Source: a virus. Taken from it: DNA of 64,000 bases. Below the pieces are notes generated by a model, which worked only from the letters and a program-made list of their open reading frames with translations, did not search any database and was not told the origin of the DNA. Location: IMG/VR virus record IMGVR_UViG_3300045988_110999; one strand, given 5' to 3'. Below are positions 1-64,000 of the stretch, piece after piece. Numbering within the stretch: the stretch's first letter is position 1; the number at the start of each line of letters is the position of its first letter. Position numbers and translations under genes: made by a program.

Positions 1-154
1 CTAATGTCCTCTCTCTCATTAACAAATATTAGGTTATAACTAGGTTATTTTACCACATTAGCATCATATATGGAATAGTTTTCGGGAAATTTAGCTTATT
101 TTTTTTATTTCCGGATACAACATATACAACATTAAACACAATAACGTGATTCGC

Positions 155-177
155 GTTGCAGTAAATGTTGCAGTAAA
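155..177. repeat. Tandem direct repeat GTTGCAGTAAA x2, operator-like, upstream of the XRE regulator
   Basis: GTTGCAGTAAA at 155-165 and again at 167-177, in the AT-rich leader of the 291..623 gene. Confidence 0.45.
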
Positions 178-290
178 ATAGAATATTTGTTTGGTATGCT
201 TAATTTTGAGCACACCCCCTGATTGGGTGATTAAAATTTGCCTCTCCTATCCACTTTATGTTATTATTAACTAAAAAAGAGGTGATTAAT

Positions 291-623
291 TTGCCACTAT
301 CATTAGCCCAACGATTAACGAAACTAAGAAAAGACCACGACATGACACAAACAGAATTAGCAAAAAAGATGGGAGTAGGGCAATCCCTCATTTGGAGGTG
401 GGAATCAGGGGAGATAAAGAGGCTTCGCCCAGACAAGGTTGCAAAGCTAGCTGAAATATATGGAGTAAGTGAGGAGTACATAGCTACCGGGATAGATATC
501 GGCAACCTTCCCACTGAGGTTGAAGAGTGGCTCCATAAGCCGGAGAATCGTGAGAGGGTGATAGACTTCTACAAGCGATACAAACTCCTAGAGACCAAAG
601 AGAAATTAGATGATATAAAATAA
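291..623 (+). CDS. XRE/Cro-CI family helix-turn-helix transcriptional regulator
   Basis: ORF track 258..623. 'LAQRLTKLRKDHDMTQTELAKKMGVGQSLIWRWESGE' is a typical XRE HTH. TTG at 291 follows AAAGAGGTGA by 6 nt; ATG at 258 has no SD. Confidence 0.85.
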   Translation: MPLSLAQRLTKLRKDHDMTQTELAKKMGVGQSLIWRWESGEIKRLRPDKVAKLAEIYGVSEEYIATGIDIGNLPTEVEEWLHKPENRERVIDFYKRYKLLETKEKLDDIK

Positions 624-648
624 GAGCCCCAGCGGGGCTCTATTTTTT
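624..648. terminator. Bidirectional rho-independent terminator between convergent genes
   Basis: GAGCCCC-AGC-GGGGCTC stem-loop followed by a T-run, lying between the stop of the + gene (623) and the stop of dnaE (647). Confidence 0.7.
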
Positions 649-3600
649 ATGCCAATTTGGCTTCGGCGAAATCAAAGATTCGATTGTTGCGTACTTTCAT
701 GATATATACATTATGGGCTTTGATGTCTTTGTACCGGTCATTAAAGATGACCAAATCATGAACAGACTTATTATCCCGGACTTTTACGAAGGCCATGTTC
801 TTCCCGGTCTTAGTTTTTCTCCCTTTGACATTCAAGACTTCGTATCCGAAGATATCCACATTATTCACTAAGTCCATCTTGTATTTTGAGAATATATCTC
901 CAAAGCTCATGCCTAATACCTTAGACTCTTCCATCTGTTCATTATACATAGTGGGCGTATATTTAAACTCTCCTTTAGACTTCCTTTTATCTTTTGCCCA
1001 TACAATATATTGTAGCATCTCATCTCTGTTCCCTTTGAATACACCAGCTTTGACTAAGTTACTCAAGACTGTCTTATTCATGTTGATATTGGCTTCCAAA
1101 AACGTTTTGAAGTCTTCCGGGGAGTCTTTGGGAATCTGCGTGTTGCCTATTCCAGAGATACAGTTAAGCCCAAGAATAATATAGGACCCTTCTTCGTCGT
1201 AGTCCGAGTAACAGTTATGATGGGAAAGCTGGGGAGGGAGAATCTTAATCCCCATATGCATAGCTTCAAGAATGTAAGAGGCAAGTTTCGGTTTATCCTT
1301 GCAGTTAGAGTCCAACAAGGAAGCCATGAAGGCCGCTGGGTAATGAGCTTTTAAATAGGCTGTAGCCCATGCTGTCATGCCATAGGCCGCAGAATGGGAG
1401 TTAGAGACGACCAAGCCATTATTTACGACTACGGTATGGTTCGGAGCGGCCATCTCGATATCATAGACATCTTCTATGCCTACGTAGGTGATGCTTGAGA
1501 TTCTGGTTGTAAGCAATTCATATCCATTATCTCCCTTACGTTTTCTTCCCATTTTGTAGTGGGCTTTTTTGTGACAAGAGACGCAGAGCCATGCTAAGTT
1601 TTCTGGGTAATTATTGGTTCTATCACCATTGATGTGATGCATTTCAAAACGCGTATCTCCGTCATAAGCGGTTCCGCACATTTCGCAAGGTTCCTTAGAA
1701 CTAATAGCAGTAGCTCTTGCTGTTTCATAAGCTTCGTAATGACTACCTTCTATTTTCTGGAAACCTCTTTGCCCCTTTTGGGGAAGGTTAGAAGGAGATT
1801 TCCCATCCTTGTAGAGTCTATAGTCATACGAATTTTTCACCATGTTCCCTTTAACATATACCTCATCTCCCACCTTGAGGTCTTTCATGTATTTCATGCC
1901 GGAAGGAGTAGGGATTTTATGAAGGGATGTGCATTTAACGAACTTACCATCTTCGGTTTCTACCTTGTAGACCTTGTTCTTACCGGAGTAGAAAACATTA
2001 ACGATGTCGTTTTTCTTGATTCTATCTCCAGTGATGGATAACGCCTTTCCGTATCCGTAAGTACGATATTTAGATGAGAGGTCTTTGTGACCATTTGCTT
2101 TAGCCCATCCTACATCGTTCTTCGTAAGGTACATTTCTCTGATAGTTAATGGTTTATATTCATTTGCGTCTCTCATAATTATCGTATCTCCTGACAAGCA
2201 GTGGTTAAAACCATAGGCGGCAAAGGTAATAATGTTATCAGTCAGTCTCTTCATCTGGGCTTCTGAGTATCCATTTTTTACCCCTCTCACAATCATATCA
2301 TCGACAGCTGGTTTCATTTCGTCTACCACCTTACGACCAATGATTCGGCGGAGGTTATCGGCCTCCCCAAGGGAATAACCGCATATCTTCCGGGCAATCT
2401 GCATGATTTGTTCCTGATACAGGATGACGCCTTCTGTATCCCGGAGTATAGGTTCTAATTCTGGGATATCGTATACAGTCGGTTCTTGATGGTTACGGCG
2501 GCGGAGGAAAGTCTCTGCCATTCCAGAATCCAACGGCCCAGGTCTACCCAATGCTACAACAGCTGACATGTCTTCTACATTCTTGACATTCATCCTAATA
2601 ATGATACCGGTCATGACATTTGATTCAATCTGGAAGCAACCGCTTGTATCCCCCTTTCGTAGCATGGCCGCAGTTGTCTTGTCGTCTACGGGAATCTTGG
2701 CCACGTCGAGGTCAATGCCGGCACGGTGTTTAGTTTGCTCGATGATATCTAGAGTTTCAAGGCCGAGGATATCAAGCTTCAATAACCCCTGTGCTTCCAG
2801 CTGGTGGAAGTCGTGGCAGACAACCATGTTATCCCCTTGTTTCTCTATAGCTGTCCAGTTACATACATCCTCCGGACTTACCAATACTGCCGAAGCATGG
2901 CATCCATAAGAAATGATGTGGCCACGGAATTTCATAGCCAAGGCCTTCCATTTCTTTTGTAAGGAAGTCTTCTCTGGCATATCTTCGACTATGTTAATAT
3001 TTTTGCTCATCTTGGTATATTCAGCAGGTTTAATAAGCTCCTTGTTTCTACACTCTATAGAGGCATCGTGGTCAGCAAGGCGTTTATTTTCTTCCGCCTT
3101 CTTTCTGTACGAGTCTGTCTTTTTGTACTCACTAACCAAATCCAGATAATGTTTTCCGTTTATCGCCTGTGCGGCTCTTTGTACGGCTGATTTATCTTGG
3201 ACATAGCTGATAGTACGAACCTGATATACTTCCCCATATTTCTCTTTTACGTATTCGATAACGTCGTCTCTTCTAGGAGTAGACACATCAGTATCTATGT
3301 CCGGTGGGGTTACACGTTCCGGGTTGGCGAACCGTTCAAATACGAGGTTATACTTAATAGGGTCCAATTTCGTAATGCCCATGAGGTACGCAGTCAGGCT
3401 ACCAACTACAGAGCCACGTCCTAAACCTGTTGGAATCCCAGCTTCCCTGCAATGTCGAATCATGTCATCAATGATACAGAAGTAATTGAGATAACCAAGG
3501 TCGCTCAGGATTTTGAATTCATGCCGTACCTGTTCGATGTACTTAGCACGATCCGGGTAGTTGCTAATTCCCAAGGCTTTGAATCCTTCGTTACATTTCT

Positions 3601-4423
3601 GCTTTACGTAGGTAGCTGGGTCATCGCAGAATACCGGGTAGTGCTGACCACCAAACTCGATTTCTACATTACATTTATCGACGATTCCCTGTACGTTGTC
3701 AAGGTAAGGCCTTGCGTCAATGTTATAGCCTTTGAACCAGTCTAGTACCTCTTTCTCGCTCCGGAGGTAATAATCATCAGAAGCGTAATACTGAGAGTCG
3801 TCACCGAGTCCGAGCCATAACTTATGGGCCTGAATATCTTCCTCGTTAATGTAATGGCTATCTAAGGTAACGATAGTCTTTGTCCCGGGGAAATAGTCTT
3901 TCCACTTCTCATTATATTCAATCTGCTCTGGGAAATCATGTGGCTGAATCTCAATATACAAATCATCACCAAATATCTCTAATAAGTCATTGTAAAGGGA
4001 ATCCGGTTCCGGAGAACTTAACGGCCCGGCAATGCAGGCTGTGGTGCAGATGAGGCCTTCATGATACTGTTTGAGGGCTTCGATTCCGATTCTCGGCTTC
4101 CGATAAAAATGTTCATGAGCGTAGGTATCTAGTTTCATCATATTCTTATACCCTACGTTATCTTTAGCCAGAATCAAGAGATGGTATGTCGGAGCTTCCT
4201 TTACGGTGATTTCATTGGTATAATAGAATTCACAACCGAGGATAGGCTTGATACCCTGTTTCTTGCACTCTTCATAGAAGTCAATAAGCCCTGTCACGGT
4301 CCCATGGTCTGTGATAGCCAGTGCCGGATATCCAAGTTCTTTGGCTCTACTCACTAAATCAGGAATCTTGGCATATCCATCATGCAGACTATAGTCGGTA
4401 TGAGTATGTAGATTACTAAACAT
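647..4423 (-). CDS. dnaE: DNA polymerase III alpha subunit (DnaE-type, N-terminal PHP domain), interrupted by an intein
   Basis: PHP motif 'NLHTHTDYSLHDGYAKIPDLVSRAKELGYPALAITDHGTVTG'; 'GRGSVVGSL', 'PDIDTD'. ATG at 4423 is preceded by GGAAAGGAG; the track ORF extends spuriously to 4540. Confidence 0.95.
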   Translation of the reverse strand: MFSNLHTHTDYSLHDGYAKIPDLVSRAKELGYPALAITDHGTVTGLIDFYEECKKQGIKPILGCEFYYTNEITVKEAPTYHLLILAKDNVGYKNMMKLDTYAHEHFYRKPRIGIEALKQYHEGLICTTACIAGPLSSPEPDSLYNDLLEIFGDDLYIEIQPHDFPEQIEYNEKWKDYFPGTKTIVTLDSHYINEEDIQAHKLWLGLGDDSQYYASDDYYLRSEKEVLDWFKGYNIDARPYLDNVQGIVDKCNVEIEFGGQHYPVFCDDPATYVKQKCNEGFKALGISNYPDRAKYIEQVRHEFKILSDLGYLNYFCIIDDMIRHCREAGIPTGLGRGSVVGSLTAYLMGITKLDPIKYNLVFERFANPERVTPPDIDTDVSTPRRDDVIEYVKEKYGEVYQVRTISYVQDKSAVQRAAQAINGKHYLDLVSEYKKTDSYRKKAEENKRLADHDASIECRNKELIKPAEYTKMSKNINIVEDMPEKTSLQKKWKALAMKFRGHIISYGCHASAVLVSPEDVCNWTAIEKQGDNMVVCHDFHQLEAQGLLKLDILGLETLDIIEQTKHRAGIDLDVAKIPVDDKTTAAMLRKGDTSGCFQIESNVMTGIIIRMNVKNVEDMSAVVALGRPGPLDSGMAETFLRRRNHQEPTVYDIPELEPILRDTEGVILYQEQIMQIARKICGYSLGEADNLRRIIGRKVVDEMKPAVDDMIVRGVKNGYSEAQMKRLTDNIITFAAYGFNHCLSGDTIIMRDANEYKPLTIREMYLTKNDVGWAKANGHKDLSSKYRTYGYGKALSITGDRIKKNDIVNVFYSGKNKVYKVETEDGKFVKCTSLHKIPTPSGMKYMKDLKVGDEVYVKGNMVKNSYDYRLYKDGKSPSNLPQKGQRGFQKIEGSHYEAYETARATAISSKEPCEMCGTAYDGDTRFEMHHINGDRTNNYPENLAWLCVSCHKKAHYKMGRKRKGDNGYELLTTRISSITYVGIEDVYDIEMAAPNHTVVVNNGLVVSNSHSAAYGMTAWATAYLKAHYPAAFMASLLDSNCKDKPKLASYILEAMHMGIKILPPQLSHHNCYSDYDEEGSYIILGLNCISGIGNTQIPKDSPEDFKTFLEANINMNKTVLSNLVKAGVFKGNRDEMLQYIVWAKDKRKSKGEFKYTPTMYNEQMEESKVLGMSFGDIFSKYKMDLVNNVDIFGYEVLNVKGRKTKTGKNMAFVKVRDNKSVHDLVIFNDRYKDIKAHNVYIMKVRNNRIFDFAEAKLA
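1400..2200 (-). mobile_element. Class 1 intein (267 aa) with HNH endonuclease domain inside DnaE
   Basis: Extein junction 'AAYGFNH|CLSGDTIIM ... LVVSN|SHSAAYG' restores the DnaE 'GFNxSHSAAY' motif. Block B is 'CTSLHK'. HNH is 'HHINGDRTNNYPENLAWLCVSCHKKAH'. 801 nt, in frame. Confidence 0.9.
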
Positions 4424-4466
4424 ATATACGACTCCTTTCCCTATGTCAAAATTACTATATATGAGT

Positions 4467-4495
4467 ATTTTAACACATAAAGTGAGTATTTTCAA
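4467..4495 (-). promoter_or_regulatory. Sigma-70-like promoter upstream of dnaE
   Basis: Minus strand reads TTGAAA-ATACTCACTTTATGTGT(17 nt)-TAAAAT, about 45 nt upstream of the dnaE ATG. Confidence 0.55.
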
Positions 4496-4563
4496 CTGAG
4501 ACAAAAATAAGGCCACCCAAACGAGGGTGGCCATAAGCATAAAATGCTGTTTTTTGTCATTTG

Positions 4564-4587
4564 AGGCCCTCTCAAGGGCCTTTTTTT
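4564..4587 (+). terminator. Stem-loop plus T7 run (terminator-like; insulates the lysis cassette from dnaE)
   Basis: AGGCCCT-CTCA-AGGGCCT followed by TTTTTTT on the + strand. Confidence 0.4.
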
Positions 4588-4630
4588 ACATATAACAGGA
4601 TGGGCAGGTATAATTTGTAATGAAAGATTT

Positions 4631-4652
4631 AGTGGCCCAAAATTGGGCCACT
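4631..4652 (-). terminator. Stem-loop directly after the last lysis-cassette gene
   Basis: AGTGGCCCAA/TTGGGCCACT palindrome 6 nt downstream of the stop at 4658; only a weak U-tract follows. Confidence 0.45.
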
Positions 4653-4657
4653 CAGGG

Positions 4658-5104
4658 CTATTTTGAGGCAGCATACAGGATAGCTGTTCCCGCTACAATC
4701 CAAGCTATCTTATTCTGCCGGTTCTTGATTTCCAGTTTGTGTTTCAGTGATTCCGTTTGCTCGGTCAATGTCTGCAAATTCGTCTCTAATTTCTCCAAGG
4801 AGTCGCTGGCTGTCTTCGATGACTGTTCGGCTTTGCTCATTGCTGTCTTGCAGTCTTCCAGCTGTTTTTTCAGCGTCGTCAGCTCTTGCTTGTCCGTTTC
4901 GGAGTTCTGTTCTAGTGTTGTCAAGTTCAGTTCGAGCTGTGCTACTTTCATCTTTAATCTGCTGTATTGTTCGAGTGACATCTGCACCATCTGCGTCTGC
5001 GGAACTTCGGCTGTCGTGGAAGACGCAAAAGAGAACGACGCAAAGAACGGCAACAATGCCAAGCAAAACCCAACGGATAAGGTTTTTATTGGATTCCACA
5101 TCAT
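4658..5104 (-). CDS. Membrane-anchored coiled-coil protein of the lysis cassette (function unknown)
   Basis: Hydrophobic N-terminus 'LSVGFCLALLPFFASFSFA', long heptad-like middle, C-terminal TM 'IAWIVAGTAILYAA'. Start overlaps the endolysin stop (GGAGGCATGATG). Confidence 0.7.
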   Translation of the reverse strand: MMWNPIKTLSVGFCLALLPFFASFSFASSTTAEVPQTQMVQMSLEQYSRLKMKVAQLELNLTTLEQNSETDKQELTTLKKQLEDCKTAMSKAEQSSKTASDSLEKLETNLQTLTEQTESLKHKLEIKNRQNKIAWIVAGTAILYAASK

Positions 5105-5667
5105 GCCTCCATATAAGAAATATTGGAATCTAACTGATTTGCCCCGTACTGTTCCGAATCACTGTACTGCCAGATGTCACATTCAAGGGACGGAGAACTG
5201 TCGTACTGAGCCAGCCAGATAGAATATTTCCCTTTCAAATAGTCGTAATCCAAGATATTAGTAAACCAATCGTAGTTAGCATAAACACCGGTATTAAGAT
5301 TGAGAGCATCAGCAAAAGCATCGCACATAGCAGTGGCAGAACAAGAATCCCAACTGTTATTTTCACGCCATCTGCTATATTCTTGGTCAAAGAAGACAGG
5401 AAGTTCGAGCAGACCTCCCCAATTCTCGATAATGTCACGGCAGTATTCACCTTCCTTTCGAGCTTGGTCTACGTCCAGCGCATAGCTGAACCAGTAAGCC
5501 CCTACTTTGAAGCCACGGTTAAGGGCTTCGGTAGCATAGTCCTTAAACTTAGAATCTTCGTGACCTTGCCCGTACCCAGCTCGGACGATAACGAACTCGA
5601 CGCCAGCAGCCTGCAATGCGTCCCAATCAATGAAACTTTGGTTTTCAGAAATGTCTACACCTTTGAT
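5101..5667 (-). CDS. GH25 muramidase (endolysin); start codon unresolved
   Basis: 'KGVDISENQSFIDWDALQAAGVEFVIVRAGYG...GAYWFSY...LPVFFDQE' is a GH25 pattern. The track starts at TTG 5616, but the conserved N-terminus continues in frame up to a TGA at 5668-5670 with no ATG/GTG/TTG. Confidence 0.8.
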   Translation of the reverse strand: MKGVDISENQSFIDWDALQAAGVEFVIVRAGYGQGHEDSKFKDYATEALNRGFKVGAYWFSYALDVDQARKEGEYCRDIIENWGGLLELPVFFDQEYSRWRENNSWDSCSATAMCDAFADALNLNTGVYANYDWFTNILDYDYLKGKYSIWLAQYDSSPSLECDIWQYSDSEQYGANQLDSNISYMEA

Positions 5668-5948
5668 TCAACATCACTCCTATTCTTTGAACCGTCTACG
5701 GGCCGGGGAGGAATCGGATATTCACCGGAGGGACTGTTCTTCGTGGAATCTACCAACCATTTGAACAGACCAACCAAACCCATACCACAAGCAGAAATCC
5801 CTTGCCAGCATGAGTTAATCTCGAAATGAGTCCCCCACAGCCCATTAGACCAATAACCATATAACCAAGATAAAAGAACTACGAGAGCCGAAAAAAGCCC
5901 GAATGCCATACAGATGTACGACATATTGGACTTCATAGCTACAAACAT
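5655..5948 (-). CDS. Holin-like small multi-TM membrane protein
   Basis: Hydrophobic segments 'ICMAFGLFSALVVLLSWLYGYW' and 'ISACGMGLVGLFKWLV'. ATG at 5948 lies 1 nt after the upstream TAA. Sits immediately upstream of the endolysin. Confidence 0.65.
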   Translation of the reverse strand: MFVAMKSNMSYICMAFGLFSALVVLLSWLYGYWSNGLWGTHFEINSCWQGISACGMGLVGLFKWLVDSTKNSPSGEYPIPPRPVDGSKNRSDVESKV

Positions 5949-5949
5949 T

Positions 5950-6321
5950 TTATTTACTGTACGAGTCAACCCTTTTTTGAATATCATCCAATCTCCGTTC
6001 TACAGACTCGAAACGTTCATGGAACCGGGCTTCGTCGAGGGCCAGCTGTTGCTGTTCAGCACCGATACGGTTCACTAAACTATTTAGATTGGATATACTC
6101 TGCACGAGCTGGTCGTACTTATCTCCGAGCATCTTGGCCCGTTCCCTCTGACGCTCTTCCCTTTCGTTCTCCCTTTCTTCAATCACTTGATCGTATTTCT
6201 CTCTCCATTCCCGTTCCTTGTCACGATGTGAAAAATACGGCTTGAGGATGGCCTCTCGGAAGCCACCCAATGCCGTACAAATCAAAATCAAAGCTTCTAT
6301 AACTGTTGTGAAATTCTCCAT
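5950..6321 (-). CDS. N-terminal TM plus charged coiled-coil protein (lysis-associated?)
   Basis: 'TVIEALILICTALGGF' TM followed by an E/R-rich helix; sits between the giant protein and the holin-like gene. Confidence 0.6.
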   Translation of the reverse strand: MENFTTVIEALILICTALGGFREAILKPYFSHRDKEREWREKYDQVIEERENEREERQRERAKMLGDKYDQLVQSISNLNSLVNRIGAEQQQLALDEARFHERFESVERRLDDIQKRVDSYSK

Positions 6322-6331
6322 TCATACCCCC

Positions 6332-9300
6332 TTACTTCACGAATTCCTGAGCCGTCTTGGACAGGTCCCTGACTTCCTGTGCCGCCGGGCTCTTTGCTTT
6401 CTTCGGAACGGTCTTGACTGAGTTTTCCATAGCTGTTGTATCTTTCGTTTTCAGTAATTTCGCAATATCTCTGTCACTCATACCGTAAATCTTTAATGCC
6501 TCGTAGTTATCCGTATTCGGATTCTTGATATATTCTTTCTTCGCTTGGGACTTACATTCGTTATATTTCTGGGTAGCCAGTTTCATGACGCGGGTAGCAT
6601 CCGAAGAGTTCGTCTCTGCCATCGTCCGGAAACCGAAAACCTTAAGGAGCTGGTCGTAGGGGGTGTATTTCGCTGTGATTTGTCCGTATTTGTTTTCTTT
6701 CTTACCGGTTACAGCTTCTTCAAGAGCACCCAATCTCGGAGCCAGAGACCGAATGATTCCGTTTCCTTGTGCGATATTGGATACGGTCGATACAGTAGGC
6801 CCAAGGTCGAACTGGATAGCATCGCCAAGGCCAATATTACCGGAAAGGTTGATACCAGCCAATGACGGAGCCCCATACAGAGCTACGTTGACCAAGGCTT
6901 TCTTCGCAGAGGAGCCACCGGCCCAGTTAATCATACCTTTCTTCAAAGCCATGACAGGGCTGTGTCCCGTCGTCTTATCGAAGATGTCGTCTACTAGATT
7001 AGCACAAGGCATACCCAAAGCGCCAGCCATGATGAACATGGGAACGAGGAACCGGATATTCTCTTCTTTTGTATTGTGGAGTATAAAGTTCAACGTGAAC
7101 AGTGGATATTTCTTGAATTGGAGGAGGAGTTTACCTGTTACCCCGGCTTCGGTCATAGCTAACGGAGAGTCTGTTACCGAGTAGTTGAAGTTCGTTTCTG
7201 TAACCAAGTCTTTTGTTTTGTTGAATACAAATTCTTTCCGAACACTTTCCGTTGTAGGCTTAGGGGCTTTAAAAGGATAATGGTTCTGTCTAGCTCGTTC
7301 TTTCTTCGTCTGCCATGAAGTAATAGCTTCGTTCAGCATCATCTTCTTTTCGTCGTGAGTGAGGGCTTTGAAGTCATCCATGGCTTTCAGGTAGCCACCG
7401 ATTGCCGTTGCTTTACGCGCCCACTTATCACCAACGTTAAAGAACCACATAGACTTGTCTGTAAAGTCTTTGGCCGATTTGCCGAATAGGATTTTCTTAT
7501 CAAAGACACCCGTAGGACGACCGAGGATTTCCGAGTCGATAGCTACGCTTCTTTCGTTGATTCCGATATAGTCATAAAGCTCTTTCCATTTAGCATCGTT
7601 TTTCGATCCGGTTGCTTCTTTGAGACCCGTCCGGAAGTATTTAGACATACCGACGAACTTGTTACCACCGAGTTTTGCGTTGGCGTTCAAGACCTGAAAA
7701 GCCTGTACAGCCAGTGAAGCCGGTCGGAACAAACCAAGTTTCAAGAGGTTCTGTAAAGACAGCGTGTCTTTGGCAAGGCCCGTGTAAAGGTTATGACCGT
7801 ACCGTCTGCGGAGCAGGGAACCTATACCTGTCGGGTCTTTTTCTGCGAGCAGATTCATGTAGTCGTTAATCATCCGGTCGAGGGCTGTAACGGAAGTCGG
7901 GCGGTGATTAGCTTCGATGTACGTCTTTAAGAATTTCTGTTCGTTCGTCGTGGCTTCTTCCCGGATGTCTTTGTGGTACTTGCTCGTGTAGTAGGCTGTA
8001 GCTTCTGCGTAGAACTTCGCTTTACTGATGAAGTTGCCGGAGGTGATGAGGTAACGATATACCGAGTCTGCTACGTTCTGGCTGTAACCGCTGGCTCCGG
8101 AACGCTTCTGGAAGAACGGGTTGAACTGTTGTTTCATATTGGCACTGTTAATGATATTATTCAGTTCATCTTGGGAGATGGTAGCGTCCTTCTTCATCTT
8201 CTGGAGCTTTTTGTACAGACCCGTTACCCGAATCTGGGACTGGAGCTTTTTGACATAATTGTCATGGGCGGCACTGCCTGTATTACTCTTGTACCGGTTT
8301 ACCTTTTCGATATGGGCCATAACATCCTTGACAGCGACCGTATGATGTTCCTTGAACAGGGAATTGAATACCCTTTTGAGCGTTTCGTTATAGTTACCTG
8401 TATCATTGTTCGATTCACTGACGGAGATTAACCCTTCATCGTTCAGCTGTTTAAGCTGGTCTTCCGTCATCCGGTCGACCTTAGCCAATCTATCTCCGTG
8501 AGCCATAGCGTTGATAGGATTGATTTCTGCCCAGTAAGCTTCCTGCCCAGCTCGATTCAGTTCTTTTACTTTCTTAGAGGCTTCGGAGGCGTTATAGAAG
8601 CTGGCAGTGCGGACAAAGGTCTTAGTATCTTTATCTTTTATCCAGACGACATAAGGGAGGTGGATTTGCGGGAAATAACCGTTAAGCTTCTTCGGGAGCT
8701 TGTAGTTGGCCCCGGATTCTTTTGCGGCCTGTACAGACGTTTCGTAGACCTTATCCATCATATCCCGGTACTTCATAAAGGAATTCATGACGTTATCCAC
8801 CTGGGATGACTTCATCGGCTTATCCGAAAGGGACCGAATCATGGAAACATAAGCTTCTTTTTCGTGGACTTTTGCGTATTTCTGAGCAGCAGCCTCGGAT
8901 TTGAAAGCGGCACTGCCTTTGGGAAGAGCGAATACCGTGAATCCTTTGCCGAAACCAGCGTTTTCGTTTTCTTCCGATTCCTGAATCATCTTTGACAGAC
9001 GATATTTACCGGAGTTGCGGATTTCCTGCATCTTCTTGAGGGCTTCGGGAGCGCTGTCGTAGTGTTCGATAAATGCGTCGTGACGGACCGCAAGGTGGAT
9101 TCCATCGTCGAGGTTGATGACTTGCATCGGGTCTCGGTGCATTTCATTGGCTTTGAGGACGAGGGAGTCGAATACTTTCCGTTCGTCTTTGTCGAGGCCT
9201 TTGAATACGTCTAAGAATTTCTGAGAGTAATCACCAACGAACTTTTCCATCTTGCGGCGGGCTCCGTCTGCTAACCGGTAGATAGGCATACCATCGGGGA

Positions 9301-12300
9301 AGTATTTTTTAAAGATATGAAGGGGGTCTTCAAATTGGCGTTGAAGGATACTCATGCGCTCTTTGCCGGGCAGGACACCGGCGGCGTACAGGGCCGCTCT
9401 TTGAGCTGTTTCTTCGTGAGTTGGGATACCTACCTTGTGTAGTTGTTTGTCGATACGGTTTTTGAGAGATAAAGCGTCTGAGGAGGGGGTGTTCCTATTT
9501 TCAATAAAGTTGAGAAAAGCTTTAACAGCCTTATCTGTGAAAGTACCATTTGAGAATGGTTTTAGAACCTTCGCTTTTTCCAAGATAGAGGCTCTAGCAG
9601 AGCTCAATGTTCCAGCTCCGTCGATGGCTTTGTTTGCCATATTGATAATTCTGCCTTCTACACCTTTTCGCTGCGATTTGTATTGAGGAGATTCTAAAGA
9701 TAATTTAAGCTGGGATAAAGTTTTAGCTACAAAAAGTTCATCATACAACTCTCTATCTTTTCTCAATGAATTTTGTAAAGTTTTGCTTCTTGATATTTTA
9801 TCGCATACGTAGTCAATGAATTCCGGATTTATTATAGCATGGTCGTATACAAGCATTTTCCAACTATTAGTAAATCCATCACCGTCTCGAAGTTGTTTAA
9901 TCAATTTATTTATATATTTAACTTCAAAATCTTTTAGCGTGTCATTCTCTTTATCGACGAAATTATTAGACGTGATATAATTCATCCCGTATTCTTTATC
10001 GCCTAATCCCCGTTCAATAGCGGCGTGGAGAGAGTGAATAGTTTCATGGAGTATAGTAGGTGTATTTTTATCCCCGGATAATGCGTCTTGGAAGATTCTA
10101 ATTACGTTGTATTCGGAGTAAGTTCTGCCGAGAGCTCCAGTCTTTTCCTTTTGCCCATCATAAACAAACACGGTTGCCATATCGTCAAGAGCTTCCGCAA
10201 TTTTCGACTGCAACCGTGGTGGTAAATCCTCGAAGGAATCATTTATTAATTTGTTTAAAGTGGGGCCGTCAATATTTACCCCTTCTGGAGTGGCCAAATG
10301 GATGGCTTTCTTTAGTTTGTTGCCAAGCTTGGTTAATCTATATTCGGGTCCAAGCCCCCCACCGGCTTCATGTACTTGTCCAGAAATTTTCTGTCCCTTT
10401 TCCTGATTTTTTTGCCTACTTCTTCCTGCGTCATTCCTTTTGGGAGGGTAAGAATTCCGCTGCACCACATCCCCCTCCAAATGCTCGGGTCTGTTACCCC
10501 CTCTGGCATCGGAGGTAGCTTCGTCGGTCTGTACATTCCCATCTTCTCCTTTCACTGTATGTCCATCCGCTAGGAATTGTTCCTGGTCTTCCTTACTAAG
10601 TCGGTTGAAAATATCCTGAGATGTATCATCCGGGAAGAAAGACCGAGAAGCACCTGTAACATGGACTTCATTTTCCTTTGTAACCTTAATGTTATCTGGT
10701 TCTGTATCTATATTATAGTAGTCTGCGAGATAATCCGCAATATCCTGTTTATCGGCATCCTTTAATTTAACTTTATCCCCACCGAAGGTTTCAATTTCCC
10801 CTTTTGGAATTTTAACATCCATGTCAGAAACAGAAGAAGTTACCATTTCATCTTTATATTTGTAAGACAGTTGATTTGGAGTAGCTATTCTTTCTTCTTT
10901 GGTGTTTACTATATATTTCCCTTGATTATTTACCGTTTCTCTATCTTTGCTCTCCGTTGCTTCGGCTTTGGTCTTTGCATTCTCTGTGTCTGCTTGCTTC
11001 TTGTATTTTTCGTATTCAGCCTTAGCCTTACTTACTTCTTCTTGGGTGTATTTGCCAGATTTGACGAGGTTCTGAAGAGCTTTGCCACCAGGGAAATTCA
11101 CGGAATTAGCTACCTTGGTAGGACCGTCGTTAACCCAGCTAATAATGTCAGGTACGAGATGCTCTTTGACATTCCCTCTCTGTACATACATACCTTTGTA
11201 CTTATCCTTACTAAGGGTGGCGGCACGTTCCCCGTATTTCTTTTCTAGTTCTTCGTGATGAAGGAAATAGTGAATAGGGTCGTTATTAGCCAGGTGCTTA
11301 CCACGGATTTCCTTAGCAAGAGCCTTACCGGCGGAATGAACAGCTTTTATTTCCTCTTTTGTCCCTTTTGATTTAGCTTCGTTTATGGTAGTTCTTGTCT
11401 TTTTAGCCTTTGTAGCCGGGGAGAGTTCTTTAACAGGTTTCTCTTTTGGTTTGGATTCACTTTCTCCACCTTGAGCTTTCGACATGATATCCAACAAATC
11501 TTGAGAGCTACCTTCAACCGGCTTGAGTATTGTTCTTTGAGCTTCTTTTTTGTTTTCGTAGCTCCTCTTTGCCCGTTCTCTATTCTTTTCGTCGGATACC
11601 TGCTTTGCCTGTCTATCTACTTCGGCTATCTTCTGTTCGATGTTCTGGATGTGGTCCAGAGGGTCATATTTATCCTGTGTACGGGCGTTGACGTAGGAGG
11701 TAACAGCTTCCTTGACGGATTCACGATACTTCTTAGGGAACTTGGAGAGGAGTCGGTTCATACCGAGACCTTTCTTGTAGTTAAAGAAGTTTTCTACGAA
11801 GTTATGGAGCTCTGTGACAGCCTCCTTGTCCCTACCTTTGTTGGCATACTGGGACAGCTTTCGAGCGAACGGTGATTGAATCGTTATTTCGTGTGATTTA
11901 TCGACACGCTGTTTTTCAAAACCACGGACGGCATCTACTTCAGCAATCTTATCCCGTTTGGCAATCTTGGCATTGGCCATCTCGATCTGATGGCTCTGTT
12001 CCTTAACGGACAGGCCTTCCATCTTCTTAGCATCGAGTGTAACCCCCCTGTTTTTAGAGCTGGAGTTAATGTGCTGTACCGTATCCATGTGATTCTTTTT
12101 GCTGACGATAGCTTGTGTCTTATCCCTATTTTCGGTAAGAGCTTTCCCGGAGAGAGCTTTAATCTGATTACGGATTTTAGGGGGAACTTCCCCACCGGCG
12201 CTTTTAGTTATAACCTGTTTCACGTCGTTAGGAAGAGAATCGAAATTACCATCGGAGGTGTAATATTTAGAATGGACGCCATTCTTAGCAAAGTCGTCCT

Positions 12301-14371
12301 TGATAGTCTGTTCTGTTGCCTTTTGTTTCCCTTTCTTTTGGGTTTCGTAGGAACGTGTTGCGGCGGCAGAACTTGCTCTCAGGGTCTTAGAGATACCGGC
12401 GTCGTCCGGGGTAAGGCCTAATTTATTAAGCCGTGCTTTACCAGCGTCAGAAATATCTCCACCCTTGGGTTTGTAGAAGTCGCTATGAGTCCCATTCTGT
12501 TTGATATCCTCTTGGATAGTGTTTACGGCGGTAGCTACGTTCTTCGTATGCTGTTCTTTATCAGCTTTACGGTTCGCTACTTCCTGTACGTGGATTTCCT
12601 TGCGCTGTGCCGGGAAGAAACCGGTGTTCGGAGAGATGCTATTGGCATTATCTAATTCCTGTTGGGAAATAGGAAGGCCCAGTTCATTTTTCTTTTGGAT
12701 GAGAGCTTGAGCCGTAGCCTGACGGTAACGGTCGTTATTTCGTTGTTGGAGGATAGCGGCTACTGGCTGTGCGCTCTTATTGTCGGAGATGATAGGGATA
12801 TTCGGCGATTCTATCATAGCTTTAACGAGGTCATCCCGTTCCGGGCCCGTCATCATTGCTGTCCCATGTACTGGATTATAGCCAAGGACGCTCGCTTCCC
12901 CACTATCAATCAGGTTAGCAATCGCCTGATTAGCTGAATACTGGTCGTCGCTCTTCCCGTAAGCTTCCTGTTCAGCTAAATCATACTCCGTTGGGTTATT
13001 CATCTTGTCCATGAGCTGTTGCGTGAATTCTTTAGGGCCTGTTGGTACAGAAGGTTCACTGACTGGTTGAGTAGCTGGGGCTTCCTGAGAGTTCATGGGG
13101 ATGGCATCTAAATCCTGCTGAGTAAGTTCAGTTTCGTCAACGGGGATATTTTCTGTAACCGGAGCTTCGTCTTGAATAGACTCTTCGACATTATGGGTAT
13201 CATCCTGTGCGTGAACGGCATCATCAATCGGACTGGGAACAACCTTTTCTTCACCAGTAGTGTCTACCCGTCTTGCTCTACGATGGCCGATACCACCAAG
13301 GAGGCCCATCGGAATCATGCCCATACCAGCCATAAACATCTGGTCCTTGGATTCATCACCCATTTCAATAGGATTGTAGTTGATATCTTCCCCGGTAAGA
13401 GCATTATTCTGGAATTCATTCTGTAAGCCTTCTGTATAGGATTCCATAGCCATACCCGGGACACTATGAGTAAGGAGTCGAGTAGAATATCTCTTGTCCG
13501 CAAAGTCTGCTACCTTGCCCCCAAAGTCAGACAGGGAGCCGAGAAGTCCTTTCCCAGCTTCCTGTTCGGTTGATTCTGTCGCTCTACTAAGGAGTCTCTT
13601 AGGAGCGTTTGCGGCTCCTTTCAACATGCTCATAGATACGGCATTAGATGCTACCGACAATCCAATATTATCCATGAAGTCAGTATCCATAGCATTACGA
13701 GCTTCTTCTTGTGTAGCCCCGTTCTGAATAGCCTGATTATATGTATCGCCTGCTTCTGATGCGGCATCTAAATAACCACCAGCGATGTCACCTGCGATTT
13801 TTGGAGCGGCACTGAAAGCTGTTCTAGCAATCCTTGCCCCCGTACCCAATTCTCCAACATCAGACCCTACGGCAATAGCCTTCTCTAAGGTGGAAGCTGT
13901 CTTTGCCAATCTTGCGGCTCTGGCCGCTTTTAAACCAGCTCCTACTACCGCACCACCAATACCGCCGGTAGCGGCGCCGACGAGAGCAGTGGCGGCCATG
14001 TCAGGGGCGGAAGAACCAACAAGATTGAAGGCGGTGTAAGCAAGGCCGTTTGGGTCTGTGATGAAATCAAAGAGACTATCGTTGCGGGTGAACTGCCGTC
14101 TTGCCTGTCTACCTTGGGCAAGAGCATCCCCAAAATCCTCGAGACCTTGTCCGAACCCGAATTCCTGATTCATATAAGTACCGATAGAACCGAGACTTGA
14201 CCCCAAACCATTCATAGCGCCGTTAATGGCACTATCTAAGAATCCACCATCACCGAATGAATCATAAGTCCCTCCATCATCCGGGGCAATGACACTATCG
14301 AGGTATTGGTCATTTGCGGCGGCTCTATCGTATAAGGCCTGAAGGTAATCTTCTGTAGTTCTTCCTGCCAT
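6332..14371 (-). CDS. Giant (2679 aa) multidomain virion/ejection protein, polyvalent-protein-like, with an HExxH zincin motif and TM-rich termini
   Basis: Uninterrupted ORF with AGGAGGG SD. Gly/Ala-rich hydrophobic N-terminal region; 'TILHETIHSLH' (HETIH at 10034-10048); C-terminal hydrophobic region 'FLVPMFIMAGALGMP...ALYGAPSLAGINLSGNIGLG'. Confidence 0.75.
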   Translation of the reverse strand: MAGRTTEDYLQALYDRAAANDQYLDSVIAPDDGGTYDSFGDGGFLDSAINGAMNGLGSSLGSIGTYMNQEFGFGQGLEDFGDALAQGRQARRQFTRNDSLFDFITDPNGLAYTAFNLVGSSAPDMAATALVGAATGGIGGAVVGAGLKAARAARLAKTASTLEKAIAVGSDVGELGTGARIARTAFSAAPKIAGDIAGGYLDAASEAGDTYNQAIQNGATQEEARNAMDTDFMDNIGLSVASNAVSMSMLKGAANAPKRLLSRATESTEQEAGKGLLGSLSDFGGKVADFADKRYSTRLLTHSVPGMAMESYTEGLQNEFQNNALTGEDINYNPIEMGDESKDQMFMAGMGMIPMGLLGGIGHRRARRVDTTGEEKVVPSPIDDAVHAQDDTHNVEESIQDEAPVTENIPVDETELTQQDLDAIPMNSQEAPATQPVSEPSVPTGPKEFTQQLMDKMNNPTEYDLAEQEAYGKSDDQYSANQAIANLIDSGEASVLGYNPVHGTAMMTGPERDDLVKAMIESPNIPIISDNKSAQPVAAILQQRNNDRYRQATAQALIQKKNELGLPISQQELDNANSISPNTGFFPAQRKEIHVQEVANRKADKEQHTKNVATAVNTIQEDIKQNGTHSDFYKPKGGDISDAGKARLNKLGLTPDDAGISKTLRASSAAATRSYETQKKGKQKATEQTIKDDFAKNGVHSKYYTSDGNFDSLPNDVKQVITKSAGGEVPPKIRNQIKALSGKALTENRDKTQAIVSKKNHMDTVQHINSSSKNRGVTLDAKKMEGLSVKEQSHQIEMANAKIAKRDKIAEVDAVRGFEKQRVDKSHEITIQSPFARKLSQYANKGRDKEAVTELHNFVENFFNYKKGLGMNRLLSKFPKKYRESVKEAVTSYVNARTQDKYDPLDHIQNIEQKIAEVDRQAKQVSDEKNRERAKRSYENKKEAQRTILKPVEGSSQDLLDIMSKAQGGESESKPKEKPVKELSPATKAKKTRTTINEAKSKGTKEEIKAVHSAGKALAKEIRGKHLANNDPIHYFLHHEELEKKYGERAATLSKDKYKGMYVQRGNVKEHLVPDIISWVNDGPTKVANSVNFPGGKALQNLVKSGKYTQEEVSKAKAEYEKYKKQADTENAKTKAEATESKDRETVNNQGKYIVNTKEERIATPNQLSYKYKDEMVTSSVSDMDVKIPKGEIETFGGDKVKLKDADKQDIADYLADYYNIDTEPDNIKVTKENEVHVTGASRSFFPDDTSQDIFNRLSKEDQEQFLADGHTVKGEDGNVQTDEATSDARGGNRPEHLEGDVVQRNSYPPKRNDAGRSRQKNQEKGQKISGQVHEAGGGLGPEYRLTKLGNKLKKAIHLATPEGVNIDGPTLNKLINDSFEDLPPRLQSKIAEALDDMATVFVYDGQKEKTGALGRTYSEYNVIRIFQDALSGDKNTPTILHETIHSLHAAIERGLGDKEYGMNYITSNNFVDKENDTLKDFEVKYINKLIKQLRDGDGFTNSWKMLVYDHAIINPEFIDYVCDKISRSKTLQNSLRKDRELYDELFVAKTLSQLKLSLESPQYKSQRKGVEGRIINMANKAIDGAGTLSSARASILEKAKVLKPFSNGTFTDKAVKAFLNFIENRNTPSSDALSLKNRIDKQLHKVGIPTHEETAQRAALYAAGVLPGKERMSILQRQFEDPLHIFKKYFPDGMPIYRLADGARRKMEKFVGDYSQKFLDVFKGLDKDERKVFDSLVLKANEMHRDPMQVINLDDGIHLAVRHDAFIEHYDSAPEALKKMQEIRNSGKYRLSKMIQESEENENAGFGKGFTVFALPKGSAAFKSEAAAQKYAKVHEKEAYVSMIRSLSDKPMKSSQVDNVMNSFMKYRDMMDKVYETSVQAAKESGANYKLPKKLNGYFPQIHLPYVVWIKDKDTKTFVRTASFYNASEASKKVKELNRAGQEAYWAEINPINAMAHGDRLAKVDRMTEDQLKQLNDEGLISVSESNNDTGNYNETLKRVFNSLFKEHHTVAVKDVMAHIEKVNRYKSNTGSAAHDNYVKKLQSQIRVTGLYKKLQKMKKDATISQDELNNIINSANMKQQFNPFFQKRSGASGYSQNVADSVYRYLITSGNFISKAKFYAEATAYYTSKYHKDIREEATTNEQKFLKTYIEANHRPTSVTALDRMINDYMNLLAEKDPTGIGSLLRRRYGHNLYTGLAKDTLSLQNLLKLGLFRPASLAVQAFQVLNANAKLGGNKFVGMSKYFRTGLKEATGSKNDAKWKELYDYIGINERSVAIDSEILGRPTGVFDKKILFGKSAKDFTDKSMWFFNVGDKWARKATAIGGYLKAMDDFKALTHDEKKMMLNEAITSWQTKKERARQNHYPFKAPKPTTESVRKEFVFNKTKDLVTETNFNYSVTDSPLAMTEAGVTGKLLLQFKKYPLFTLNFILHNTKEENIRFLVPMFIMAGALGMPCANLVDDIFDKTTGHSPVMALKKGMINWAGGSSAKKALVNVALYGAPSLAGINLSGNIGLGDAIQFDLGPTVSTVSNIAQGNGIIRSLAPRLGALEEAVTGKKENKYGQITAKYTPYDQLLKVFGFRTMAETNSSDATRVMKLATQKYNECKSQAKKEYIKNPNTDNYEALKIYGMSDRDIAKLLKTKDTTAMENSVKTVPKKAKSPAAQEVRDLSKTAQEFVK

Positions 14372-14385
14372 TTAATCCCTCCTAA

Positions 14386-15741
14386 TTAATTGAACAAGCC
14401 CGAGAAAAATCTTGTAACTGGGTTATTCGTCCATGTATGGTCTTGGTCACTCAAGTCCTCCCCAAACTTATCCTTTAATTTGTTTACATAGTTGTCTTCT
14501 ACTTCTTGTCCGTATGCACTTCCCGGACCACCATCAGGTTCAAGCATAGACAAAGTGTTAATATTTTCGTACTCAGCGTTTTTGAGAGCTTCTCTAATTT
14601 CATCCCCCGTCATACTACCATCGGCGGCGGCATCATATACTTGCTGGAACGGAGCGCTGAGAGTTTCCTTAATCTTTGCAACATCACCGATAGAATAGTG
14701 AGGCGCCTTCCCGGAGCCTCTGCCACCCCCACCTCTGGCCGCACTTCTAGCCATGGAGAGAGCAAGTTTCTGTTCGTCCAGTTGAGCTTGTCTATCAGCA
14801 ATAGCCTTCTTGAGATCGAATTCCTTCTTCCAGTTGTCCTGAGCTTGTTTAGCTTGCTGTTGCTGGAAGTTGTAATTACGTTCAGCATTATTCATTTGTA
14901 CCTGCGTCTTCAACAGGTCACTGCTATTAACGAACTGGTCATCATTCGTCGGTAAGTTGATACCGAACATCTTACCAAGTGCCGCATAACCACGACGATT
15001 GTCTACACTGCCACTGCCATTGATAATCTGAGCTAACTGCATAGATTGCTTCAACCGAGTCTGCTGATTTGCTTGGTCAATTTGGTCTTTTAAATCTGCG
15101 TCACGATTACTATTAAGTTGTTTAGCACTATCCTTCATCCACCGGGAGACGTCTGGGTTTAAGAATAGAAGGTCGGTCTGATAATTGCGGTCTGTCAAGT
15201 AGTGGGTTCGTTTTTCGTGAGCGTATGACCGAGTCGGTTGGGATAGGATATCCATAACACTTTGTTGGTCGAACGGTTCATTCGGATTACTTGTTCTTAT
15301 CTTAGCGGCCAAGTTAATGAACGGATTCCCATTAGCATCCTTAGCTTGGAAATTGAAACTTCCTCCCTGACCACCAGTCTTAATGATAGCCGTAGGTTGA
15401 AGCCCACCCATCTGAGTAGCGTCACTACCGTGTACTATTTGGTTCTGTGAGCTGGAATTACCGTAATAACCACCATTGCCGTCAGCTAGAACAACGTGGT
15501 CGTTGTCGCCGTACACAATTACATCATTAGGATTGTCTGTTCCTGCTTGGTAAGGTACTACCGGAATTCCCGCCTGTTGGGCATCGGATACCATACCGGG
15601 TACTGAATATTGCCCATTATTATATTCATTTGCAAGAAACTTACTATTACCTGCCCCCATGAGGCCAACGGCTTCCACACATCCATTACTCCCATTCTTC
15701 ATTGTTTGGCCTAAAAAACCATCTGCGTAAGATATTATCAA
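14386..15741 (-). CDS. Virion-associated peptidoglycan hydrolase, CHAP/NlpC-P60-like N-terminal Cys-His domain
   Basis: 'NGSNGCVEAVG ... DHVVLADGNGGYYG'. C-terminal two-thirds is paralogous to the neighbouring SLT protein. The TTG start at 15741 is uncertain. Confidence 0.6.
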   Translation of the reverse strand: MIISYADGFLGQTMKNGSNGCVEAVGLMGAGNSKFLANEYNNGQYSVPGMVSDAQQAGIPVVPYQAGTDNPNDVIVYGDNDHVVLADGNGGYYGNSSSQNQIVHGSDATQMGGLQPTAIIKTGGQGGSFNFQAKDANGNPFINLAAKIRTSNPNEPFDQQSVMDILSQPTRSYAHEKRTHYLTDRNYQTDLLFLNPDVSRWMKDSAKQLNSNRDADLKDQIDQANQQTRLKQSMQLAQIINGSGSVDNRRGYAALGKMFGINLPTNDDQFVNSSDLLKTQVQMNNAERNYNFQQQQAKQAQDNWKKEFDLKKAIADRQAQLDEQKLALSMARSAARGGGGRGSGKAPHYSIGDVAKIKETLSAPFQQVYDAAADGSMTGDEIREALKNAEYENINTLSMLEPDGGPGSAYGQEVEDNYVNKLKDKFGEDLSDQDHTWTNNPVTRFFSGLFN

Positions 15742-16721
15742 GCACCTCCCATCATTGAGTACATCTTATTCATGTGATTCAGCTTATCTTGTAAAAGCCC
15801 TTGCTGGGCTGTTCTCTGTTGCTGTTCAAACTGAGCTTTCTGTACCTGCATATTATACTTACGTTCGTTATCTGCGTCCTGTATCATGCTATCGAGCATA
15901 CCGCTACTGTCAGCATATTGGTCGACGTTGCTAGGAACATCAACGCCAATGGATTTCATTAACCCTGAATACATTCCTTTGTTATCTACATTATTACTCT
16001 TATTAATTAGATTGATTGCGCTAATTCCTTTTCGTAAATTATTCTGGAGTATCTGCTGGCCAATATTATCCTTAATTTCGTCAAGCTTGTTCTGCATCAA
16101 AGTCTGAGACATTGGCTTGACCAGTTTGGCTACGTCCGGACTCATGAAGTTTGTGTCATTAACATAATCACGACTCGTCAACTTCTGTGAATCCATAACG
16201 TTCTTAACATCTGGATTAGTTTGAGCCATGATTTCAGAAATACTCTTGTAATCGAAAGGTTCATCAGGGTCACTTGTCCTCAAGTGAGTTAGGATATTTA
16301 AGAAAGGACGACTCTGAGCATCCTTTGCTTGAAAGTTGAATGTACCTTTCCCTGAACCACCGAGGTTATTATAGTTCTGCTGTACCTGGGCTAGGTACTG
16401 GTCAGCCATGGGGCCAGCGCCATTATAAGCTCTGACACCAGCCCATGTATCACCACCCTGTTCCTCAATCTTCTTCTTCAAGATGAGCATACCAGCTAGA
16501 GCATTTTGTTGCGGGTCTGTTGCCCAGTTTGGATATAATTCATTGGCCCCATAGTCTGCGGCTGAACCATCGGTAATTTGCATTAGACCGCCACCATCGG
16601 CCATATTGATTGCGTTCACATCGTCACCGCCAGTTTCACGAGCGGCGATAGCAAGAGCAATGTTAGGGTCTATCCCGTATTGGTTTGCCGCATCTATAAT
16701 GTAGCTTGCTAATTCTGCCAT
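15738..16721 (-). CDS. Virion-associated lytic transglycosylase (SLT domain)
   Basis: 'IALAIAARETGGDDVNAINMADGGGLMQITDGSAADYG' (catalytic Glu context, GLMQI); AGGAGGGG SD. Confidence 0.85.
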   Translation of the reverse strand: MAELASYIIDAANQYGIDPNIALAIAARETGGDDVNAINMADGGGLMQITDGSAADYGANELYPNWATDPQQNALAGMLILKKKIEEQGGDTWAGVRAYNGAGPMADQYLAQVQQNYNNLGGSGKGTFNFQAKDAQSRPFLNILTHLRTSDPDEPFDYKSISEIMAQTNPDVKNVMDSQKLTSRDYVNDTNFMSPDVAKLVKPMSQTLMQNKLDEIKDNIGQQILQNNLRKGISAINLINKSNNVDNKGMYSGLMKSIGVDVPSNVDQYADSSGMLDSMIQDADNERKYNMQVQKAQFEQQQRTAQQGLLQDKLNHMNKMYSMMGGA

Positions 16722-16730
16722 TAGCCCCTC

Positions 16731-17495
16731 CTACTGACTGACGTACTTCTGTAATCCACCAAAGTTGAAATAATTACCGAGAGGCTTTGCGTCCTGTAAA
16801 GCTAAGGTAGATGCACTCGGTGTATTCAGTTTTAGGTTTAAAGGCTGTGCCTGCGGAAGGTTCGCCTGTAAGGGGCCTTGGAGACCTGCATTATACGGGT
16901 TGGCACTATTATAATCAACGAACTTCTGATATTTTTTATCGCCCTTCCCGTTAATCGTTTTTCCTCTGTTCGATTCCTTAAAATTCTTCGTATAGTTGGC
17001 TCGGTTTAACCCCATGTTATAAGTTTCAGTCCCCCAATCAGAGGAGGAGAAATCTACATAAGGGTTGATAGCCTGTGCCGCACTCATTGCCGCCTGGCGA
17101 TACGGTTGCAAAGCGGCAGACTGTCCACTCTTTGAATAATTAAGGGCATCCGTCATAGCCGTATCGTTAATTTCAGCTCCGGGATGGACTTTATGAACGT
17201 AGTTGACTAATGCCTGATAGTTCTCAGGAGTTGGGTTATCATTGTAATTCTTTGCGGCTAACTGGCCTTCATCCTGTTCTCTCTGTTTAGCTTGAGCATA
17301 TGTGTTGTAAGCCCCTTGGAGAGCTTGGTTCTGCTGGTTCTGAATATCATAAAGTTCTTGAGCTGTCTGGTTTTCTATCTGTTTTCCGGCTTCACGGCTT
17401 GTTCTTGCTTCATAAGCTTTCCCCAAAGCAAGCCCAGCAATCTGACCAAGGTTGTACCAAGGGTCAGCTGTTTTATCATTTGGGATATATAACAT
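16731..17495 (-). CDS. Q/N-rich hypothetical virion protein
   Basis: ORF with AGGAGGT SD in the structural operon; no recognisable motif. Confidence 0.6.
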   Translation of the reverse strand: MLYIPNDKTADPWYNLGQIAGLALGKAYEARTSREAGKQIENQTAQELYDIQNQQNQALQGAYNTYAQAKQREQDEGQLAAKNYNDNPTPENYQALVNYVHKVHPGAEINDTAMTDALNYSKSGQSAALQPYRQAAMSAAQAINPYVDFSSSDWGTETYNMGLNRANYTKNFKESNRGKTINGKGDKKYQKFVDYNSANPYNAGLQGPLQANLPQAQPLNLKLNTPSASTLALQDAKPLGNYFNFGGLQKYVSQ

Positions 17496-17505
17496 TTGTT
17501 ACCTC

Positions 17506-18198
17506 CTATCGTCTACCGCCGAAGAAACTACTACCCATGCCGACTAAACCTCCCAAGAAGTTGCCAAATCCACCGCCTGACTGAGTAACATAGCCACGGT
17601 TGTTATTATTATTACCAATAGCTGTGAGAGCGTCCGTATTCGATTTCTGAGTACCTGTAGCGGCGCTAAAGTAATCTGTAGCTTGTCTACGGCTCTGTTC
17701 TGCGGCCTGAGCTTGTGTATTGAATCCATTTTGTAACCAATTTTCTCGTGTATTGAGAAGGTTATTGTAGAGATTTACATCGTTTGTGTAATCTTTACCC
17801 ATCTGAGCTGACAAATTCTTTTGCCAGTCATTTGTCGCTGTATTCAACCGGGAGCTACCAATAACTCCGTTCTTAGCCATCTGCTGAAGCCCCTGTCCCA
17901 TAGTATTTTCATACAATCGATTATAGTAATTCTGCCTAGCTGTTTGCCATTGAGAAGGTAAATTACCATCGAGAAGATTCGACTGTCGGTTAAGGATGTC
18001 CTGAATGTTCGTGGAGTAGGTGTCAAACACCTTTCCCCAGTCGGGGTCATACGTTTTTTTAATATTAGACATCCCTTTAGCAATTAGAGCGTCAATACCG
18101 GGCTGGATGGTTTGCATATATTTAACTTGTTGTGCATAAAGCTGTCTTTCTTCCGGTGACAACGGTCTTTCGTGGTACTCGGTTTTACTTTTCCCCAT
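17506..18198 (-). CDS. Hypothetical virion protein with Gly-rich C-terminus
   Basis: ORF with GGAGGT SD; ends 'GGGFGNFLGGLVGMGSSFFGGRR'. Confidence 0.6.
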   Translation of the reverse strand: MGKSKTEYHERPLSPEERQLYAQQVKYMQTIQPGIDALIAKGMSNIKKTYDPDWGKVFDTYSTNIQDILNRQSNLLDGNLPSQWQTARQNYYNRLYENTMGQGLQQMAKNGVIGSSRLNTATNDWQKNLSAQMGKDYTNDVNLYNNLLNTRENWLQNGFNTQAQAAEQSRRQATDYFSAATGTQKSNTDALTAIGNNNNNRGYVTQSGGGFGNFLGGLVGMGSSFFGGRR

Positions 18199-18556
18199 TT
18201 ATAACCTCCAATTCAAAAACATATTCTGTGGGCTGGCCATCTATCTTAATAGAGTCTACTAGGGTAGCACCGCTAAGTTTGGCATAAGCTACAGGGTTCC
18301 TTATTGTAAATGTTCTGATTTTCCCTATACCTACATGCTTTGCCATTCCTTCGTAGATAGATACTATCATTTTGAGATTTCCGCTGGTCGGCCCAACCTC
18401 TATAACATTTGGCTTAACTCCGTATGTAGAAAAACTCCCATCTGGCATCAATAGCAAAAATGGGAATCTATTTAAATCCCAATCCTCAAAGAAATGAGAT
18501 TTCAACTTCTTATCGTATTTTTCTATGTAGAACAATACATCTTTCGTATTAACCAT
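18185..18556 (-). CDS. Hypothetical protein
   Basis: ORF with GGGGAG SD; overlaps both neighbours by a few nt. Confidence 0.6.
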   Translation of the reverse strand: MVNTKDVLFYIEKYDKKLKSHFFEDWDLNRFPFLLLMPDGSFSTYGVKPNVIEVGPTSGNLKMIVSIYEGMAKHVGIGKIRTFTIRNPVAYAKLSGATLVDSIKIDGQPTEYVFELEVINGEK

Positions 18557-20084
18557 AAGGACTCCCCTCTGAGTTACTTACAACTCCGTCAAATGTCCCT
18601 TGCCCCCATTTACTTCCGTGGCTCCAACCGCCACCTCCACCGGATGAGGTTCCTTCCGATGTCATCGCTACGTATTGCTGGACGATAATGGCGGCCCACA
18701 AATGCCATGCAATGATATCATCCGTTTCAAAGGTGAACGTCATCTCATCGGCTCTTATTTGTGTCTTGAACTCTTCCTTTTGTTTCTCTTTTGTCCAGTT
18801 CCAATCCCAAGACACGTCATTAACCGTTAGTTTAGCTGTGCCTGCATCATCACTATCTATAATGAGGTGGGAGCGGTATAACGTCATGATATTCAAATCA
18901 CCGAGGATAGCGGAAACGATTTTCTGATGAATCTTAGTTTCTTTACCACTTACTACATCGGTATGGTTGGAGAATGACAATTCAAAGAGTTCCTTCCCAC
19001 ATCCAACTAAGGTTTCTTCTTTACCTTCGGCTATCGTCTGAATAGGGCTAGGGAAAATCCACTTTGTAAATGCTCCTAATTGGTAATGGTACACATATAC
19101 TATAGGACCATTATTTGGATTGATAAATAATTGGTGTGTTCTTTGGCTTTTGAATAACCATGGCGACCCGGTGTCCTTCTTCATCTCTGGGTTCATAGCT
19201 TCCCCGATTTCTTGAGTTTTGAAGTTACCGTAAGTTTCCGTAGTCTGGAGGGAACGAAGTCCTTGCCGGGAGAAATAAACGACATCTTCCCCAAGGTTCG
19301 TCATGGCATCCCGGGAAATGAAGTCACTATCCGTACCTACCAAAGTTACATTCCAGTTTTCCGGTTCATTGGCTATTTTGTAGATACGACCATTAGCTTT
19401 GAAGGCGATCAACTCGGAAGCCAGAGGGTAAATCCCAGTCACAGCCGAAACGTCGCCTACATCCAAATCCTTCATAGCAGATGGGTCGTTGCTGTTCTCT
19501 GTCCAGTTTGTCGGGTCAAGGACGCCTGAATATTTAATATTGTTCGTGCTGGAGTGCGTAACCAGCAAACGGCTGAATCGTTCCATTACCGTATCACATA
19601 CCGGGTACTTATCAGATGTATTTATGCTTGTTCCACTGTATTCGTAACTTTGTAAAGTGCTGCCACTCGCAATTAGCAATTTTGTCCCGTTGGAATTCGT
19701 GAACCGTGCTAATTGAGGCTTGTGGGTCACGTCTCCGTTGATAGTGCCTATGAACGTTGGGATCTTTCCGAATTCGTAAGTGTACACACTTTTGTTCTTG
19801 AGGAAGATGAGGTAGTTATTCAGTCCATAATCATACCAGATATAAAGAATATCAGCCGGGAAGGTATAGATAGGGGAACCTAATCCTCGGCGGGAGATGA
19901 GGCGTTCCCCTTCTGAATCGAATTCCATATTCTCGATAACCTGAGCTCGGTTTTCTTTGGAATGAAGGAGCCAAGGGTCAGTGGCTACATCCATCCCTCC
20001 TACCAGAGAACCGATATCAAACTCCTTGACCCTTTTTGATTTTCCTACTTGTTTAGCTATTTTCTTCGCCCCCCATATACACAA
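18549..20084 (-). CDS. Hypothetical structural protein (511 aa); start uncertain
   Basis: Long ORF ending 'SSGGGGGWSHGSKWGQG'. The only track start is a TTG directly after a terminator, with no SD. Confidence 0.6.
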   Translation of the reverse strand: MCIWGAKKIAKQVGKSKRVKEFDIGSLVGGMDVATDPWLLHSKENRAQVIENMEFDSEGERLISRRGLGSPIYTFPADILYIWYDYGLNNYLIFLKNKSVYTYEFGKIPTFIGTINGDVTHKPQLARFTNSNGTKLLIASGSTLQSYEYSGTSINTSDKYPVCDTVMERFSRLLVTHSSTNNIKYSGVLDPTNWTENSNDPSAMKDLDVGDVSAVTGIYPLASELIAFKANGRIYKIANEPENWNVTLVGTDSDFISRDAMTNLGEDVVYFSRQGLRSLQTTETYGNFKTQEIGEAMNPEMKKDTGSPWLFKSQRTHQLFINPNNGPIVYVYHYQLGAFTKWIFPSPIQTIAEGKEETLVGCGKELFELSFSNHTDVVSGKETKIHQKIVSAILGDLNIMTLYRSHLIIDSDDAGTAKLTVNDVSWDWNWTKEKQKEEFKTQIRADEMTFTFETDDIIAWHLWAAIIVQQYVAMTSEGTSSGGGGGWSHGSKWGQGTFDGVVSNSEGSPYG

Positions 20085-20116
20085 AAATAGGCCGTTACTG
20101 TTTATCAGTAACGGCC
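20083..20116 (-). terminator. Rho-independent terminator
   Basis: Minus strand: GGCCGTTACTG-ATAAA-CAGTAACGGCC followed by TTTTT, just after the stop at 20124. Confidence 0.8.
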
Positions 20117-20123
20117 TAAAAGG

Positions 20124-20576
20124 TTAGATTTCGTGTGTGGCTAGATATGTCCTAATAACTTTGTCGTCCGGGGCGTCAGGGTCTTCAATATATGCTTTAG
20201 CTAATCCAACATACATCGCAATATTATCGCCAATAACTTCAAAATAATCGCTTCTAACCATGTTTAACACGTACCACCAGTCATATTCATTAGCGTTACA
20301 GCCGTACTGGTTACGCACTGCTAACGCACTCTCAAATGACCAAAACCCGCCGTGGCTTCCATCTACATTTGTCATTTCTTCCACGGCTTTCTTTGCAAGA
20401 CATTCACAAAAATGATTCCCGTACACTTCTTTGTGAAGCTTTAAATACATATCTTTGTATTCTTCGGGACAACATCTTTTAATTGACTTCTCAAAATGTT
20501 CCAAAACCTCAAAGATTATATCTTGCTTTTTGGGGTCATTCGCTACTTTTTTATAAAGCTTTGAAATTTCTCCCAT
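20124..20576 (-). CDS. Hypothetical protein (moron-like; has its own terminator)
   Basis: ORF with AAGGAGGAG SD; no motif recognised. Confidence 0.6.
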   Translation of the reverse strand: MGEISKLYKKVANDPKKQDIIFEVLEHFEKSIKRCCPEEYKDMYLKLHKEVYGNHFCECLAKKAVEEMTNVDGSHGGFWSFESALAVRNQYGCNANEYDWWYVLNMVRSDYFEVIGDNIAMYVGLAKAYIEDPDAPDDKVIRTYLATHEI

Positions 20577-20586
20577 AGGCTCCTCC

Positions 20587-21228
20587 TTACGTTGTAGCGG
20601 TTGTTGTCGCTGTTGCGAACGGGCTTGCTACAATATACGCAGGAACCGGGGCTTTAGGTGTTAAGGAATTAATAATTTGAGAAGACATAACCTGACGGTC
20701 ACGTTCCGCAAGTCTATCTCTCAAATCCTGAATTTGCATTGCTGTCTGTACGGCTCTGGTTGCCTGTCCGTCAGCCTGAATTGCAGATGTGATTGCACAA
20801 GTGTTCTTGTAGTTTTCAGCCTGTAGAGCGGCAATAGCTTTCTGTGTTTCGCAACAACATTGCTGTGCTTGGAAAGCGTTCTGAGCCAACTGCATCTGTA
20901 AATCCTTGGTGTTATTCTGAGTAATAAAACCATTACGTGCTAATTCCATCTGCATACTCTGGCTCTGTTGCCAACCATCTTTTTGGGAAGCAAACTGTTG
21001 GCTAATCAGCTGTCCGAAGTCGTTATCCAACTTGCCACTCAAGTTTGTGTAGAGGAAATCATTGGTGACTTGATTAAGTCCTGAATTGTTACCACCAAAG
21101 AATCCGTTTCCGCCCCACATCATCATTGCGAAAATTAGGAACACCCAAATAAAACTACCGTTTCCCCAACCGTTGTTGCCAGCGTTGACATCGTAGGTTA
21201 CGGGAATACCTGTTTCCATCATGCCCAT
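20587..21228 (-). CDS. Hypothetical membrane protein (Gly/Asn/Gln-rich, one TM, CCC motif)
   Basis: 'SFIWVFLIFAMMMWGG' TM; AAAGGAGGT SD. Confidence 0.6.
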   Translation of the reverse strand: MGMMETGIPVTYDVNAGNNGWGNGSFIWVFLIFAMMMWGGNGFFGGNNSGLNQVTNDFLYTNLSGKLDNDFGQLISQQFASQKDGWQQSQSMQMELARNGFITQNNTKDLQMQLAQNAFQAQQCCCETQKAIAALQAENYKNTCAITSAIQADGQATRAVQTAMQIQDLRDRLAERDRQVMSSQIINSLTPKAPVPAYIVASPFATATTTATT

Positions 21229-21266
21229 AAATGACCTCCTTTGGAATATATAAACATAAACCCAAC

Positions 21267-21497
21267 TTAGGGCTTATAACCGAACATCCCAAGGATTTGA
21301 TTGATGTCTATTCCTCTTTCTTTATACATATTTCTACAGATTGTTTCCAACTGTTGGGGAGTATTACCTTGTACCATCTGCCCAAACATTTTAGCTTGAG
21401 GATTGTTCCCCATCATTCCCAACATTCCCTGTACTGGGTTCTGACTGTGAGTTAGTTGGTTGAATACCTGCATCATCTGTTGTATTCCTTGTACCAT
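21267..21497 (-). CDS. Hypothetical small Q/M-rich protein
   Basis: ATG preceded by AAGGAGG at ideal spacing; start lies inside the 3' end of the upstream ORF. Confidence 0.55.
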   Translation of the reverse strand: MVQGIQQMMQVFNQLTHSQNPVQGMLGMMGNNPQAKMFGQMVQGNTPQQLETICRNMYKERGIDINQILGMFGYKP

Positions 21498-21801
21498 CTA
21501 ATCGACCTCCTTGTAAAAATTTTTCTATACGGCTAACCCTAGATTCGAGGTCATTATCTAAATTTTTAACTTCTTTTTTGTATACACCTATTTCACTTAA
21601 CCCCGTAGCTGGATTAAACCGCTTTGAATAAATGATGTCTTCTCTGGGATTATAAAAATAAAAGGTTTCTACCAAAGATGTAACTGGCAACGCTTTAACT
21701 TCGTCTATACCAGACACAATCTTAACCGTGGACCGGGTATCCATAGTTGGTTCCCAAGGATTACCATACATCTGTGGCGGAGTCCAGTACATAAACATCA
21801 T
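21391..21801 (-). CDS. Hypothetical protein
   Basis: ORF track; its 3' 107 nt overlap the next gene in another frame. Confidence 0.55.
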   Translation of the reverse strand: MMFMYWTPPQMYGNPWEPTMDTRSTVKIVSGIDEVKALPVTSLVETFYFYNPREDIIYSKRFNPATGLSEIGVYKKEVKNLDNDLESRVSRIEKFLQGGRLDGTRNTTDDAGIQPTNSQSEPSTGNVGNDGEQSSS

Positions 21802-21957
21802 CCTTTCTATAAATAAAAACTCCCAAATAGGAGCTAGTGCTTAACATACGAAATATTTCTTCGATTCAAACATTCGAGATTTCCCTCTTTACTAGATTAG
21901 TAGTAATAAGTAGTTTTACACATGCAGGCGTGGCAAAATGACAAACGAGTGGTAGTT

Positions 21958-22401
21958 TTATTCAATAATATACCAATCCTCAGAAAGTAAATCAGCCTGT
22001 GACGCAAGCCACCCAAGCTGCACACCAGATGTACCAACAAAAGCTATAGCTTTATTTCCCATGGATTCATGATTCACATTTACTATCTCTCCATTAGAAT
22101 TAATGTAACTTACATTGTTAGCTAGTTCGATATATTGACCTTTGCCATTCCAGCATTTTCTTGCACATTTTTTACCCTGTTTAATAGCTTCAATAGCTTG
22201 GCCAATAGTCATTTCATCACTTTTAGCCGACTCATATGTTTTTTCGAAAATATCCGGTTTGCATGGATACTGTTCTCCATTTACACCAGTGATAATATAA
22301 TCACCAATACTGGCTTTCATATCACCCTCAAGTGTGTGAATAATTTTTTCTTCTTTCGTCTGATATGCTTCAATTACAACCGGTTTCTTTCTAAATTTCA
22401 T
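21958..22401 (-). CDS. Fusion of an N4-gp49/Sf6-gp66-like (PGDYG) domain and a DUF2829 (Tad2-family) domain
   Basis: '[13 protein letters not shown]...[26 protein letters not shown]' then '[30 protein letters not shown]...[18 protein letters not shown]'. ATG at 22401 follows GGTAGGAG. Confidence 0.7.
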
Positions 22402-22431
22402 AGTTATCACGCTCCTACCTTTTTTATTAAA

Positions 22432-23037
22432 TTATTGTTTTGCAATATCGACTTTTATCACATACTTCTTCCCGACGTTACTAGCCGAGAAAAAATCACG
22501 TAAATTGCCGCTATAGAGTGACTGTTCGCCAACAAATGCATTCCTGTAGCTCTGATAATACATGCCACTAAAATATATACTTCCTTTTTTATCCGTGTCG
22601 GTGTCTATTAGCGTGACATTAGCATTATAAGTTCCACTTGTTTCGCCGTCGATTTGCATAGCAAAATCGACATACTGGTTATAAAACTCAAAAGTTAGGA
22701 CGGTAACTGTTTTGCTGTTGTATGTAAATGTGCCGCTGATTGCTCCGAATTTTAAAGAACCGATATTGGAAAATCCGTACAGATCTGTGTACTTACCCAT
22801 CGTTAAGTAGACAGGTGGTATAATATTTGGTTGCCTTATAAAATATTTTTTTACACCGTTTTGCTTTATCCACAAGTCTGATGCATTAGCATCAGAACTT
22901 TCTCCGAGCATCGCATATCGAGTCACACCATCGGAGCATAAAACTGGGAACCAATCATACCCATATTCTTTTGTATCTACAAGTTTAATGTATTGTAAAC
23001 TACCATCCGCTTTCGTTACACTAATACATTTTGTCAT
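22432..23037 (-). CDS. Hypothetical protein downstream of the tail fibre (fibre accessory or receptor-binding?)
   Basis: ORF track; position only. Confidence 0.5.
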   Translation of the reverse strand: MTKCISVTKADGSLQYIKLVDTKEYGYDWFPVLCSDGVTRYAMLGESSDANASDLWIKQNGVKKYFIRQPNIIPPVYLTMGKYTDLYGFSNIGSLKFGAISGTFTYNSKTVTVLTFEFYNQYVDFAMQIDGETSGTYNANVTLIDTDTDKKGSIYFSGMYYQSYRNAFVGEQSLYSGNLRDFFSASNVGKKYVIKVDIAKQ

Positions 23038-23039
23038 TT

Positions 23040-24863
23040 TTAATCAACCCCAATCGTAACACTCCCGAACGAAATTGTATTCCCTGATACTGTAATAGCA
23101 GGGACATCTGTCTTTTTAGCATACTGTGATAAAGTTGCACTAACATCAGAGCTAGTCACGTAGTTGGATAATTCTGCTTTAATAACTTTATTCTGAACAG
23201 GATTTTCGGAGGTTGTGGACAATCTTGCGTCAACTTTAGGTATCTTTCCTTCTATTTCAGTCTTGGCTGTACTAACAGCAGTATTGACTTGTGCTTTGGT
23301 GTAGTAATTGCTGAAGTCTACTGTTTTTTCGTCAATCGCCTTTCTGACGCCATCCGATGTAACCGGGTTGGTACTACCGGCAGTAGGAATCTTATCAAAT
23401 GTAAGTTTGTCCTGTTTAGAGTTTATCTGGTTTTGGAATGATTGATGGATAGTAGAAGCGTCTGCTTTCTTATAGTACGTATCCGCAATAACATTACCTT
23501 CGCCGTCTTGGTCTGCCTGTATAGCGTGCGAAGTATCTCCAATCGTAGCTGTGGACTTTGTTCCATCTTTGTGAATAAAAGTAATTGTACCTCCAGAGTA
23601 GGTCGTATCAACTATTGCTTTTGCTACATCACTGTTCGTAGGGTAATTAGATAAATCAACGAAACCAGATAAGTTATCCCAAGTCTTGCCATTCCAGATA
23701 ACATTGTCCCCAGCTTTAATCTGATGGGCAACGTCGGCGTTTACGATATTCCAAACATCACCAGTGTTCATTCCCGTTAAAGGAAGGTCACTATAGTTAT
23801 CAACAGAACCGGAATATTTAGCAAACCCAGTGACTTTAGTTAATGCTGATTCTACTTCTTTCTGTATTTTCTTTGATTCTGTTAGAGCTTGTTTTGCATT
23901 TGTTTCACTAGTGGCTGCATGACCTTCTGATATGCCTGCGTTTGTTGCAGATGTGCTTGCAGACGTTGCCGATACAGAGGCGGAGTTCATACTTGCTTTT
24001 GCGTTTATTTCTGATTTAGCCGCATTTCTTTCGGAAGTTGCAGAAGCGGTTTTGCTTTCAAGGGCGGAGTCTTTATATTGCAATGCATTAGACTCTGAAT
24101 TTGCGGCATTGGTTTCGGAGGTCTTAGCCTTCTCTGCCGAGGTAGAAGCATTACTTGCGGAGGTAGAGGCTTCTGCGGCAAGTTTGCTTACTTCCTTAAA
24201 GCTATTACTTGCAGAAGTAGCCTGCGCCGTTGCAATACTGGCACTAGAACTAGCTCTTTGTGCGCTGTCTTTAGAGTTCAATGCCCACGACCGAGAACTC
24301 TGTGCCTGTCCGGTTGGGCTACTTGCATCGGTAATATTATCAGGTGATGTTGTGGACGATGCCCACGCTTCCGCAAGACTAGCAGAAACAAGGGAAAACC
24401 GTTCACTGTCACTAGCGTTTGTTTCAGATGTCTTTGCATTACTTGCACTCGTAGCAGAGGCGCTGGCACTAGCTTTGGCATTTGTTTCACTTACCTTGGC
24501 GGCTACTTTGGACTCATTTGCATTATTCGCATAAGTGGAGGCATTGGCTTCCGATGTTCTTGCATTTGTTTCAGAGGAAAGTGCTTTATCAGCATAATCC
24601 TTGGCATTGGCCTCTGAAATAGCCGCTTTCTTTGCTGATACAGACGCATTAGCAACGTAAGTAAGTTTAGTAACCTTTGTATTACCGTCATCAAAAGTAG
24701 TTACAGCGTTACCATCATCGTCCAAGGTAAAATCAGTGATAGATACGCCACGCCCCCCTTTTAGGCCGGTATTCAGTACAACCAGTTCTTTCTCTTTTGG
24801 AAGAATAACTTCAACCGTTTCTATTTGTCTCACCTCACCTATTCGATACAGACGGAGAAACAT
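23040..24863 (-). CDS. Tail fibre protein with a long Ser/Ala/Thr/Asn/Glu-rich repetitive shaft
   Basis: Repeated 'SETNA(K/S)xSAxxA' units, C-terminal globular part. Start is either ATG 24863 or GTG 24833. Confidence 0.7.
   Translation of the reverse strand: MFLRLYRIGEVRQIETVEVILPKEKELVVLNTGLKGGRGVSITDFTLDDDGNAVTTFDDGNTKVTKLTYVANASVSAKKAAISEANAKDYADKALSSETNARTSEANASTYANNANESKVAAKVSETNAKASASASATSASNAKTSETNASDSERFSLVSASLAEAWASSTTSPDNITDASSPTGQAQSSRSWALNSKDSAQRASSSASIATAQATSASNSFKEVSKLAAEASTSASNASTSAEKAKTSETNAANSESNALQYKDSALESKTASATSERNAAKSEINAKASMNSASVSATSASTSATNAGISEGHAATSETNAKQALTESKKIQKEVESALTKVTGFAKYSGSVDNYSDLPLTGMNTGDVWNIVNADVAHQIKAGDNVIWNGKTWDNLSGFVDLSNYPTNSDVAKAIVDTTYSGGTITFIHKDGTKSTATIGDTSHAIQADQDGEGNVIADTYYKKADASTIHQSFQNQINSKQDKLTFDKIPTAGSTNPVTSDGVRKAIDEKTVDFSNYYTKAQVNTAVSTAKTEIEGKIPKVDARLSTTSENPVQNKVIKAELSNYVTSSDVSATLSQYAKKTDVPAITVSGNTISFGSVTIGVD
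23900..24660 (-). repeat. Low-complexity coding repeat of the fibre shaft
   Basis: 'ASETNARTSEANASTYANNANESKVAAKVSETNAKASASASATSASNAKTSETNASDSE...'; it also generates long spurious antisense ORFs. Confidence 0.6.
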
Positions 24864-25224
24864 ATAAGTACCCGCAAAGGATTCTTTTTTCGAGTCCATC
24901 TGCATCTACTTCAAATACGTCATACGTGTACTTTGATAATTCCCCGTAATAAGCACCATCTAATTCTAAACTATCACTGTCATCTGATTTGAAATGGATT
25001 TCCACGATGCCGTTTACATTATCCATAATACGACAATCTGCTGTCATAGCCGGCGAATCATCGCCAGCTTCTTCTCTCACTTCACACCGGAACTTATACC
25101 CCGTTATGTTAATTGGCTGTTTATTAGCGTCGGTCCCGGTATATAATTTGAGCTGGAAAATAAAATCCTCACCCTGTGGAAGCACAAAATCATGGGTGGG
25201 GGTGGTTTGTTTTGCTTTCGCCAT
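24835..25224 (-). CDS. Hypothetical tail/baseplate-associated protein
   Basis: ORF track; overlaps the small upstream ORF in TAATG. Confidence 0.55.
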   Translation of the reverse strand: MAKAKQTTPTHDFVLPQGEDFIFQLKLYTGTDANKQPINITGYKFRCEVREEAGDDSPAMTADCRIMDNVNGIVEIHFKSDDSDSLELDGAYYGELSKYTYDVFEVDADGLEKRILCGYLYVSPSVSNR

Positions 25225-25355
25225 TATTCCTCCTTAACATATCCACGTTCTTTTAATATGGCGTCAATTCTATCCTTGTATTTGGGGAAGCGGGAAATAA
25301 CTTCGTTATATGTTAATTTGCCAAGAATAATTTGAAATGCTAAATATCTAGCCAC
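25224..25355 (-). CDS. Small hypothetical protein (43 aa, below the ORF-track cutoff)
   Basis: GTG 1 nt after the upstream TAG, behind GGGAGGTG. Reads 'ARYLAFQIILGKLTYNEVISRFPKYKDRIDAILKERGYVKEE'. Its stop overlaps the next ATG. Confidence 0.4.
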   Translation of the reverse strand: MARYLAFQIILGKLTYNEVISRFPKYKDRIDAILKERGYVKEE

Positions 25356-25356
25356 A

Positions 25357-25572
25357 CTATTCACCTCCCATAAGGATAGAGTTAACGGCATCATTTAATG
25401 CCGAAATTTGTTCCTGAGGGCTTGGGGTAGCATCTTCATATGGGTCTTTGTAGGTAATTAAATACCTGTCATCCGGGTGTTCGTCACGAGCCTGTTTAAT
25501 TAAATTATCTGCGTTAGCCCCTTCGTAAGAAGTAATTTTTACATTATCCGGATTGTAGACTACTAGAATCAT
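25357..25572 (-). CDS. Hypothetical protein
   Basis: ORF track; AGGAGGT SD. Confidence 0.6.
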   Translation of the reverse strand: MILVVYNPDNVKITSYEGANADNLIKQARDEHPDDRYLITYKDPYEDATPSPQEQISALNDAVNSILMGGE

Positions 25573-25581
25573 AAAAACCTC

Positions 25582-27798
25582 CTAACTAACTGTGTAATTT
25601 TGCGAAGCATTGTCGGTGACAAGGAACAAGGCTGTGCCATTTGCATCCAATACCTGCTCACTAGAGACGTTAACCGTAGCTGAGACTAAATCACAACTTA
25701 TATAAATTCTCCCTCTCCCCTCCTTTGCCTCTCCAAGAGAGTCGTATGTAGATTCTACTTTAATAGCATCATTAGGGGAAAAATTAAAAATTTGTGTAAA
25801 TTCCGCAGAAGTAGACAGCACCCCTACTATGAATCCAGACTCGTCAACGGATGAATTGATTAGTGAACCATTATCATATATCTTCGTTCTTATTCTTACA
25901 CTTGTTGTTCCCATATACTTGGAGCTTCTTGAATTTATCCTGTATCTTACCGTCATCCTATTCCCATTTGCTGGCGCCGTGAATGATGTTGAACCTACCG
26001 GATTTTTTATTACATCTACATTGGCATACCGAACTTGAAATTCCCCATTATAATAGGTTCTGTTATATGATAATAGCCCTTGCCCACCTTGGATACCACT
26101 ATAACACCTTACATAAAACCCTTCTTCCGTTACTTGGTCTGCATATGAATGTAAGGTAATTACAGATTGAGAGAAACTCTGACTACTAATAACCATAGAT
26201 AGTGGCGACACGATAACACTTGGAACGGTCGGCCATCTAGACCCAAACTTCACATACTGTCCATTTTTAGCAGTACCCATGATTGAACGAGTTACTACGT
26301 TGTAGCTAACCCCAGTAGAGTCAATAAAGACCATTCCGTTACCGTTGAATATGGTTTTGCCATCAGAACTATTAACGGAAAGTCCATTTTCGTCTAGTGT
26401 TACATTTCCCCCGACAATCTTTAAGGCACCAGCCATATCTATTTCATTAGCGGCTAATTTCTCTGCGGTAACGGCTCCAGATGTCAGTTTATCAGCAGTA
26501 ATAGCCCCTGCTCTAATAGTTTCAGCAGTAACAGCTCCAGACGCTATCCGGTCGGTAGTAATAGCTCCAGCTTCGATTTTATCCGTGGTAACAGAGTTGG
26601 AAGCTAATTCATTAGCAGTAACACATCCTGCGGCCAAGTTTTCGGTAGTAATCGTCCCGTCTTTAATTTTGGTACCGACAACCTCATGGTCTCCGATATA
26701 CTTACCTACGATAACTCCATCGTCGAATACCGTCTGTTCGGTAATATGAACAGCATCCGGAGGAATCTCTTCCAGAGTGCCGATGGTCTTTTCAGATGTC
26801 CATACGCCTTCACCAAAGCAGTCATAAAAACAGGCCTTGTAGGTATAGAAACCTGTTGAGCAGTAGTAATTAAACTTATCGTCCTTCGTGTAATGTTTCT
26901 TCCCATTAATAGAGATGCAGATGCCTTGGCAGTCCTCTGGAATCTGGGAATAGGTAAACTGCAACCCTTGGTAGGTGGATGTAGCAGTGATGCTCTGCGG
27001 GGCTGAGGGAACTGGTTTAGACCAAGGTTTAGATAATGGAGTAGAATACTTGCTCCCATACCCTTTGTTATACAGATAGGCTGTACCTTCACGAGTAGGG
27101 GGCATAACCGTCGATTTTGTATCCTGCGTGACTTCCAGAAGCCCTACCTTACTCCCTACATTGGTATCGGTACGAAGTTCGGCGTAAGCAGCATCCAGAT
27201 TCACCGGCTGTTTCCAAGTCCATAAGACACCATCTTTGTTGAAATAGACGTTGAACTCCAAGGGAGGGTCTGGGGAGTTGTTCATAGCACTGACTTCGTA
27301 CTGCAAAACCGGACATCCGCTCTTGCGTGACACGCTCCCAAAGGTATTCTTGGCCTGAAAAGTTATCTGATAGATATAACCGGCATTGATACCATCTACG
27401 GTTACGGTATCAGTCTTGGTCGTTCGTATCGTCCGCGACACCTCTACCTCGTCCCAGCTCTTGTGGTTAGCAATATTCCCTTTCGTCTCTTTAATATAGA
27501 TTTCGGCAGAGTCATAATTTTTTACGTTTGAGTAGTCCCACGTAAGGACAAAGGAAATATTAGTTCCTACCCGTACTTCCTGTATCTTGCAGTTTTGTAG
27601 CTGTTCGTCTATTTCTTCGGGAGCGTCCGTAACTGAGCTAGAAATTTTACTGATTTCCTCGAATTTGCTATCCAATTCTTCTTTCAAGTCGCCCAAAATG
27701 GTTTTTAGAAGGAAGATGAAATTCTGGCCGTTACCGTTAAGAGAGTTAGGGAGCTTTTTCCACGATTCCGCTAGTTTTTCAGATATCTTGTTTGCCAT
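25582..27798 (-). CDS. Tail protein / host-specificity protein with 10-aa tandem repeats
   Basis: 738 aa with AGGAGGGG SD. Central run 'AGAITTDRIASGAVTAETIRAGAITADKLTSGAVTAEKLA', as seen in phage tail/fibre proteins. Confidence 0.7.
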   Translation of the reverse strand: MANKISEKLAESWKKLPNSLNGNGQNFIFLLKTILGDLKEELDSKFEEISKISSSVTDAPEEIDEQLQNCKIQEVRVGTNISFVLTWDYSNVKNYDSAEIYIKETKGNIANHKSWDEVEVSRTIRTTKTDTVTVDGINAGYIYQITFQAKNTFGSVSRKSGCPVLQYEVSAMNNSPDPPLEFNVYFNKDGVLWTWKQPVNLDAAYAELRTDTNVGSKVGLLEVTQDTKSTVMPPTREGTAYLYNKGYGSKYSTPLSKPWSKPVPSAPQSITATSTYQGLQFTYSQIPEDCQGICISINGKKHYTKDDKFNYYCSTGFYTYKACFYDCFGEGVWTSEKTIGTLEEIPPDAVHITEQTVFDDGVIVGKYIGDHEVVGTKIKDGTITTENLAAGCVTANELASNSVTTDKIEAGAITTDRIASGAVTAETIRAGAITADKLTSGAVTAEKLAANEIDMAGALKIVGGNVTLDENGLSVNSSDGKTIFNGNGMVFIDSTGVSYNVVTRSIMGTAKNGQYVKFGSRWPTVPSVIVSPLSMVISSQSFSQSVITLHSYADQVTEEGFYVRCYSGIQGGQGLLSYNRTYYNGEFQVRYANVDVIKNPVGSTSFTAPANGNRMTVRYRINSRSSKYMGTTSVRIRTKIYDNGSLINSSVDESGFIVGVLSTSAEFTQIFNFSPNDAIKVESTYDSLGEAKEGRGRIYISCDLVSATVNVSSEQVLDANGTALFLVTDNASQNYTVS
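26441..26640 (-). repeat. About six tandem 30-nt (10-aa) coding repeats, xGA(I/V)T(A/T)(D/E)x(I/L)x
   Basis: Periodic GCAGTAA(C/T)AGC... units visible on the + strand; coordinates approximate. Confidence 0.6.
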
Positions 27799-27807
27799 CT
27801 ACCCCTC

Positions 27808-28269
27808 CTATTTGATAAGTTGTACAATAGCTTGAGCAAAGTCTGATTCTGTTTGCATATCGAAACCGTGATTACTCATTGCAAGCACAATCATAATCTG
27901 AGTAGCTAAGTCAAGCAACCCCCAATTTTCAAGAGGAATATTACTGTTTTCATTCTCTAAAAGAGGTGGTTCTTTATAGTACCGAAGGGTCTGTGGTAAA
28001 GAGCCATAACATTTTAACTTCTTATCTTGAATGATGACCGGGGCCTGATTAGTTATTTTATACAGGTCATCAGGTATAGGAGTCTCTGCCGCCGTTAAGG
28101 TGATGTCTCCTAGCACTTCGTAATACTTGTGAGCAATGAGTACGTGCCAGACAAAGTTCACGGCGTCGTTCAGATAGGCCACCAGCTCATCCATGTTATA
28201 GCCGGTCTCTAAGCTGTCACTGAGACGTTCTTGCACCGCCGCCTGACTGAGTAGTTCTTTGACTGTCAT
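27808..28269 (-). CDS. Neck/head-tail connector family paralogue
   Basis: ATG 28269 ('MTVKELLSQ...') aligns with the 'MTVNDMLVL...' start of the upstream paralogue; AAAGGGGG SD. Confidence 0.6.
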   Translation of the reverse strand: MTVKELLSQAAVQERLSDSLETGYNMDELVAYLNDAVNFVWHVLIAHKYYEVLGDITLTAAETPIPDDLYKITNQAPVIIQDKKLKCYGSLPQTLRYYKEPPLLENENSNIPLENWGLLDLATQIMIVLAMSNHGFDMQTESDFAQAIVQLIK

Positions 28270-28699
28270 CAGAATTGCCCCCTTTGATTTGCTGTACACA
28301 CTTTCTCATTAAGTTCTGCTGTTGAAGTAATGTACGGAATGGAATCGTATCTTTCAATGTTGTGAAATGAGTTTTATTTGCATAGTATTTCAGCTTCGGG
28401 GAATCACCGTCCCAGTTAGGCCCCATAAGGGATACCTGTGTTTTATTATTCTCGTCGGTGGCATAGTCCAACGGATACTGCCCTTGCCAAGAAATGAAGT
28501 CATCTGGGAGCGTGAAAGGTTCTGTTTCGGAAACTGTGATTTCCTTCAAGATTTCCGGTGAGTTCTGCTCTGCCAGCTCTTCACAAAGTTCATCCATTGC
28601 GTTATTCAGGCAATAAAGCAATTCTGCGTCACTAAACGTAATTTTCTGCATATCCCCTAAACGCTGACGGACGAGTACCAGCATATCATTTACGGTCAT
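28217..28699 (-). CDS. Neck/head-tail connector family paralogue
   Basis: AAAGGAGGT SD. 'SDAELLYCLNNAMDELCEELAE' resembles the neighbour's 'MDELVAYLNDAVNFVWHVL'. Confidence 0.6.
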   Translation of the reverse strand: MTVNDMLVLVRQRLGDMQKITFSDAELLYCLNNAMDELCEELAEQNSPEILKEITVSETEPFTLPDDFISWQGQYPLDYATDENNKTQVSLMGPNWDGDSPKLKYYANKTHFTTLKDTIPFRTLLQQQNLMRKCVQQIKGGNSDDSQRTTQSGGGARTSQ

Positions 28700-28765
28700 G
28701 TACTTACCTCCTTTGGAAGTGTTTTAAAAACACTTTACAAAGCTAAAGCATTTATAATGCTTTCC

Positions 28766-29299
28766 TTATACATAGAATTGCATCGGACGTTCGATAACCG
28801 GGTAGTTATCTGCCGAGCTTAGTTTGTCCACTTCATCAGAAATCAAACCGTCTAAAGCTGTCTTCCCAAAGGTTCCGTCGATAAGGCCTGTTGCATACCG
28901 AATGAATAACTGTAGGAAGATACTCGGAAGGTCAATCTCATCTTCCATCGTAGACACTTCCGGGATGACATAGAAGTAATCCATAGTCCCCGATTCATCT
29001 ATATAGATAACATCTTTTACAATGCGATATTCACCGTCATAGGCCTTAGTCTCCCCTTCCTTGGTTACATAGATGGCTTTCATCTTAGCGAAATCGTCAG
29101 GAAGGGTAGCCTTCCCATTCCGTTCCCGAAGCTTCGTTTCTTTTACAACCCAGTTAGAATCACGATTAATCAGAATCATATTTAGGACTCTCAGCACCGA
29201 GTTAATGGCTTCAATTAATTCTGGATCGCTATGTTTTCTGGCATACATTTCGTCGAGATTAAATAGGACAGCGATAGCTACTTGTTTAACCTCAATCAT
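28766..29299 (-). CDS. Hypothetical head/neck protein
   Basis: ATG 29299 overlaps the upstream TGA (ATGA coupling); the track start at 29353 lacks an SD. Confidence 0.55.
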   Translation of the reverse strand: MIEVKQVAIAVLFNLDEMYARKHSDPELIEAINSVLRVLNMILINRDSNWVVKETKLRERNGKATLPDDFAKMKAIYVTKEGETKAYDGEYRIVKDVIYIDESGTMDYFYVIPEVSTMEDEIDLPSIFLQLFIRYATGLIDGTFGKTALDGLISDEVDKLSSADNYPVIERPMQFYV

Positions 29300-29610
29300 T
29301 CGCTTCTGCCCCCAGGGTTGCACGTCCGAAATTCGGGATGCTTCCAGAGCCATTGGTCCAGAATCCGGTTTGCCTCGATATTATCTTTGCCACGGAGCTG
29401 TAAGTACCGGCGAAGCTCAATGTCGGTCGTGAAATAAATTCTAGGGATAGAGGCAATACGTTTAGCTTTCTTCCCTTCAATCCAGCCTTCTTTGCCACTC
29501 ATACGGGATTCATAGCACTCACGGAGGCAATCTCCTTCATCCCACGTATGTTTGATTCTGAATTCGTGAGTGTCCTTATCTACTTCTACATCACTATGGA
29601 TAATCGGCAT
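29296..29610 (-). CDS. Hypothetical protein downstream of the capsid gene
   Basis: ORF track; GAGGTGA SD. Confidence 0.6.
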   Translation of the reverse strand: MPIIHSDVEVDKDTHEFRIKHTWDEGDCLRECYESRMSGKEGWIEGKKAKRIASIPRIYFTTDIELRRYLQLRGKDNIEANRILDQWLWKHPEFRTCNPGGRSE

Positions 29611-29625
29611 ATACTCACCTCGTTA

Positions 29626-29661
29626 TAAAAAAAATAAGGGGCTATTCCGAAGAACAGCCCC
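29626..29661 (-). terminator. Rho-independent terminator after the major capsid gene
   Basis: Minus strand: GGGGCT-N12-AGCCCC followed by TTATTTTTTTT. Confidence 0.75.
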
Positions 29662-29723
29662 AAAGAAAAGCGCAGAAAGTACTTTAGCTCCGTAAAACGT
29701 ATTAAAATATGTTCTAGAGAGAC

Positions 29724-30890
29724 CTATTTAGAGATATTTTTGATACGAGCAGATGCAATCGGAGCTGTACATTCCAGAGTTACAGAACCAGTAATTACTT
29801 TCTGTTTGTAAGTACCAGTACGGGGCGGATTTTCCGTGTGGAACGGAATAAGATAACCAAGTTTCCAATACTGGAATTCCATAAGGTCTACGACATCGTC
29901 TGTGTACATACGATGAGCGTTGACATCAACACGACCGAAGTCCGTTTCTATGACATCAATTACCTCTGTGATGTTTCGTTTGTCAGCATCACGGGTTTTA
30001 GTTGTGTTCGGAGTCCACCCGGAAATCTTACGTTTGTTTTTACCAGAGCAAACGATAGTGTCGGGGGAACCGCCACGTTTCCATTCGAGTTGCATAGTGT
30101 CGTTAAGAAGGTCAAAGGTAAATTCACCTTTTGAAGCCGTAGCGGCATCAACAACGTTCTGATTGGAAACAACCATTTTACCAGTAGTTACCGCACCAGA
30201 CGGCTTAATAGCTGTGTCCGAAGTATTAGACATCATAGTTGCCTGCGGAGTATCATGTACCGTAAAGGTATTAGCGTCGATAACATGGACGTAATACGGG
30301 GTATTTGCTTTATAGCCACTATCCAGCGTACCACCAGCAGCCGCAGAGAAGATGACCGGGTCGCCATTAAAGAATTCATGCCCGTTTACCGTAATAACAC
30401 CTTTCGTGTCGATACCAGCTACGGGTTTCGTAGCTTCGAGGAAGAAGGACACACCACCAAAGCGAGCGGCTTCTGTATCCTCCGGTTTAGCTACTTTGTT
30501 ATTTACGATAGCATATTCAAGGTCACGAGCTGTTTCTTTACCGCATTTCGTAAACTGGTACGCGAGTTCATCACGGACACCATATTTCTTAATGGCCTGT
30601 GTGGTATCAGTAACAGAATAGCCGTTCATAAACTGCTGAACATAGTTTGCGGAACGGGTACGGGGACGGGCTTTCTGTACGTCGAAGTCAGTAGCTTCCA
30701 TCGTAGCGTTGTCACGAGCAGGACGAAGGTTATCGTTCAGCCATTCATGTTTCGTACTTGTAACGGAAGTGCGACCGAACCGATTAGTATAAAAAGTTTC
30801 GTCAGGGTCGAGGGCGGTGATGAAATCCGTAATGTCTTCGACCTTACCTACAACAGTACCAGATTTAACTGTTTTATCAATGATTGCCAA
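29724..30890 (-). CDS. Major capsid protein (HK97-fold type)
   Basis: Lies after scaffold and portal. TTG start behind AAGGAGGA. N-terminal 'AIIDKT...ITDFITALDPDETFYTNRFG' is typical of this capsid family. Followed by a terminator. Confidence 0.8.
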   Translation of the reverse strand: MAIIDKTVKSGTVVGKVEDITDFITALDPDETFYTNRFGRTSVTSTKHEWLNDNLRPARDNATMEATDFDVQKARPRTRSANYVQQFMNGYSVTDTTQAIKKYGVRDELAYQFTKCGKETARDLEYAIVNNKVAKPEDTEAARFGGVSFFLEATKPVAGIDTKGVITVNGHEFFNGDPVIFSAAAGGTLDSGYKANTPYYVHVIDANTFTVHDTPQATMMSNTSDTAIKPSGAVTTGKMVVSNQNVVDAATASKGEFTFDLLNDTMQLEWKRGGSPDTIVCSGKNKRKISGWTPNTTKTRDADKRNITEVIDVIETDFGRVDVNAHRMYTDDVVDLMEFQYWKLGYLIPFHTENPPRTGTYKQKVITGSVTLECTAPIASARIKNISK

Positions 30891-30902
30891 TTATTTTCCT
30901 CC

Positions 30903-31976
30903 TTAACCGAGACCGAGCTTACTGGCTAATTGAGCCTGCTGGTCTAACGTCAATTTACCCAGCTTCGAGTAGTCGATATTTTTCTGATTCGGCTGGGGTG
31001 TATTCTTGACGGCTCCTGTTGATTCCGCAAAGGGAGGTTTCTGTTTCGGTACGGGTTTTGCAGGTGTCGCAACCGGCTTATTCTGAGGAACCTGTTGTTC
31101 ACCAGCCGGTACATAACCTCTCGCTCTATAGAATTCGTCCCGTACTGCTCCCATGTATGCGTCAATTACACGAGCGTCATTGTTTCTAAGTGCCTGCTGA
31201 ATCTGTACAGCCTGCTGATACGGCAACTGCTGTAACCGCTGTGCGGCATACTGGTCAATCGCCTGAATATTGGGGTCTTGAGCGTACTTGTTGTACACCT
31301 TCTGAATTTCCTGCTGGCGAATGTTACGTTCATACATAGTAGCTTTAATGGTAGAAATTTCGTCTGCCAAAGCCGCCTGATGAACAGGGTTATATTCGTC
31401 GAAATCTTCCCCTAAATTTTCCGAAACCCTCTTAATCGCATAGTCGGAAAGAGTCTTGTAATACTCCTTAGGGTCAACCTGAGTCTGCTGTGTCTGAGGC
31501 TGGGCCGGTTGCTGAGGCGGTACAGATTGTCCCTGTTGCATATTCTGCTGGGGATTCTGCTGACTATGCTGGGCATACATGGCTTCCATGCGTCGTTTTT
31601 CTTCCGCAAGGGCCTGCGTCTTTGCCGTGTAGTCAGAGTGCATCATATAACCATTCCGAAGCTCATCCAAAGTGACTTCATGTTCTACACCATTGACCTT
31701 AACCTTGTATTTCTCCGGTTCGGGAGGAAGTTGTTCGTCTGCTGGTCCTTCTTCACCATCTTCGGAATCTTCATCGTCGAACATATGAGGATTTAAAGTA
31801 ACATCCCCACTTTCCGGATCAATTTTCCAGTCAAAGTCCTCTTCACCCCCGTTCTGCTCATTCGAGCCTTCGGGGTTTGCACCGGAGTCCTCTACAGGTT
31901 GTTCCAATGCTGTATTATCAGCTGTCGGTTCTTCACCTTCAGCAAATAATTGTAAATCAAATTTCAAATCTTCCAT
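30903..31976 (-). CDS. Scaffolding protein
   Basis: 'MEDLKFDLQLFAEGEEP', acidic N-terminus, Q-rich helical body; lies between portal and capsid. ATG 31976 follows GAAAGGAG. Confidence 0.7.
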   Translation of the reverse strand: MEDLKFDLQLFAEGEEPTADNTALEQPVEDSGANPEGSNEQNGGEEDFDWKIDPESGDVTLNPHMFDDEDSEDGEEGPADEQLPPEPEKYKVKVNGVEHEVTLDELRNGYMMHSDYTAKTQALAEEKRRMEAMYAQHSQQNPQQNMQQGQSVPPQQPAQPQTQQTQVDPKEYYKTLSDYAIKRVSENLGEDFDEYNPVHQAALADEISTIKATMYERNIRQQEIQKVYNKYAQDPNIQAIDQYAAQRLQQLPYQQAVQIQQALRNNDARVIDAYMGAVRDEFYRARGYVPAGEQQVPQNKPVATPAKPVPKQKPPFAESTGAVKNTPQPNQKNIDYSKLGKLTLDQQAQLASKLGLG

Positions 31977-32020
31977 GTTTTCTCCTTTCACTCCCAGTAA
32001 GGGTTGGTGAGAGTCTAAAT

Positions 32021-33055
32021 TTAACTAAACCAACGAGAATTTATAGAACGAATAATGTCCCCAACACTGGCGTCGCCCCACTCGTAGGGATTAGGAGTAT
32101 TATCTGGAGTGCCTACGGTAGCGGCATTTGCTCTGGCGTCCGATTCAGACGGGGTGTAATTGTAGGCGTCTGAGTCGTTACCTCCGCCCCCGTTATCGTC
32201 TCCTCCATACCCGGAACCGCCGCCATCTCCTCCACCGTAGGAAGAACCATCATCGGAATAACCAGAGTCATCACCGCTGTAATCTGCTTGAGCGGCCTGT
32301 GCCGCTGCTGCGGCGGCTTCGGCCTCTGCCTGACGCTGAAGTTCTGCCTGCCATGCAAGGTAGTTCGTCCAGTCTTTAGAAGCCTGTGTCGGCTCCCAAA
32401 CACCAGAATTCGTCAAGGCCTGGGCTGACTGCCAGTTGAAATTCTGGTTCATGTAATTATAAAGCGTGTTTGCATCCCAATCAGGATGGAGTTCTTTCAA
32501 CTTATTTAAATTCCATAGCATAGCCAATTCAGGATTTTTGCTCGGGTTCTGTAACTGTGAGCCATCCTTTAAGTCCTGGGTCTGATACTGCATCGCGGCA
32601 TTGGGTACATACTGTTCAAGCTGGGCTTCTGGTCGTTCACCGTTCAGAATTTTATAAACTCTTTCTTTGAAACCGGGTCTAAGTGAACTCTTGGAGTCCC
32701 AGTCACGGGCCGCTTGAAGACCTTTATCATACTGGTTTAGTGCGTCCTGATTGTATACCGTAGGCTTCCACGTATTACCATACTGACCTTTGTACTGATA
32801 AGTTTCCGGACTAACCGGATTAGAAGGAGCCGCTTTGTCTGCAAAGTTACCCAACAGACTATTTTTCAAAGCCTGACTTGCCATTGCCTGACCTACTGGG
32901 CCAGCAGTAACAGAATTTTTCTGAGCCTGACCAGTGGTAACTTCCTTAGCAGGGGTAGCACTAGCTGGGGCATTTGCCATAACATCCTGTGGTGAATATG
33001 TTGGGTTATACGCAAAATGCCCATCTGTAAACTGAATCCTATTAGTCTTTGCCAT
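32021..33055 (-). CDS. Hypothetical head-associated protein with Gly/Asp/Ser-rich C-terminal region
   Basis: ORF track; AGGAGGT SD; 'SGDDSGYSDDGSSYGGGDGGGSGYGGDDNGGGGND'. Confidence 0.6.
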   Translation of the reverse strand: MAKTNRIQFTDGHFAYNPTYSPQDVMANAPASATPAKEVTTGQAQKNSVTAGPVGQAMASQALKNSLLGNFADKAAPSNPVSPETYQYKGQYGNTWKPTVYNQDALNQYDKGLQAARDWDSKSSLRPGFKERVYKILNGERPEAQLEQYVPNAAMQYQTQDLKDGSQLQNPSKNPELAMLWNLNKLKELHPDWDANTLYNYMNQNFNWQSAQALTNSGVWEPTQASKDWTNYLAWQAELQRQAEAEAAAAAAQAAQADYSGDDSGYSDDGSSYGGGDGGGSGYGGDDNGGGGNDSDAYNYTPSESDARANAATVGTPDNTPNPYEWGDASVGDIIRSINSRWFS

Positions 33056-33063
33056 CAAACCTC

Positions 33064-33330
33064 CTATAATCTGCTATACCAATCTTCTGAGTTGGCATAA
33101 CTAACTTTCTTTTCCTCTAACTCTTCCAGCTCGCTCTTGGCAATCTTACCGTTATTTACCTTAGCTACGAGCCAGTCTCTAAAATCCTCCGACGCCACCA
33201 GCTTGTTTCGGAGGTCCATTACCTCTTTCACGGGGCACGTTTTGAGGTTGCCGATTATCAGTTCTTGATAATCCTCCAACCATTCCGCTATTAGGGTTTC
33301 CACCAGCTGCGCCTGTTCCGCTTTGTCCAT
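33064..33330 (-). CDS. Helical hypothetical protein, entirely overlapping the portal 3' end in the +1 frame
   Basis: ORF track. The frame stays open upstream to 33378 ('ELDKTELEYKKQLAQA' precedes the ATG). Confidence 0.45.
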   Translation of the reverse strand: MDKAEQAQLVETLIAEWLEDYQELIIGNLKTCPVKEVMDLRNKLVASEDFRDWLVAKVNNGKIAKSELEELEEKKVSYANSEDWYSRL

Positions 33331-35332
33331 AGCCTGCGCCAGTTGTTTCTTGTACTCCAGCTCCGTTTTGTCCAGTTCCTACACCTCCCCACATAGTTCT
33401 AGTAGCCGAACCGGAATCAAACAGCGCTTGGATTTCCGGGGGCAGTGACACTAAGATATCAGGCGGTAAAACACCTGTCTGCATGTAAAGCTGGGCCGCT
33501 TGAGGCGGTAACGAAGCTAATACTTGCATCTTCAACTGATATTCAGTAGCCATCCTCTGTTGTACAACAGCCGGATCGGTAATATAATCTGCGTAATTCT
33601 TAAAGCCAGCGGCTTCAATCCACTTCTTGAACAGATTATAGATATTATCCGGAGTAACAATAGGAATACCAGCATTTCTCACCTGCATCAGGGCTGTAAG
33701 CATGGATTGGAGCATCAACTGAGTGCTTTCCTTCGAGGCAATACTGATACCAGCATTGACAACCAAATCAAAATTACCTTGTAAATCGTCTGGGCTGATA
33801 GCCAGTTCCTTATTTGTAAGACGGATAACTGTATTCTGGTCAATGAATTTCTGGTTAAGACCAATCATGAACCGGAATAGTTCATAGACACCCGTTTCAG
33901 CGAACATCCGAGCAATCAGTTCAAGGCGCTGGGTGCTAGCTCCCATAATCTGAGAGATACCGGTAGCTGTCTTATTGAGGGTATTCGCATCAAGACCTTG
34001 GTTATACCGTGTAATACCCGTTCGGTTTTCCTTCTGAGACTCGATATATTCAAGGAACTGGTATGTATACGGACTCAACTGATTGACCGGCATCGACATA
34101 GCCACATCCTGCATTGGATGATTGGCTTTCTTTCGGATAACAGCACGACCTTTGACATAATCGTCGATATTGATAGCATCCTCAGCCAGAATCATCTTTG
34201 GGTCATTCGTCAAAGCAATATTCTGTACAATCTGACGGGTGAGAGCGACTTTTAAGTCCTGCAATTCACCAATCAGCTCTGCGTAAGACCGTTTCACCCA
34301 GATTCGGTGAGGGTCTTTCGTCGGACTGATAGCAAAGAACGGATGTCGACCCATATAGTTCGGTTCTACTCGTAAAACGACGTCATCTACGATGGTAATA
34401 ATCATATCTTCAAGAACACCATCGTTATTCCAGTCCAGCTTCGTATAACATTCATATAATGTTACCTCGGCTCTGGCGTCATCAGCTTCCTGGCTGCTTC
34501 CTTGGTAGTTATCTCCGATTACCTGCTCTACTTGGTCATCGCTCATAATTCCTGACTTAGGTTTCGGGGTAATCTGGTCTACGTTTGCGTAGATGCCCTG
34601 CTGTTCCCGTTCTCGGAGGTAGCTCATCGTCACTTTCTTCTTATGGGCAACGAAATTTGCCTCGTCCAAAGACTTTGCATCGGAGGAATATAACAGCTCA
34701 GACACCAGAATATTCTCGATGACCGGGGCGTTTTTTACGTAATACGGGGATAAATACTGTACACGCACGATACCGAACATGTCAGGGCCCTCTACAGACT
34801 GGATTTCAACGTTCTGCTGGGTAAGTTCTTGGAAAGCTCTCATATTCATGGACTGTTCAAGCAGTTGGTAATCCTCTTTCCGGTCCCAATAGCATTTAAT
34901 GATGCCCATGCCCGTAATCAAGGCGTCTTTCATCCAGTTGTAAAGGATTGGAAAGAACCGGTTCTGCCGCTGGAGCTGATAAACAAGGAGCTGTTGCATG
35001 ATTTCCGCGTTACGATCATCTTCTTCCGAGGACCCTTGTACCGTAACGACTTCATCACCGCCCGTAAAGACTTTAATTAGAGACGGCAACGCCCATTCAA
35101 TCGTATCTGTGACATCGGTAGATACTAAAGACGATACTTTCGACAGTCTAGGGAGCTTCCTTGCATAGTAATCCTTGTCTGCATAGTAGATTTCATATCG
35201 TTCCTTTACAGTAGGGAGGATAACCGTATCCTGATAGTTCTCTGCGTCGGAAATATCCCTCTGCAAGGCAGTCACAAGGCTTTTATCAATGTCATCCAGT
35301 GTCGGATTTTCCTTATTTTGGATGAAGCTCAA
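33179..35332 (-). CDS. Portal protein
   Basis: 717 aa, lies downstream of terL. TTG start behind GAAGGAGGTG. The C-terminal ~50 aa are Gly-rich low complexity and overlap another ORF. Confidence 0.8.
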   Translation of the reverse strand: MSFIQNKENPTLDDIDKSLVTALQRDISDAENYQDTVILPTVKERYEIYYADKDYYARKLPRLSKVSSLVSTDVTDTIEWALPSLIKVFTGGDEVVTVQGSSEEDDRNAEIMQQLLVYQLQRQNRFFPILYNWMKDALITGMGIIKCYWDRKEDYQLLEQSMNMRAFQELTQQNVEIQSVEGPDMFGIVRVQYLSPYYVKNAPVIENILVSELLYSSDAKSLDEANFVAHKKKVTMSYLREREQQGIYANVDQITPKPKSGIMSDDQVEQVIGDNYQGSSQEADDARAEVTLYECYTKLDWNNDGVLEDMIITIVDDVVLRVEPNYMGRHPFFAISPTKDPHRIWVKRSYAELIGELQDLKVALTRQIVQNIALTNDPKMILAEDAINIDDYVKGRAVIRKKANHPMQDVAMSMPVNQLSPYTYQFLEYIESQKENRTGITRYNQGLDANTLNKTATGISQIMGASTQRLELIARMFAETGVYELFRFMIGLNQKFIDQNTVIRLTNKELAISPDDLQGNFDLVVNAGISIASKESTQLMLQSMLTALMQVRNAGIPIVTPDNIYNLFKKWIEAAGFKNYADYITDPAVVQQRMATEYQLKMQVLASLPPQAAQLYMQTGVLPPDILVSLPPEIQALFDSGSATRTMWGGVGTGQNGAGVQETTGAGYGQSGTGAAGGNPNSGMVGGLSRTDNRQPQNVPRERGNGPPKQAGGVGGF

Positions 35333-35396
35333 TCTATCACCTCCTTCGGAAACGACTTTAGTCGTTTCACGATGCTAAAGCAAGTCTTACTTTCCA

Positions 35397-35672
35397 TTAG
35401 AGCTGTCGATTTATGATGGTATCGGGTTTAAAAGCCGACCCGATGATTTCTCCGTTATCCAAAAGGATAAGGGAACGCTTTGCCCGGCCTCTGGTTGCGT
35501 CAAAAAACATACCAGCATCCCGGCGTCTCTTATATAATCGTTCTACCATATTCCCGATAAACGGCATGATACAGGTGACTCGGGCCGTATTCACTACGAA
35601 ACCGAAGCCGATATCCATGAACACACCGTTTTCAGGGTTGATTTTCACTCTTTCTGTTGTTGCTGACTTCAT
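35397..35672 (-). CDS. RemA/DUF370-family DNA-binding protein homologue
   Basis: 'IGFGFVVNTARVTCIMPFIGNMVERLYKRRRDAGMFFDATRGRAKRSLILLDNGEIIGSAFKPDTIINR' aligns without gaps to the RemA pattern IGFG..NR...I.P......R......G...DAT.GR..R......D...I.SA..P.T...R. Confidence 0.8.
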   Translation of the reverse strand: MKSATTERVKINPENGVFMDIGFGFVVNTARVTCIMPFIGNMVERLYKRRRDAGMFFDATRGRAKRSLILLDNGEIIGSAFKPDTIINRQL

Positions 35673-35680
35673 ATATACCC

Positions 35681-35821
35681 CTAACTATAAAATTTAGGAG
35701 CTTCGCCCTCTTCGGTATCATTCTCATAAGTGGCGATACCCATAAGGACGAACAACTCCTGTAATTCTGAAACTTGTTCTTCAAGGAGTTCTATACGCTT
35801 TTCTAACTCTTCTTTGCTCAT
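35681..35821 (-). CDS. Small acidic helical protein (46 aa, below the ORF-track cutoff)
   Basis: ATG behind AAGGAGGG; 'MSKEELEKRIELLEEQVSELQELFVLMGIATYENDTEEGEAPKFYS'. Confidence 0.5.
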   Translation of the reverse strand: MSKEELEKRIELLEEQVSELQELFVLMGIATYENDTEEGEAPKFYS

Positions 35822-35840
35822 ATACCCTCCTTATAGATTA

Positions 35841-35915
35841 TGGCGGCGGTACTTAGAATCGAACTAAGACTAGCAGAGTCAAAGTCTGCTGTACTGACCG
35901 TTATACGATACCGCT
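35841..35915 (-). tRNA. tRNA-Gln (anticodon UUG)
   Basis: Cloverleaf by eye: anticodon stem GCAGA/TCTGC with loop CTTTGAC; T-arm CTTAG-TTCGATT-CTAAG; encoded 3' GCCA. Confidence 0.8.
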
Positions 35916-35918
35916 ATG

Positions 35919-35992
35919 TGGCATGGGTACAAGGACTCGAACCAAGATTGACGGTTTTGGAGACCGTAGTCTTTCCATTAGACGATACCCAC
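35919..35992 (-). tRNA. tRNA-Trp (anticodon CCA), with two U-U mismatches in the T-stem
   Basis: Acceptor GTGGGTA/TACCCAT; anticodon stem ACGGT/ACCGT with loop CTCCAAA; T-arm CTTGG-TTCGAGT-CCTTG is imperfect; encoded CCA. Confidence 0.6.
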
Positions 35993-35993
35993 A

Positions 35994-36081
35994 TGGCAGA
36001 GGAGGTGGGATTTGAACCCACGGTGCTGCTACGCACAGCTGTTTTCAGGACAGCCACCTTAATCCACTCGGACACTCCTCT
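35994..36081 (-). tRNA. Type II tRNA-Ser (anticodon UGA) with a long variable arm
   Basis: Acceptor AGAGGAG/CTCCTCT; anticodon stem GCTGT/ACAGC with loop CCTGAAA (C at position 33); variable arm GTGC-GTAGCA-GCAC; T-arm GTGGG-TTCAAAT-CCCAC; encoded CCA. Confidence 0.7.
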
Positions 36082-36085
36082 AATC

Positions 36086-36159
36086 TGGTTGCGGGGGATA
36101 GAGTCGAACTATCGTAACTGGGGAATGAGCCCAGCGTCCTACCTTTAGACGACCCCGCC
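36086..36159 (-). tRNA. tRNA-Met (anticodon CAU) with initiator-like features
   Basis: Anticodon stem CTGGG/CCCAG (three G-C pairs next to the loop) with loop CTCATTC; 1-72 is a G-A mismatch; T-arm GATAG-TTCGACT-CTATC; encoded CCA. Confidence 0.65.
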
Positions 36160-36837
36160 ATGCATCGGTTCTTTTCTCTCTTCGTGGAGCATCTCACTTC
36201 AAGAACCGGAAAGCGGTCGCCCTCGCAAGGGCGTGTACATCAAAAACCAGCGTCGATATCCACACCGTAGGACGATGCACGTGGTCCTTCCTAATATCCT
36301 ACAAAACTAAGCCAGGCACAGTCGAAGCTATCTAGAATCGTCTCCGCTGTGTACCCGGTATCCAAACATCGGATACTCGGAAACGCTTTTTTCAAAGCGT
36401 TTAGCAAAGCTAAAGCATTTAGAGTGCTCTCCATATGTTTCAATTCCTACTCACTAACCGGGAATTAGGCATATTCTTTTGGGAGCCTGCCTAGGCTACC
36501 GACCAACACCCAGAGCGTGTTGAAGTCTTTTCACGCGCCGTTACGAAACCCTCTATACATAGGGAACTTCACGGTATGGTTTTTCCGGTGATTTCTGACC
36601 GGGCCAGCATCAAAATAGTCTTTCCAGTATTAACAGGCCGACACTGTACCTGCCCCGGAGTTTAACGTCCTCCTGAGCGACGAGATATGGATGTTTAACG
36701 TCCTCCCGGACATCACCCCCTTTAGGTCATTTATGGCAACCTTTCTTTTTCAGAGGGCCTCACCTCCATCCTGAAACGTTTCAAAGAAACGTTTTGCGGT
36801 GCTGAAACACTTCGTGTTTCCCACTCGGAGTTATTTT
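36160..36837 (-). ncRNA. Candidate large structured non-coding RNA between terL and the tRNA array (GOLLD/ROOL-like context)
   Basis: ~680 nt with no ORF of 60 aa or more in any frame, in a gene-dense operon. More than 12 consecutive stem-loops with A-rich loops when read on the minus strand. Internal 14-nt direct repeat. Confidence 0.55.
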
Positions 36838-39294
36838 TTACATAGAACCGGCCAACGGGATTTCGTCTGTGACGACCTTCTCGTAAGAAGCGACCGGAGC
36901 AAAATAAATCTGGTCCTGATAGGCAAGTGCGTCAATCAGGTCATCATGCAAGGACTTCGGGAAAGCAAGGAATTCGCTTTCCAATTCCCCAAGAAAGGAC
37001 GCTCCCATCGGGAACCATACGGTGCCAGCTTTGAACCGGGGCTGTACGGCTTTGATACGCTCTTCTTTCTTTTCCTTGGCTTCCAAATCCTTGACCGTGA
37101 ACCAGATATTCCTCTTTGGCATTTCCTTTTCTATGAAGTGGGATAACGCCGCTTGGTAAGCGACCTTTTCCATACCCACATAGACAGGATGGTATCGAGT
37201 GACCGCCTCGAAGATAGCGTCTATCGTCTGGGTCGGATCGAACCTCCCATACTTTATATCCAATACGAACCAATGGTTTTCACTATTGACCCCCACAGTG
37301 CAGACTACGGTATAGTCCGCGGTTTCTTTCTGGGAAATAGCTAGGTCTACCGTAGTGAAGATGTTCATATCCTTCACATCAAGCTCTTCTTGCTTGTAGT
37401 ATTTGAAGTATTCTTTCTTGAACAGCTGGGTTTCCGGGGAAATAGCAATACACATCTTTTCCCGTTCCCATACATCCAGATTCCCGATTCGTCTAAAAGC
37501 TTCCCTTTCCGCTTTTATCTCTTCGGAGCTCCATCTTTCGGGCCATACACTGTTTCCTTCTGCGTCTAGGATAGGGATACGGACACCGGTAAACTTCAAA
37601 TCTTTCTGGTTCTCTATGACTCGTTCTATCAGGCATTTTTCACCCAGATTGTTCCCGATCATGAAGATTCTCGTCTTCTTCCCTAAGAACAATACGTCGG
37701 ACAGGAACCATTCCCAGTCCCCTTCCTGTACGGTATCTGACTTCGCATCTTCCAAGTCTTGTGGGTCGTCAATCAGGACAATAGACGGTCGGGCATCGTG
37801 AACGTTCAAACCACGGATAGCAGCCCCTTTGCCGTAAGCTTCAAAACGGACCCACATCTCTTCGTCATCTTTATCTTTTACGATGACCTCGAAACCGTTC
37901 TGGGACTGTTCTACGATACGTACCAGGTTCATGGATAGTAGCTCATTATTGAGCCATTCATCCTCAATTTCCTTTAACCGCTTACTGGCAGCTCTCTGCG
38001 TAGCCATGATAAAGACTACGTACTGCCTATCCTTGGAAGGATATGTCAGGCAGTGCATCGGGAAGGCTCTTAGTACGACGCCGCTATTATGGGTAACGAT
38101 GCAGCCAGTACCACATAAAAACAGCCCCGTAGGGCTGTCTACCTTGATACACATGGTGGGGACGGACTCACATTTAGAGACTTTCTTGACACTCCTCATC
38201 AGAGTGCGTTTATCCTGAGTATCACAAATCAAATCCCTCTTCCTTTTTAACTGAGGGAATTTAACTGTGGTCTTGAACGACACATCATAATGTGGCTTAC
38301 ATTCTTTGCCGTAGAGCTTAGATGGTTTCTTTATAATAGTAGCCTTAATACCTAAGCTTCTGACTAAATATAAAGTCCCCATAGCCAATCTTTCATTGGT
38401 GTTTGTGAAAGTAACCGTCCCAGCCTTGCTACCAGCCTTGGCAATCGTACCGTCACTATCAATGAGACCGGCCAATAATTGCCACCTGTTTTCCTCGCTG
38501 TCGTAGTAATACTCTTCCGGGATGTGCTTGTCGTATATCAACCCAAGGGATTTAAGCTCTTTCAAGAACCCTCCTTGGAACTTTATCGTCATTGCCGTTT
38601 TATCTTTGCGGCATGTCTTGGTTCCCCAGTCGATGTTCAGGAATGTCTCTTCAAAATCTTCCCCACCGCAAGTGATTTCGGCTGCTTTTGAATGACCATC
38701 TCCAAGCCATAACCCCAAATCATACGGAGAAATGATATGTTCTTTCCGAGGGTATTGTAAGGGCATAGCTAATGGTATACGGTATGCCTTTTCTTGATAT
38801 CCTTTTTTAGGTTTTCCCAAATCCTGCTTTGCGTACATCTCCAGTGTGGTTACGATATTCCATCTACGTTTGTGCTTGTCCCATACGCTCCACAGATGTT
38901 CTGCATCAGCAGTGATTTCCTCCCCGTCGTCAAATTCGACTTTGAAGCAAGGATGATCGTAAAAAATCTCGGAGGTGCTACCAACTAACACTGGGTTCCC
39001 ATTCTCATCAAATACGTAGTCCCCCGGCTTGATTTCCCCCATCAGCTTATATCCACTAGGGGTCGGGATAGGGGTGAAAATCGAGATTGCTTTTCCTGAC
39101 TCACGAAAGCCCTCTACAGCGTAGTGGTGCTTGCCTTTTAACAGTATCTTTCCCCATTCCTCTTGGAATGAAGGGGTCTTTACTTCATCTTCGACGGGGA
39201 GGAATACTCTTCTGAATAACATAAGGTCATCTTTGGCGTCACGGAACAGCTTCGCCATCATTACTTTCTTGTCCATATCTCTCTCCCCTTTCAT
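36838..39294 (-). CDS. terL: Terminase large subunit, interrupted by an intein in the Walker A P-loop
   Basis: 'VEGFRESGK|[intein]|SGVVLRAF' restores the G....GKS P-loop. Nuclease half includes 'DLAISQKETADYTV'. ATG 39276 (behind GGGGAG) is a likelier start than 39294. Confidence 0.9.
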   Translation of the reverse strand: MKGERDMDKKVMMAKLFRDAKDDLMLFRRVFLPVEDEVKTPSFQEEWGKILLKGKHHYAVEGFRESGKAISIFTPIPTPSGYKLMGEIKPGDYVFDENGNPVLVGSTSEIFYDHPCFKVEFDDGEEITADAEHLWSVWDKHKRRWNIVTTLEMYAKQDLGKPKKGYQEKAYRIPLAMPLQYPRKEHIISPYDLGLWLGDGHSKAAEITCGGEDFEETFLNIDWGTKTCRKDKTAMTIKFQGGFLKELKSLGLIYDKHIPEEYYYDSEENRWQLLAGLIDSDGTIAKAGSKAGTVTFTNTNERLAMGTLYLVRSLGIKATIIKKPSKLYGKECKPHYDVSFKTTVKFPQLKRKRDLICDTQDKRTLMRSVKKVSKCESVPTMCIKVDSPTGLFLCGTGCIVTHNSGVVLRAFPMHCLTYPSKDRQYVVFIMATQRAASKRLKEIEDEWLNNELLSMNLVRIVEQSQNGFEVIVKDKDDEEMWVRFEAYGKGAAIRGLNVHDARPSIVLIDDPQDLEDAKSDTVQEGDWEWFLSDVLFLGKKTRIFMIGNNLGEKCLIERVIENQKDLKFTGVRIPILDAEGNSVWPERWSSEEIKAEREAFRRIGNLDVWEREKMCIAISPETQLFKKEYFKYYKQEELDVKDMNIFTTVDLAISQKETADYTVVCTVGVNSENHWFVLDIKYGRFDPTQTIDAIFEAVTRYHPVYVGMEKVAYQAALSHFIEKEMPKRNIWFTVKDLEAKEKKEERIKAVQPRFKAGTVWFPMGASFLGELESEFLAFPKSLHDDLIDALAYQDQIYFAPVASYEKVVTDEIPLAGSM
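38086..39090 (-). mobile_element. Intein (335 aa) with Ala1 and the W/C/T triplet (class 3 type) plus a LAGLIDADG homing endonuclease domain
   Basis: Block A 'AISIFTPIPTPSG'; block B 'DAEHLW'; block F 'TMCIKVD...GLFLCGTG'; block G 'CIVTHN|S'; LAGLIDADG motifs 'LGLWLGDGHS' and 'LLAGLIDSDGTI'. 1005 nt, in frame. Confidence 0.85.
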
Positions 39295-39331
39295 CCTATT
39301 CGGTTTCGTTTCTTCATTTGCTTTTCTACCT

Positions 39332-39347
39332 TTGTCAAATTGTCAAA
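39332..39347. promoter_or_regulatory. Tandem TTGTCAAA x2 (two -35-like TTGACA hexamers on the minus strand) upstream of terL
   Basis: TTGTCAAATTGTCAAA at 39332-39347. No good -10 hexamer at 17 nt, so this may be an activator or alternative-sigma site. Confidence 0.3.
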
Positions 39348-39509
39348 ATACCTCTTGATTTTTCAAAATTTTTTTCGTTTTCCTATTTTACGGTTATAGT
39401 ACCCCCTTTTATTTTTTATTAATACTCACTTATATGAATAAATCTATCATACAAAGCCGTATTTGAACCATTAAAAGCGAATAAAACTAACAAAAAGGTC
39501 AAAAAAATG

Positions 39510-40300
39510 ACGTACAAGAGAGGGGTAACTTCCCTAATTTCCGCCCGGCCAGCCAAGTACCCGAAAAAGCGAAGCCCCACCCTCTAGATCTATGTACACT
39601 GCACGAGAACCATTAGAATCCGTGGGAAAGGCCAGACGATGCCGATAAATGGCTCAACCATGCGGTTTTAAGGCCATCCAACGGCTATGCTATGATACAG
39701 TTGTCCCAAGGGAAAGGGCCAAGGGGAAAGCTCATAAGTGAGTCGATTACTCGGGTTCTAACCTTAGACCCCTAGCACGGGTCGCGGGACATCAGAACTT
39801 TGACAACTGCATATAGTAGGGCCGTGCGGCACGGCCGCCCCCTATAGTCCTCATTAGAAGGACGATAAGGAAGTCGATTGAGGGGACGACGACAGTGCCG
39901 CACGGTAGCACGAGGCAAGGGCCTATTGGCAAGGCCCGATATGCCCGATAAAAACGGGCCAGCCTTAATTGCTCTGCCTAGGAACACCTCGAAAATGATA
40001 TTGAGAGGTGGGCATGTGGCGACGTCGATGTACAGGCGGACGTGAAGAGCGTCCACGTAATGCCGGTGTGAAGACGAGAAGCGGCCTAAAGCCCTACCCT
40101 AGCCGGTAGGTGCTTCACAAGGTGGTTAGAGCGGTTAAAATCCTCCGCACCCATATGGGGAAAGAGGCAATACGTGCGTACCTGCTATGGGACGAAAATC
40201 CCATGACGTGAATCCTTGAATCGGCTGAAACAATGCCGATTCCTATAACGTCGAAAAGGGGCTTTCAGGCCCCTATACAAGGGAAGGAAGTTAGTTTTTA
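39510..40300 (+). ncRNA. Candidate large structured RNA / long structured 5' leader of the rightward early operon
   Basis: ~0.8 kb, visibly G+C-richer than its flanks. The only ORF is a spurious R/P/C-rich 94-aa antisense one. Dense series of stem-loops with A-rich loops on the + strand. Confidence 0.5.
40268..40292. repeat. Left arm of the 25-bp inverted repeat flanking the first early gene
   Basis: GGCCCCTATACAAGGGAAGGAAGTT matches the reverse complement of 40611-40635 at 22 of 25 positions. Confidence 0.7.
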
Positions 40301-40333
40301 CCCTCTAAAGGGGATTGCATGGAGGTATGCTGC

Positions 40334-40603
40334 ATGTACAAATTGGTTAAAAAGTTCAAGAGTATTAGTGGAGAAATCCACATCAAAGAAAAGACTTATG
40401 AAGTTAATCGCAAGACCATTCTAAAAGTCGTCCGACAGGCGGCTAAAAAATACCGCCGTGATGAGGGCTGGGAAAATCTCCTGGCCGTTCCTAGGAAACA
40501 AGGGCGTGCTAAGGTATCGGGCCATTGTGAAATGAACCGCACCTATATTGCTCGTCAATGCGCCGGTATCGGGCGCATTGATATCTATGTAGTAGAGTTA
40601 TAA
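40334..40603 (+). CDS. Hypothetical basic early protein
   Basis: ATG 40334 lies 7 nt after GGAGGT; ORF track 40319..40603. Confidence 0.6.
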   Translation: MYKLVKKFKSISGEIHIKEKTYEVNRKTILKVVRQAAKKYRRDEGWENLLAVPRKQGRAKVSGHCEMNRTYIARQCAGIGRIDIYVVEL

Positions 40604-40610
40604 TTTATTC

Positions 40611-40635
40611 AACTTCCTTCCTTTATATAAGGGCC
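40611..40635. repeat. Right arm of the 25-bp inverted repeat flanking the first early gene
   Basis: AACTTCCTTCCTTTATATAAGGGCC. Confidence 0.7.
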
Positions 40636-40721
40636 TGAATATCCCTATAGGGGGATTGAAGACTAGAATGTTCAACATTTCCCCGCTCACGGTTTTGATT
40701 TTCAAAGAAAGAAGGTATATT

Positions 40722-40994
40722 ATGCTTACGTCAAAGAACAACTATAAAATTCCCGGTGTTATGATCCAAGGTCTTATCTTGCGTCAAATGCGCATGGCGG
40801 CCCTTGATACTCGTGAATGGTATAAAGCCATGAATAACGGAGACGAAAACGGGGATTATACATACTGTAAGTTAAAGAACTATGAACAAGCTGAAATATG
40901 GCCTTTGTTAGAGGTTCAAGGTATTGAAAGAGACTCTAAAGAGTTTGATATGGTTATGGAATATATCGTCGACATGATTGAATACATGGACTAA
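40722..40994 (+). CDS. Hypothetical early protein
   Basis: ATG 40722 behind the AGAAAGAAGGTATAT leader shared with the next gene. Confidence 0.6.
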   Translation: MLTSKNNYKIPGVMIQGLILRQMRMAALDTREWYKAMNNGDENGDYTYCKLKNYEQAEIWPLLEVQGIERDSKEFDMVMEYIVDMIEYMD

Positions 40995-41107
40995 GTGTTT
41001 GTTTTGTCCTACTCCATGACATTAAACTGGAGTCCATAATTGGAACGTGTAGCATTTCCCCCGCTCACGTTCTTTTATTTTGGGGAATTTTAGAAAGAAG
41101 GTATATC

Positions 41108-41428
41108 ATGGCTAAAGTCGGACAAGAAATTAATGTCAGCACGGTACAGACTATCAACCGTTCTAAGGGGACGTTCTCCGCTATGTCGGGGATTACTGTA
41201 CATGATGAGGGCGGCTTCCATAACTTTTATTTAGGGGTCTATGGTTCGTTGAAAAACGGGTACGTAAACCTTAACGATTGTGGTACTATGTACTGCCTAA
41301 ATCGTTCTAGGGGACATATTATGGCCTTATTAGACCTGTTGGGACACACATCCTATAGGGTTATTAAGAGTGAGAAGGAAGTTAATGAGTTTATCGACTT
41401 TCTCGTAAACTTCCGGCATGACTTCTAA
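41108..41428 (+). CDS. Hypothetical early protein
   Basis: ORF track; same conserved leader and SD as the previous gene. Confidence 0.6.
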   Translation: MAKVGQEINVSTVQTINRSKGTFSAMSGITVHDEGGFHNFYLGVYGSLKNGYVNLNDCGTMYCLNRSRGHIMALLDLLGHTSYRVIKSEKEVNEFIDFLVNFRHDF

Positions 41429-41528
41429 ATGTTTGTGGTTTGGTCACGGCCACGTAAAAAGTAGCGCGACTGCCAGCGGAAACGTCAAAGACGTTTAGCG
41501 ATGTATAAGAACTTTGTTCTTCACATAT

Positions 41529-41557
41529 GACCTAACTTATCTGTTAGGTCTTTTTTT
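41529..41557 (+). terminator. Rho-independent terminator
   Basis: GACCTAAC-TTATCT-GTTAGGTC followed by TTTTTTT. Confidence 0.75.
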
Positions 41558-41581
41558 AGTGCAAGAAAAGAGGTGTATACC

Positions 41582-41848
41582 ATGCGTAAAGAAAGGTATA
41601 TCATTGACGGGATTACCTATACCCGTGTTACAAAAGCGACCGCAAGGAAGCTTTTCGACGATGGGGAATGTGTTGGCATTTGCCCCGTCAAGATTGACCC
41701 GTCTTCTATTTGGGGCGGCATGGCTGAATTTCAGAAAGGCCATAAATGCGAAAATTGGTCTTTCGACGATTTTGTAAACTGCTTCATTTATTACAACTGT
41801 CAGCTAAACGAAACTGGCAAGTATCCGAAATTCTTTAGAAAGGGGTGA
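41582..41848 (+). CDS. Hypothetical protein
   Basis: ATG 41582 behind AAGAGGTG; ORF track 41573..41848. Confidence 0.6.
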   Translation: MRKERYIIDGITYTRVTKATARKLFDDGECVGICPVKIDPSSIWGGMAEFQKGHKCENWSFDDFVNCFIYYNCQLNETGKYPKFFRKG

Positions 41849-41852
41849 TTGT

Positions 41853-41969
41853 ATGCCTTACAAAGACTGGGAAGAGGATAAAAAGTTTCTCAAGGAAGCG
41901 TTACCTGTTATCCTCGCTATTCCTCTCATCTATATTATTCTCGTAATTCTGTTTTCATTCGCTGATTAG
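41853..41969 (+). CDS. Small single-TM protein (38 aa, below the ORF-track cutoff)
   Basis: ATG behind AAAGGGGTGA; 'MPYKDWEEDKKFLKEALPVILAIPLIYIILVILFSFAD'. Confidence 0.45.
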   Translation: MPYKDWEEDKKFLKEALPVILAIPLIYIILVILFSFAD

Positions 41970-41982
41970 GTGGTGATCCAGG

Positions 41983-42210
41983 ATGAGGATATTGTTTAAA
42001 AAGGCAAATACGCTCTATTGGCGTAAATGCCTCAGACTTACAAGAGAATTAAGAGTCCATGGTTTGGTTGCCGAAAACAAAGGCAACCATTTTTTAGTGC
42101 GGAGAATTAACGGCGGCCATGAAGTAAAATTCTTGACTGCCGAAAAACTTTACAGATATCTTCTGAGCCGTTCTAAGAATTTCGATGAACTGACTTATCA
42201 TTTAATGTAA
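41983..42210 (+). CDS. Hypothetical basic protein
   Basis: ORF track; GGTGATCCAGG precedes the ATG. Confidence 0.55.
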   Translation: MRILFKKANTLYWRKCLRLTRELRVHGLVAENKGNHFLVRRINGGHEVKFLTAEKLYRYLLSRSKNFDELTYHLM

Positions 42211-42230
42211 TTTGAAAGGGGTTCTGCTTT

Positions 42231-43538
42231 ATGGGTAAACGTATTATTTGCATCGACAGTAAGGACAATAAGGTATGTTTCTATGATAAGAACGACAATC
42301 TTTTTGTTCTGGATATTGGCAACGAAATGCTTATGGGAAAGACTTTCCCCTGCCCTCATTGTGGGAAAGAACACGAGGTAAAGGATTTTGTACAGATCGG
42401 GGATGAGCTACTATGCTCTGATTGCTATGACCCTAGCTTCTATGATAAATGCTCAGAATGTGGGGAATACTTTAAGAAGGATGAGCTGTTTGACATAGAC
42501 GGTAAACGGCTCTGCAAGTCCTGTTTCAACAATAATTATTTTACCTGTGATAATTGCGGAGCGGTTTATCCAAAATCAGAAGCCGTCTATGTTGGATATG
42601 ACAGATTTTGCCAGGATTGTGTCGACCAGCTTCTAGACGAAGGAGAACTCATCCAGTGCGTCTGCTGTGATGAAATCTTGCGGGCTGAGGATGCTTATGA
42701 GCTGGATGGAAATTTCTACTGCTCGTCCTGCTATGACCAGGAACGTGAAGAAGAATATGGAGACTCCATCGTAGGATACCACTGTAACCGTCCATTCCGG
42801 TTCAAGAGTTTGGCCAGCGATGTAGATTACCCGAAAAAAGGTAATCTTTACCTAGGTTTAGAACATGAACTGTCTAACGCCGGGGAAGATAACTACAAGC
42901 TGGCAAAAGAGCTTGTAGATGATTATGACCGTGTTTGCGAACACGACTCGTCAATCAGTGATGGGTTTGAAGTCATCTCAGACGCATTGACATTTGATTA
43001 TTGGAGAAAGAAGGAAGATTTGCAGGCTTATATGAATACCATTAACAGATTGTCGGATTTCGATCCGGACGACTCTAGCGGTATCCATGTCCATATTTCT
43101 AGAGGCCCTCTCTCCGACAATGCTGTCATTGAAATGGCGTGGTTCGTCATGCAACATTACGACGACTGCATTAAATTTGGTCGTCGCGACCCCGACGAAT
43201 GTGAGTATTGTGAACGGGTCACGAGAGGCGACAAGGAAGACTTATGGGATTATGCTACGGGTCATGGTGTAGCCGTCAACCTCGAACATGAATCGAACCT
43301 CGAATTGCGGTTCTTTAAGACGACCGACGATGTCGACCACATGTGGGCCATCTTAGAATTTAGCTACGCATTGGCTATGGTAGCGAAAGGGGGTGTCATT
43401 GATATTGAATGGGCGGATATCCGTAAATTCTGTGAAGAAGATGGGAAAGAAGAACATTTCCTCGCCGAATTGAACGAAGGATTCGATTGCGAAGAGAATG
43501 AGGATTATGAATATAACCTCACCGAATACTTTGCTTGA
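42231..43538 (+). CDS. Amidoligase (Amidoligase_2 / glutamine-synthetase-like COOH-NH2 ligase family) with four N-terminal LIM-like CxxC zinc-ribbon pairs
   Basis: N-terminus has CPHC..CSDC, CSEC..CKSC, CDNC..CQDC, CVCC..CSSC. C-terminus has 'YLGLEHELS...HDSSISDGFEVISDALT...SSGIHVHISRG...NLELRFFKTT'. Confidence 0.7.
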   Translation: MGKRIICIDSKDNKVCFYDKNDNLFVLDIGNEMLMGKTFPCPHCGKEHEVKDFVQIGDELLCSDCYDPSFYDKCSECGEYFKKDELFDIDGKRLCKSCFNNNYFTCDNCGAVYPKSEAVYVGYDRFCQDCVDQLLDEGELIQCVCCDEILRAEDAYELDGNFYCSSCYDQEREEEYGDSIVGYHCNRPFRFKSLASDVDYPKKGNLYLGLEHELSNAGEDNYKLAKELVDDYDRVCEHDSSISDGFEVISDALTFDYWRKKEDLQAYMNTINRLSDFDPDDSSGIHVHISRGPLSDNAVIEMAWFVMQHYDDCIKFGRRDPDECEYCERVTRGDKEDLWDYATGHGVAVNLEHESNLELRFFKTTDDVDHMWAILEFSYALAMVAKGGVIDIEWADIRKFCEEDGKEEHFLAELNEGFDCEENEDYEYNLTEYFA

Positions 43539-43591
43539 TTTTTAACCAAAATTACTTACTTTACATTGTCTTTATTACAGGAGGTATATAT

Positions 43592-44482
43592 ATGTGTGTT
43601 ATCGCTGTCTATGAAAAAGGTTTGGTTTTGAACGAAAATGAATTAAAGAACTGCTTTACAGGCAATTCCAACGGGGCTGGACTCATGTATCAGAAAGACG
43701 GCAAAGTCCATATTGAAAAAGGCTTCATGAAATGGGATACATTCTGGGAGGCGGCTAAACATCTCCCCTCTGATGTAGATAGGGTCTTTCATTTCCGGAT
43801 TGCTACTAGTGGTAAAATCAGTGCCGCTTGTTGTCATCCCTTCCCTATCTGTGATGACTATAAGAAAATGAGCTTGGCTAGTTGTGATACCCCCATGGGA
43901 TTCGCCCATAACGGGGTTCTTGGCGATTTCGAGCCGAAGAAAGGAATGAAGTCCACTTATTCAGATTCTATGAAGTTCGGTAAAGAAGTCCTGTTCCATT
44001 TAGGTAATCTCTTAAATGAACGTAGTGTACGGGATTTGATTGAATTGTACACAACTTCCCGGTTTGCCATTATGACTCCCAAGAATACCTATATGATTGG
44101 CTCATGGGAACAGTCAAGAGAGTCGGGAGCGTTTTATAGTAACACGTCCTATGAAGGATACCGTTATTTAAATTGTTTCGACGATTCGTTCGTCAGAAGT
44201 TATTATTCCGACTTTGTTTATGGTGGATATACACAAGATGATTATACGGAAGGTATTCTCATTGAAAGATTCCCAAACAACGAAAAAATAGAAAATGAAA
44301 TTGCCGAAGCTATCGAGGAACAGTTGGGCGTGTTCATCTACGATACCGACGACTCCAATGTAGGAAAATTCAAAGATACCACATTCTTCATTGAAAGGGA
44401 ATTAGGCAAACGACTGCCAGAGAGTGGAATTATTAAAGTTGGCAAGCGTGATGTCAAATGGAGAAGAATCAGTTTAAAATAA
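43592..44482 (+). CDS. Class II (Ntn-type) glutamine amidotransferase-like protein
   Basis: Mature N-terminus 'MCVIAVYEKG' (Cys2 nucleophile), 'FHFRIATSGKISAACCHPFPI', 'FAHNGVLGDF'. ATG 43592 follows AGGAGG. Confidence 0.7.
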   Translation: MCVIAVYEKGLVLNENELKNCFTGNSNGAGLMYQKDGKVHIEKGFMKWDTFWEAAKHLPSDVDRVFHFRIATSGKISAACCHPFPICDDYKKMSLASCDTPMGFAHNGVLGDFEPKKGMKSTYSDSMKFGKEVLFHLGNLLNERSVRDLIELYTTSRFAIMTPKNTYMIGSWEQSRESGAFYSNTSYEGYRYLNCFDDSFVRSYYSDFVYGGYTQDDYTEGILIERFPNNEKIENEIAEAIEEQLGVFIYDTDDSNVGKFKDTTFFIERELGKRLPESGIIKVGKRDVKWRRISLK

Positions 44483-44495
44483 TAATAAAGTTAAA

Positions 44496-44520
44496 GGGCC
44501 TGCTTAGACAGGCCCTTTTC
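44496..44520 (+). terminator. Rho-independent terminator
   Basis: GGGCCTG-CTTAGA-CAGGCCC followed by TTTT. Confidence 0.7.
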
Positions 44521-44547
44521 TTATCCCAAAAAGAGGTGATGTTGCTT

Positions 44548-44784
44548 ATGACAAGGTTAGAGATGTATTTGACAGAAGCTACGAGGATGTATGCATTTTA
44601 TCCTTTATGGGATCGTAATGACACTCCGAGTGTAATAAGAAGGTTTATCGAGGATAGAACGAGATGTTTCGACAGGCCATACCCCCTTTTATTCGATTGT
44701 CCGAAAGTTTTGTCTTGTTACGACGATTGCGAGGCTTGCTGGAATCGTTTCTTTAAGAACTTTAGTGAGGTGCCTGCCTTATGA
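44548..44784 (+). CDS. Cys-rich small protein, paralogue 1 of 5 (C...C..CW family)
   Basis: '...CPKVLSCYDDCEACWNRFFKNF'. ATG 44548 behind AAGAGGTGA. Its stop overlaps the next ATG (ATGA). Confidence 0.6.
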   Translation: MTRLEMYLTEATRMYAFYPLWDRNDTPSVIRRFIEDRTRCFDRPYPLLFDCPKVLSCYDDCEACWNRFFKNFSEVPAL

Positions 44785-45026
44785 ATGAAGAGGAAAGGAT
44801 TTTAACAATAAGAGTAAGGAACGTCTGTAAAGATATGGGCGCAGATAATTTAAGTGTTTTCGCATCTGGATTGATAGAGTATGCGTTGGAACATGGTGGT
44901 ACAGATACCATATCAGGACTACCTCGAATCTGTTCCGGTTCTAACTGTATCGTTGGCAAGACTTGTAAAAGATGCTGGGGAAAGGAATTCGATAAGCTAC
45001 AGGAAGGTGGTGAACCATTATTATGA
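44781..45026 (+). CDS. Cys-rich small protein, paralogue 2 of 5
   Basis: 'MNEEERILTIRVRN...CSGSNCIVGKTCKRCWGKEF'; ATGA coupling on both sides. Confidence 0.65.
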   Translation: MNEEERILTIRVRNVCKDMGADNLSVFASGLIEYALEHGGTDTISGLPRICSGSNCIVGKTCKRCWGKEFDKLQEGGEPLL

Positions 45027-45280
45027 ACAGAGAAGAATTAGTATTGACCTTACGGATTAGATATGTAATGAGTATACGCAACGGGGCCAATATCACACTT
45101 GTCATAGATGACATGAGGAGATGTTGCGAAAAGCTTAATTATCAGAAGGCTTATGGATTTTCCCTTTTTTGCGCATGTCCGTGCTCCTGTACTAGGAATT
45201 GTTCCTGCTCAGAATGTTGGGAAGAAGCAATAACCAAATTCCTTATCCTTAGCAGCGGAGATGTTGATATTTCTTTGTAA
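45023..45280 (+). CDS. Cys-rich small protein, paralogue 3 of 5
   Basis: 'MNREELVLTLRIRY...CACPCSCTRNCSCSECWEEAI'. Confidence 0.65.
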   Translation: MNREELVLTLRIRYVMSIRNGANITLVIDDMRRCCEKLNYQKAYGFSLFCACPCSCTRNCSCSECWEEAITKFLILSSGDVDISL

Positions 45281-45291
45281 CGGAGGCGAAA

Positions 45292-45540
45292 ATGATGAAT
45301 AACGACGAAATGGTATTGACGATGAATATTAGGTATCTACTCACGATGAATGCAAAAGAAACGGCCCTTTTGGGGGTCATTAAAAATCGTGTTAATGTCA
45401 TCAACAACCGGAGAGAGAATAATTGCGAACCCTATGCCGGTTGTCCTTGTGACTGCCCCATAAACATAACTTGCACACAATGTTGGTCCAGGGCAATAGC
45501 CAGGTTTGTGTGTATAGAAGACAATGCGCCCGTTTTATGA
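45292..45540 (+). CDS. Cys-rich small protein, paralogue 4 of 5
   Basis: 'MMNNDEMVLTMNIRY...GCPCDCPINITCTQCWSRAI'; GGAGG SD. Confidence 0.65.
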   Translation: MMNNDEMVLTMNIRYLLTMNAKETALLGVIKNRVNVINNRRENNCEPYAGCPCDCPINITCTQCWSRAIARFVCIEDNAPVL

Positions 45541-45551
45541 GAGGTGATACT

Positions 45552-45803
45552 ATGATAGAATGTGAAATCTATATGACACTGGCAATGAGAAATGTTTACG
45601 ATAACGACTTCGTAAGGCCTTTAAAAATCAAGGACAGGGTTAAATACTTTGCCTCAGCGTACAAAGAAAGAAAGGCTACTAAAAGCTGGGTATATTGCGG
45701 GCATCCGGTTACACTATCATTTTGCCACTTTTCGTGCCCTGATTGTTGGAGACATTGGACAAAAGAATTTACAGACAATAAACAAGACCATTGCGATTTA
45801 TAA
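45552..45803 (+). CDS. Cys-rich small protein, paralogue 5 of 5
   Basis: '...YMTLAMRNVY...YCGHPVTLSFCHFSCPDCWRHW'; ATG 45552 behind GAGGTGA. Confidence 0.6.
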   Translation: MIECEIYMTLAMRNVYDNDFVRPLKIKDRVKYFASAYKERKATKSWVYCGHPVTLSFCHFSCPDCWRHWTKEFTDNKQDHCDL

Positions 45804-45817
45804 GGAGGAAACTGCCT

Positions 45818-46222
45818 ATGAAGCAAATCAACAGTTTTGCAAAGAAGATGGTAAACCGATTAAAGAAAGAAGGTTTTACGATTCAATACTACCATGCCCG
45901 AAGTACGAACAGTGTGTATCTTAAATTAGATTATGGTATGGGGCATAGTATCCGTATCAGCGACCACAAAGGGAAACACCATTTAAAGTATCGGTACAAC
46001 ATGGTTATGTATGGAACCAAACCTAGGAAGTGTATCTCTAAATTCGGCCCCCGCTATTTTGCCCCATTCAAGAACATGGAGTATATGGTGGGGATTATTA
46101 AAAAGGAGAAAGTAGGCTTAATTAATCGAATTGGAACTGATAAGTATGAAGAGGGTATGAAACTTAACTTCCTGATTAACGATGGCAAGCCTGGGTTTTG
46201 GGCGAATTATAAATTAGTATAG
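45818..46222 (+). CDS. Hypothetical protein
   Basis: ATG 45818 behind TAAGGAGGA; 'STNSVYLKLDYGMGHSIRISDHKGK' not assignable by eye. Confidence 0.6.
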   Translation: MKQINSFAKKMVNRLKKEGFTIQYYHARSTNSVYLKLDYGMGHSIRISDHKGKHHLKYRYNMVMYGTKPRKCISKFGPRYFAPFKNMEYMVGIIKKEKVGLINRIGTDKYEEGMKLNFLINDGKPGFWANYKLV

Positions 46223-46234
46223 GAGGTGTATCCA

Positions 46235-46531
46235 ATGACGTTCTATATGCTGGTAGAAAAGAATGATGCTTTGAATACGTCCGAGGTTGCCGTATATAGG
46301 GATTTCTCAAAGGCAGATGAAGCATTTAAAAGAAGACTCTCCTCCTGTTGGGATGCTTATTTAGGGAAGTATACCAAGACAGAGTTTTTCCGCGGCTTAC
46401 CCTATACCGACAGTGGCGGACGTTCTTACAAGGAGTGTATGAAAGACCACATCTTTGTCGCCTCTAGGAAAGAAGGTACTTTTTCTTATGAAATGGCTGT
46501 AGTTGACGAAGGGTCTAGTTTCCAATTCTAA
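46235..46531 (+). CDS. Hypothetical protein
   Basis: ATG 46235 behind TAGGAGGTG. Confidence 0.6.
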   Translation: MTFYMLVEKNDALNTSEVAVYRDFSKADEAFKRRLSSCWDAYLGKYTKTEFFRGLPYTDSGGRSYKECMKDHIFVASRKEGTFSYEMAVVDEGSSFQF

Positions 46532-46544
46532 GGAGGTATGATTT

Positions 46545-47300
46545 ATGGAATTAGTAAAAGTCGTAAACAATCAGTTAGTAACGGATAGCAGGCAGGTAGC
46601 AGGAGCTTTTGGGAAACGACATGACAATGTTATAGCTACTGTTAGGGGTCTCCTTAAAAATAAGGATACCCAACAGATGTTCTATGAAACGACTTACCAT
46701 AACGAACAGAACGGGCAAGACTACAAGATGTACCTCATGAACCGTGACGGGTTCTCTCTCCTTGTTATGGGGTTTACAGGGCCAGAGGCTTTAGAGTGGA
46801 AGATTAAGTATATCAATGCTTTCAATGAGATGGAAAAGAAGTTACAGGAATCTTCCTCCCCCGCCCTCCCCGACTTCAGCGATCCGGTTATCGCTGCTCG
46901 TGCATGGGCCGACCAGTACGAGGCAAGAAGGAAAGCAGAAAAGGCTATTGAGGAAAATAAACCAAAAGTCATTCTTGCTGAATCCATCGAGGTAAGCGAT
47001 ACAGATATCTCAATCGGTGCGCTGGCAAAGATTTTAAAACAGAATGGTGTAGATATTGGTAGGAATCGTCTGTATAGCTGGATGAGAGAAAATGGCTACC
47101 TCATCAAGACAGCTAAGAGTTGGAACCAGCCTAAACAGATTTATATGGACGCTGGCTATTTCCGGATTACAGAGACAGTCCATGACAGCGGTTACGGTTA
47201 TACTCCCAAGATTTATGTCACCACCTACGTAACAGGCAAAGGACAGAAATATTTCATCAATAAGTTCTTAGCTAGCAAAGATTTGAAACCAGTTGGTTAA
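46545..47300 (+). CDS. Rha-family regulatory domain fused to a KilAC/ANT antirepressor domain
   Basis: 'VVNNQLVTDSRQVAGAFGKRHDNVIATVRGL...YLMNRDGFSLLVMGFTGPEALEWKIKYINAFNEME', then 'ISIGALAKILKQNGVDIGRNRLYSWMRENGYL...YVTGKGQKYF'. Confidence 0.8.
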   Translation: MELVKVVNNQLVTDSRQVAGAFGKRHDNVIATVRGLLKNKDTQQMFYETTYHNEQNGQDYKMYLMNRDGFSLLVMGFTGPEALEWKIKYINAFNEMEKKLQESSSPALPDFSDPVIAARAWADQYEARRKAEKAIEENKPKVILAESIEVSDTDISIGALAKILKQNGVDIGRNRLYSWMRENGYLIKTAKSWNQPKQIYMDAGYFRITETVHDSGYGYTPKIYVTTYVTGKGQKYFINKFLASKDLKPVG

Positions 47301-47318
47301 AAAGGAGGAGGAGTAAGT

Positions 47319-47576
47319 ATGAAGCAAGTCAAACAAAGTAAACAGAAAACGACTCAAGAAGTTGTAGCCTATATGCGTCGGCAATCAAGGATAGACGCCC
47401 GTTACATGAACATGGAATACGAGGATTACCGGTTCCGTTGGAGGAACTGGCTCAAGGAAAAGGATAAGAGGCAGGCTGGATACATGTCTGCCTTCCTGTC
47501 CGATAGCCCGAACCTTGATAACCTCTATGTTTGCGAGGCTATTTACTCGTACAAGAAAAGCGGGTTCATGCAATAA
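47319..47576 (+). CDS. Hypothetical protein
   Basis: ORF track; AAGGAGGAGGAG SD. Confidence 0.6.
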   Translation: MKQVKQSKQKTTQEVVAYMRRQSRIDARYMNMEYEDYRFRWRNWLKEKDKRQAGYMSAFLSDSPNLDNLYVCEAIYSYKKSGFMQ

Positions 47577-47617
47577 GGTTGCTTTGATATTTATACAATG
47601 ATATGGGAGGTATTGTT

Positions 47618-47875
47618 ATGAGTAGTTATTCAGAAAAATATAAATATATATACAAAACATTCAAAAAGGCTCATTTAAAGAGGTCTTTGGGGGATGAGTA
47701 CCTAGACAGCATTGGAGAAACCACAAGGCTTCACTCCCCTATGGTATACGAGGCAGAATATGGTATACTATACTTACGAGATGACGCAGTATTTGATTTA
47801 TTGAACTATATAGAGGAGTTGAAAGCTAATGCAACTAAAACCGTACCAGCAGGTAGCCGCCGACAGGATTTCTAA
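47618..47875 (+). CDS. Hypothetical protein
   Basis: ATG 47618 behind GGGAGGT; its 3' end overlaps the helicase start by 47 nt. Confidence 0.55.
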   Translation: MSSYSEKYKYIYKTFKKAHLKRSLGDEYLDSIGETTRLHSPMVYEAEYGILYLRDDAVFDLLNYIEELKANATKTVPAGSRRQDF

Positions 47876-49010
47876 ATCTTATCAGCTTATCCTTGCCGAT
47901 GAAATGGGGCTTGGGAAGACAGCAGAGTTATTGAGAGGATTGTGGCCGACATTCGTTAGCTATCGGACAAGGAAGATACTCGTAGTCTGCCCGGCCTCAT
48001 TGAAATGGAACTGGGTACGGGAAATAAAACGGTGGTTCGGGCCATTCATAGCCAAACCGGATGACATGCGGCTCCGTATCGTCGTCACGAACTACGAACG
48101 GTTAAAGAACTACGTAGATTATGCGAGGAAGGGCCTTTTCGGAACAGTAGTATTCGATGAGGCCCATTACCTCAAAAATCCCAAATCACAACGGTTCTAC
48201 TATGCGAATGTCATTGCCACTTACGCCGAAAAACGTTTCCTCCTCACGGGTACGCCCATGGTGTCCGGCCCTTGTGACTTAGCTCCCTTACTGGACATCT
48301 TAGGTCTGCTCCCCCTCTTTGGAGGATATGAAGGCTTCTACAAACGATACTGTAATCCGATCTGGAATGGTTATGGCTGGGACTACTCCGGTTCCTCCAA
48401 TAAGGACGAGTTGAAAGAAAAGTTAAAAGAGTATATGATAAGAAGGACAAAGAAAGAATGTGGTATCAAACTTCCCCCGAAAAAGATAGTTGATGTACCT
48501 GTCATAGAGTGCAAGCAGAGTTTCGCTGAATCCCTACAGGAAATCGAGGAACAGACACAGGTAGTCAATAGACTTAAATTCCCCTATTCTATCAAGTTCA
48601 TAGATGACTTATTGGCTAAAGGGAAACGACCTGTCGTATTCGTTCACCACCGGGACTTAATGAGGAAGCTAGCAAAACACTACGGAAAGAAGGCGGTAAA
48701 GATAACCGGAGGCCAATCCATGGAGAATAGGCAGAAAGCAATAGACGCATTTCAGGACGAGGATGTTCCTTTGATTTTCTGTTCCCTCCAAGCTTCTGCT
48801 ACAGGGATTACCTTGACCAGTAGTGATACAGCTGTATTCCTCGAATACTTGTGGTCTCCGTCCGTATCTCAGCAGGCACAGGATAGGATTCACCGGTTAT
48901 CACAGACGAAACCTGTTACGATTTATAATCTGTATTGTCCTAAGTCAATCGAAATGCAGAAAGGCATGAGGTCTTATGCAAAAGAGCTGGACATGAAAGG
49001 TATTTTGTAA
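47829..49010 (+). CDS. SNF2-family (DEAD-like) helicase, compact form
   Basis: 'LKPYQQVAADRI...LILADEMGLGKTAE', 'VVFDEAHYLKN', 'LLTGTP', 'QAQDRIHRLSQTKPVTIYNLY'. Confidence 0.85.
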   Translation: MQLKPYQQVAADRISKSYQLILADEMGLGKTAELLRGLWPTFVSYRTRKILVVCPASLKWNWVREIKRWFGPFIAKPDDMRLRIVVTNYERLKNYVDYARKGLFGTVVFDEAHYLKNPKSQRFYYANVIATYAEKRFLLTGTPMVSGPCDLAPLLDILGLLPLFGGYEGFYKRYCNPIWNGYGWDYSGSSNKDELKEKLKEYMIRRTKKECGIKLPPKKIVDVPVIECKQSFAESLQEIEEQTQVVNRLKFPYSIKFIDDLLAKGKRPVVFVHHRDLMRKLAKHYGKKAVKITGGQSMENRQKAIDAFQDEDVPLIFCSLQASATGITLTSSDTAVFLEYLWSPSVSQQAQDRIHRLSQTKPVTIYNLYCPKSIEMQKGMRSYAKELDMKGIL

Positions 49011-49024
49011 AAGGAGGATTTATT

Positions 49025-49225
49025 ATGAAAAAAATCGCTATGGTATTGCTGTTAATGTTGACTTTAGGTATGGCAAGCATATCCGCATACGGTGGTAATC
49101 CTAGAAATGAATGTCCATATTGTGGTGCCCCCTCTCACTTCACTGGACAACGAGGCTATTACTATAGTAACTCGTGGGATGTGTACGAATGCTCGAATGG
49201 CCACAGATACGACGTTCCCGACTAG
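49025..49225 (+). CDS. Small secreted Cys-containing protein
   Basis: Signal peptide 'MKKIAMVLLLMLTLGMASISAYG', then CPYC...C..H. Confidence 0.6.
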   Translation: MKKIAMVLLLMLTLGMASISAYGGNPRNECPYCGAPSHFTGQRGYYYSNSWDVYECSNGHRYDVPD

Positions 49226-49229
49226 GTAC

Positions 49230-49270
49230 AAAAAAAGAGCCGGGGTTATTCTTCCCCGGCTTCTTTATTT
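49230..49270. terminator. Bidirectional terminator between the convergent blocks
   Basis: A-run, GCCGGGG-N8-CCCCGGC, then a T-rich run. The terS stop codon lies in the loop. Confidence 0.75.
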
Positions 49271-49704
49271 TCCAGTTCCTTTTCATATCGTTCCAAAGCA
49301 CCTCTTGATACTCTGGATTCGATAGATACGTACTTGGCAGATTCGGTCTGGTTCTTGTTGATAGGATTCAGACCAGCACGGTCAAGCATATCTTTCGTAG
49401 CTTGGAAGCGGACCGACTCCGAGTCTGCATTCCTAGCTAAGTCCAGCATATTCTCTTTCATTTCTTCGGCATTATCCATAAAACGTTTCATCATTTCTTT
49501 TTGACGTTCTGCTAAGGCGTCTTTAACGACTTGTAATTTCTCTGGCTGGCTACTAGGACTATAACCAGCTACTTCAAGTGCTTTCTTTTTACTGCCTGTC
49601 GTCATTAGGGTATCTACGAATTTAGCCTGCTTTTCGGTGGCAGTCTTCTTTCTTTTTCTCCCCGGCTTCCTCCGGCAGTCGTGCTGAGGTTTATTATTTG
49701 CCAT
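49246..49704 (-). CDS. terS: Terminase small subunit (HTH type)
   Basis: 'RKRKKTATEKQAKFVDTLMTTGSKKKALEVAGYSPSS' matches the terS pattern 'kQ..F...y...g....A...AGYS'. ATG 49704 behind GAGAGGAGGT. Confidence 0.6.
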   Translation of the reverse strand: MANNKPQHDCRRKPGRKRKKTATEKQAKFVDTLMTTGSKKKALEVAGYSPSSQPEKLQVVKDALAERQKEMMKRFMDNAEEMKENMLDLARNADSESVRFQATKDMLDRAGLNPINKNQTESAKYVSIESRVSRGALERYEKELENKEAGEE

Positions 49705-49792
49705 TTTACCTCCTCTCAAGGCCGTTTTTCGACCTTTGTATTTCCACAGGATAAATTGCACGTGCAATGGTTGTTATACCCGTCAGAGGCCC

Positions 49793-49999
49793 TCACAAGG
49801 GCTTCTTTTTAGATTTTTGGGCAAGATATGTAGCTGGCATCACCCCGAATCGGTATGGGTGAAGAGAGCATTTCCTTAAAGGACATTCCTCTACCATTTT
49901 ACTTGTCCCGTCTCCACAGGCTAGGCAGTGTTTCCGGATGGCTTTTAAGGGGGACGGATTCTTGGGAACGTCTACAGATGGGAGTTTCTTTCTCGGCAT
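49793..49999 (-). CDS. Small zinc-ribbon protein
   Basis: 'AIRKHCLACGDGTSKMVEECPLRKCSLHPYRFG' (CxxC...C....C). Confidence 0.6.
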   Translation of the reverse strand: MPRKKLPSVDVPKNPSPLKAIRKHCLACGDGTSKMVEECPLRKCSLHPYRFGVMPATYLAQKSKKKPL

Positions 50000-50003
50000 G
50001 GAA

Positions 50004-50447
50004 TCACCCTTTCAAATATTCATACAAATCACCGAACTGTTCTGTATAATAAGGGATAGCCTGTTTAATCTTATGATGGATGACAGATAAGCGGCGGTAC
50101 AATTCGTTACGGGAGATGCCGGCATCTTCGGCCATTTTTGTTGCCGTACCTGTTCTCAAGGTGTATTTGCTGAAGATTTCCCATTCCCTCTCGGTAAGGA
50201 TAGAGCGTATCCAATCAATGAAATGAAGTATCTTTTCCGATTCTTCCCAGCCAATCACAATATCTTCTGGGGATTTCCCCAGCTTCACGTACTGGTATTT
50301 ATTCGTAAGCTTTTCTTTTTTCCGGTTTTCGTTTACGTCGTTGATGTATTCTTCTCGTTTTGTAAGTCTGGTGATGTTATCGCAGACATCTTCTCCGCTA
50401 ATCAAGCCCTGTTCATAGCGGTCGATCAAGTCATCTAAGTATCCCAT
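50004..50447 (-). CDS. Sigma-70 region-4-like HTH protein (putative late-gene activator or sigma factor)
   Basis: 'LTEREWEIFSKYTLRTGTATKMAEDAGISRNELYRRLSVIHHKIKQAI'; lies just upstream of terS, as RinA/ArpU/sigma-type activators do. Confidence 0.55.
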   Translation of the reverse strand: MGYLDDLIDRYEQGLISGEDVCDNITRLTKREEYINDVNENRKKEKLTNKYQYVKLGKSPEDIVIGWEESEKILHFIDWIRSILTEREWEIFSKYTLRTGTATKMAEDAGISRNELYRRLSVIHHKIKQAIPYYTEQFGDLYEYLKG

Positions 50448-50686
50448 CAGGCTAAATGATGCCTCCGGTCTACTTCCAATCCTCTAGGGAGTTTGCTTCC
50501 GTAATAGTTATATTGACGGAGAACTCCACAGGGGATTTTTTTATTGACAAATCGCTTCACGGTCTCGATACCTTTATATCGGACCTCACGGGAAATACCT
50601 TCCAAGTAAGTTTGGGCTTCTTCCTTACTATCGGCAGAGATAGCTGCTTTATAATATTCCCCGGCTGTATCTATGTAGAAAACATA
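50447..50686 (-). pseudogene. 79-codon ORF whose only SD+ATG is out of frame by one T in a T4 run (frameshifted start, or a sequencing indel)
   Basis: GGAGGTATATGTTTTCTAC: the ATG frame stops after 4 codons. The adjacent frame encodes 'YVFYIDTAGEYYKAAISADSKEEAQTYLEGISREV...' and ends in a TGATG overlap with the next gene. Confidence 0.5.
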
Positions 50687-50711
50687 TACCTCCGTTTTAC
50701 GTCACCTCTTA

Positions 50712-51026
50712 TCATTCTTCAACCTCCAGCTCCATGTATTGAACTCCAAAATCTATGGCAGAATCATAATCATTGAACACAATGTCGATATGGTTATCAC
50801 TACCTTCTCCTATCCTATCCCCTACTACATACCTCTGGCCGTTCAAGTAAATAACCGTACCCAGAGGAAGGAAGTCACAAGCTACGTAACCTTCTTGTAT
50901 CTCCATCCCGTTCGCCATGACCGGGCCGCTCTCGTAGGCAGTGTAAGCAGTACACATGACCTGCCAAGCGGATACCGGCATAGCAAAGGAAACTAGCAGG
51001 AGGAGGATTGCCAATAACTTCGGCAT
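50712..51026 (-). CDS. Secreted 3D-domain (MltA/RlpA-like double-psi beta-barrel) protein
   Basis: Signal peptide 'MPKLLAILLLLVSFAMPVSA', then 'CTAYTAYESGPVMANGMEIQEGYVACDFLPLGTVIYLNGQRYVVGDRIGEGSDNHIDIVF'. Confidence 0.7.
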   Translation of the reverse strand: MPKLLAILLLLVSFAMPVSAWQVMCTAYTAYESGPVMANGMEIQEGYVACDFLPLGTVIYLNGQRYVVGDRIGEGSDNHIDIVFNDYDSAIDFGVQYMELEVEE

Positions 51027-51053
51027 CTAACGCCTCCCATCGTCATTCACGAA

Positions 51054-51239
51054 TTACATAACATTAAGCAGAAAACCGATTAACATAACCATAATCCCCC
51101 AGAACATGACACCCACGGTAGCACCGGCGTAAGAGGATATATAGATAGACATGCTACTACCGAATATGAAGGCCCCTAGAAAAAAGATGGCCCAGCTGAT
51201 TTCCGGTGTAGAGAAAAAAGCTTTAATCTTTTCGAGCAT
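51054..51239 (-). CDS. Small two-TM membrane protein
   Basis: ATG 51239 behind GGAGGTGA; 'ISWAIFFLGAFIFGS...VGVMFWGIMVMLIGFLL'. Confidence 0.55.
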   Translation of the reverse strand: MLEKIKAFFSTPEISWAIFFLGAFIFGSSMSIYISSYAGATVGVMFWGIMVMLIGFLLNVM

Positions 51240-51825
51240 CGAATTCACCTCCGGTACACCATTCCTTGAAATGAGGAAGTTCCAGCATTTCGTCCCGGAA
51301 CCACTTCCATTCCGGCAAAGGATGCTTGTCACGCTGCTTGTAAATATTCTTGAGCTGTAAATAGTTCGTCGTGATACGAGCCGTGAGAATCAATCCAGAT
51401 GGGTAACTGTAAATCATACGGAGCCAGTTATCATGGGACGGGTCGTGGTTGAAATCTTTCACAACATCCTCAAAGGCTTTGATTACCTTCTTATCGGTGT
51501 ACTTGATATACTCGGTGGTCATCTTGGGGATCATATGGACCGTACTCATAGAGGATACGAAATCAGCAAACGTGTACCGCTGGAACTGAGGCCATACCTT
51601 TTCTGTAATGGTTAAGTCGAACTGTACGACTATCCCTTTTAAGAAACAATCATGACCGGAAGCTGGAGGTGTGTTTGCTAAATTCCTCGCCCGCTTCCAA
51701 TCGTTCTTGGTGGGACTGCTTTCCATCAATTCGGGATTGTATGACTTTCTCATTGGATAGCCAGAGGCTATAACGGACTCATCGAGTCCGTATACCCTGA
51801 CGTTGTGCATTACTTTATTTTCCAT
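51223..51825 (-). CDS. ThyX-fold (flavin-dependent thymidylate synthase-like) protein with a substituted active-site motif
   Basis: Aligns without gaps to ThyX: 'GHDCFLKGIVVQFDLTITEKVWPQFQRYTFADFVSSMST' versus '[39 protein letters not shown]'. C-terminal 'NYLQLKNIYKQR...PEW' also matches. RHR is replaced by RYT. Confidence 0.5.
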   Translation of the reverse strand: MENKVMHNVRVYGLDESVIASGYPMRKSYNPELMESSPTKNDWKRARNLANTPPASGHDCFLKGIVVQFDLTITEKVWPQFQRYTFADFVSSMSTVHMIPKMTTEYIKYTDKKVIKAFEDVVKDFNHDPSHDNWLRMIYSYPSGLILTARITTNYLQLKNIYKQRDKHPLPEWKWFRDEMLELPHFKEWCTGGEFDARKD

Positions 51826-51834
51826 GGCTTCCTC

Positions 51835-53037
51835 CTATTTTACATAAAAGCGTCTTGCGGCTTCCGACTGACGTTCTTTGGAATACGAGCTGATACGTTT
51901 CAAGTAGCCGATAACTCGTGTACCATAATCAACGTCATGAGAACCACATTCCGTGCAATGGTCTTCTGTGTTTACGTTGATATAACCACAATCATTGCAA
52001 ATGGTAACTAAGCAATTATATGTCCAGTAATTTACTCCTAATCTCCCGGCCACACAAATTAAATCATATGCCTGATTCTTGCTGAACAGCTGGGCGATGT
52101 TAAGATGACATGCGCTACCACCATCGAGGTACTTAGTGGTTTCTTTCCCATGAAGGAACAACTTATCGAGAATGGTTAAAGAATCGTTTTCAACTGGGAA
52201 GAAATAAGAGTTATAGCAGTCACGGGGTACGGACAACCCATCATGCTTATCCCACTGAGCATTTTTAACGCCAAGGCCCTCCGCAGGCACATATTCGGTG
52301 TTAAATCGGAACCCATATACAGCCCTATCTGCCTTATTGAGGTCGTAAATAACTTTCAAGTACTTGGATACTTCTTTCTGATATGCTTCTTTATCAACTA
52401 CGGGGGAGAATCCTTTATATTCCATAGCTTCAAGCATACCGTTGATACCAATAGTACCAAACTGAGTATCGAAGTTAATAAACTGAGCTGTGTAAGCCGG
52501 TAACATACCAAGCTCGATGTAATGTTTGATAACGGCTCTGTGAGCGGCAAGGTATTTATGAATACGAGAAATCAAGTCACCGAACGGTAACTTACCTTCA
52601 TACTGCTGTACGTACCGGTTCATGTTGATGGTAATTACTCGGAAAGAGCCAGTTGATACACCGCCAGCCCCCAACGTGTAAGAGAAGGTATTGTCAGCCA
52701 GTTCGTTGCGGAGCCGGCAACACGATGCGAGAGAGTCAGCACTACGAGACTCATAGATGAAGAAGGACAGGCCCTTAGACATTTCTTCGGCAAGGAACCA
52801 TGCAAAGTCCTTATCTTTCGGTTTCTTATCCTCGTCCAGCAACACGGCGGCGGTAAGTACCGGATAGGTAAGGAGTTCTTTTTTGCGCTCCATGCGGAAC
52901 CATTCCATAAAGAATTCCTGTAACCGACTCAGACTCTTGTAATCTGGTTCGGTGCCATCAGGGAAACGGAAACCGCCAAAGATACCATCAAAGTAGTATT
53001 TATCGAATACAGAGATATTCCAAAACACGGATTGATT
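51835..53037 (-). CDS. nrdD: Anaerobic ribonucleoside-triphosphate reductase NrdD, exon 2
   Basis: Begins 'NQSVFWNISVFD'. C-terminal Zn ribbon 'CNDCGY...CTECGS' and glycyl-radical motif 'TRVIGYLKR'. Confidence 0.9.
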   Translation of the reverse strand, partial: NQSVFWNISVFDKYYFDGIFGGFRFPDGTEPDYKSLSRLQEFFMEWFRMERKKELLTYPVLTAAVLLDEDKKPKDKDFAWFLAEEMSKGLSFFIYESRSADSLASCCRLRNELADNTFSYTLGAGGVSTGSFRVITINMNRYVQQYEGKLPFGDLISRIHKYLAAHRAVIKHYIELGMLPAYTAQFINFDTQFGTIGINGMLEAMEYKGFSPVVDKEAYQKEVSKYLKVIYDLNKADRAVYGFRFNTEYVPAEGLGVKNAQWDKHDGLSVPRDCYNSYFFPVENDSLTILDKLFLHGKETTKYLDGGSACHLNIAQLFSKNQAYDLICVAGRLGVNYWTYNCLVTICNDCGYINVNTEDHCTECGSHDVDYGTRVIGYLKRISSYSKERQSEAARRFYVK

Positions 53038-53346
53038 CGAGCGCCCTATGCTTTCACATAGGCTCTGACTATCTCTTACTAACGAATGTTAGCACACCAT
53101 TTCGAGGAACGTATCAATAGTTCCCCTACTCCCCCACAATAGGGGATAGTCGATACACCTTCTAAACTGTAATGTTGGCATAACTTATACCTGCCTTTAT
53201 ATTATATATCGTATGGTAGGTAACTCCATAAAGTTTAGCTTGGCTCGGGATTGGCATACCTGAATGGCTTTAGCTTTCCCCGACAGCCGTTGAATAATCA
53301 ACGACCTCGCTGATAAACGATTAGATGTGTAGTGGCAATATTACTT
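53038..53346 (-). mobile_element. ORF-less group I intron (309 nt) splitting nrdD
   Basis: Exon 1 ends ...CGUGGU. The intron starts AAGUAAUAUUGCCAC, so P1 is GUGGU/GCCAC with a U-G pair at the splice site. The intron ends ...CUCG. The spliced junction reads 'NQPAAARG|NQSVFWNISVFD'. Confidence 0.75.
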
Positions 53347-53958
53347 ACCACGTGCCGCGGCTGGCTGGTTGAGGGCATAAACAACGCCCTGTAATTCCTG
53401 TGCGATACGGTCTTTAGCTACAGAGAGGTAATTATTCCCATACTGTTTACGAGCAAAATAGTCGAAGTACATAAGGAACTCTACGGTTGCCGTTGCCCCG
53501 GCCCAATTCGTAGCCAGTTGGTATACGAGATTCACAAAGGAACCGCAGAAGGACTGGAGATTCTTAGGAGCTTTACTCGTGCCCCCTAAACACTTTGTAC
53601 CATTCAGCAAAAACGGGTACATAGTAACAGAGGCGCAGTAAGGAAGAAAAGCAGCTAATGTTTCGTCATGGCAATACAGAAGATGACTTTCAATATCTTC
53701 CTCGTACTGGTCGGCTAAATCCTCTCCAAACATTTCCGTGATTTTGTCTTTGACGATTTTACGGCTGACCTGGATGTTCTCGAACTTGTACATCTCTTCC
53801 TTGAGTGTGCCCATGTTCTTTTCGGAAACATTGGAGTTAGGGTCTACTAAGGAAGCCGAGGCGTTATTGGTGGCCCCGATATAAAAATTAATGAAATCTA
53901 CCTTTTTCTGAATCTGTTCCGGTGTAAGATAGTTAAAGAACGATTTCTTATTTGTCAT
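53347..53958 (-). CDS. nrdD: Anaerobic ribonucleoside-triphosphate reductase NrdD, exon 1
   Basis: '...WAGATATVEFLMYFDYFARK...QGVVYALNQPAAARG'. ATG 53958 behind GAGGAGG. The unspliced frame stops 2 codons into the intron. Confidence 0.9.
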
Positions 53959-54221
53959 CAAAGAGCCTCCTCAACAAAATCTTTTAATACTTCCGGAGGG
54001 ATAACCCCTTCAATCCGGCTAATCTCTTTGTCGTCATCATAGACAACAACTGTAGGGTAAATGTGCAGATTGTATTTTTTCTCCATTAGGGAGGATTCTA
54101 CCCTTTTATTCTCAAAATCAATCTCATTTTTATACTTTTCAGCCAGCTCTTTAAATGTGCCACTGATTCGATTGCAATGGAAGCAGTTGTCGATATAGAA
54201 CTTACAGATTTTCTTACTCAT
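53958..54221 (-). CDS. Thioredoxin/glutaredoxin-fold protein (CxxC)
   Basis: 'KFYIDNCFHCNRISGTFKELAEKY...YPTVVVYDD'; ATG 54221 behind AAGGGGTGA. Confidence 0.75.
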   Translation of the reverse strand: MSKKICKFYIDNCFHCNRISGTFKELAEKYKNEIDFENKRVESSLMEKKYNLHIYPTVVVYDDDKEISRIEGVIPPEVLKDFVEEAL

Positions 54222-54732
54222 CGCTATCACCCCTTTGGAAATACTCTTTAGTCTTGTCTTCCCACGTCTGGTAAACAGGGTTAAATTCGTAGAACCGCTG
54301 ATTGGTCGTCGGAGAATCAAGACCACCTTTATCTCTTTCGTATCTGCCAGCCTTTATCCATTTAATCGGTAGCCTAGGGAGGACTCCCAAACCATCATCG
54401 CCAACATAAATACCAACCTGGAACATACACGATAGGTCCAATAAAAGAAGTTCTAATGCAGTTCTAGATACCCCTTCATTATTCCAGCCACCCATAATGA
54501 CGACGGCGTTTGCCCCAAGCTTATATTGCTCATGAACATAATCAATCATTTCTTGGGCTGTCATATTCGGCCGGGTGTGGTTTGTATCCCAAAGCTCCGG
54601 ACTGTGACATCCTTCGCAATGGCAGGTACAGTTACCTATTTCAAAAAACACAGAGATACGATTAGGTATCTCTATAAGGGTAATTCCTTTATTTACAACG
54701 GGAAATTTATCATCATATTCTAAATCAGCCAT
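54214..54732 (-). CDS. nrdG: Anaerobic RNR activating enzyme NrdG (radical SAM)
   Basis: 'VFFEIGNCTCHCEGCHSPELW' cluster motif; adjacent to nrdD; ATG 54732 behind GGAGGAG. Confidence 0.8.
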   Translation of the reverse strand: MADLEYDDKFPVVNKGITLIEIPNRISVFFEIGNCTCHCEGCHSPELWDTNHTRPNMTAQEMIDYVHEQYKLGANAVVIMGGWNNEGVSRTALELLLLDLSCMFQVGIYVGDDGLGVLPRLPIKWIKAGRYERDKGGLDSPTTNQRFYEFNPVYQTWEDKTKEYFQRGDSDE

Positions 54733-55198
54733 TGAAAAACTCCTCCATTTTCTTTTTATTTTCAACATACTTGTTACATTCTTTTCGGAAAGCTTTGTAT
54801 TGTTCGATGAGTTTTTTCTTGCCTTTACGGGCCTCTTCACGAGTCCGGAAGAAGTTACTGCTTAGGCTTTGTTTAAAGCTTTGGACACTACCAAAGATAG
54901 CACTCTCTTCCGTGTGGTTAGGAAGAGGAATGTACCAATATCGTTCCCCGACCCGAGGTTTGAATGTTTCCTTCTTCGCTTCCGGTTCGGTATCTTTGTC
55001 GATATAATATTCGCCATCCAGCAGTTTCAACAGTACATTTTTAGAGACATCGTTATTAGAGGCATTTCGCAGACCCTTATCAGGGTCGAAAAAGAAGAAT
55101 CCCACGAGGTCGTTTCCGTTATTAAAATGACGGACAGCAAACGGTTTATTGAATTCCATATCGAAAATTCGTGCAATATCAGGAGCATACAACATCAT
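54725..55198 (-). CDS. Hypothetical protein
   Basis: ORF track. Confidence 0.55.
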   Translation of the reverse strand: MMLYAPDIARIFDMEFNKPFAVRHFNNGNDLVGFFFFDPDKGLRNASNNDVSKNVLLKLLDGEYYIDKDTEPEAKKETFKPRVGERYWYIPLPNHTEESAIFGSVQSFKQSLSSNFFRTREEARKGKKKLIEQYKAFRKECNKYVENKKKMEEFFNG

Positions 55199-55205
55199 AT
55201 ATTAT

Positions 55206-55475
55206 CTAGTCCTTTCTGGGGTCTATTTTCTTCCCTTCACAATGGTCTACGAGCCATTCGGCATACCGAAGAATCTTTTTGGCATCCTTGATAGGCTCAT
55301 CTTTCTTACCGAACCGGGTTGCATATTTAATGATATTGAACAGGATACCCCCGGTGAACTCTTCGGCATCGAACTGCGCCTGCATAAGCTCGATAGGCTG
55401 AATATCACCCTCATAATGTTCCCCGTACCATTCCGGCTTCGGAGTTCCTTCTGCTAAATCAACCTGTCGTTTCAT
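55206..55475 (-). CDS. DUF3310-family protein
   Basis: 'GDIQPIELMQAQFDAEEFTGGILFNIIKYATRFGKKDEPIKDAKKILRYAEWL'; ATG 55475 behind AAGGAGGAAG. Confidence 0.65.
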   Translation of the reverse strand: MKRQVDLAEGTPKPEWYGEHYEGDIQPIELMQAQFDAEEFTGGILFNIIKYATRFGKKDEPIKDAKKILRYAEWLVDHCEGKKIDPRKD

Positions 55476-55702
55476 TCTTCCTCCTTGTTGTGCTTGTAAT
55501 AGAAGCACTTGTCTTTCCGACTCCATCTCCAATTAACGCCGAACAGCTTGGCAATCAAAGCAGCTGAGAGCAACCCCAAAATGCTGAGTACAGCTAAAGC
55601 AATGGTCGGGGTAAAGATAACCGGCCAGCTCCAAACAAGAATCCCTACAGCCTTCAGGATAATGAACACAATCTGTACCGTTAAGATAGCGGTAGTTACC
55701 AT
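55472..55702 (-). CDS. Small three-TM membrane protein
   Basis: ORF track; 'AILTVQIVFIILKAVGILVWSWPVIFTPTIALAVLSILGLLSAALIA'. Confidence 0.55.
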   Translation of the reverse strand: MVTTAILTVQIVFIILKAVGILVWSWPVIFTPTIALAVLSILGLLSAALIAKLFGVNWRWSRKDKCFYYKHNKEEE

Positions 55703-55709
55703 GTTTTAA

Positions 55710-55811
55710 TCACTTCTTTCTGTTAGCTATTTCTATAACGAGGTCGCATATCATAACACCAACCCACATTCCGACTAATACGCCTGTGACATATTCTTCT
55801 AAGGTAAACAT
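55710..55811 (-). CDS. Small single-TM protein (33 aa)
   Basis: ATG 55811 behind AAAGGAGTAGGG; 'MFTLEEYVTGVLVGMWVGVMICDLVIEIANRKK'. Confidence 0.4.
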   Translation of the reverse strand: MFTLEEYVTGVLVGMWVGVMICDLVIEIANRKK

Positions 55812-55824
55812 ATCCCTACTCCTT

Positions 55825-56061
55825 TTAGATAGCTTCGTTAAGAGGGGTTTGCCATTCCGGAATGATTTCCCAATCATCAGCGGCACAGTTAGAAAGGGTG
55901 TAGAGAATATCCTTTGTATTACGAATATCTTGTTCCTTGCCGTCGTGCATACGCATGACAACAGTCTTTTTATCCTTATCGTAATACCAGTAACCAGTCC
56001 AATGGTGACGTTTAACTTTATGTCCTCTCATAAGAGCAAATACAGCACATGCAAAACTCAT
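55825..56061 (-). CDS. DUF2829 (Tad2-family)-like small protein
   Basis: 'MSFACAVFALMRGHKVKRHHWTGYW...ILYTLSNCAADDWEII' matches the DUF2829 pattern (f.eAl.alk.Gkkv.R..W...... ....l...DDWeI). Confidence 0.55.
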   Translation of the reverse strand: MSFACAVFALMRGHKVKRHHWTGYWYYDKDKKTVVMRMHDGKEQDIRNTKDILYTLSNCAADDWEIIPEWQTPLNEAI

Positions 56062-56064
56062 AAT

Positions 56065-56175
56065 TTATTTCCCCTGACTATTAGAAGTTTTTACTTTTAC
56101 AGCGGCATCTGAAATTTTATCAACGAGCTCTGTCTGATATGCTTCGATAATAACTGGCTTCTTTTTATACTTCAT
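56065..56175 (-). CDS. 36-aa ORF equal to the first strand of a gp49/gp66 (PGDYG) domain; truncated remnant?
   Basis: 'MKYKKKPVIIEAYQTELVDK...' versus '[19 protein letters not shown]...' at 21958..22401; AGGGGTGA SD. Confidence 0.4.
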   Translation of the reverse strand: MKYKKKPVIIEAYQTELVDKISDAAVKVKTSNSQGK

Positions 56176-56204
56176 AATATATTCACCCCTATTTATGTAC
56201 GACT

Positions 56205-56651
56205 TTATTTACCTGTACTGCCAATGCCTCCGACTCGTTCACCTTCAGCGCAATCATCGTCGCAAGTCAAATACTTCATAAAAATACCTTGAGCGATACG
56301 GTCTCCCTTCTTAATAGATACCGGTTTATCACTGGTGTTGTATAAGCCAACCATAATATGGCCTTCATTATCAGGATTGTTATAGTAATCACTGTCAATA
56401 ATCCCTGTGTTGTTGGCCAGCATAAGACCATCCTTGAAAGCCAAACTAGAACGGATAAAAATAGACAGATATTCGTCATCCATCATATAAGCATTGAGTC
56501 CCGTAGTAACAGCCCTCACTTCGTGAGGCCAAACAGTAGCGTCCTCAGCGGCCTCTAAATCATACCCCGAACTGCCAGAGGTCTTACGTTCTGGGATATG
56601 GATGCCTTTACCTATATAAGCCGAAACTACTTCAAATCCTCTCTTTCTCAT
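56205..56651 (-). CDS. dut: dUTP diphosphatase (trimeric dUTPase)
   Basis: 'GSSGYDLEAAED', 'NNTGIIDSDYYNNPDNEGHI', 'GDRIAQG', C-terminal 'RVGGIGSTGK'. Confidence 0.9.
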   Translation of the reverse strand: MRKRGFEVVSAYIGKGIHIPERKTSGSSGYDLEAAEDATVWPHEVRAVTTGLNAYMMDDEYLSIFIRSSLAFKDGLMLANNTGIIDSDYYNNPDNEGHIMVGLYNTSDKPVSIKKGDRIAQGIFMKYLTCDDDCAEGERVGGIGSTGK

Positions 56652-56656
56652 ATTGC

Positions 56657-57121
56657 TTAGGTCCTCCCTACGATTCTGTCGTTACCAACCGGGGGCCGTT
56701 CCTTCCGGTAGCAATTCTCGACAATCATCTTCGCATCAAAATATACCCGGCTCAAGAATCTGGCGTTGGCCTCTACGTATTTCTGCCTCGTGACGCTTTC
56801 TACGTAGTCCTGCCATGCCTTGATTACCTCTTCATTGGAAGCCGCTCTCCTTGCCCCATCCGTAGGCTTATTGGAAAGTTCGAGGCTCTTCCTCGCTTCC
56901 GTTGCCTTTGCATTACGTTCGAGCAATGCTGACATTTTATAGGCGTCTGCGGCTAGCGTGTCATAACTGGCCAAGAGAGAGGAGGAATCTCTCATCAGAG
57001 AGAAAGCCTCCAGCACATCGGTATCGTTCAAATCTTCATACCGTAGCCTCACCTCGTCGAACATGGTCAGTATTTCATCATAAGTTGTTGATGATATCGA
57101 CCCCATGGAAAGCATCTCCAA
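56657..57121 (-). CDS. Hypothetical protein (start uncertain)
   Basis: ORF track; candidate starts at 57121, 57106 and 57064, none with a clear SD. Confidence 0.5.
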   Translation of the reverse strand: MEMLSMGSISSTTYDEILTMFDEVRLRYEDLNDTDVLEAFSLMRDSSSLLASYDTLAADAYKMSALLERNAKATEARKSLELSNKPTDGARRAASNEEVIKAWQDYVESVTRQKYVEANARFLSRVYFDAKMIVENCYRKERPPVGNDRIVGRT

Positions 57122-57323
57122 TCCGGCTAAGGACTTCCTGTGCGTCTTTCAAGCTATCTTCCCCGATGAAGGTTCTCAGGACTGCCGGGCGGGGGCTTGT
57201 TTCACAGGAACCTAAGATACGGTAGCCGTCAATCAGGTTCTTGTCTTCCTTGTTCTTGATTTCAGAAATGAAGATGGATTTGGCATCAATCAAAACTTTG
57301 CCATTTTCACTAAGTACGATCAT
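57078..57323 (-). CDS. Hypothetical protein
   Basis: ATG 57323 behind TGGAGGGA. Confidence 0.55.
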   Translation of the reverse strand: MIVLSENGKVLIDAKSIFISEIKNKEDKNLIDGYRILGSCETSPRPAVLRTFIGEDSLKDAQEVLSRIGDAFHGVDIINNL

Positions 57324-57324
57324 G

Positions 57325-57969
57325 TTATTTCCCTCCAAATAATTTGTATGTATCTTCTTTCAAAAAGAATAATGGTTCATGGTAAGGTCTTGTTACGACT
57401 ACCATATCCGAGTTATCTTGGTCAAAATACTTATGAAGTAATTTGAACCTACTATCTGGAATATCATGGACTTCCCCGTCGAGAAGCCCATTTACCAGAT
57501 ATCCAAAAAGGTCTTTCCGAAGTCCGTAGCAGAATCCTTCGATATGAACAATCCCGGTGTCCAACAGGTTGTACCAGCGGTCACTCCTTATGTTCCTTTT
57601 ACACTCTACGATAAGCTCTTTTCCTTTGAACTGAATCCGAATATCACCGGACACGTGGTCTTTGAGCTGAGGAATCAAATGGGCTGCTTTTAATGCCCCC
57701 GACATCGGGGTTCTTTGAGCATCCAGCCCCATATCCTTCAAGAGGTTCTCAATGTCTCGTTCTGCTTTTCTTCCATTCCTTCGGTTTGCCTTACCTCTCT
57801 TTGAGGCGTTGCTTAATTTCTTGACCTTTCTTTCCTTTTTCTTCTCCTCTTTCTTGGCTAACTGTCTGGGAGATTTAATGGACCGGTCGACCGGGACGTA
57901 CTCGTCGTAATCCCGGCACCAGTCACAATCATACCTTCGGAGGCAGTTATCCCTTACTTCACATTTCAT
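57325..57969 (-). CDS. PD-(D/E)XK nuclease, Holliday-junction-resolvase-like, with an N-terminal Cys cluster
   Basis: 'GRKAERDIENLLKDMGLDAQRTPMSGA...SGDIRIQFKGKELIVECKR' follows the pattern G..aE.....L...G......SG...DI....... .E.K. ATG 57969 overlaps the upstream stop. Confidence 0.55.
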   Translation of the reverse strand: MKCEVRDNCLRRYDCDWCRDYDEYVPVDRSIKSPRQLAKKEEKKKERKVKKLSNASKRGKANRRNGRKAERDIENLLKDMGLDAQRTPMSGALKAAHLIPQLKDHVSGDIRIQFKGKELIVECKRNIRSDRWYNLLDTGIVHIEGFCYGLRKDLFGYLVNGLLDGEVHDIPDSRFKLLHKYFDQDNSDMVVVTRPYHEPLFFLKEDTYKLFGGK

Positions 57970-58375
57970 CTTTAAATGATACTTCGTCTTTAAGGGCTTT
58001 TGCGATGAGTTTTGCCAGTTCTTCAATCTCTTCGTCCTCATCGTCGTCTTCCTTGTCATCAGACACCTGTTTTACTTCGATACCGAGGTCTTTCAATGTT
58101 TCCCGAAGTTCTTCCGGTACTTCATCTTCGCAATCAGGCTCTTTGAGCTTCGGCACGTTATCTGCCAGAACATCAATCAAATCAATGGCATCAACATTAA
58201 TGAGCTGTGCCAAACTAGAAATGATAGCGAGGCCAATCAGAGAACGGTCGTTTACCGAACCTTTGATAGAGCAGGCTACCTGACCGCCGCCGATTTTCTT
58301 CATCGACAACGATACTTCAAGACCTTCCGTAATAGCTTTTTCAAATTTCCCAAAAGCGGCTTCAAAATTTTCCAT
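57959..58375 (-). CDS. Hypothetical protein with a strongly acidic C-terminal half
   Basis: ATG 58375 behind ACGGAGGT; 'EPDCEDEVPEEL...SDDKEDDDEDEEIEE'. Confidence 0.55.
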   Translation of the reverse strand: MENFEAAFGKFEKAITEGLEVSLSMKKIGGGQVACSIKGSVNDRSLIGLAIISSLAQLINVDAIDLIDVLADNVPKLKEPDCEDEVPEELRETLKDLGIEVKQVSDDKEDDDEDEEIEELAKLIAKALKDEVSFKDEM

Positions 58376-58401
58376 ATTATTTACCTCCGTTAATACATAA
58401 C

Positions 58402-59286
58402 CTACTTGCAAGTATAAGCATCACACCATTTATTTACTGGGCAGAATTTTTCGCATTTATTACCTCCCCAACACTCATGGCTTTTACATGGTGGAGGAAC
58501 CGTTTTGCTGTCCAGAGCTTTTACCAAAGACTCCGACTTCTTTTTCATATATCTCTCCATCCACCAATCTGAAATCTTGCCTACCTCTATAAGATATGCT
58601 CTTTCTGTTACCCCTCGGCTCGTTGCCATATATGTACCGCCATCCCTGACGATCATCTCACATACCATATGACTTACCGGGAGCTTTAAGCATTTCTCAA
58701 TCTTCATCCGGTAATCATTCATTTGAACCGCTAAATCAAAGTCCAAACGAGCATTGCCTTGGGTATATACGGTTTTATATCTGGGCTTACCATTCTTGTA
58801 ATGCCCGACTAAAACCTTGTGCGATTTAATTCCAAGATATTTCCCGACTACGTAGGATGAGTACGTTTTATAATCGAACAGCGTCCCCCCATTTTCTGGA
58901 GAGTAGAAGTCGAAGGCTCCTGTGGAAACCCCGTCATCTAATCTCTGTTCTCCCAAGTCATCATCATCCATGCCATGTTCTAGGTTGGCGTGGGTTTGGG
59001 TGCCAAGGAGAGCGAACATCATGCTCTTAGGGTCTATGGCGTAATTATGGGTCAGCATTAGATACGCCTCCCGGGTCCCTCGAAGACATTGTGTTGTAGA
59101 AGGTTTTCCCGTCCATTCCCTTTGTTCAGCTATCTTCCGTAACGTAGGGGCTGACAAGCATCTGCCACACGGTACATAGGGCATCCCAGTCACGGGATTC
59201 ATCTTCCCGACTAGCCTACACTGCTTCAGGCAATCTTCAATTTTGATAACGCCCCCATCGGGGCATTTGTAAGAATCGTAGGGCAT
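58402..59286 (-). CDS. Cas4/RecB-like PD-(D/E)XK exonuclease with terminal Cys clusters (Fe-S type)
   Basis: N-terminal 'CPDGGVIKIEDCLKQC', 'LFDYKTYSSY' (D.K motif), C-terminal 'CKSHECWGGNKCEKFCPVNKWC'. Confidence 0.7.
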   Translation of the reverse strand: MPYDSYKCPDGGVIKIEDCLKQCRLVGKMNPVTGMPYVPCGRCLSAPTLRKIAEQREWTGKPSTTQCLRGTREAYLMLTHNYAIDPKSMMFALLGTQTHANLEHGMDDDDLGEQRLDDGVSTGAFDFYSPENGGTLFDYKTYSSYVVGKYLGIKSHKVLVGHYKNGKPRYKTVYTQGNARLDFDLAVQMNDYRMKIEKCLKLPVSHMVCEMIVRDGGTYMATSRGVTERAYLIEVGKISDWWMERYMKKKSESLVKALDSKTVPPPCKSHECWGGNKCEKFCPVNKWCDAYTCK

Positions 59287-59397
59287 TTTATCTCTCCTTT
59301 GTTTTTTATTACTTTAAGTGAGTATTGTAAGATAAAATTTTTGGGAGCCTCCTCGGAGCTGTTGTTCGGAAACTCCCTTGCCTCACCTTACGTATTT

Positions 59398-59426
59398 ATT
59401 ATAACTCTAAGTAAGTATTTTGTCAA
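59398..59426 (-). promoter_or_regulatory. Consensus sigma-70 promoter for the nuclease/recombination operon
   Basis: Minus strand reads TTGACA-AAATACTTACTTAGAGT(17 nt)-TATAAT. Confidence 0.65.
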
Positions 59427-59429
59427 GTG

Positions 59430-61409
59430 CTACTCCAGATATTTCTCTTCCAAACGGGACGTAGACTTATTGTAGTAATACTCAGATACCGGATTCCCGT
59501 ACATGCCGTCACGGGTTTTGTCAATCTTGATACGGGTTACGTTCTCTAACTGGTCTTTCTCTTCAAGGGATAAGTTGGGGTCTTTCCCCGGTCTCCATAA
59601 GAGCATGATAACATCTGCCGAAGCTTCTAAGTCGCCAGTCAGTTTTAACTGTTGCATGTTCGGTTCGCCATAAGGATTACCACCTCGGTTCAGCTGGCTC
59701 AACATAACAAAGATGAGGTCGTTCTCCTTAGCTACGGCTTTCATCTTTGTAGCCGCCGCAGAAGCCCCCTCGAACTCAGAAGTTCCTTTCATATACCCGA
59801 AGTAGTCGACGAACACCATGTCAACAGGGCCACCCAAGACATTCTTCGTGTTGACAAGTTCTATACGCTTTTGGATATCCCCCATGGAGTAATCATTACC
59901 ATCGAATACGACAAGGCGGTTCTGGAGTTTCGTAATGACCTTCTGTACGGCTATATCATTGCTGGCGATGTATCCCTCTACTTCCGGAGTAGAACATTTG
60001 ATGAGTTTCGCCAAACAACGTTCGATGAGCTTCCCTTTCGGCATCTCTAAGGAGAAAAACGCTACCCTCATATTATCCTGACAAATGGCCCGTAGCATAT
60101 ACTCAATAGCGAAATCGGTTTTGCCAACCCCACTATAAGCCCCTATGACGACAACCTGTTTCTTCTCTATTTTGCGGATACAGTTGTCAATCTGCTGGAA
60201 GTGTGTCTTGTATCCCCCGATAGAGTAAATCTTCCGGAGGTCATTGATACAGCCAGTAATGTCAGAGGCCTCACTCAGGATGTCGTTGCTGTCTTCCCCT
60301 ACTGTATTGAAATACTTCTTGAGGTCTTCTACATCCTTGTTCCAGCGTTCTGCGAGATACTTAATGATATCGAGGCGAATCATCTCCGACTTGACAGTCT
60401 TCAAATATTCCTCAGCCCTCTGATATTCTTCCTCAATGGTCTTACAAGCCCCGATAATGAGTCGTGCGACATATTTGTCGATGTGCTCTGTAGGAAGCGT
60501 CTGAGCGTCGATACCGGCCAATAACAGGTCGTTCATATCCTTGTAGCCGTCAGGCATAAGGACGACTCGTACCTGACGGGAAGGAGAAATAGCTTTGAAG
60601 TAATCACGGACCCTCGGAATCCGTTTCTTACCAGCTTCATCATTGTCCGGGCAGATGACAACCGTCGTATCCCTGCGGAGGTAACTGTTCAGCATCCGGA
60701 TCTGGTCACGGTGAAGCTCATTGGAGCAATAGGCTACCGTAGGAATACCCATCTGATAGCCGCTGATTGCGTCCATATAGCCTTCTACGACGTAGACGGC
60801 ATTCTTTATAAGGCGACGTGCCTTATCGAGGCCAAAGAGGAACTCAGACTTATCATAGAGGATATTGTTACGGCTGTTCATGTACTTCGGCTTGGCGTCG
60901 AACTGCCGTACTGCCATGCCTACCGTCCGACCATTGGCATCCAGCAACGGGATTGTCATTTTACCGTCCCACATACCCAGCTCGAACGTCTGGATGGTTC
61001 CCTCGGTGAGCCCTCTCTTCTCCGTCAAATACTGCTTTACATTATCTACCCCAGCCAATCCTCTCTTCTTATAACCGTTGAATTTATCCTCCAACCGTTT
61101 CTGGTCCTGGTACTCGGCGTCGTCTTTAAGGTTGATATTCAGCATGGAGGCAAGACGTTCTGTGGCGGCACTGTAACTGATATGCTCGTAATCAGAAAGG
61201 AAGTTGATGACATTCCCTCCCGAGTTGCAGGCGAAGCAGTAGTAACCGCCACGGTCGTCAACGTACATAGCCTCTGGATTGACAGAGTTCTCATGGATGG
61301 GGCATTTACAACGCCAGCCATTCCCTTTGCGTACAAGTTCCACATGAGCGTAATCTTTAATGAACTGTGGTAAATCTATTTTCTGGATGATGATATTTTG
61401 AATGTCCAT
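59430..61409 (-). CDS. Bifunctional DNA primase (zf-CHC2 + TOPRIM) / DnaB-like helicase
   Basis: 'CKCPIHENSVNPEAMYV...YYCFACNSGGNVINF', TOPRIM 'VYVVEGYMDAISGYQMG', Walker A 'IGAYSGVGKTDFA'. Confidence 0.9.
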   Translation of the reverse strand: MDIQNIIIQKIDLPQFIKDYAHVELVRKGNGWRCKCPIHENSVNPEAMYVDDRGGYYCFACNSGGNVINFLSDYEHISYSAATERLASMLNINLKDDAEYQDQKRLEDKFNGYKKRGLAGVDNVKQYLTEKRGLTEGTIQTFELGMWDGKMTIPLLDANGRTVGMAVRQFDAKPKYMNSRNNILYDKSEFLFGLDKARRLIKNAVYVVEGYMDAISGYQMGIPTVAYCSNELHRDQIRMLNSYLRRDTTVVICPDNDEAGKKRIPRVRDYFKAISPSRQVRVVLMPDGYKDMNDLLLAGIDAQTLPTEHIDKYVARLIIGACKTIEEEYQRAEEYLKTVKSEMIRLDIIKYLAERWNKDVEDLKKYFNTVGEDSNDILSEASDITGCINDLRKIYSIGGYKTHFQQIDNCIRKIEKKQVVVIGAYSGVGKTDFAIEYMLRAICQDNMRVAFFSLEMPKGKLIERCLAKLIKCSTPEVEGYIASNDIAVQKVITKLQNRLVVFDGNDYSMGDIQKRIELVNTKNVLGGPVDMVFVDYFGYMKGTSEFEGASAAATKMKAVAKENDLIFVMLSQLNRGGNPYGEPNMQQLKLTGDLEASADVIMLLWRPGKDPNLSLEEKDQLENVTRIKIDKTRDGMYGNPVSEYYYNKSTSRLEEKYLE

Positions 61410-61425
61410 GTGTGCCTCCTGAATA

Positions 61426-61638
61426 TCAGTCTCTCAACCCCGGGAACTGGATGATGTTGTCATTCTTCTTTTCCAGTAAATCTAACAAGCTATCCTTCCG
61501 TTTCCGGATGAGCCCCTTGAGGATGACGAGTTCACCCTTCTCAGCTCCAGCATCTTCCCGTTCAAAGTATTTATCGACTTGCATCAATAACATGACCAAT
61601 CCTTTGAAAATCTTATCCTGTCTTTCCTGTTCTGTCAT
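61426..61638 (-). CDS. Hypothetical protein
   Basis: ORF track; AAGGGGGT SD. Confidence 0.55.
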   Translation of the reverse strand: MTEQERQDKIFKGLVMLLMQVDKYFEREDAGAEKGELVILKGLIRKRKDSLLDLLEKKNDNIIQFPGLRD

Positions 61639-61642
61639 AATA

Positions 61643-61951
61643 TTACCCCCTTAATTTCATCAGCATGTCGATGGAGTAAGCCACCTCGTCAGTCAGCTTG
61701 GGACGAGGCTGTTCCTTGTAGTAATCGAAAGCTCTCCACGAGGAAGCTTTATGATACAGTTCCCGTAGAGGCGTCCCTAGAGGCATCACATGGGTCTGTA
61801 GATAGTTTATCATATTCGTGATGTCCCCGTCAGGACTCTTGTCGAAAGCTTCCATCACATTCTCGTAGTTCTGGTATCCCCAACATTCTTTCCCAACCGT
61901 CTGGTCGAGGTAGAGTTGAGCTAACCGGCCCTGTTCAGTGTCTCTGTTCAT
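61643..61951 (-). CDS. Hypothetical protein
   Basis: ORF track; TAGGAGGT SD. Confidence 0.55.
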   Translation of the reverse strand: MNRDTEQGRLAQLYLDQTVGKECWGYQNYENVMEAFDKSPDGDITNMINYLQTHVMPLGTPLRELYHKASSWRAFDYYKEQPRPKLTDEVAYSIDMLMKLRG

Positions 61952-61974
61952 TTACTACCTCCTATATTAATTAC

Positions 61975-62016
61975 TTGGTATGATTCATTCACGGGCGGTA
62001 GAACGAACCATACCAA
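61975..62016 (-). repeat. Copy 1 of the repeated 16-bp-stem hairpin (TTGGTATGATTCATTC-N10-GAACGAACCATACCAA)
   Basis: 14 Watson-Crick pairs plus 2 A-C mismatches on the + strand, which become G-U pairs on the minus strand. Confidence 0.7.
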
Positions 62017-62185
62017 CTCATCTAATGATGAGTAAAACATTAACCGGAAGAAAATGAGGAGATTAAAAACATTCATTTAATTAATATCTATCCCCCGCCC
62101 GTGGTTGGGGATACATCTTCTTTAACTAATCTTTTAACCGGTTAAGAATTTCTCTATTCAACATCTAACATATACAAGATATTAC

Positions 62186-62226
62186 TTGGTATGGTTCATT
62201 CTTCTGTGAGGAACGAATCATTCCAA
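62186..62226 (-). repeat. Copy 2 of the repeated hairpin (TTGGTATGGTTCATTC-N9-GAACGAATCATTCCAA)
   Basis: Preceded by the same ATTAC as copy 1. Confidence 0.65.
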
Positions 62227-62249
62227 CTAATATATTTAATTAATTAAGA

Positions 62250-62278
62250 TAACTCATTCGCCTGTGGTGAACGAGCTA
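62250..62278 (-). repeat. Copy 3 (shorter) of the TCATTC-N9-GAACGA hairpin core
   Basis: ATAACTCATTC-GCCTGTGGT-GAACGAGCTAT. Confidence 0.5.
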
Positions 62279-62598
62279 TTATAAGATTGTAATTCTAGAG
62301 TTAAGATGAAACTTTAGAATTTCAATTAATTGATTAACTAGTATGTAATACTAGAGAGATGAGAGAACGAAAGTGAACGAATCTCTTAAACTAAAAGATT
62401 AATATGGCTCCCCCGCTCTATCTTTGGTTATACACAATATTCTGAGTCGGGAGAGCTTTACCATCTCGTATACTAAAGACACTATAAACACTAATAGTGG
62501 GTAACTACTCCCTACACACCAATCACTTTTCGTTCCATCCTGTAGGAATTATGTTCTCTTGCATAAATTTACTTGGCCTAGACTATAATATTGGGGAG

Positions 62599-63069
62599 TT
62601 ATTCCCCTTCGTCATTTGTATATTTAATCACTTCTGCTGGGATATTTCCGGAGACTGTCATTCTACTGTTTTCCGGAAGGCTCCAACCTTTGTAATCGTT
62701 GATAAAGTATTGGTAAGAGGCGTGCTTCCCAGTGTAAATCTTTAATTCTGTGATTATATTATTGTCTTCTAATTCTTTCAGGGCTTTTCTGGCAGTCTTA
62801 TTCGCACACCCATACATTTTTGCGATTGATGTCTGGCCATATAGACATACCCTTGTCGGCAAAAATCTATTGAACAGAATGAACGAAAATATTCCCTTAG
62901 CCGCACTTGATAAGCCGGATTCATACAAGTTTCTTATCATTCCACAATCATACTTAAATTCGTCTTTGGGTGCATCTACAGAGATATACCAAGAAAATTT
63001 CTCTCCACCTCCATTGGTTACCCAAAGATCAACCCATTTATCTTTTTTGTAAACCTTGATTTCGCTCAT
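62599..63069 (-). CDS. Winged-HTH protein (replication initiator or organiser candidate)
   Basis: 'QTSIAKMYGCANKTARKALKELEDNNII'. ATG 63069 behind GGAGGAG, in an ATGA overlap with the upstream gene. Confidence 0.5.
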   Translation of the reverse strand: MSEIKVYKKDKWVDLWVTNGGGEKFSWYISVDAPKDEFKYDCGMIRNLYESGLSSAAKGIFSFILFNRFLPTRVCLYGQTSIAKMYGCANKTARKALKELEDNNIITELKIYTGKHASYQYFINDYKGWSLPENSRMTVSGNIPAEVIKYTNDEGE

Positions 63070-63326
63070 AAAGCTCTCCTCCATTTCGTTGTTCCTACGA
63101 ATGTCCTATTCTCTACCAGCCCTTTTGCTTCGAGCCGGTCCAATGCTCTTGTTATCGTCCTTGCCGAAAGGAACGGTATCTTACGGTTAATATCTCCAAT
63201 GGACATGCGAGCGAACCGGTGCCCCTCGAAAGGGACACCTTTCACTTCGCACTGCTTACGAATGACCGAATGGACAATAGCCGCGCTTACGCCTACTTTC
63301 TGGCAAAGTCTTACGTCTAACTCCAT
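63066..63326 (-). CDS. Winged-HTH protein
   Basis: 'SIGDINRKIPFLSARTITRALDRLEAKGLVENR'; TAGGAGGT SD. Confidence 0.55.
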   Translation of the reverse strand: MELDVRLCQKVGVSAAIVHSVIRKQCEVKGVPFEGHRFARMSIGDINRKIPFLSARTITRALDRLEAKGLVENRTFVGTTKWRRAL

Positions 63327-63336
63327 AGGCTACCTC

Positions 63337-64000
63337 CTAAGCCGGTTCATCATACATAGCCGCCTGCTGGTCAGCCAGCACTTTCGCTGCGGCGTTCTTG
63401 ACTTCTTCCGAGAATCTGGACTTATTGACTACCCAAGTCAGATAACCGAAGTCCGTGACCGAAGACACCGGTTTGCCTGCGTACTTCGTGTTCGGCGGCA
63501 TCATGACTTCCCCATTCGAGGAGGCCTGCGGCCGAGGTTCTTCATAAGAAGCTTCCCGATGGTACGACTGTCTCGGTTCCGGTTCGTCCTGAACGGTGCC
63601 TTCCGGTAAAGCCCAGTTCGGGAGTTTCGGACGTTCTGTGAAGTTACCCCACTGGTCGATAGGGACCCACTGGCGAGGCAGGTTGTACAAGTAACGGCCA
63701 ATACCGAAAGCAGAAGCGACACGACGCATAGCTCCGGTGATACCACCTTTGAACGGGCTGAAGTCTGTGCAGTTAGCCCCATCCATTCTCGATACATCAC
63801 CATCCGGTAAGTGCAACGTCATCTTGGCCAAGAAACCTTTGATGATATAGGTCTCTTCCCCTTTATACGTCGTCCGGGTCGCTGTACCCATATCAGCTGG
63901 GATGTATTCGACTTCCCATTTATCGGGGCCTACTACTTCATCAAGACGTTCCATGACCGCCCGGGAGCTGATGTAAGCCATGGCTTCGGCTTTGCTCTTG
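63337..64000 (-). CDS. Rad52/Sak-type single-strand annealing protein (5' end may lie beyond the window)
   Basis: 'AYISSRAVMERLDEVVGPDKWEVEY...FKGGITGAMRRVASAFGIGRYLYNLP'. The frame stays open upstream of ATG 63981 to the window edge. Confidence 0.75.
   Translation of the reverse strand, partial: KSKAEAMAYISSRAVMERLDEVVGPDKWEVEYIPADMGTATRTTYKGEETYIIKGFLAKMTLHLPDGDVSRMDGANCTDFSPFKGGITGAMRRVASAFGIGRYLYNLPRQWVPIDQWGNFTERPKLPNWALPEGTVQDEPEPRQSYHREASYEEPRPQASSNGEVMMPPNTKYAGKPVSSVTDFGYLTWVVNKSRFSEEVKNAAAKVLADQQAAMYDEPA

Follow-up and report, generated by a model that had tools for sequence, protein, structure and literature searches.

Amidoligase_2 proteins are glutamine-synthetase-like carboxylate-amine ligases. 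In bacterial pupylation, the small protein Pup, whose C-terminal tail is flexible and acidic, is accompanied by a glutamine-synthetase-like carboxylate-amine ligase (PafA) and an amidohydrolase partner (Dop). Amidoligase_2 and PafA fall in one class of glutamine-synthetase-like ligases (Iyer et al. 2009, cited by PMC10580990 and PMC11318856). Proposals for the substrates of Amidoligase_2 go back to 2009, and according to PMC10580990 and PMC11318856 none is known to have been determined. The function of Amidoligase_2 cassettes is described as unexplored (PMC10580990, PMC11318856).

Phages infecting many different hosts carry Amidoligase_2 genes, partnered by GATase-like or gamma-glutamyl-cyclotransferase genes, and the viral DNA analyzed here (64,000 nucleotides, the whole stretch being referred to as the window) shares with many of them the pair formed by an amidoligase and a class-II GATase-like protein. 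In the Firmicute Amidoligase_2 cassettes, in contrast, the partner is a gamma-glutamyl cyclotransferase and not a GAT-like Ntn thiol hydrolase. Moreover, the other Amidoligase_2 cassettes examined lack CxxCW proteins, whereas the locus of the window and its relatives has an array of 5–9 copies, and the plasmid pCP_P201 a trio of two-module proteins. The features of the locus are the following:

42231–43538, + strand: probable amidoligase, 435 aa; LIM-like CxxC zinc fingers (residues ~40–170), then a diverged Amidoligase_2 domain
43592–44482, + strand: GATase-like gene, 296 aa; class-II glutamine-amidotransferase-like Ntn hydrolase, starting Met-Cys
44493–44525, + strand: conserved GC-rich hairpin with a T-run after it, resembling a terminator or attenuator; separates the enzyme pair from the array
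44548–44784, + strand: copy 1, 78 aa; the type found first in every array; C-terminus ...CWNRFF..EVPAL
44781–45026, + strand: copy 2, 81 aa; tail EGGEPLL
45023–45280, + strand: copy 3, 85 aa; 9 Cys
45292–45540, + strand: copy 4, 82 aa; the copy used for the AlphaFold model (three helices and a Cys loop)
45552–45803, + strand: copy 5, 83 aa; first ligand is His (GHP)
45818–46222, + strand: conserved context gene, 134 aa; comes after the array in almost all of the related loci read

Against Pfam, the 435-aa protein matched LIM at 5.5e-8 and Amidoligase_2 (PF12224) at 0.0068, the latter short of the cut-off. By tblastn it matched proteins of MT839723 (1e-14), MW202733 (1e-8) and the C. difficile phage AR1086-1 (2e-10), all three of which pass the PF12224 cut-off. 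In addition, it contains the conserved segments LGLEHEL and SSGIHVHISR, and G-x-E-x-E and G-[IL]-H-V-H align with a clear Amidoligase_2 member. For the GATase-like gene, the most likely start is 43592 (Met-Cys) and not 43535; orthologues are called from MCVIAVY, in which Cys directly follows the initiator Met. Its product aligned with the MW202733 partner protein by BLASTP (3e-12), HFRIATSG and AHNGVL included, and that partner matches GATase_4 at 3.2e-6, the direct Pfam match of the 296-aa protein being at 0.08. The Met-Cys start, the H-x-R-x-A-T and the H-N-G expected of class-II (Ntn) GATases are all present in the 296-aa protein, which may use glutamine or act as a peptidase. The amidoligase/GATase pair that a first-pass annotation of this DNA had placed upstream of the array is upheld by transitive homology, through which the 435-aa protein is a probable member of Amidoligase_2.

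Five adjacent + strand genes occupy positions 44548–45803, and all the ORFs were found at the coordinates given by that annotation. The genes are tightly packed, with ATGA overlaps between copies 1 and 2 and between copies 2 and 3, and 11-nt gaps between copies 3 and 4 and between copies 4 and 5, and a GGAGG-like ribosome-binding site stands ahead of each of the five starts. For copy 1, we placed the start at 44548 and not at 44458, because its ribosome-binding site lies 9 nt upstream, orthologues begin MT(R/T/K)LEMYLT, and the longer ORF would cross the conserved hairpin. The same hairpin is kept in the related loci L001, L002, L007, L016 and L017, and the more distant L004 has a hairpin of different sequence at the same place. 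A scan for sigma-70 promoters performed no better than on shuffled sequence. The copy-5 type, or a close GHP paralogue, is the last gene in every complete array read. The 134-aa gene that follows has dN/dS values of 0.03–0.11 and matched no family in Pfam, PHROGs or NCBIfam.

Similarity between the copies is weak by BLASTP, as copies 3 and 4 match at 2e-17 and the other pairs range from 1e-6 down to no match. A profile of 25 members taken from other phages only (L004, L007 and L008) was searched against the 1075 stop-to-stop ORFs of the window. It picked out exactly the five copies, with E-values from 3e-17 to 7e-12, the next-best ORF being at E = 3.1, which argues that their paralogy is not due to chance. 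The five genes are true paralogues and belong to one previously undescribed family of ~80-residue proteins; the first-pass description of five diverged paralogues with CxxCW was accurate, down to the Cys strings it quoted. The alignment, HMM and search of phage and metagenome proteins suggested there as a check yielded 153 distinct members and no characterized family among the matches. The family matches nothing in Pfam, PHROGs, NCBIfam, PADLOC, PDB or BFVD: the five copies gave no match in PHROGs or PADLOC, nothing in Pfam at E < 0.1 and, in NCBIfam, none for four copies and two matches far below threshold for copy 5 (E 0.02–0.05). Moreover, when the region was compared with phage records by blastn, the antirepressor gene alone gave a match. 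One further candidate, P0041 (3237 aa, with 23 matches to the N-terminal helix), was set aside as spurious, since its sequence was judged to be a tandemly repeated, plant Rx_N-like coiled coil.

The members share a strict frame. E5 and T9 are present in all 153, R13 in all but one (152/153), and CxxCW in 150–151 of them; the C-terminal G-x-x-P-x-L is also retained, with Leu as the last residue in 125 members and Ile in 26, while the residues preceding P-x-L vary. C62 and C65 are conserved, together with a Cys 3–5 residues upstream, and so is the upstream Cys/His-Pro ligand. This first ligand position is occupied by Cys in 96 of the 153 members and by His in 23, a swap of the kind that a metal ligand would show. 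In the AlphaFold model of copy 4 (pLDDT 85.6), CxxC sits at the N-terminus of helix 3, the last of the three, E5, T9 and R13 form a polar stripe on helix 1, and low confidence is confined to the last ~7 residues. With four conserved ligands, Cys3(Cys/His), set in a knuckle followed by a helix, the copies are predicted to bind metal, as structural zinc or Fe-S. The earlier suggestion of four Cys ligands stands as to the number available; only the CxxCW pair proved (nearly) invariant, and copy 5 has His at the first position. The tail is flexible and usually acidic, ending in P-x-L (e.g., QEGGEPLL), and the hypervariable part begins where helix 1 ends and takes in helix 2, so that the conserved ends and diverged middle noted at first reading are also seen across the 153-member alignment. 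The structure prediction and Foldseek comparison proposed along with it returned a compact three-helix model without a known fold match (in PDB and BFVD, the best E for copy 4 was 1.9), and a sequence-profile search of PDB gave nothing below E = 0.68.

Small helical domains in which a Cys/His ligand precedes a C-x2-C that opens a helix are reminiscent of the zinc anti-sigma domain (ZAS, zf-HC2), and the C-x3-C-x2-C of several copies resembles the zinc anti-sigma pattern H-x3-C-x2-C. The copies could then be small transcription or nucleic-acid-binding regulators, for instance zinc anti-sigma-like or DNA-binding, that reprogram host or phage expression, as might be expected of small helical predicted zinc proteins in a block that seems early by its position. 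This is nevertheless a very improbable account of the array. Neither the invariant Trp that follows CxxC nor the E5/T9/R13 stripe is characteristic of ZAS domains, and neither zf-HC2 (PF13490) nor another Pfam family was matched at E < 0.1; Foldseek found no structural match at E < 1 in PDB, which includes RsrA, ChrR and RslA. Moreover, regulators do not usually come as an array of nine divergent copies, and the isoelectric points spread over 4.6–9.5, a range that speaks against a single common nucleic-acid ligand.

The same structural data bear on the possibility that the copies are RiPP- or bacteriocin-like precursors, in which a conserved leader and a Cys-rich core would be processed by the neighboring enzymes. 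Tandem precursors with a conserved N-terminus and modifying enzymes alongside are a known layout, and the N-terminal 13 residues are indeed conserved in the family (E5, T9 and R13 invariant or nearly so). Nevertheless, we find this reading hardly credible, as the copies are confidently predicted to fold compactly, and the variability is central and the Cys motif conserved, the reverse of what a hypervariable core would show. No hypervariable core was seen at the end that would be modified, and no gene for export, leader cleavage or immunity was found in the block or near it.

In related phages, the arrays comprise 5–9 copies, together with pseudogenes, a remnant and tail-swapped chimeras; copies are thus gained, lost, pseudogenized and recombined between related phages. 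DNA-level repeats were looked for in the array and none was found, which indicates that the copies are old duplicates and not the product of recent amplification. Between orthologue pairs, dN/dS of the copies is 0.19–0.54, as compared to 0.02–0.11 for neighboring genes, i.e., 5–10 times higher, and it remains below 1 in every pair. The rapid evolution of the copies, proposed in the first-pass annotation, is in agreement with these rates, the copy-number range and the pseudogenes. Tight packing, copy-number variation, fast evolution and restriction to a narrow clade are shared with the tandem small accessory families of phage early regions; the array differs from them in being a new sequence family without a fold match, in its unusually strict constant frame and in its repeated association with an amidoligase. 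A strict frame around a hypervariable hairpin, with quick turnover from one close relative to the next among gut phages, is what would be expected at an interface of phage–host conflict.

Conflict genes typically show changes in copy number, chimeric and decayed copies and a raised dN/dS, and in the main rival reading, which we consider less probable, the copies would be stand-alone early effectors, that is, metal-stabilized inhibitors or binders of host proteins, diversified in an arms race and serving host takeover, anti-defence or superinfection exclusion, with no tie to the amidoligase. Adjacency to the enzymes would then reflect no more than a common accessory-gene region, and the array does lie in a block of small genes of no assigned role, near an antirepressor and an SNF2 helicase. 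That the conserved terminator-like hairpin parts the enzymes from the array is also in its favor, while no match to a PHROGs anti-defence family or to PADLOC was obtained.

The distribution of the family across genomes speaks on both sides of this question. The array lies 3' of the enzyme pair in every related locus that covers both. Among 1.84 billion proteins searched, and one artefact aside, the sole match outside the clade was P0062, one of three tandem two-module paralogues on the C. perfringens phage-like plasmid pCP_P201. The similarity is restricted to the knuckle and the following helix (~40 bits), with a library-wide E-value of 6.6e-4 for a 5-sequence profile and 4e-5 for a larger one. 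This trio lies directly upstream of a clear Amidoligase_2 gene (3e-37), whose product is unlike the window enzyme in sequence and in its N-terminal domain. The only relatives outside the clade again adjoin an amidoligase, although genome type and gene order both differ, which stand-alone effectors would not lead one to expect: by a rough estimate, chance adjacency would occur in ~2% of cases in an element of ~116 genes, and less often given the rarity of amidoligases in phages. On the other hand, the zinc-finger amidoligase and GATase pair is present with no family member nearby in MW202733 and MT839723, as stand-alone effectors would allow, and plain amidoligases without the family occur in C. 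difficile phage AR1086-1 and in Geobacillus, Bacillus and Porphyromonas phages. These cases indicate that the enzymes have another, more general substrate. The functional link to the enzyme pair suggested at first reading is thus strengthened in one respect, as co-occurrence with an amidoligase, whose absence elsewhere would have counted against it, is seen again in a second lineage; the copies are not, in turn, the general substrate of the enzymes. A third lineage was sought with a module-only profile and with the C. perfringens trio, and none turned up; the best Foldseek match of the C. perfringens two-module model in PDB was at E 1.1. A 31-aa ORF near the AR1086-1 amidoligase (CCGNCKEC...YEEE) resembles the C. 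perfringens module but scored ~0 bits, and was rejected as a relative.

Two phage lineages unrelated to each other have the knuckle module beside an amide-bond-forming enzyme, which hints at joint action and makes these small, easily expressed proteins a concrete candidate partner of amidoligases. Our favored reading, to which we attach an even balance of belief and doubt, is that the copies are diversifying small binding proteins acting as clients or adaptors of the amidoligase. Lying in the same rightward (+), probably early, gene block as the enzymes, they would be interchangeable small binders, whose constant parts may dock on one shared partner while the variable hairpin would recognize a variety of targets in the host or in competitors. 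The most likely common partner would be the adjacent amidoligase, a glutamate-type carboxylate-amine ligase, with its Ntn amidohydrolase. As clients, which we favor, the copies would be acted upon at the knuckle/helix/acidic-tail module, for example by amidation or ligation of the tail or of the E5 carboxylate, possibly after trimming of the tail by the Ntn hydrolase, and the small protein would end up activated, capped or conjugated. As adaptors, a version nearly as likely, they would bring targets to the ligase. In either case, the terminator-like hairpin might set the enzyme-to-array ratio, or the timing, through partial termination. The client or adaptor reading is weakened by the fact that the adjacency has one independent replicate only, and by the separation of enzymes and array by that conserved hairpin. 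In addition, a simple scheme in which trimming exposes a Glu fails for some copies, as the residue before P-x-L is not conserved.

Likeness to the Pup system, in which a small protein with an acidic flexible tail is likewise accompanied by a carboxylate-amine ligase and an amidohydrolase, raises the question of tagging proper. The Ntn hydrolase would trim the tail and the amidoligase would ligate the exposed carboxylate to lysines of host proteins, in keeping with the class shared by Amidoligase_2 and PafA and with flexible, acidic tails such as that of copy 2. Furthermore, the tails of the C. perfringens trio end EGEE or EDEE, that is, in Glu-Glu, with no GATase or other hydrolase gene nearby, which fits a tail that needs no trimming. 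Even so, we judge Pup-like tagging to be quite improbable. Tags are normally single and conserved, and here there are 5–9 divergent paralogues, predicted to be folded and metal-binding, whereas Pup is disordered; the copy-4 model is not intrinsically disordered, and no conserved C-terminal Gly-Gly-Gln/Glu was found among the 153 members. No similarity in sequence or fold to Pup or ubiquitin-like proteins was found, and the window hydrolase is of the Ntn class-II GATase type and not a paralogue of Dop/PafA.

Returning to the client reading, a bolder form of it, suggested by analogy and in our opinion unlikely, is that the array supplies diversified small proteins that the amidoligase modifies or conjugates and the Ntn hydrolase processes or removes, as a viral tagging or capping system with pupylation-like logic. 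If true, these would be tags with variable recognition surfaces, each copy steering the chemistry to a different host target, and the first natural protein substrates for a widespread, uncharacterized phage Amidoligase_2 cassette.

All sources of the 153 members are metagenomes or a Megasphaera elsdenii assembly, and a related element is present in the M. elsdenii assembly GCA_016899685.1. The window is from a gut phage, with Megasphaera as its probable host. No phage of Megasphaera is known to have been characterized. Scans of IMG/VR and of GTDB representatives with the amidoligase found nothing, and a scan of JGI metagenomes with the same protein recovered one short contig.

The array consists of five consecutive genes, each with a GGAGG-type ribosome-binding site before its start:

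44548-44784, + strand, copy 1
44781-45026, + strand, copy 2
45023-45280, + strand, copy 3
45292-45540, + strand, copy 4
45552-45803, + strand, copy 5

This is the arrangement described in the first-pass annotation, with ATGA overlaps joining copies 1/2 and 2/3, and 11 nt separating copies 3/4 and 4/5. BLASTP between copies was colinear and weak (2e-17 for copies 3-4, and from 1e-6 to no match for the remaining pairs). The paralogy proposed in that annotation was confirmed with an independent profile of 25 members, exclusively from other phages (loci L004, L007 and L008), which retrieved exactly copies 1-5 (E 3e-17 to 7e-12) among 1075 stop-to-stop window ORFs, the next-best ORF having E = 3.1. 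No DNA-level repeats were found within the array, which indicates that the duplications are old.

Profile searches of 5.8 billion clustered proteins and of 1.84 billion representatives returned 39 close relatives and 28 clusters at 50% identity, respectively; all come from metagenomes or from one Megasphaera elsdenii assembly, and none is named. No family match was obtained in Pfam, PHROGs, NCBIfam, PADLOC or PDB sequences, nor any structural match to PDB or BFVD structures: the sequence family is new, with no known fold match. When the profile-search relatives were pooled with ORFs of the fetched loci (153 distinct members), Met1, Glu5 and Thr9 were present in all 153 and Arg13 in 152; the spacing i, i+4, i+8 places E5, T9 and R13 on one face of helix 1. 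Towards the other end, C-x2-C-W is found in 150-151 of the 153, with an extra Cys 3-5 residues upstream and, before that, a ligand-Pro position occupied by Cys in 96 members and by His in 23. The earlier claim of a CxxCW in every copy and four ligands therefore stands for the knuckle, in nearly all members, and for the upstream Cys, while the first ligand may be either residue. As a Cys/His swap at one position is a classical sign of a metal ligand, a site for Zn or an Fe-S cluster is predicted. The proteins end mostly in G-x-x-P-x-L (final residue Leu in 125, Ile in 26), and 142/153 have at least one acidic residue among the last seven positions. Between the conserved ends the sequence is highly diverged, as previously noted, positions 14-48 carrying no more than about 1 bit of information, and pI spans 4.6 to 9.5. 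An AlphaFold2 model of copy 4 (37-sequence alignment; pLDDT 85.6, pTM 0.72) has helices at 4-18, 23-42 and 61-75, the third beginning with CxxCW, a Cys loop spanning 43-60, and a tail of low confidence. A 3237-aa database protein with about 23 tandem repeats (P0041) matched the N-terminal helix of a 5-sequence profile at 7e-17, and was rejected as a repeat-summed false positive; judging by sequence, its repeats resemble the Rx_N-type coiled-coil domain of plants.

Related contigs share a common gene order: zinc-finger amidoligase, GATase-like gene, array, 134-aa gene, 98-101-aa gene, antirepressor and SNF2 helicase. Profile scans of the fetched loci gave the following copy numbers:

Window, 5 copies, the smallest array
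L002, 7 copies
L001, 8 copies and a 20-residue remnant at 4346-4438
L028, 8 copies
L026, 8 copies and one truncated at 7716-7910
L017-19, 8 copies and one stop-interrupted (L017 11139-11414)
L007, 8 copies and one frameshifted at 2458-2805
L004, 9 copies
L016, 9 copies

The first place is always taken by a copy-1 type, and the last by a GHP-type (copy 5 or a close paralogue). Database protein P0019 joins a copy-5 body to another paralogue's tail, while P0023 and P0060 have different bodies and an identical tail, which shows recombination at the conserved CxxCW. Comparing the window, L001 and L002, dN/dS was 0.19-0.54 for the five small genes and 0.02-0.11 for the amidoligase, GATase, antirepressor, SNF2 and 134-aa genes; the small genes are thus under purifying selection 5-10 times weaker than their neighbours', or mixed with diversifying selection, in agreement with their initial description as rapidly evolving. 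Tandem arrays of small phage proteins that turn over rapidly are a known kind of genomic behaviour. In the same comparison, dS was saturated for the amidoligase gene (42231-43538; >1.7 or undefined) and 0.2-0.4 for the antirepressor and SNF2 genes (46545-49010), indicating a mosaic history of the block.

We then turn to the enzymes beside the array. In Pfam, the 435-aa protein matches LIM-like CxxC fingers (5.5e-8) and, below threshold, Amidoligase_2 (0.0068). Its tblastn matches in phages MT839723 (1e-14), MW202733 (1e-8) and C. difficile phage AR1086-1 (2e-10) each clear the PF12224 cut-off, and its catalytic motifs align with a clear Amidoligase_2 member. The GATase-like gene most likely starts with Met-Cys at 43592, as in orthologue calls, and its product matches the MW202733 partner (3e-12), which itself matches GATase_4; the amidoligase/GATase pair first annotated here is thereby supported through its homologues. 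As a zinc-finger amidoligase also adjoins a Met-Cys GATase in MW202733 and MT839723, the pair represents a recurring two-gene cassette. The LIM match, of eukaryote type, comprises four CxxC pairs (window 42348-42741, residues ~40-170) fused N-terminal of the amidoligase domain, and the MW202733 and MT839723 homologues have N-terminal zinc fingers of similar kind. The role of the pair has been termed unexplored (PMC10580990, PMC11318856); Iyer et al. 2009, as relayed in these papers, proposed cell-wall modification, or secondary-metabolite or peptide ligation.

Outside the Megasphaera-phage clade, the sole match among the 1.84 billion representatives, bar one artefact, was P0062 (E 6.6e-4; 4e-5 with a larger profile). 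It belongs to a tandem trio of paralogues (206-218 aa) on Clostridium perfringens pCP_P201, a phage-like 'plasmid' of 93 kb that also encodes DnaB, DNA ligase and gyrase. Every paralogue contains two modules (knuckle and following helix) of the form G-C-P ... C-x3-C-x2-C-W-x2-[IAL]-x2-[FY], and ends in YLEGEE or FLEDEE. In the P0062 AlphaFold model (pLDDT 82.8), which has no match in PDB, each CxxCW heads a long helix. Immediately downstream of the trio lies a clear Amidoligase_2 (3e-37), with an N-terminal domain unlike that of the window enzyme and no similarity to it detectable by BLAST; no GATase gene was found near the trio. A 31-aa ORF annotated in AR1086-1 (L015 5007-5102; MDKQEYTNCCGNCKECDEYHKMLCNSLYEEE), two genes upstream of the amidoligase, resembles the second C. 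perfringens module (CSGNCKECW...YLEGEE), and was rejected as a relative at ~0 bits against the profiles.

An amidoligase therefore adjoins the module in both lineages having it; the gene order of one is the opposite of the other's, and their enzymes are too diverged for any similarity to be recognised. Chance adjacency in a ~116-gene element would be about 2%, a rough estimate rather than a computed value, before weighing the rarity of amidoligases in phages. To our knowledge, no repeated module/Amidoligase_2 association has been described. If functional, it would reveal protein partners, the first so far, of an enzyme cassette that is widespread in phages and uncharacterised. Co-occurrence elsewhere, raised in the first reading, is thus seen on pCP_P201; however, the cassette or other Amidoligase_2 genes lack the module in MW202733, MT839723 and AR1086-1, and in Geobacillus GR1, Bacillus M2 and 055SW001, and Porphyromonas phages. 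Moreover, the adjacency has one independent replicate, inter-lineage similarity is limited to knuckle and helix, and a hairpin parts enzymes from array:

Window 44493-44525, GC-rich terminator-like hairpin, GGGCCTGCTTAGACAGGCCC then the T-run TTTTCTT, between GATase stop and copy 1
L001 4075-4105 and L016 9953-9980, hairpin with sequence conserved among close relatives
L004 7487-7512, hairpin of different sequence at the equivalent place in a more distant relative

The different L004 sequence indicates that the structure is kept by compensatory change. As there is no promoter room between GATase stop and copy 1, the array is probably transcribed by read-through of this putative attenuator. The main rival, stand-alone conflict effectors, has a real if minority chance.

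On balance, we give roughly even odds to a set of small, mutually exchangeable binding proteins that share a constant frame stabilised by metal and work with the amidoligase module. The ligase would recognise the element common to both lineages, namely knuckle, following helix and acidic tail. Glutamine-synthetase-like ligases activate carboxylates, so the tail acids or invariant E5 are candidate modification sites, and the Ntn hydrolase could trim the tail or undo the modification. That the hydrolase is missing where tails already terminate in Glu-Glu at least fits a trimming role. Nearly as likely is an adaptor role, with the small proteins recruiting targets for the ligase. Other readings fit worse: a strict Pup-like tag is improbable, regulators somewhat more so, and RiPP precursors very improbable.

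Amidoligase_2 genes on C. perfringens pCP_P201 and in phages of Geobacillus, Bacillus and Porphyromonas are closely followed by a gene for another, distinct small protein (62-77 aa, motif F..(L/F).KRY..(I/L)Y), which the window lacks (L010 9955-10143; L020 5232-5450; L021 4883-5095; L022 4866-5090; L023 4725-4958). It follows the amidoligase directly in four, and lies beyond an intervening cyclotransferase gene in GR1; this hints that these ligases may often be accompanied by a small protein partner.

Closely related elements occur in an M. elsdenii assembly (L016; GCA_016899685.1, contig JACJJB010000003.1, 152.7 kb) and inside much longer metagenomic scaffolds (L017, 365 kb), suggesting that the host is a Megasphaera and that the phage may exist as a prophage. 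The large terminase ORF has 818 aa (36838-39294, - strand); in L003 and L028 the counterpart, of 812 aa, contains intein domains (Hom_end/LAGLIDADG), whereas the 477-aa terminase of L004, L016, L018 and L026 has no intein-endonuclease domain match, so that some relatives have the intein and others lack it. Four clustered tRNA genes (Gln, Trp, Ser, Met; 35841-36159, - strand) and a single 2679-aa ORF (6332-14371, - strand) fit a large tailed phage of ~100 kb.
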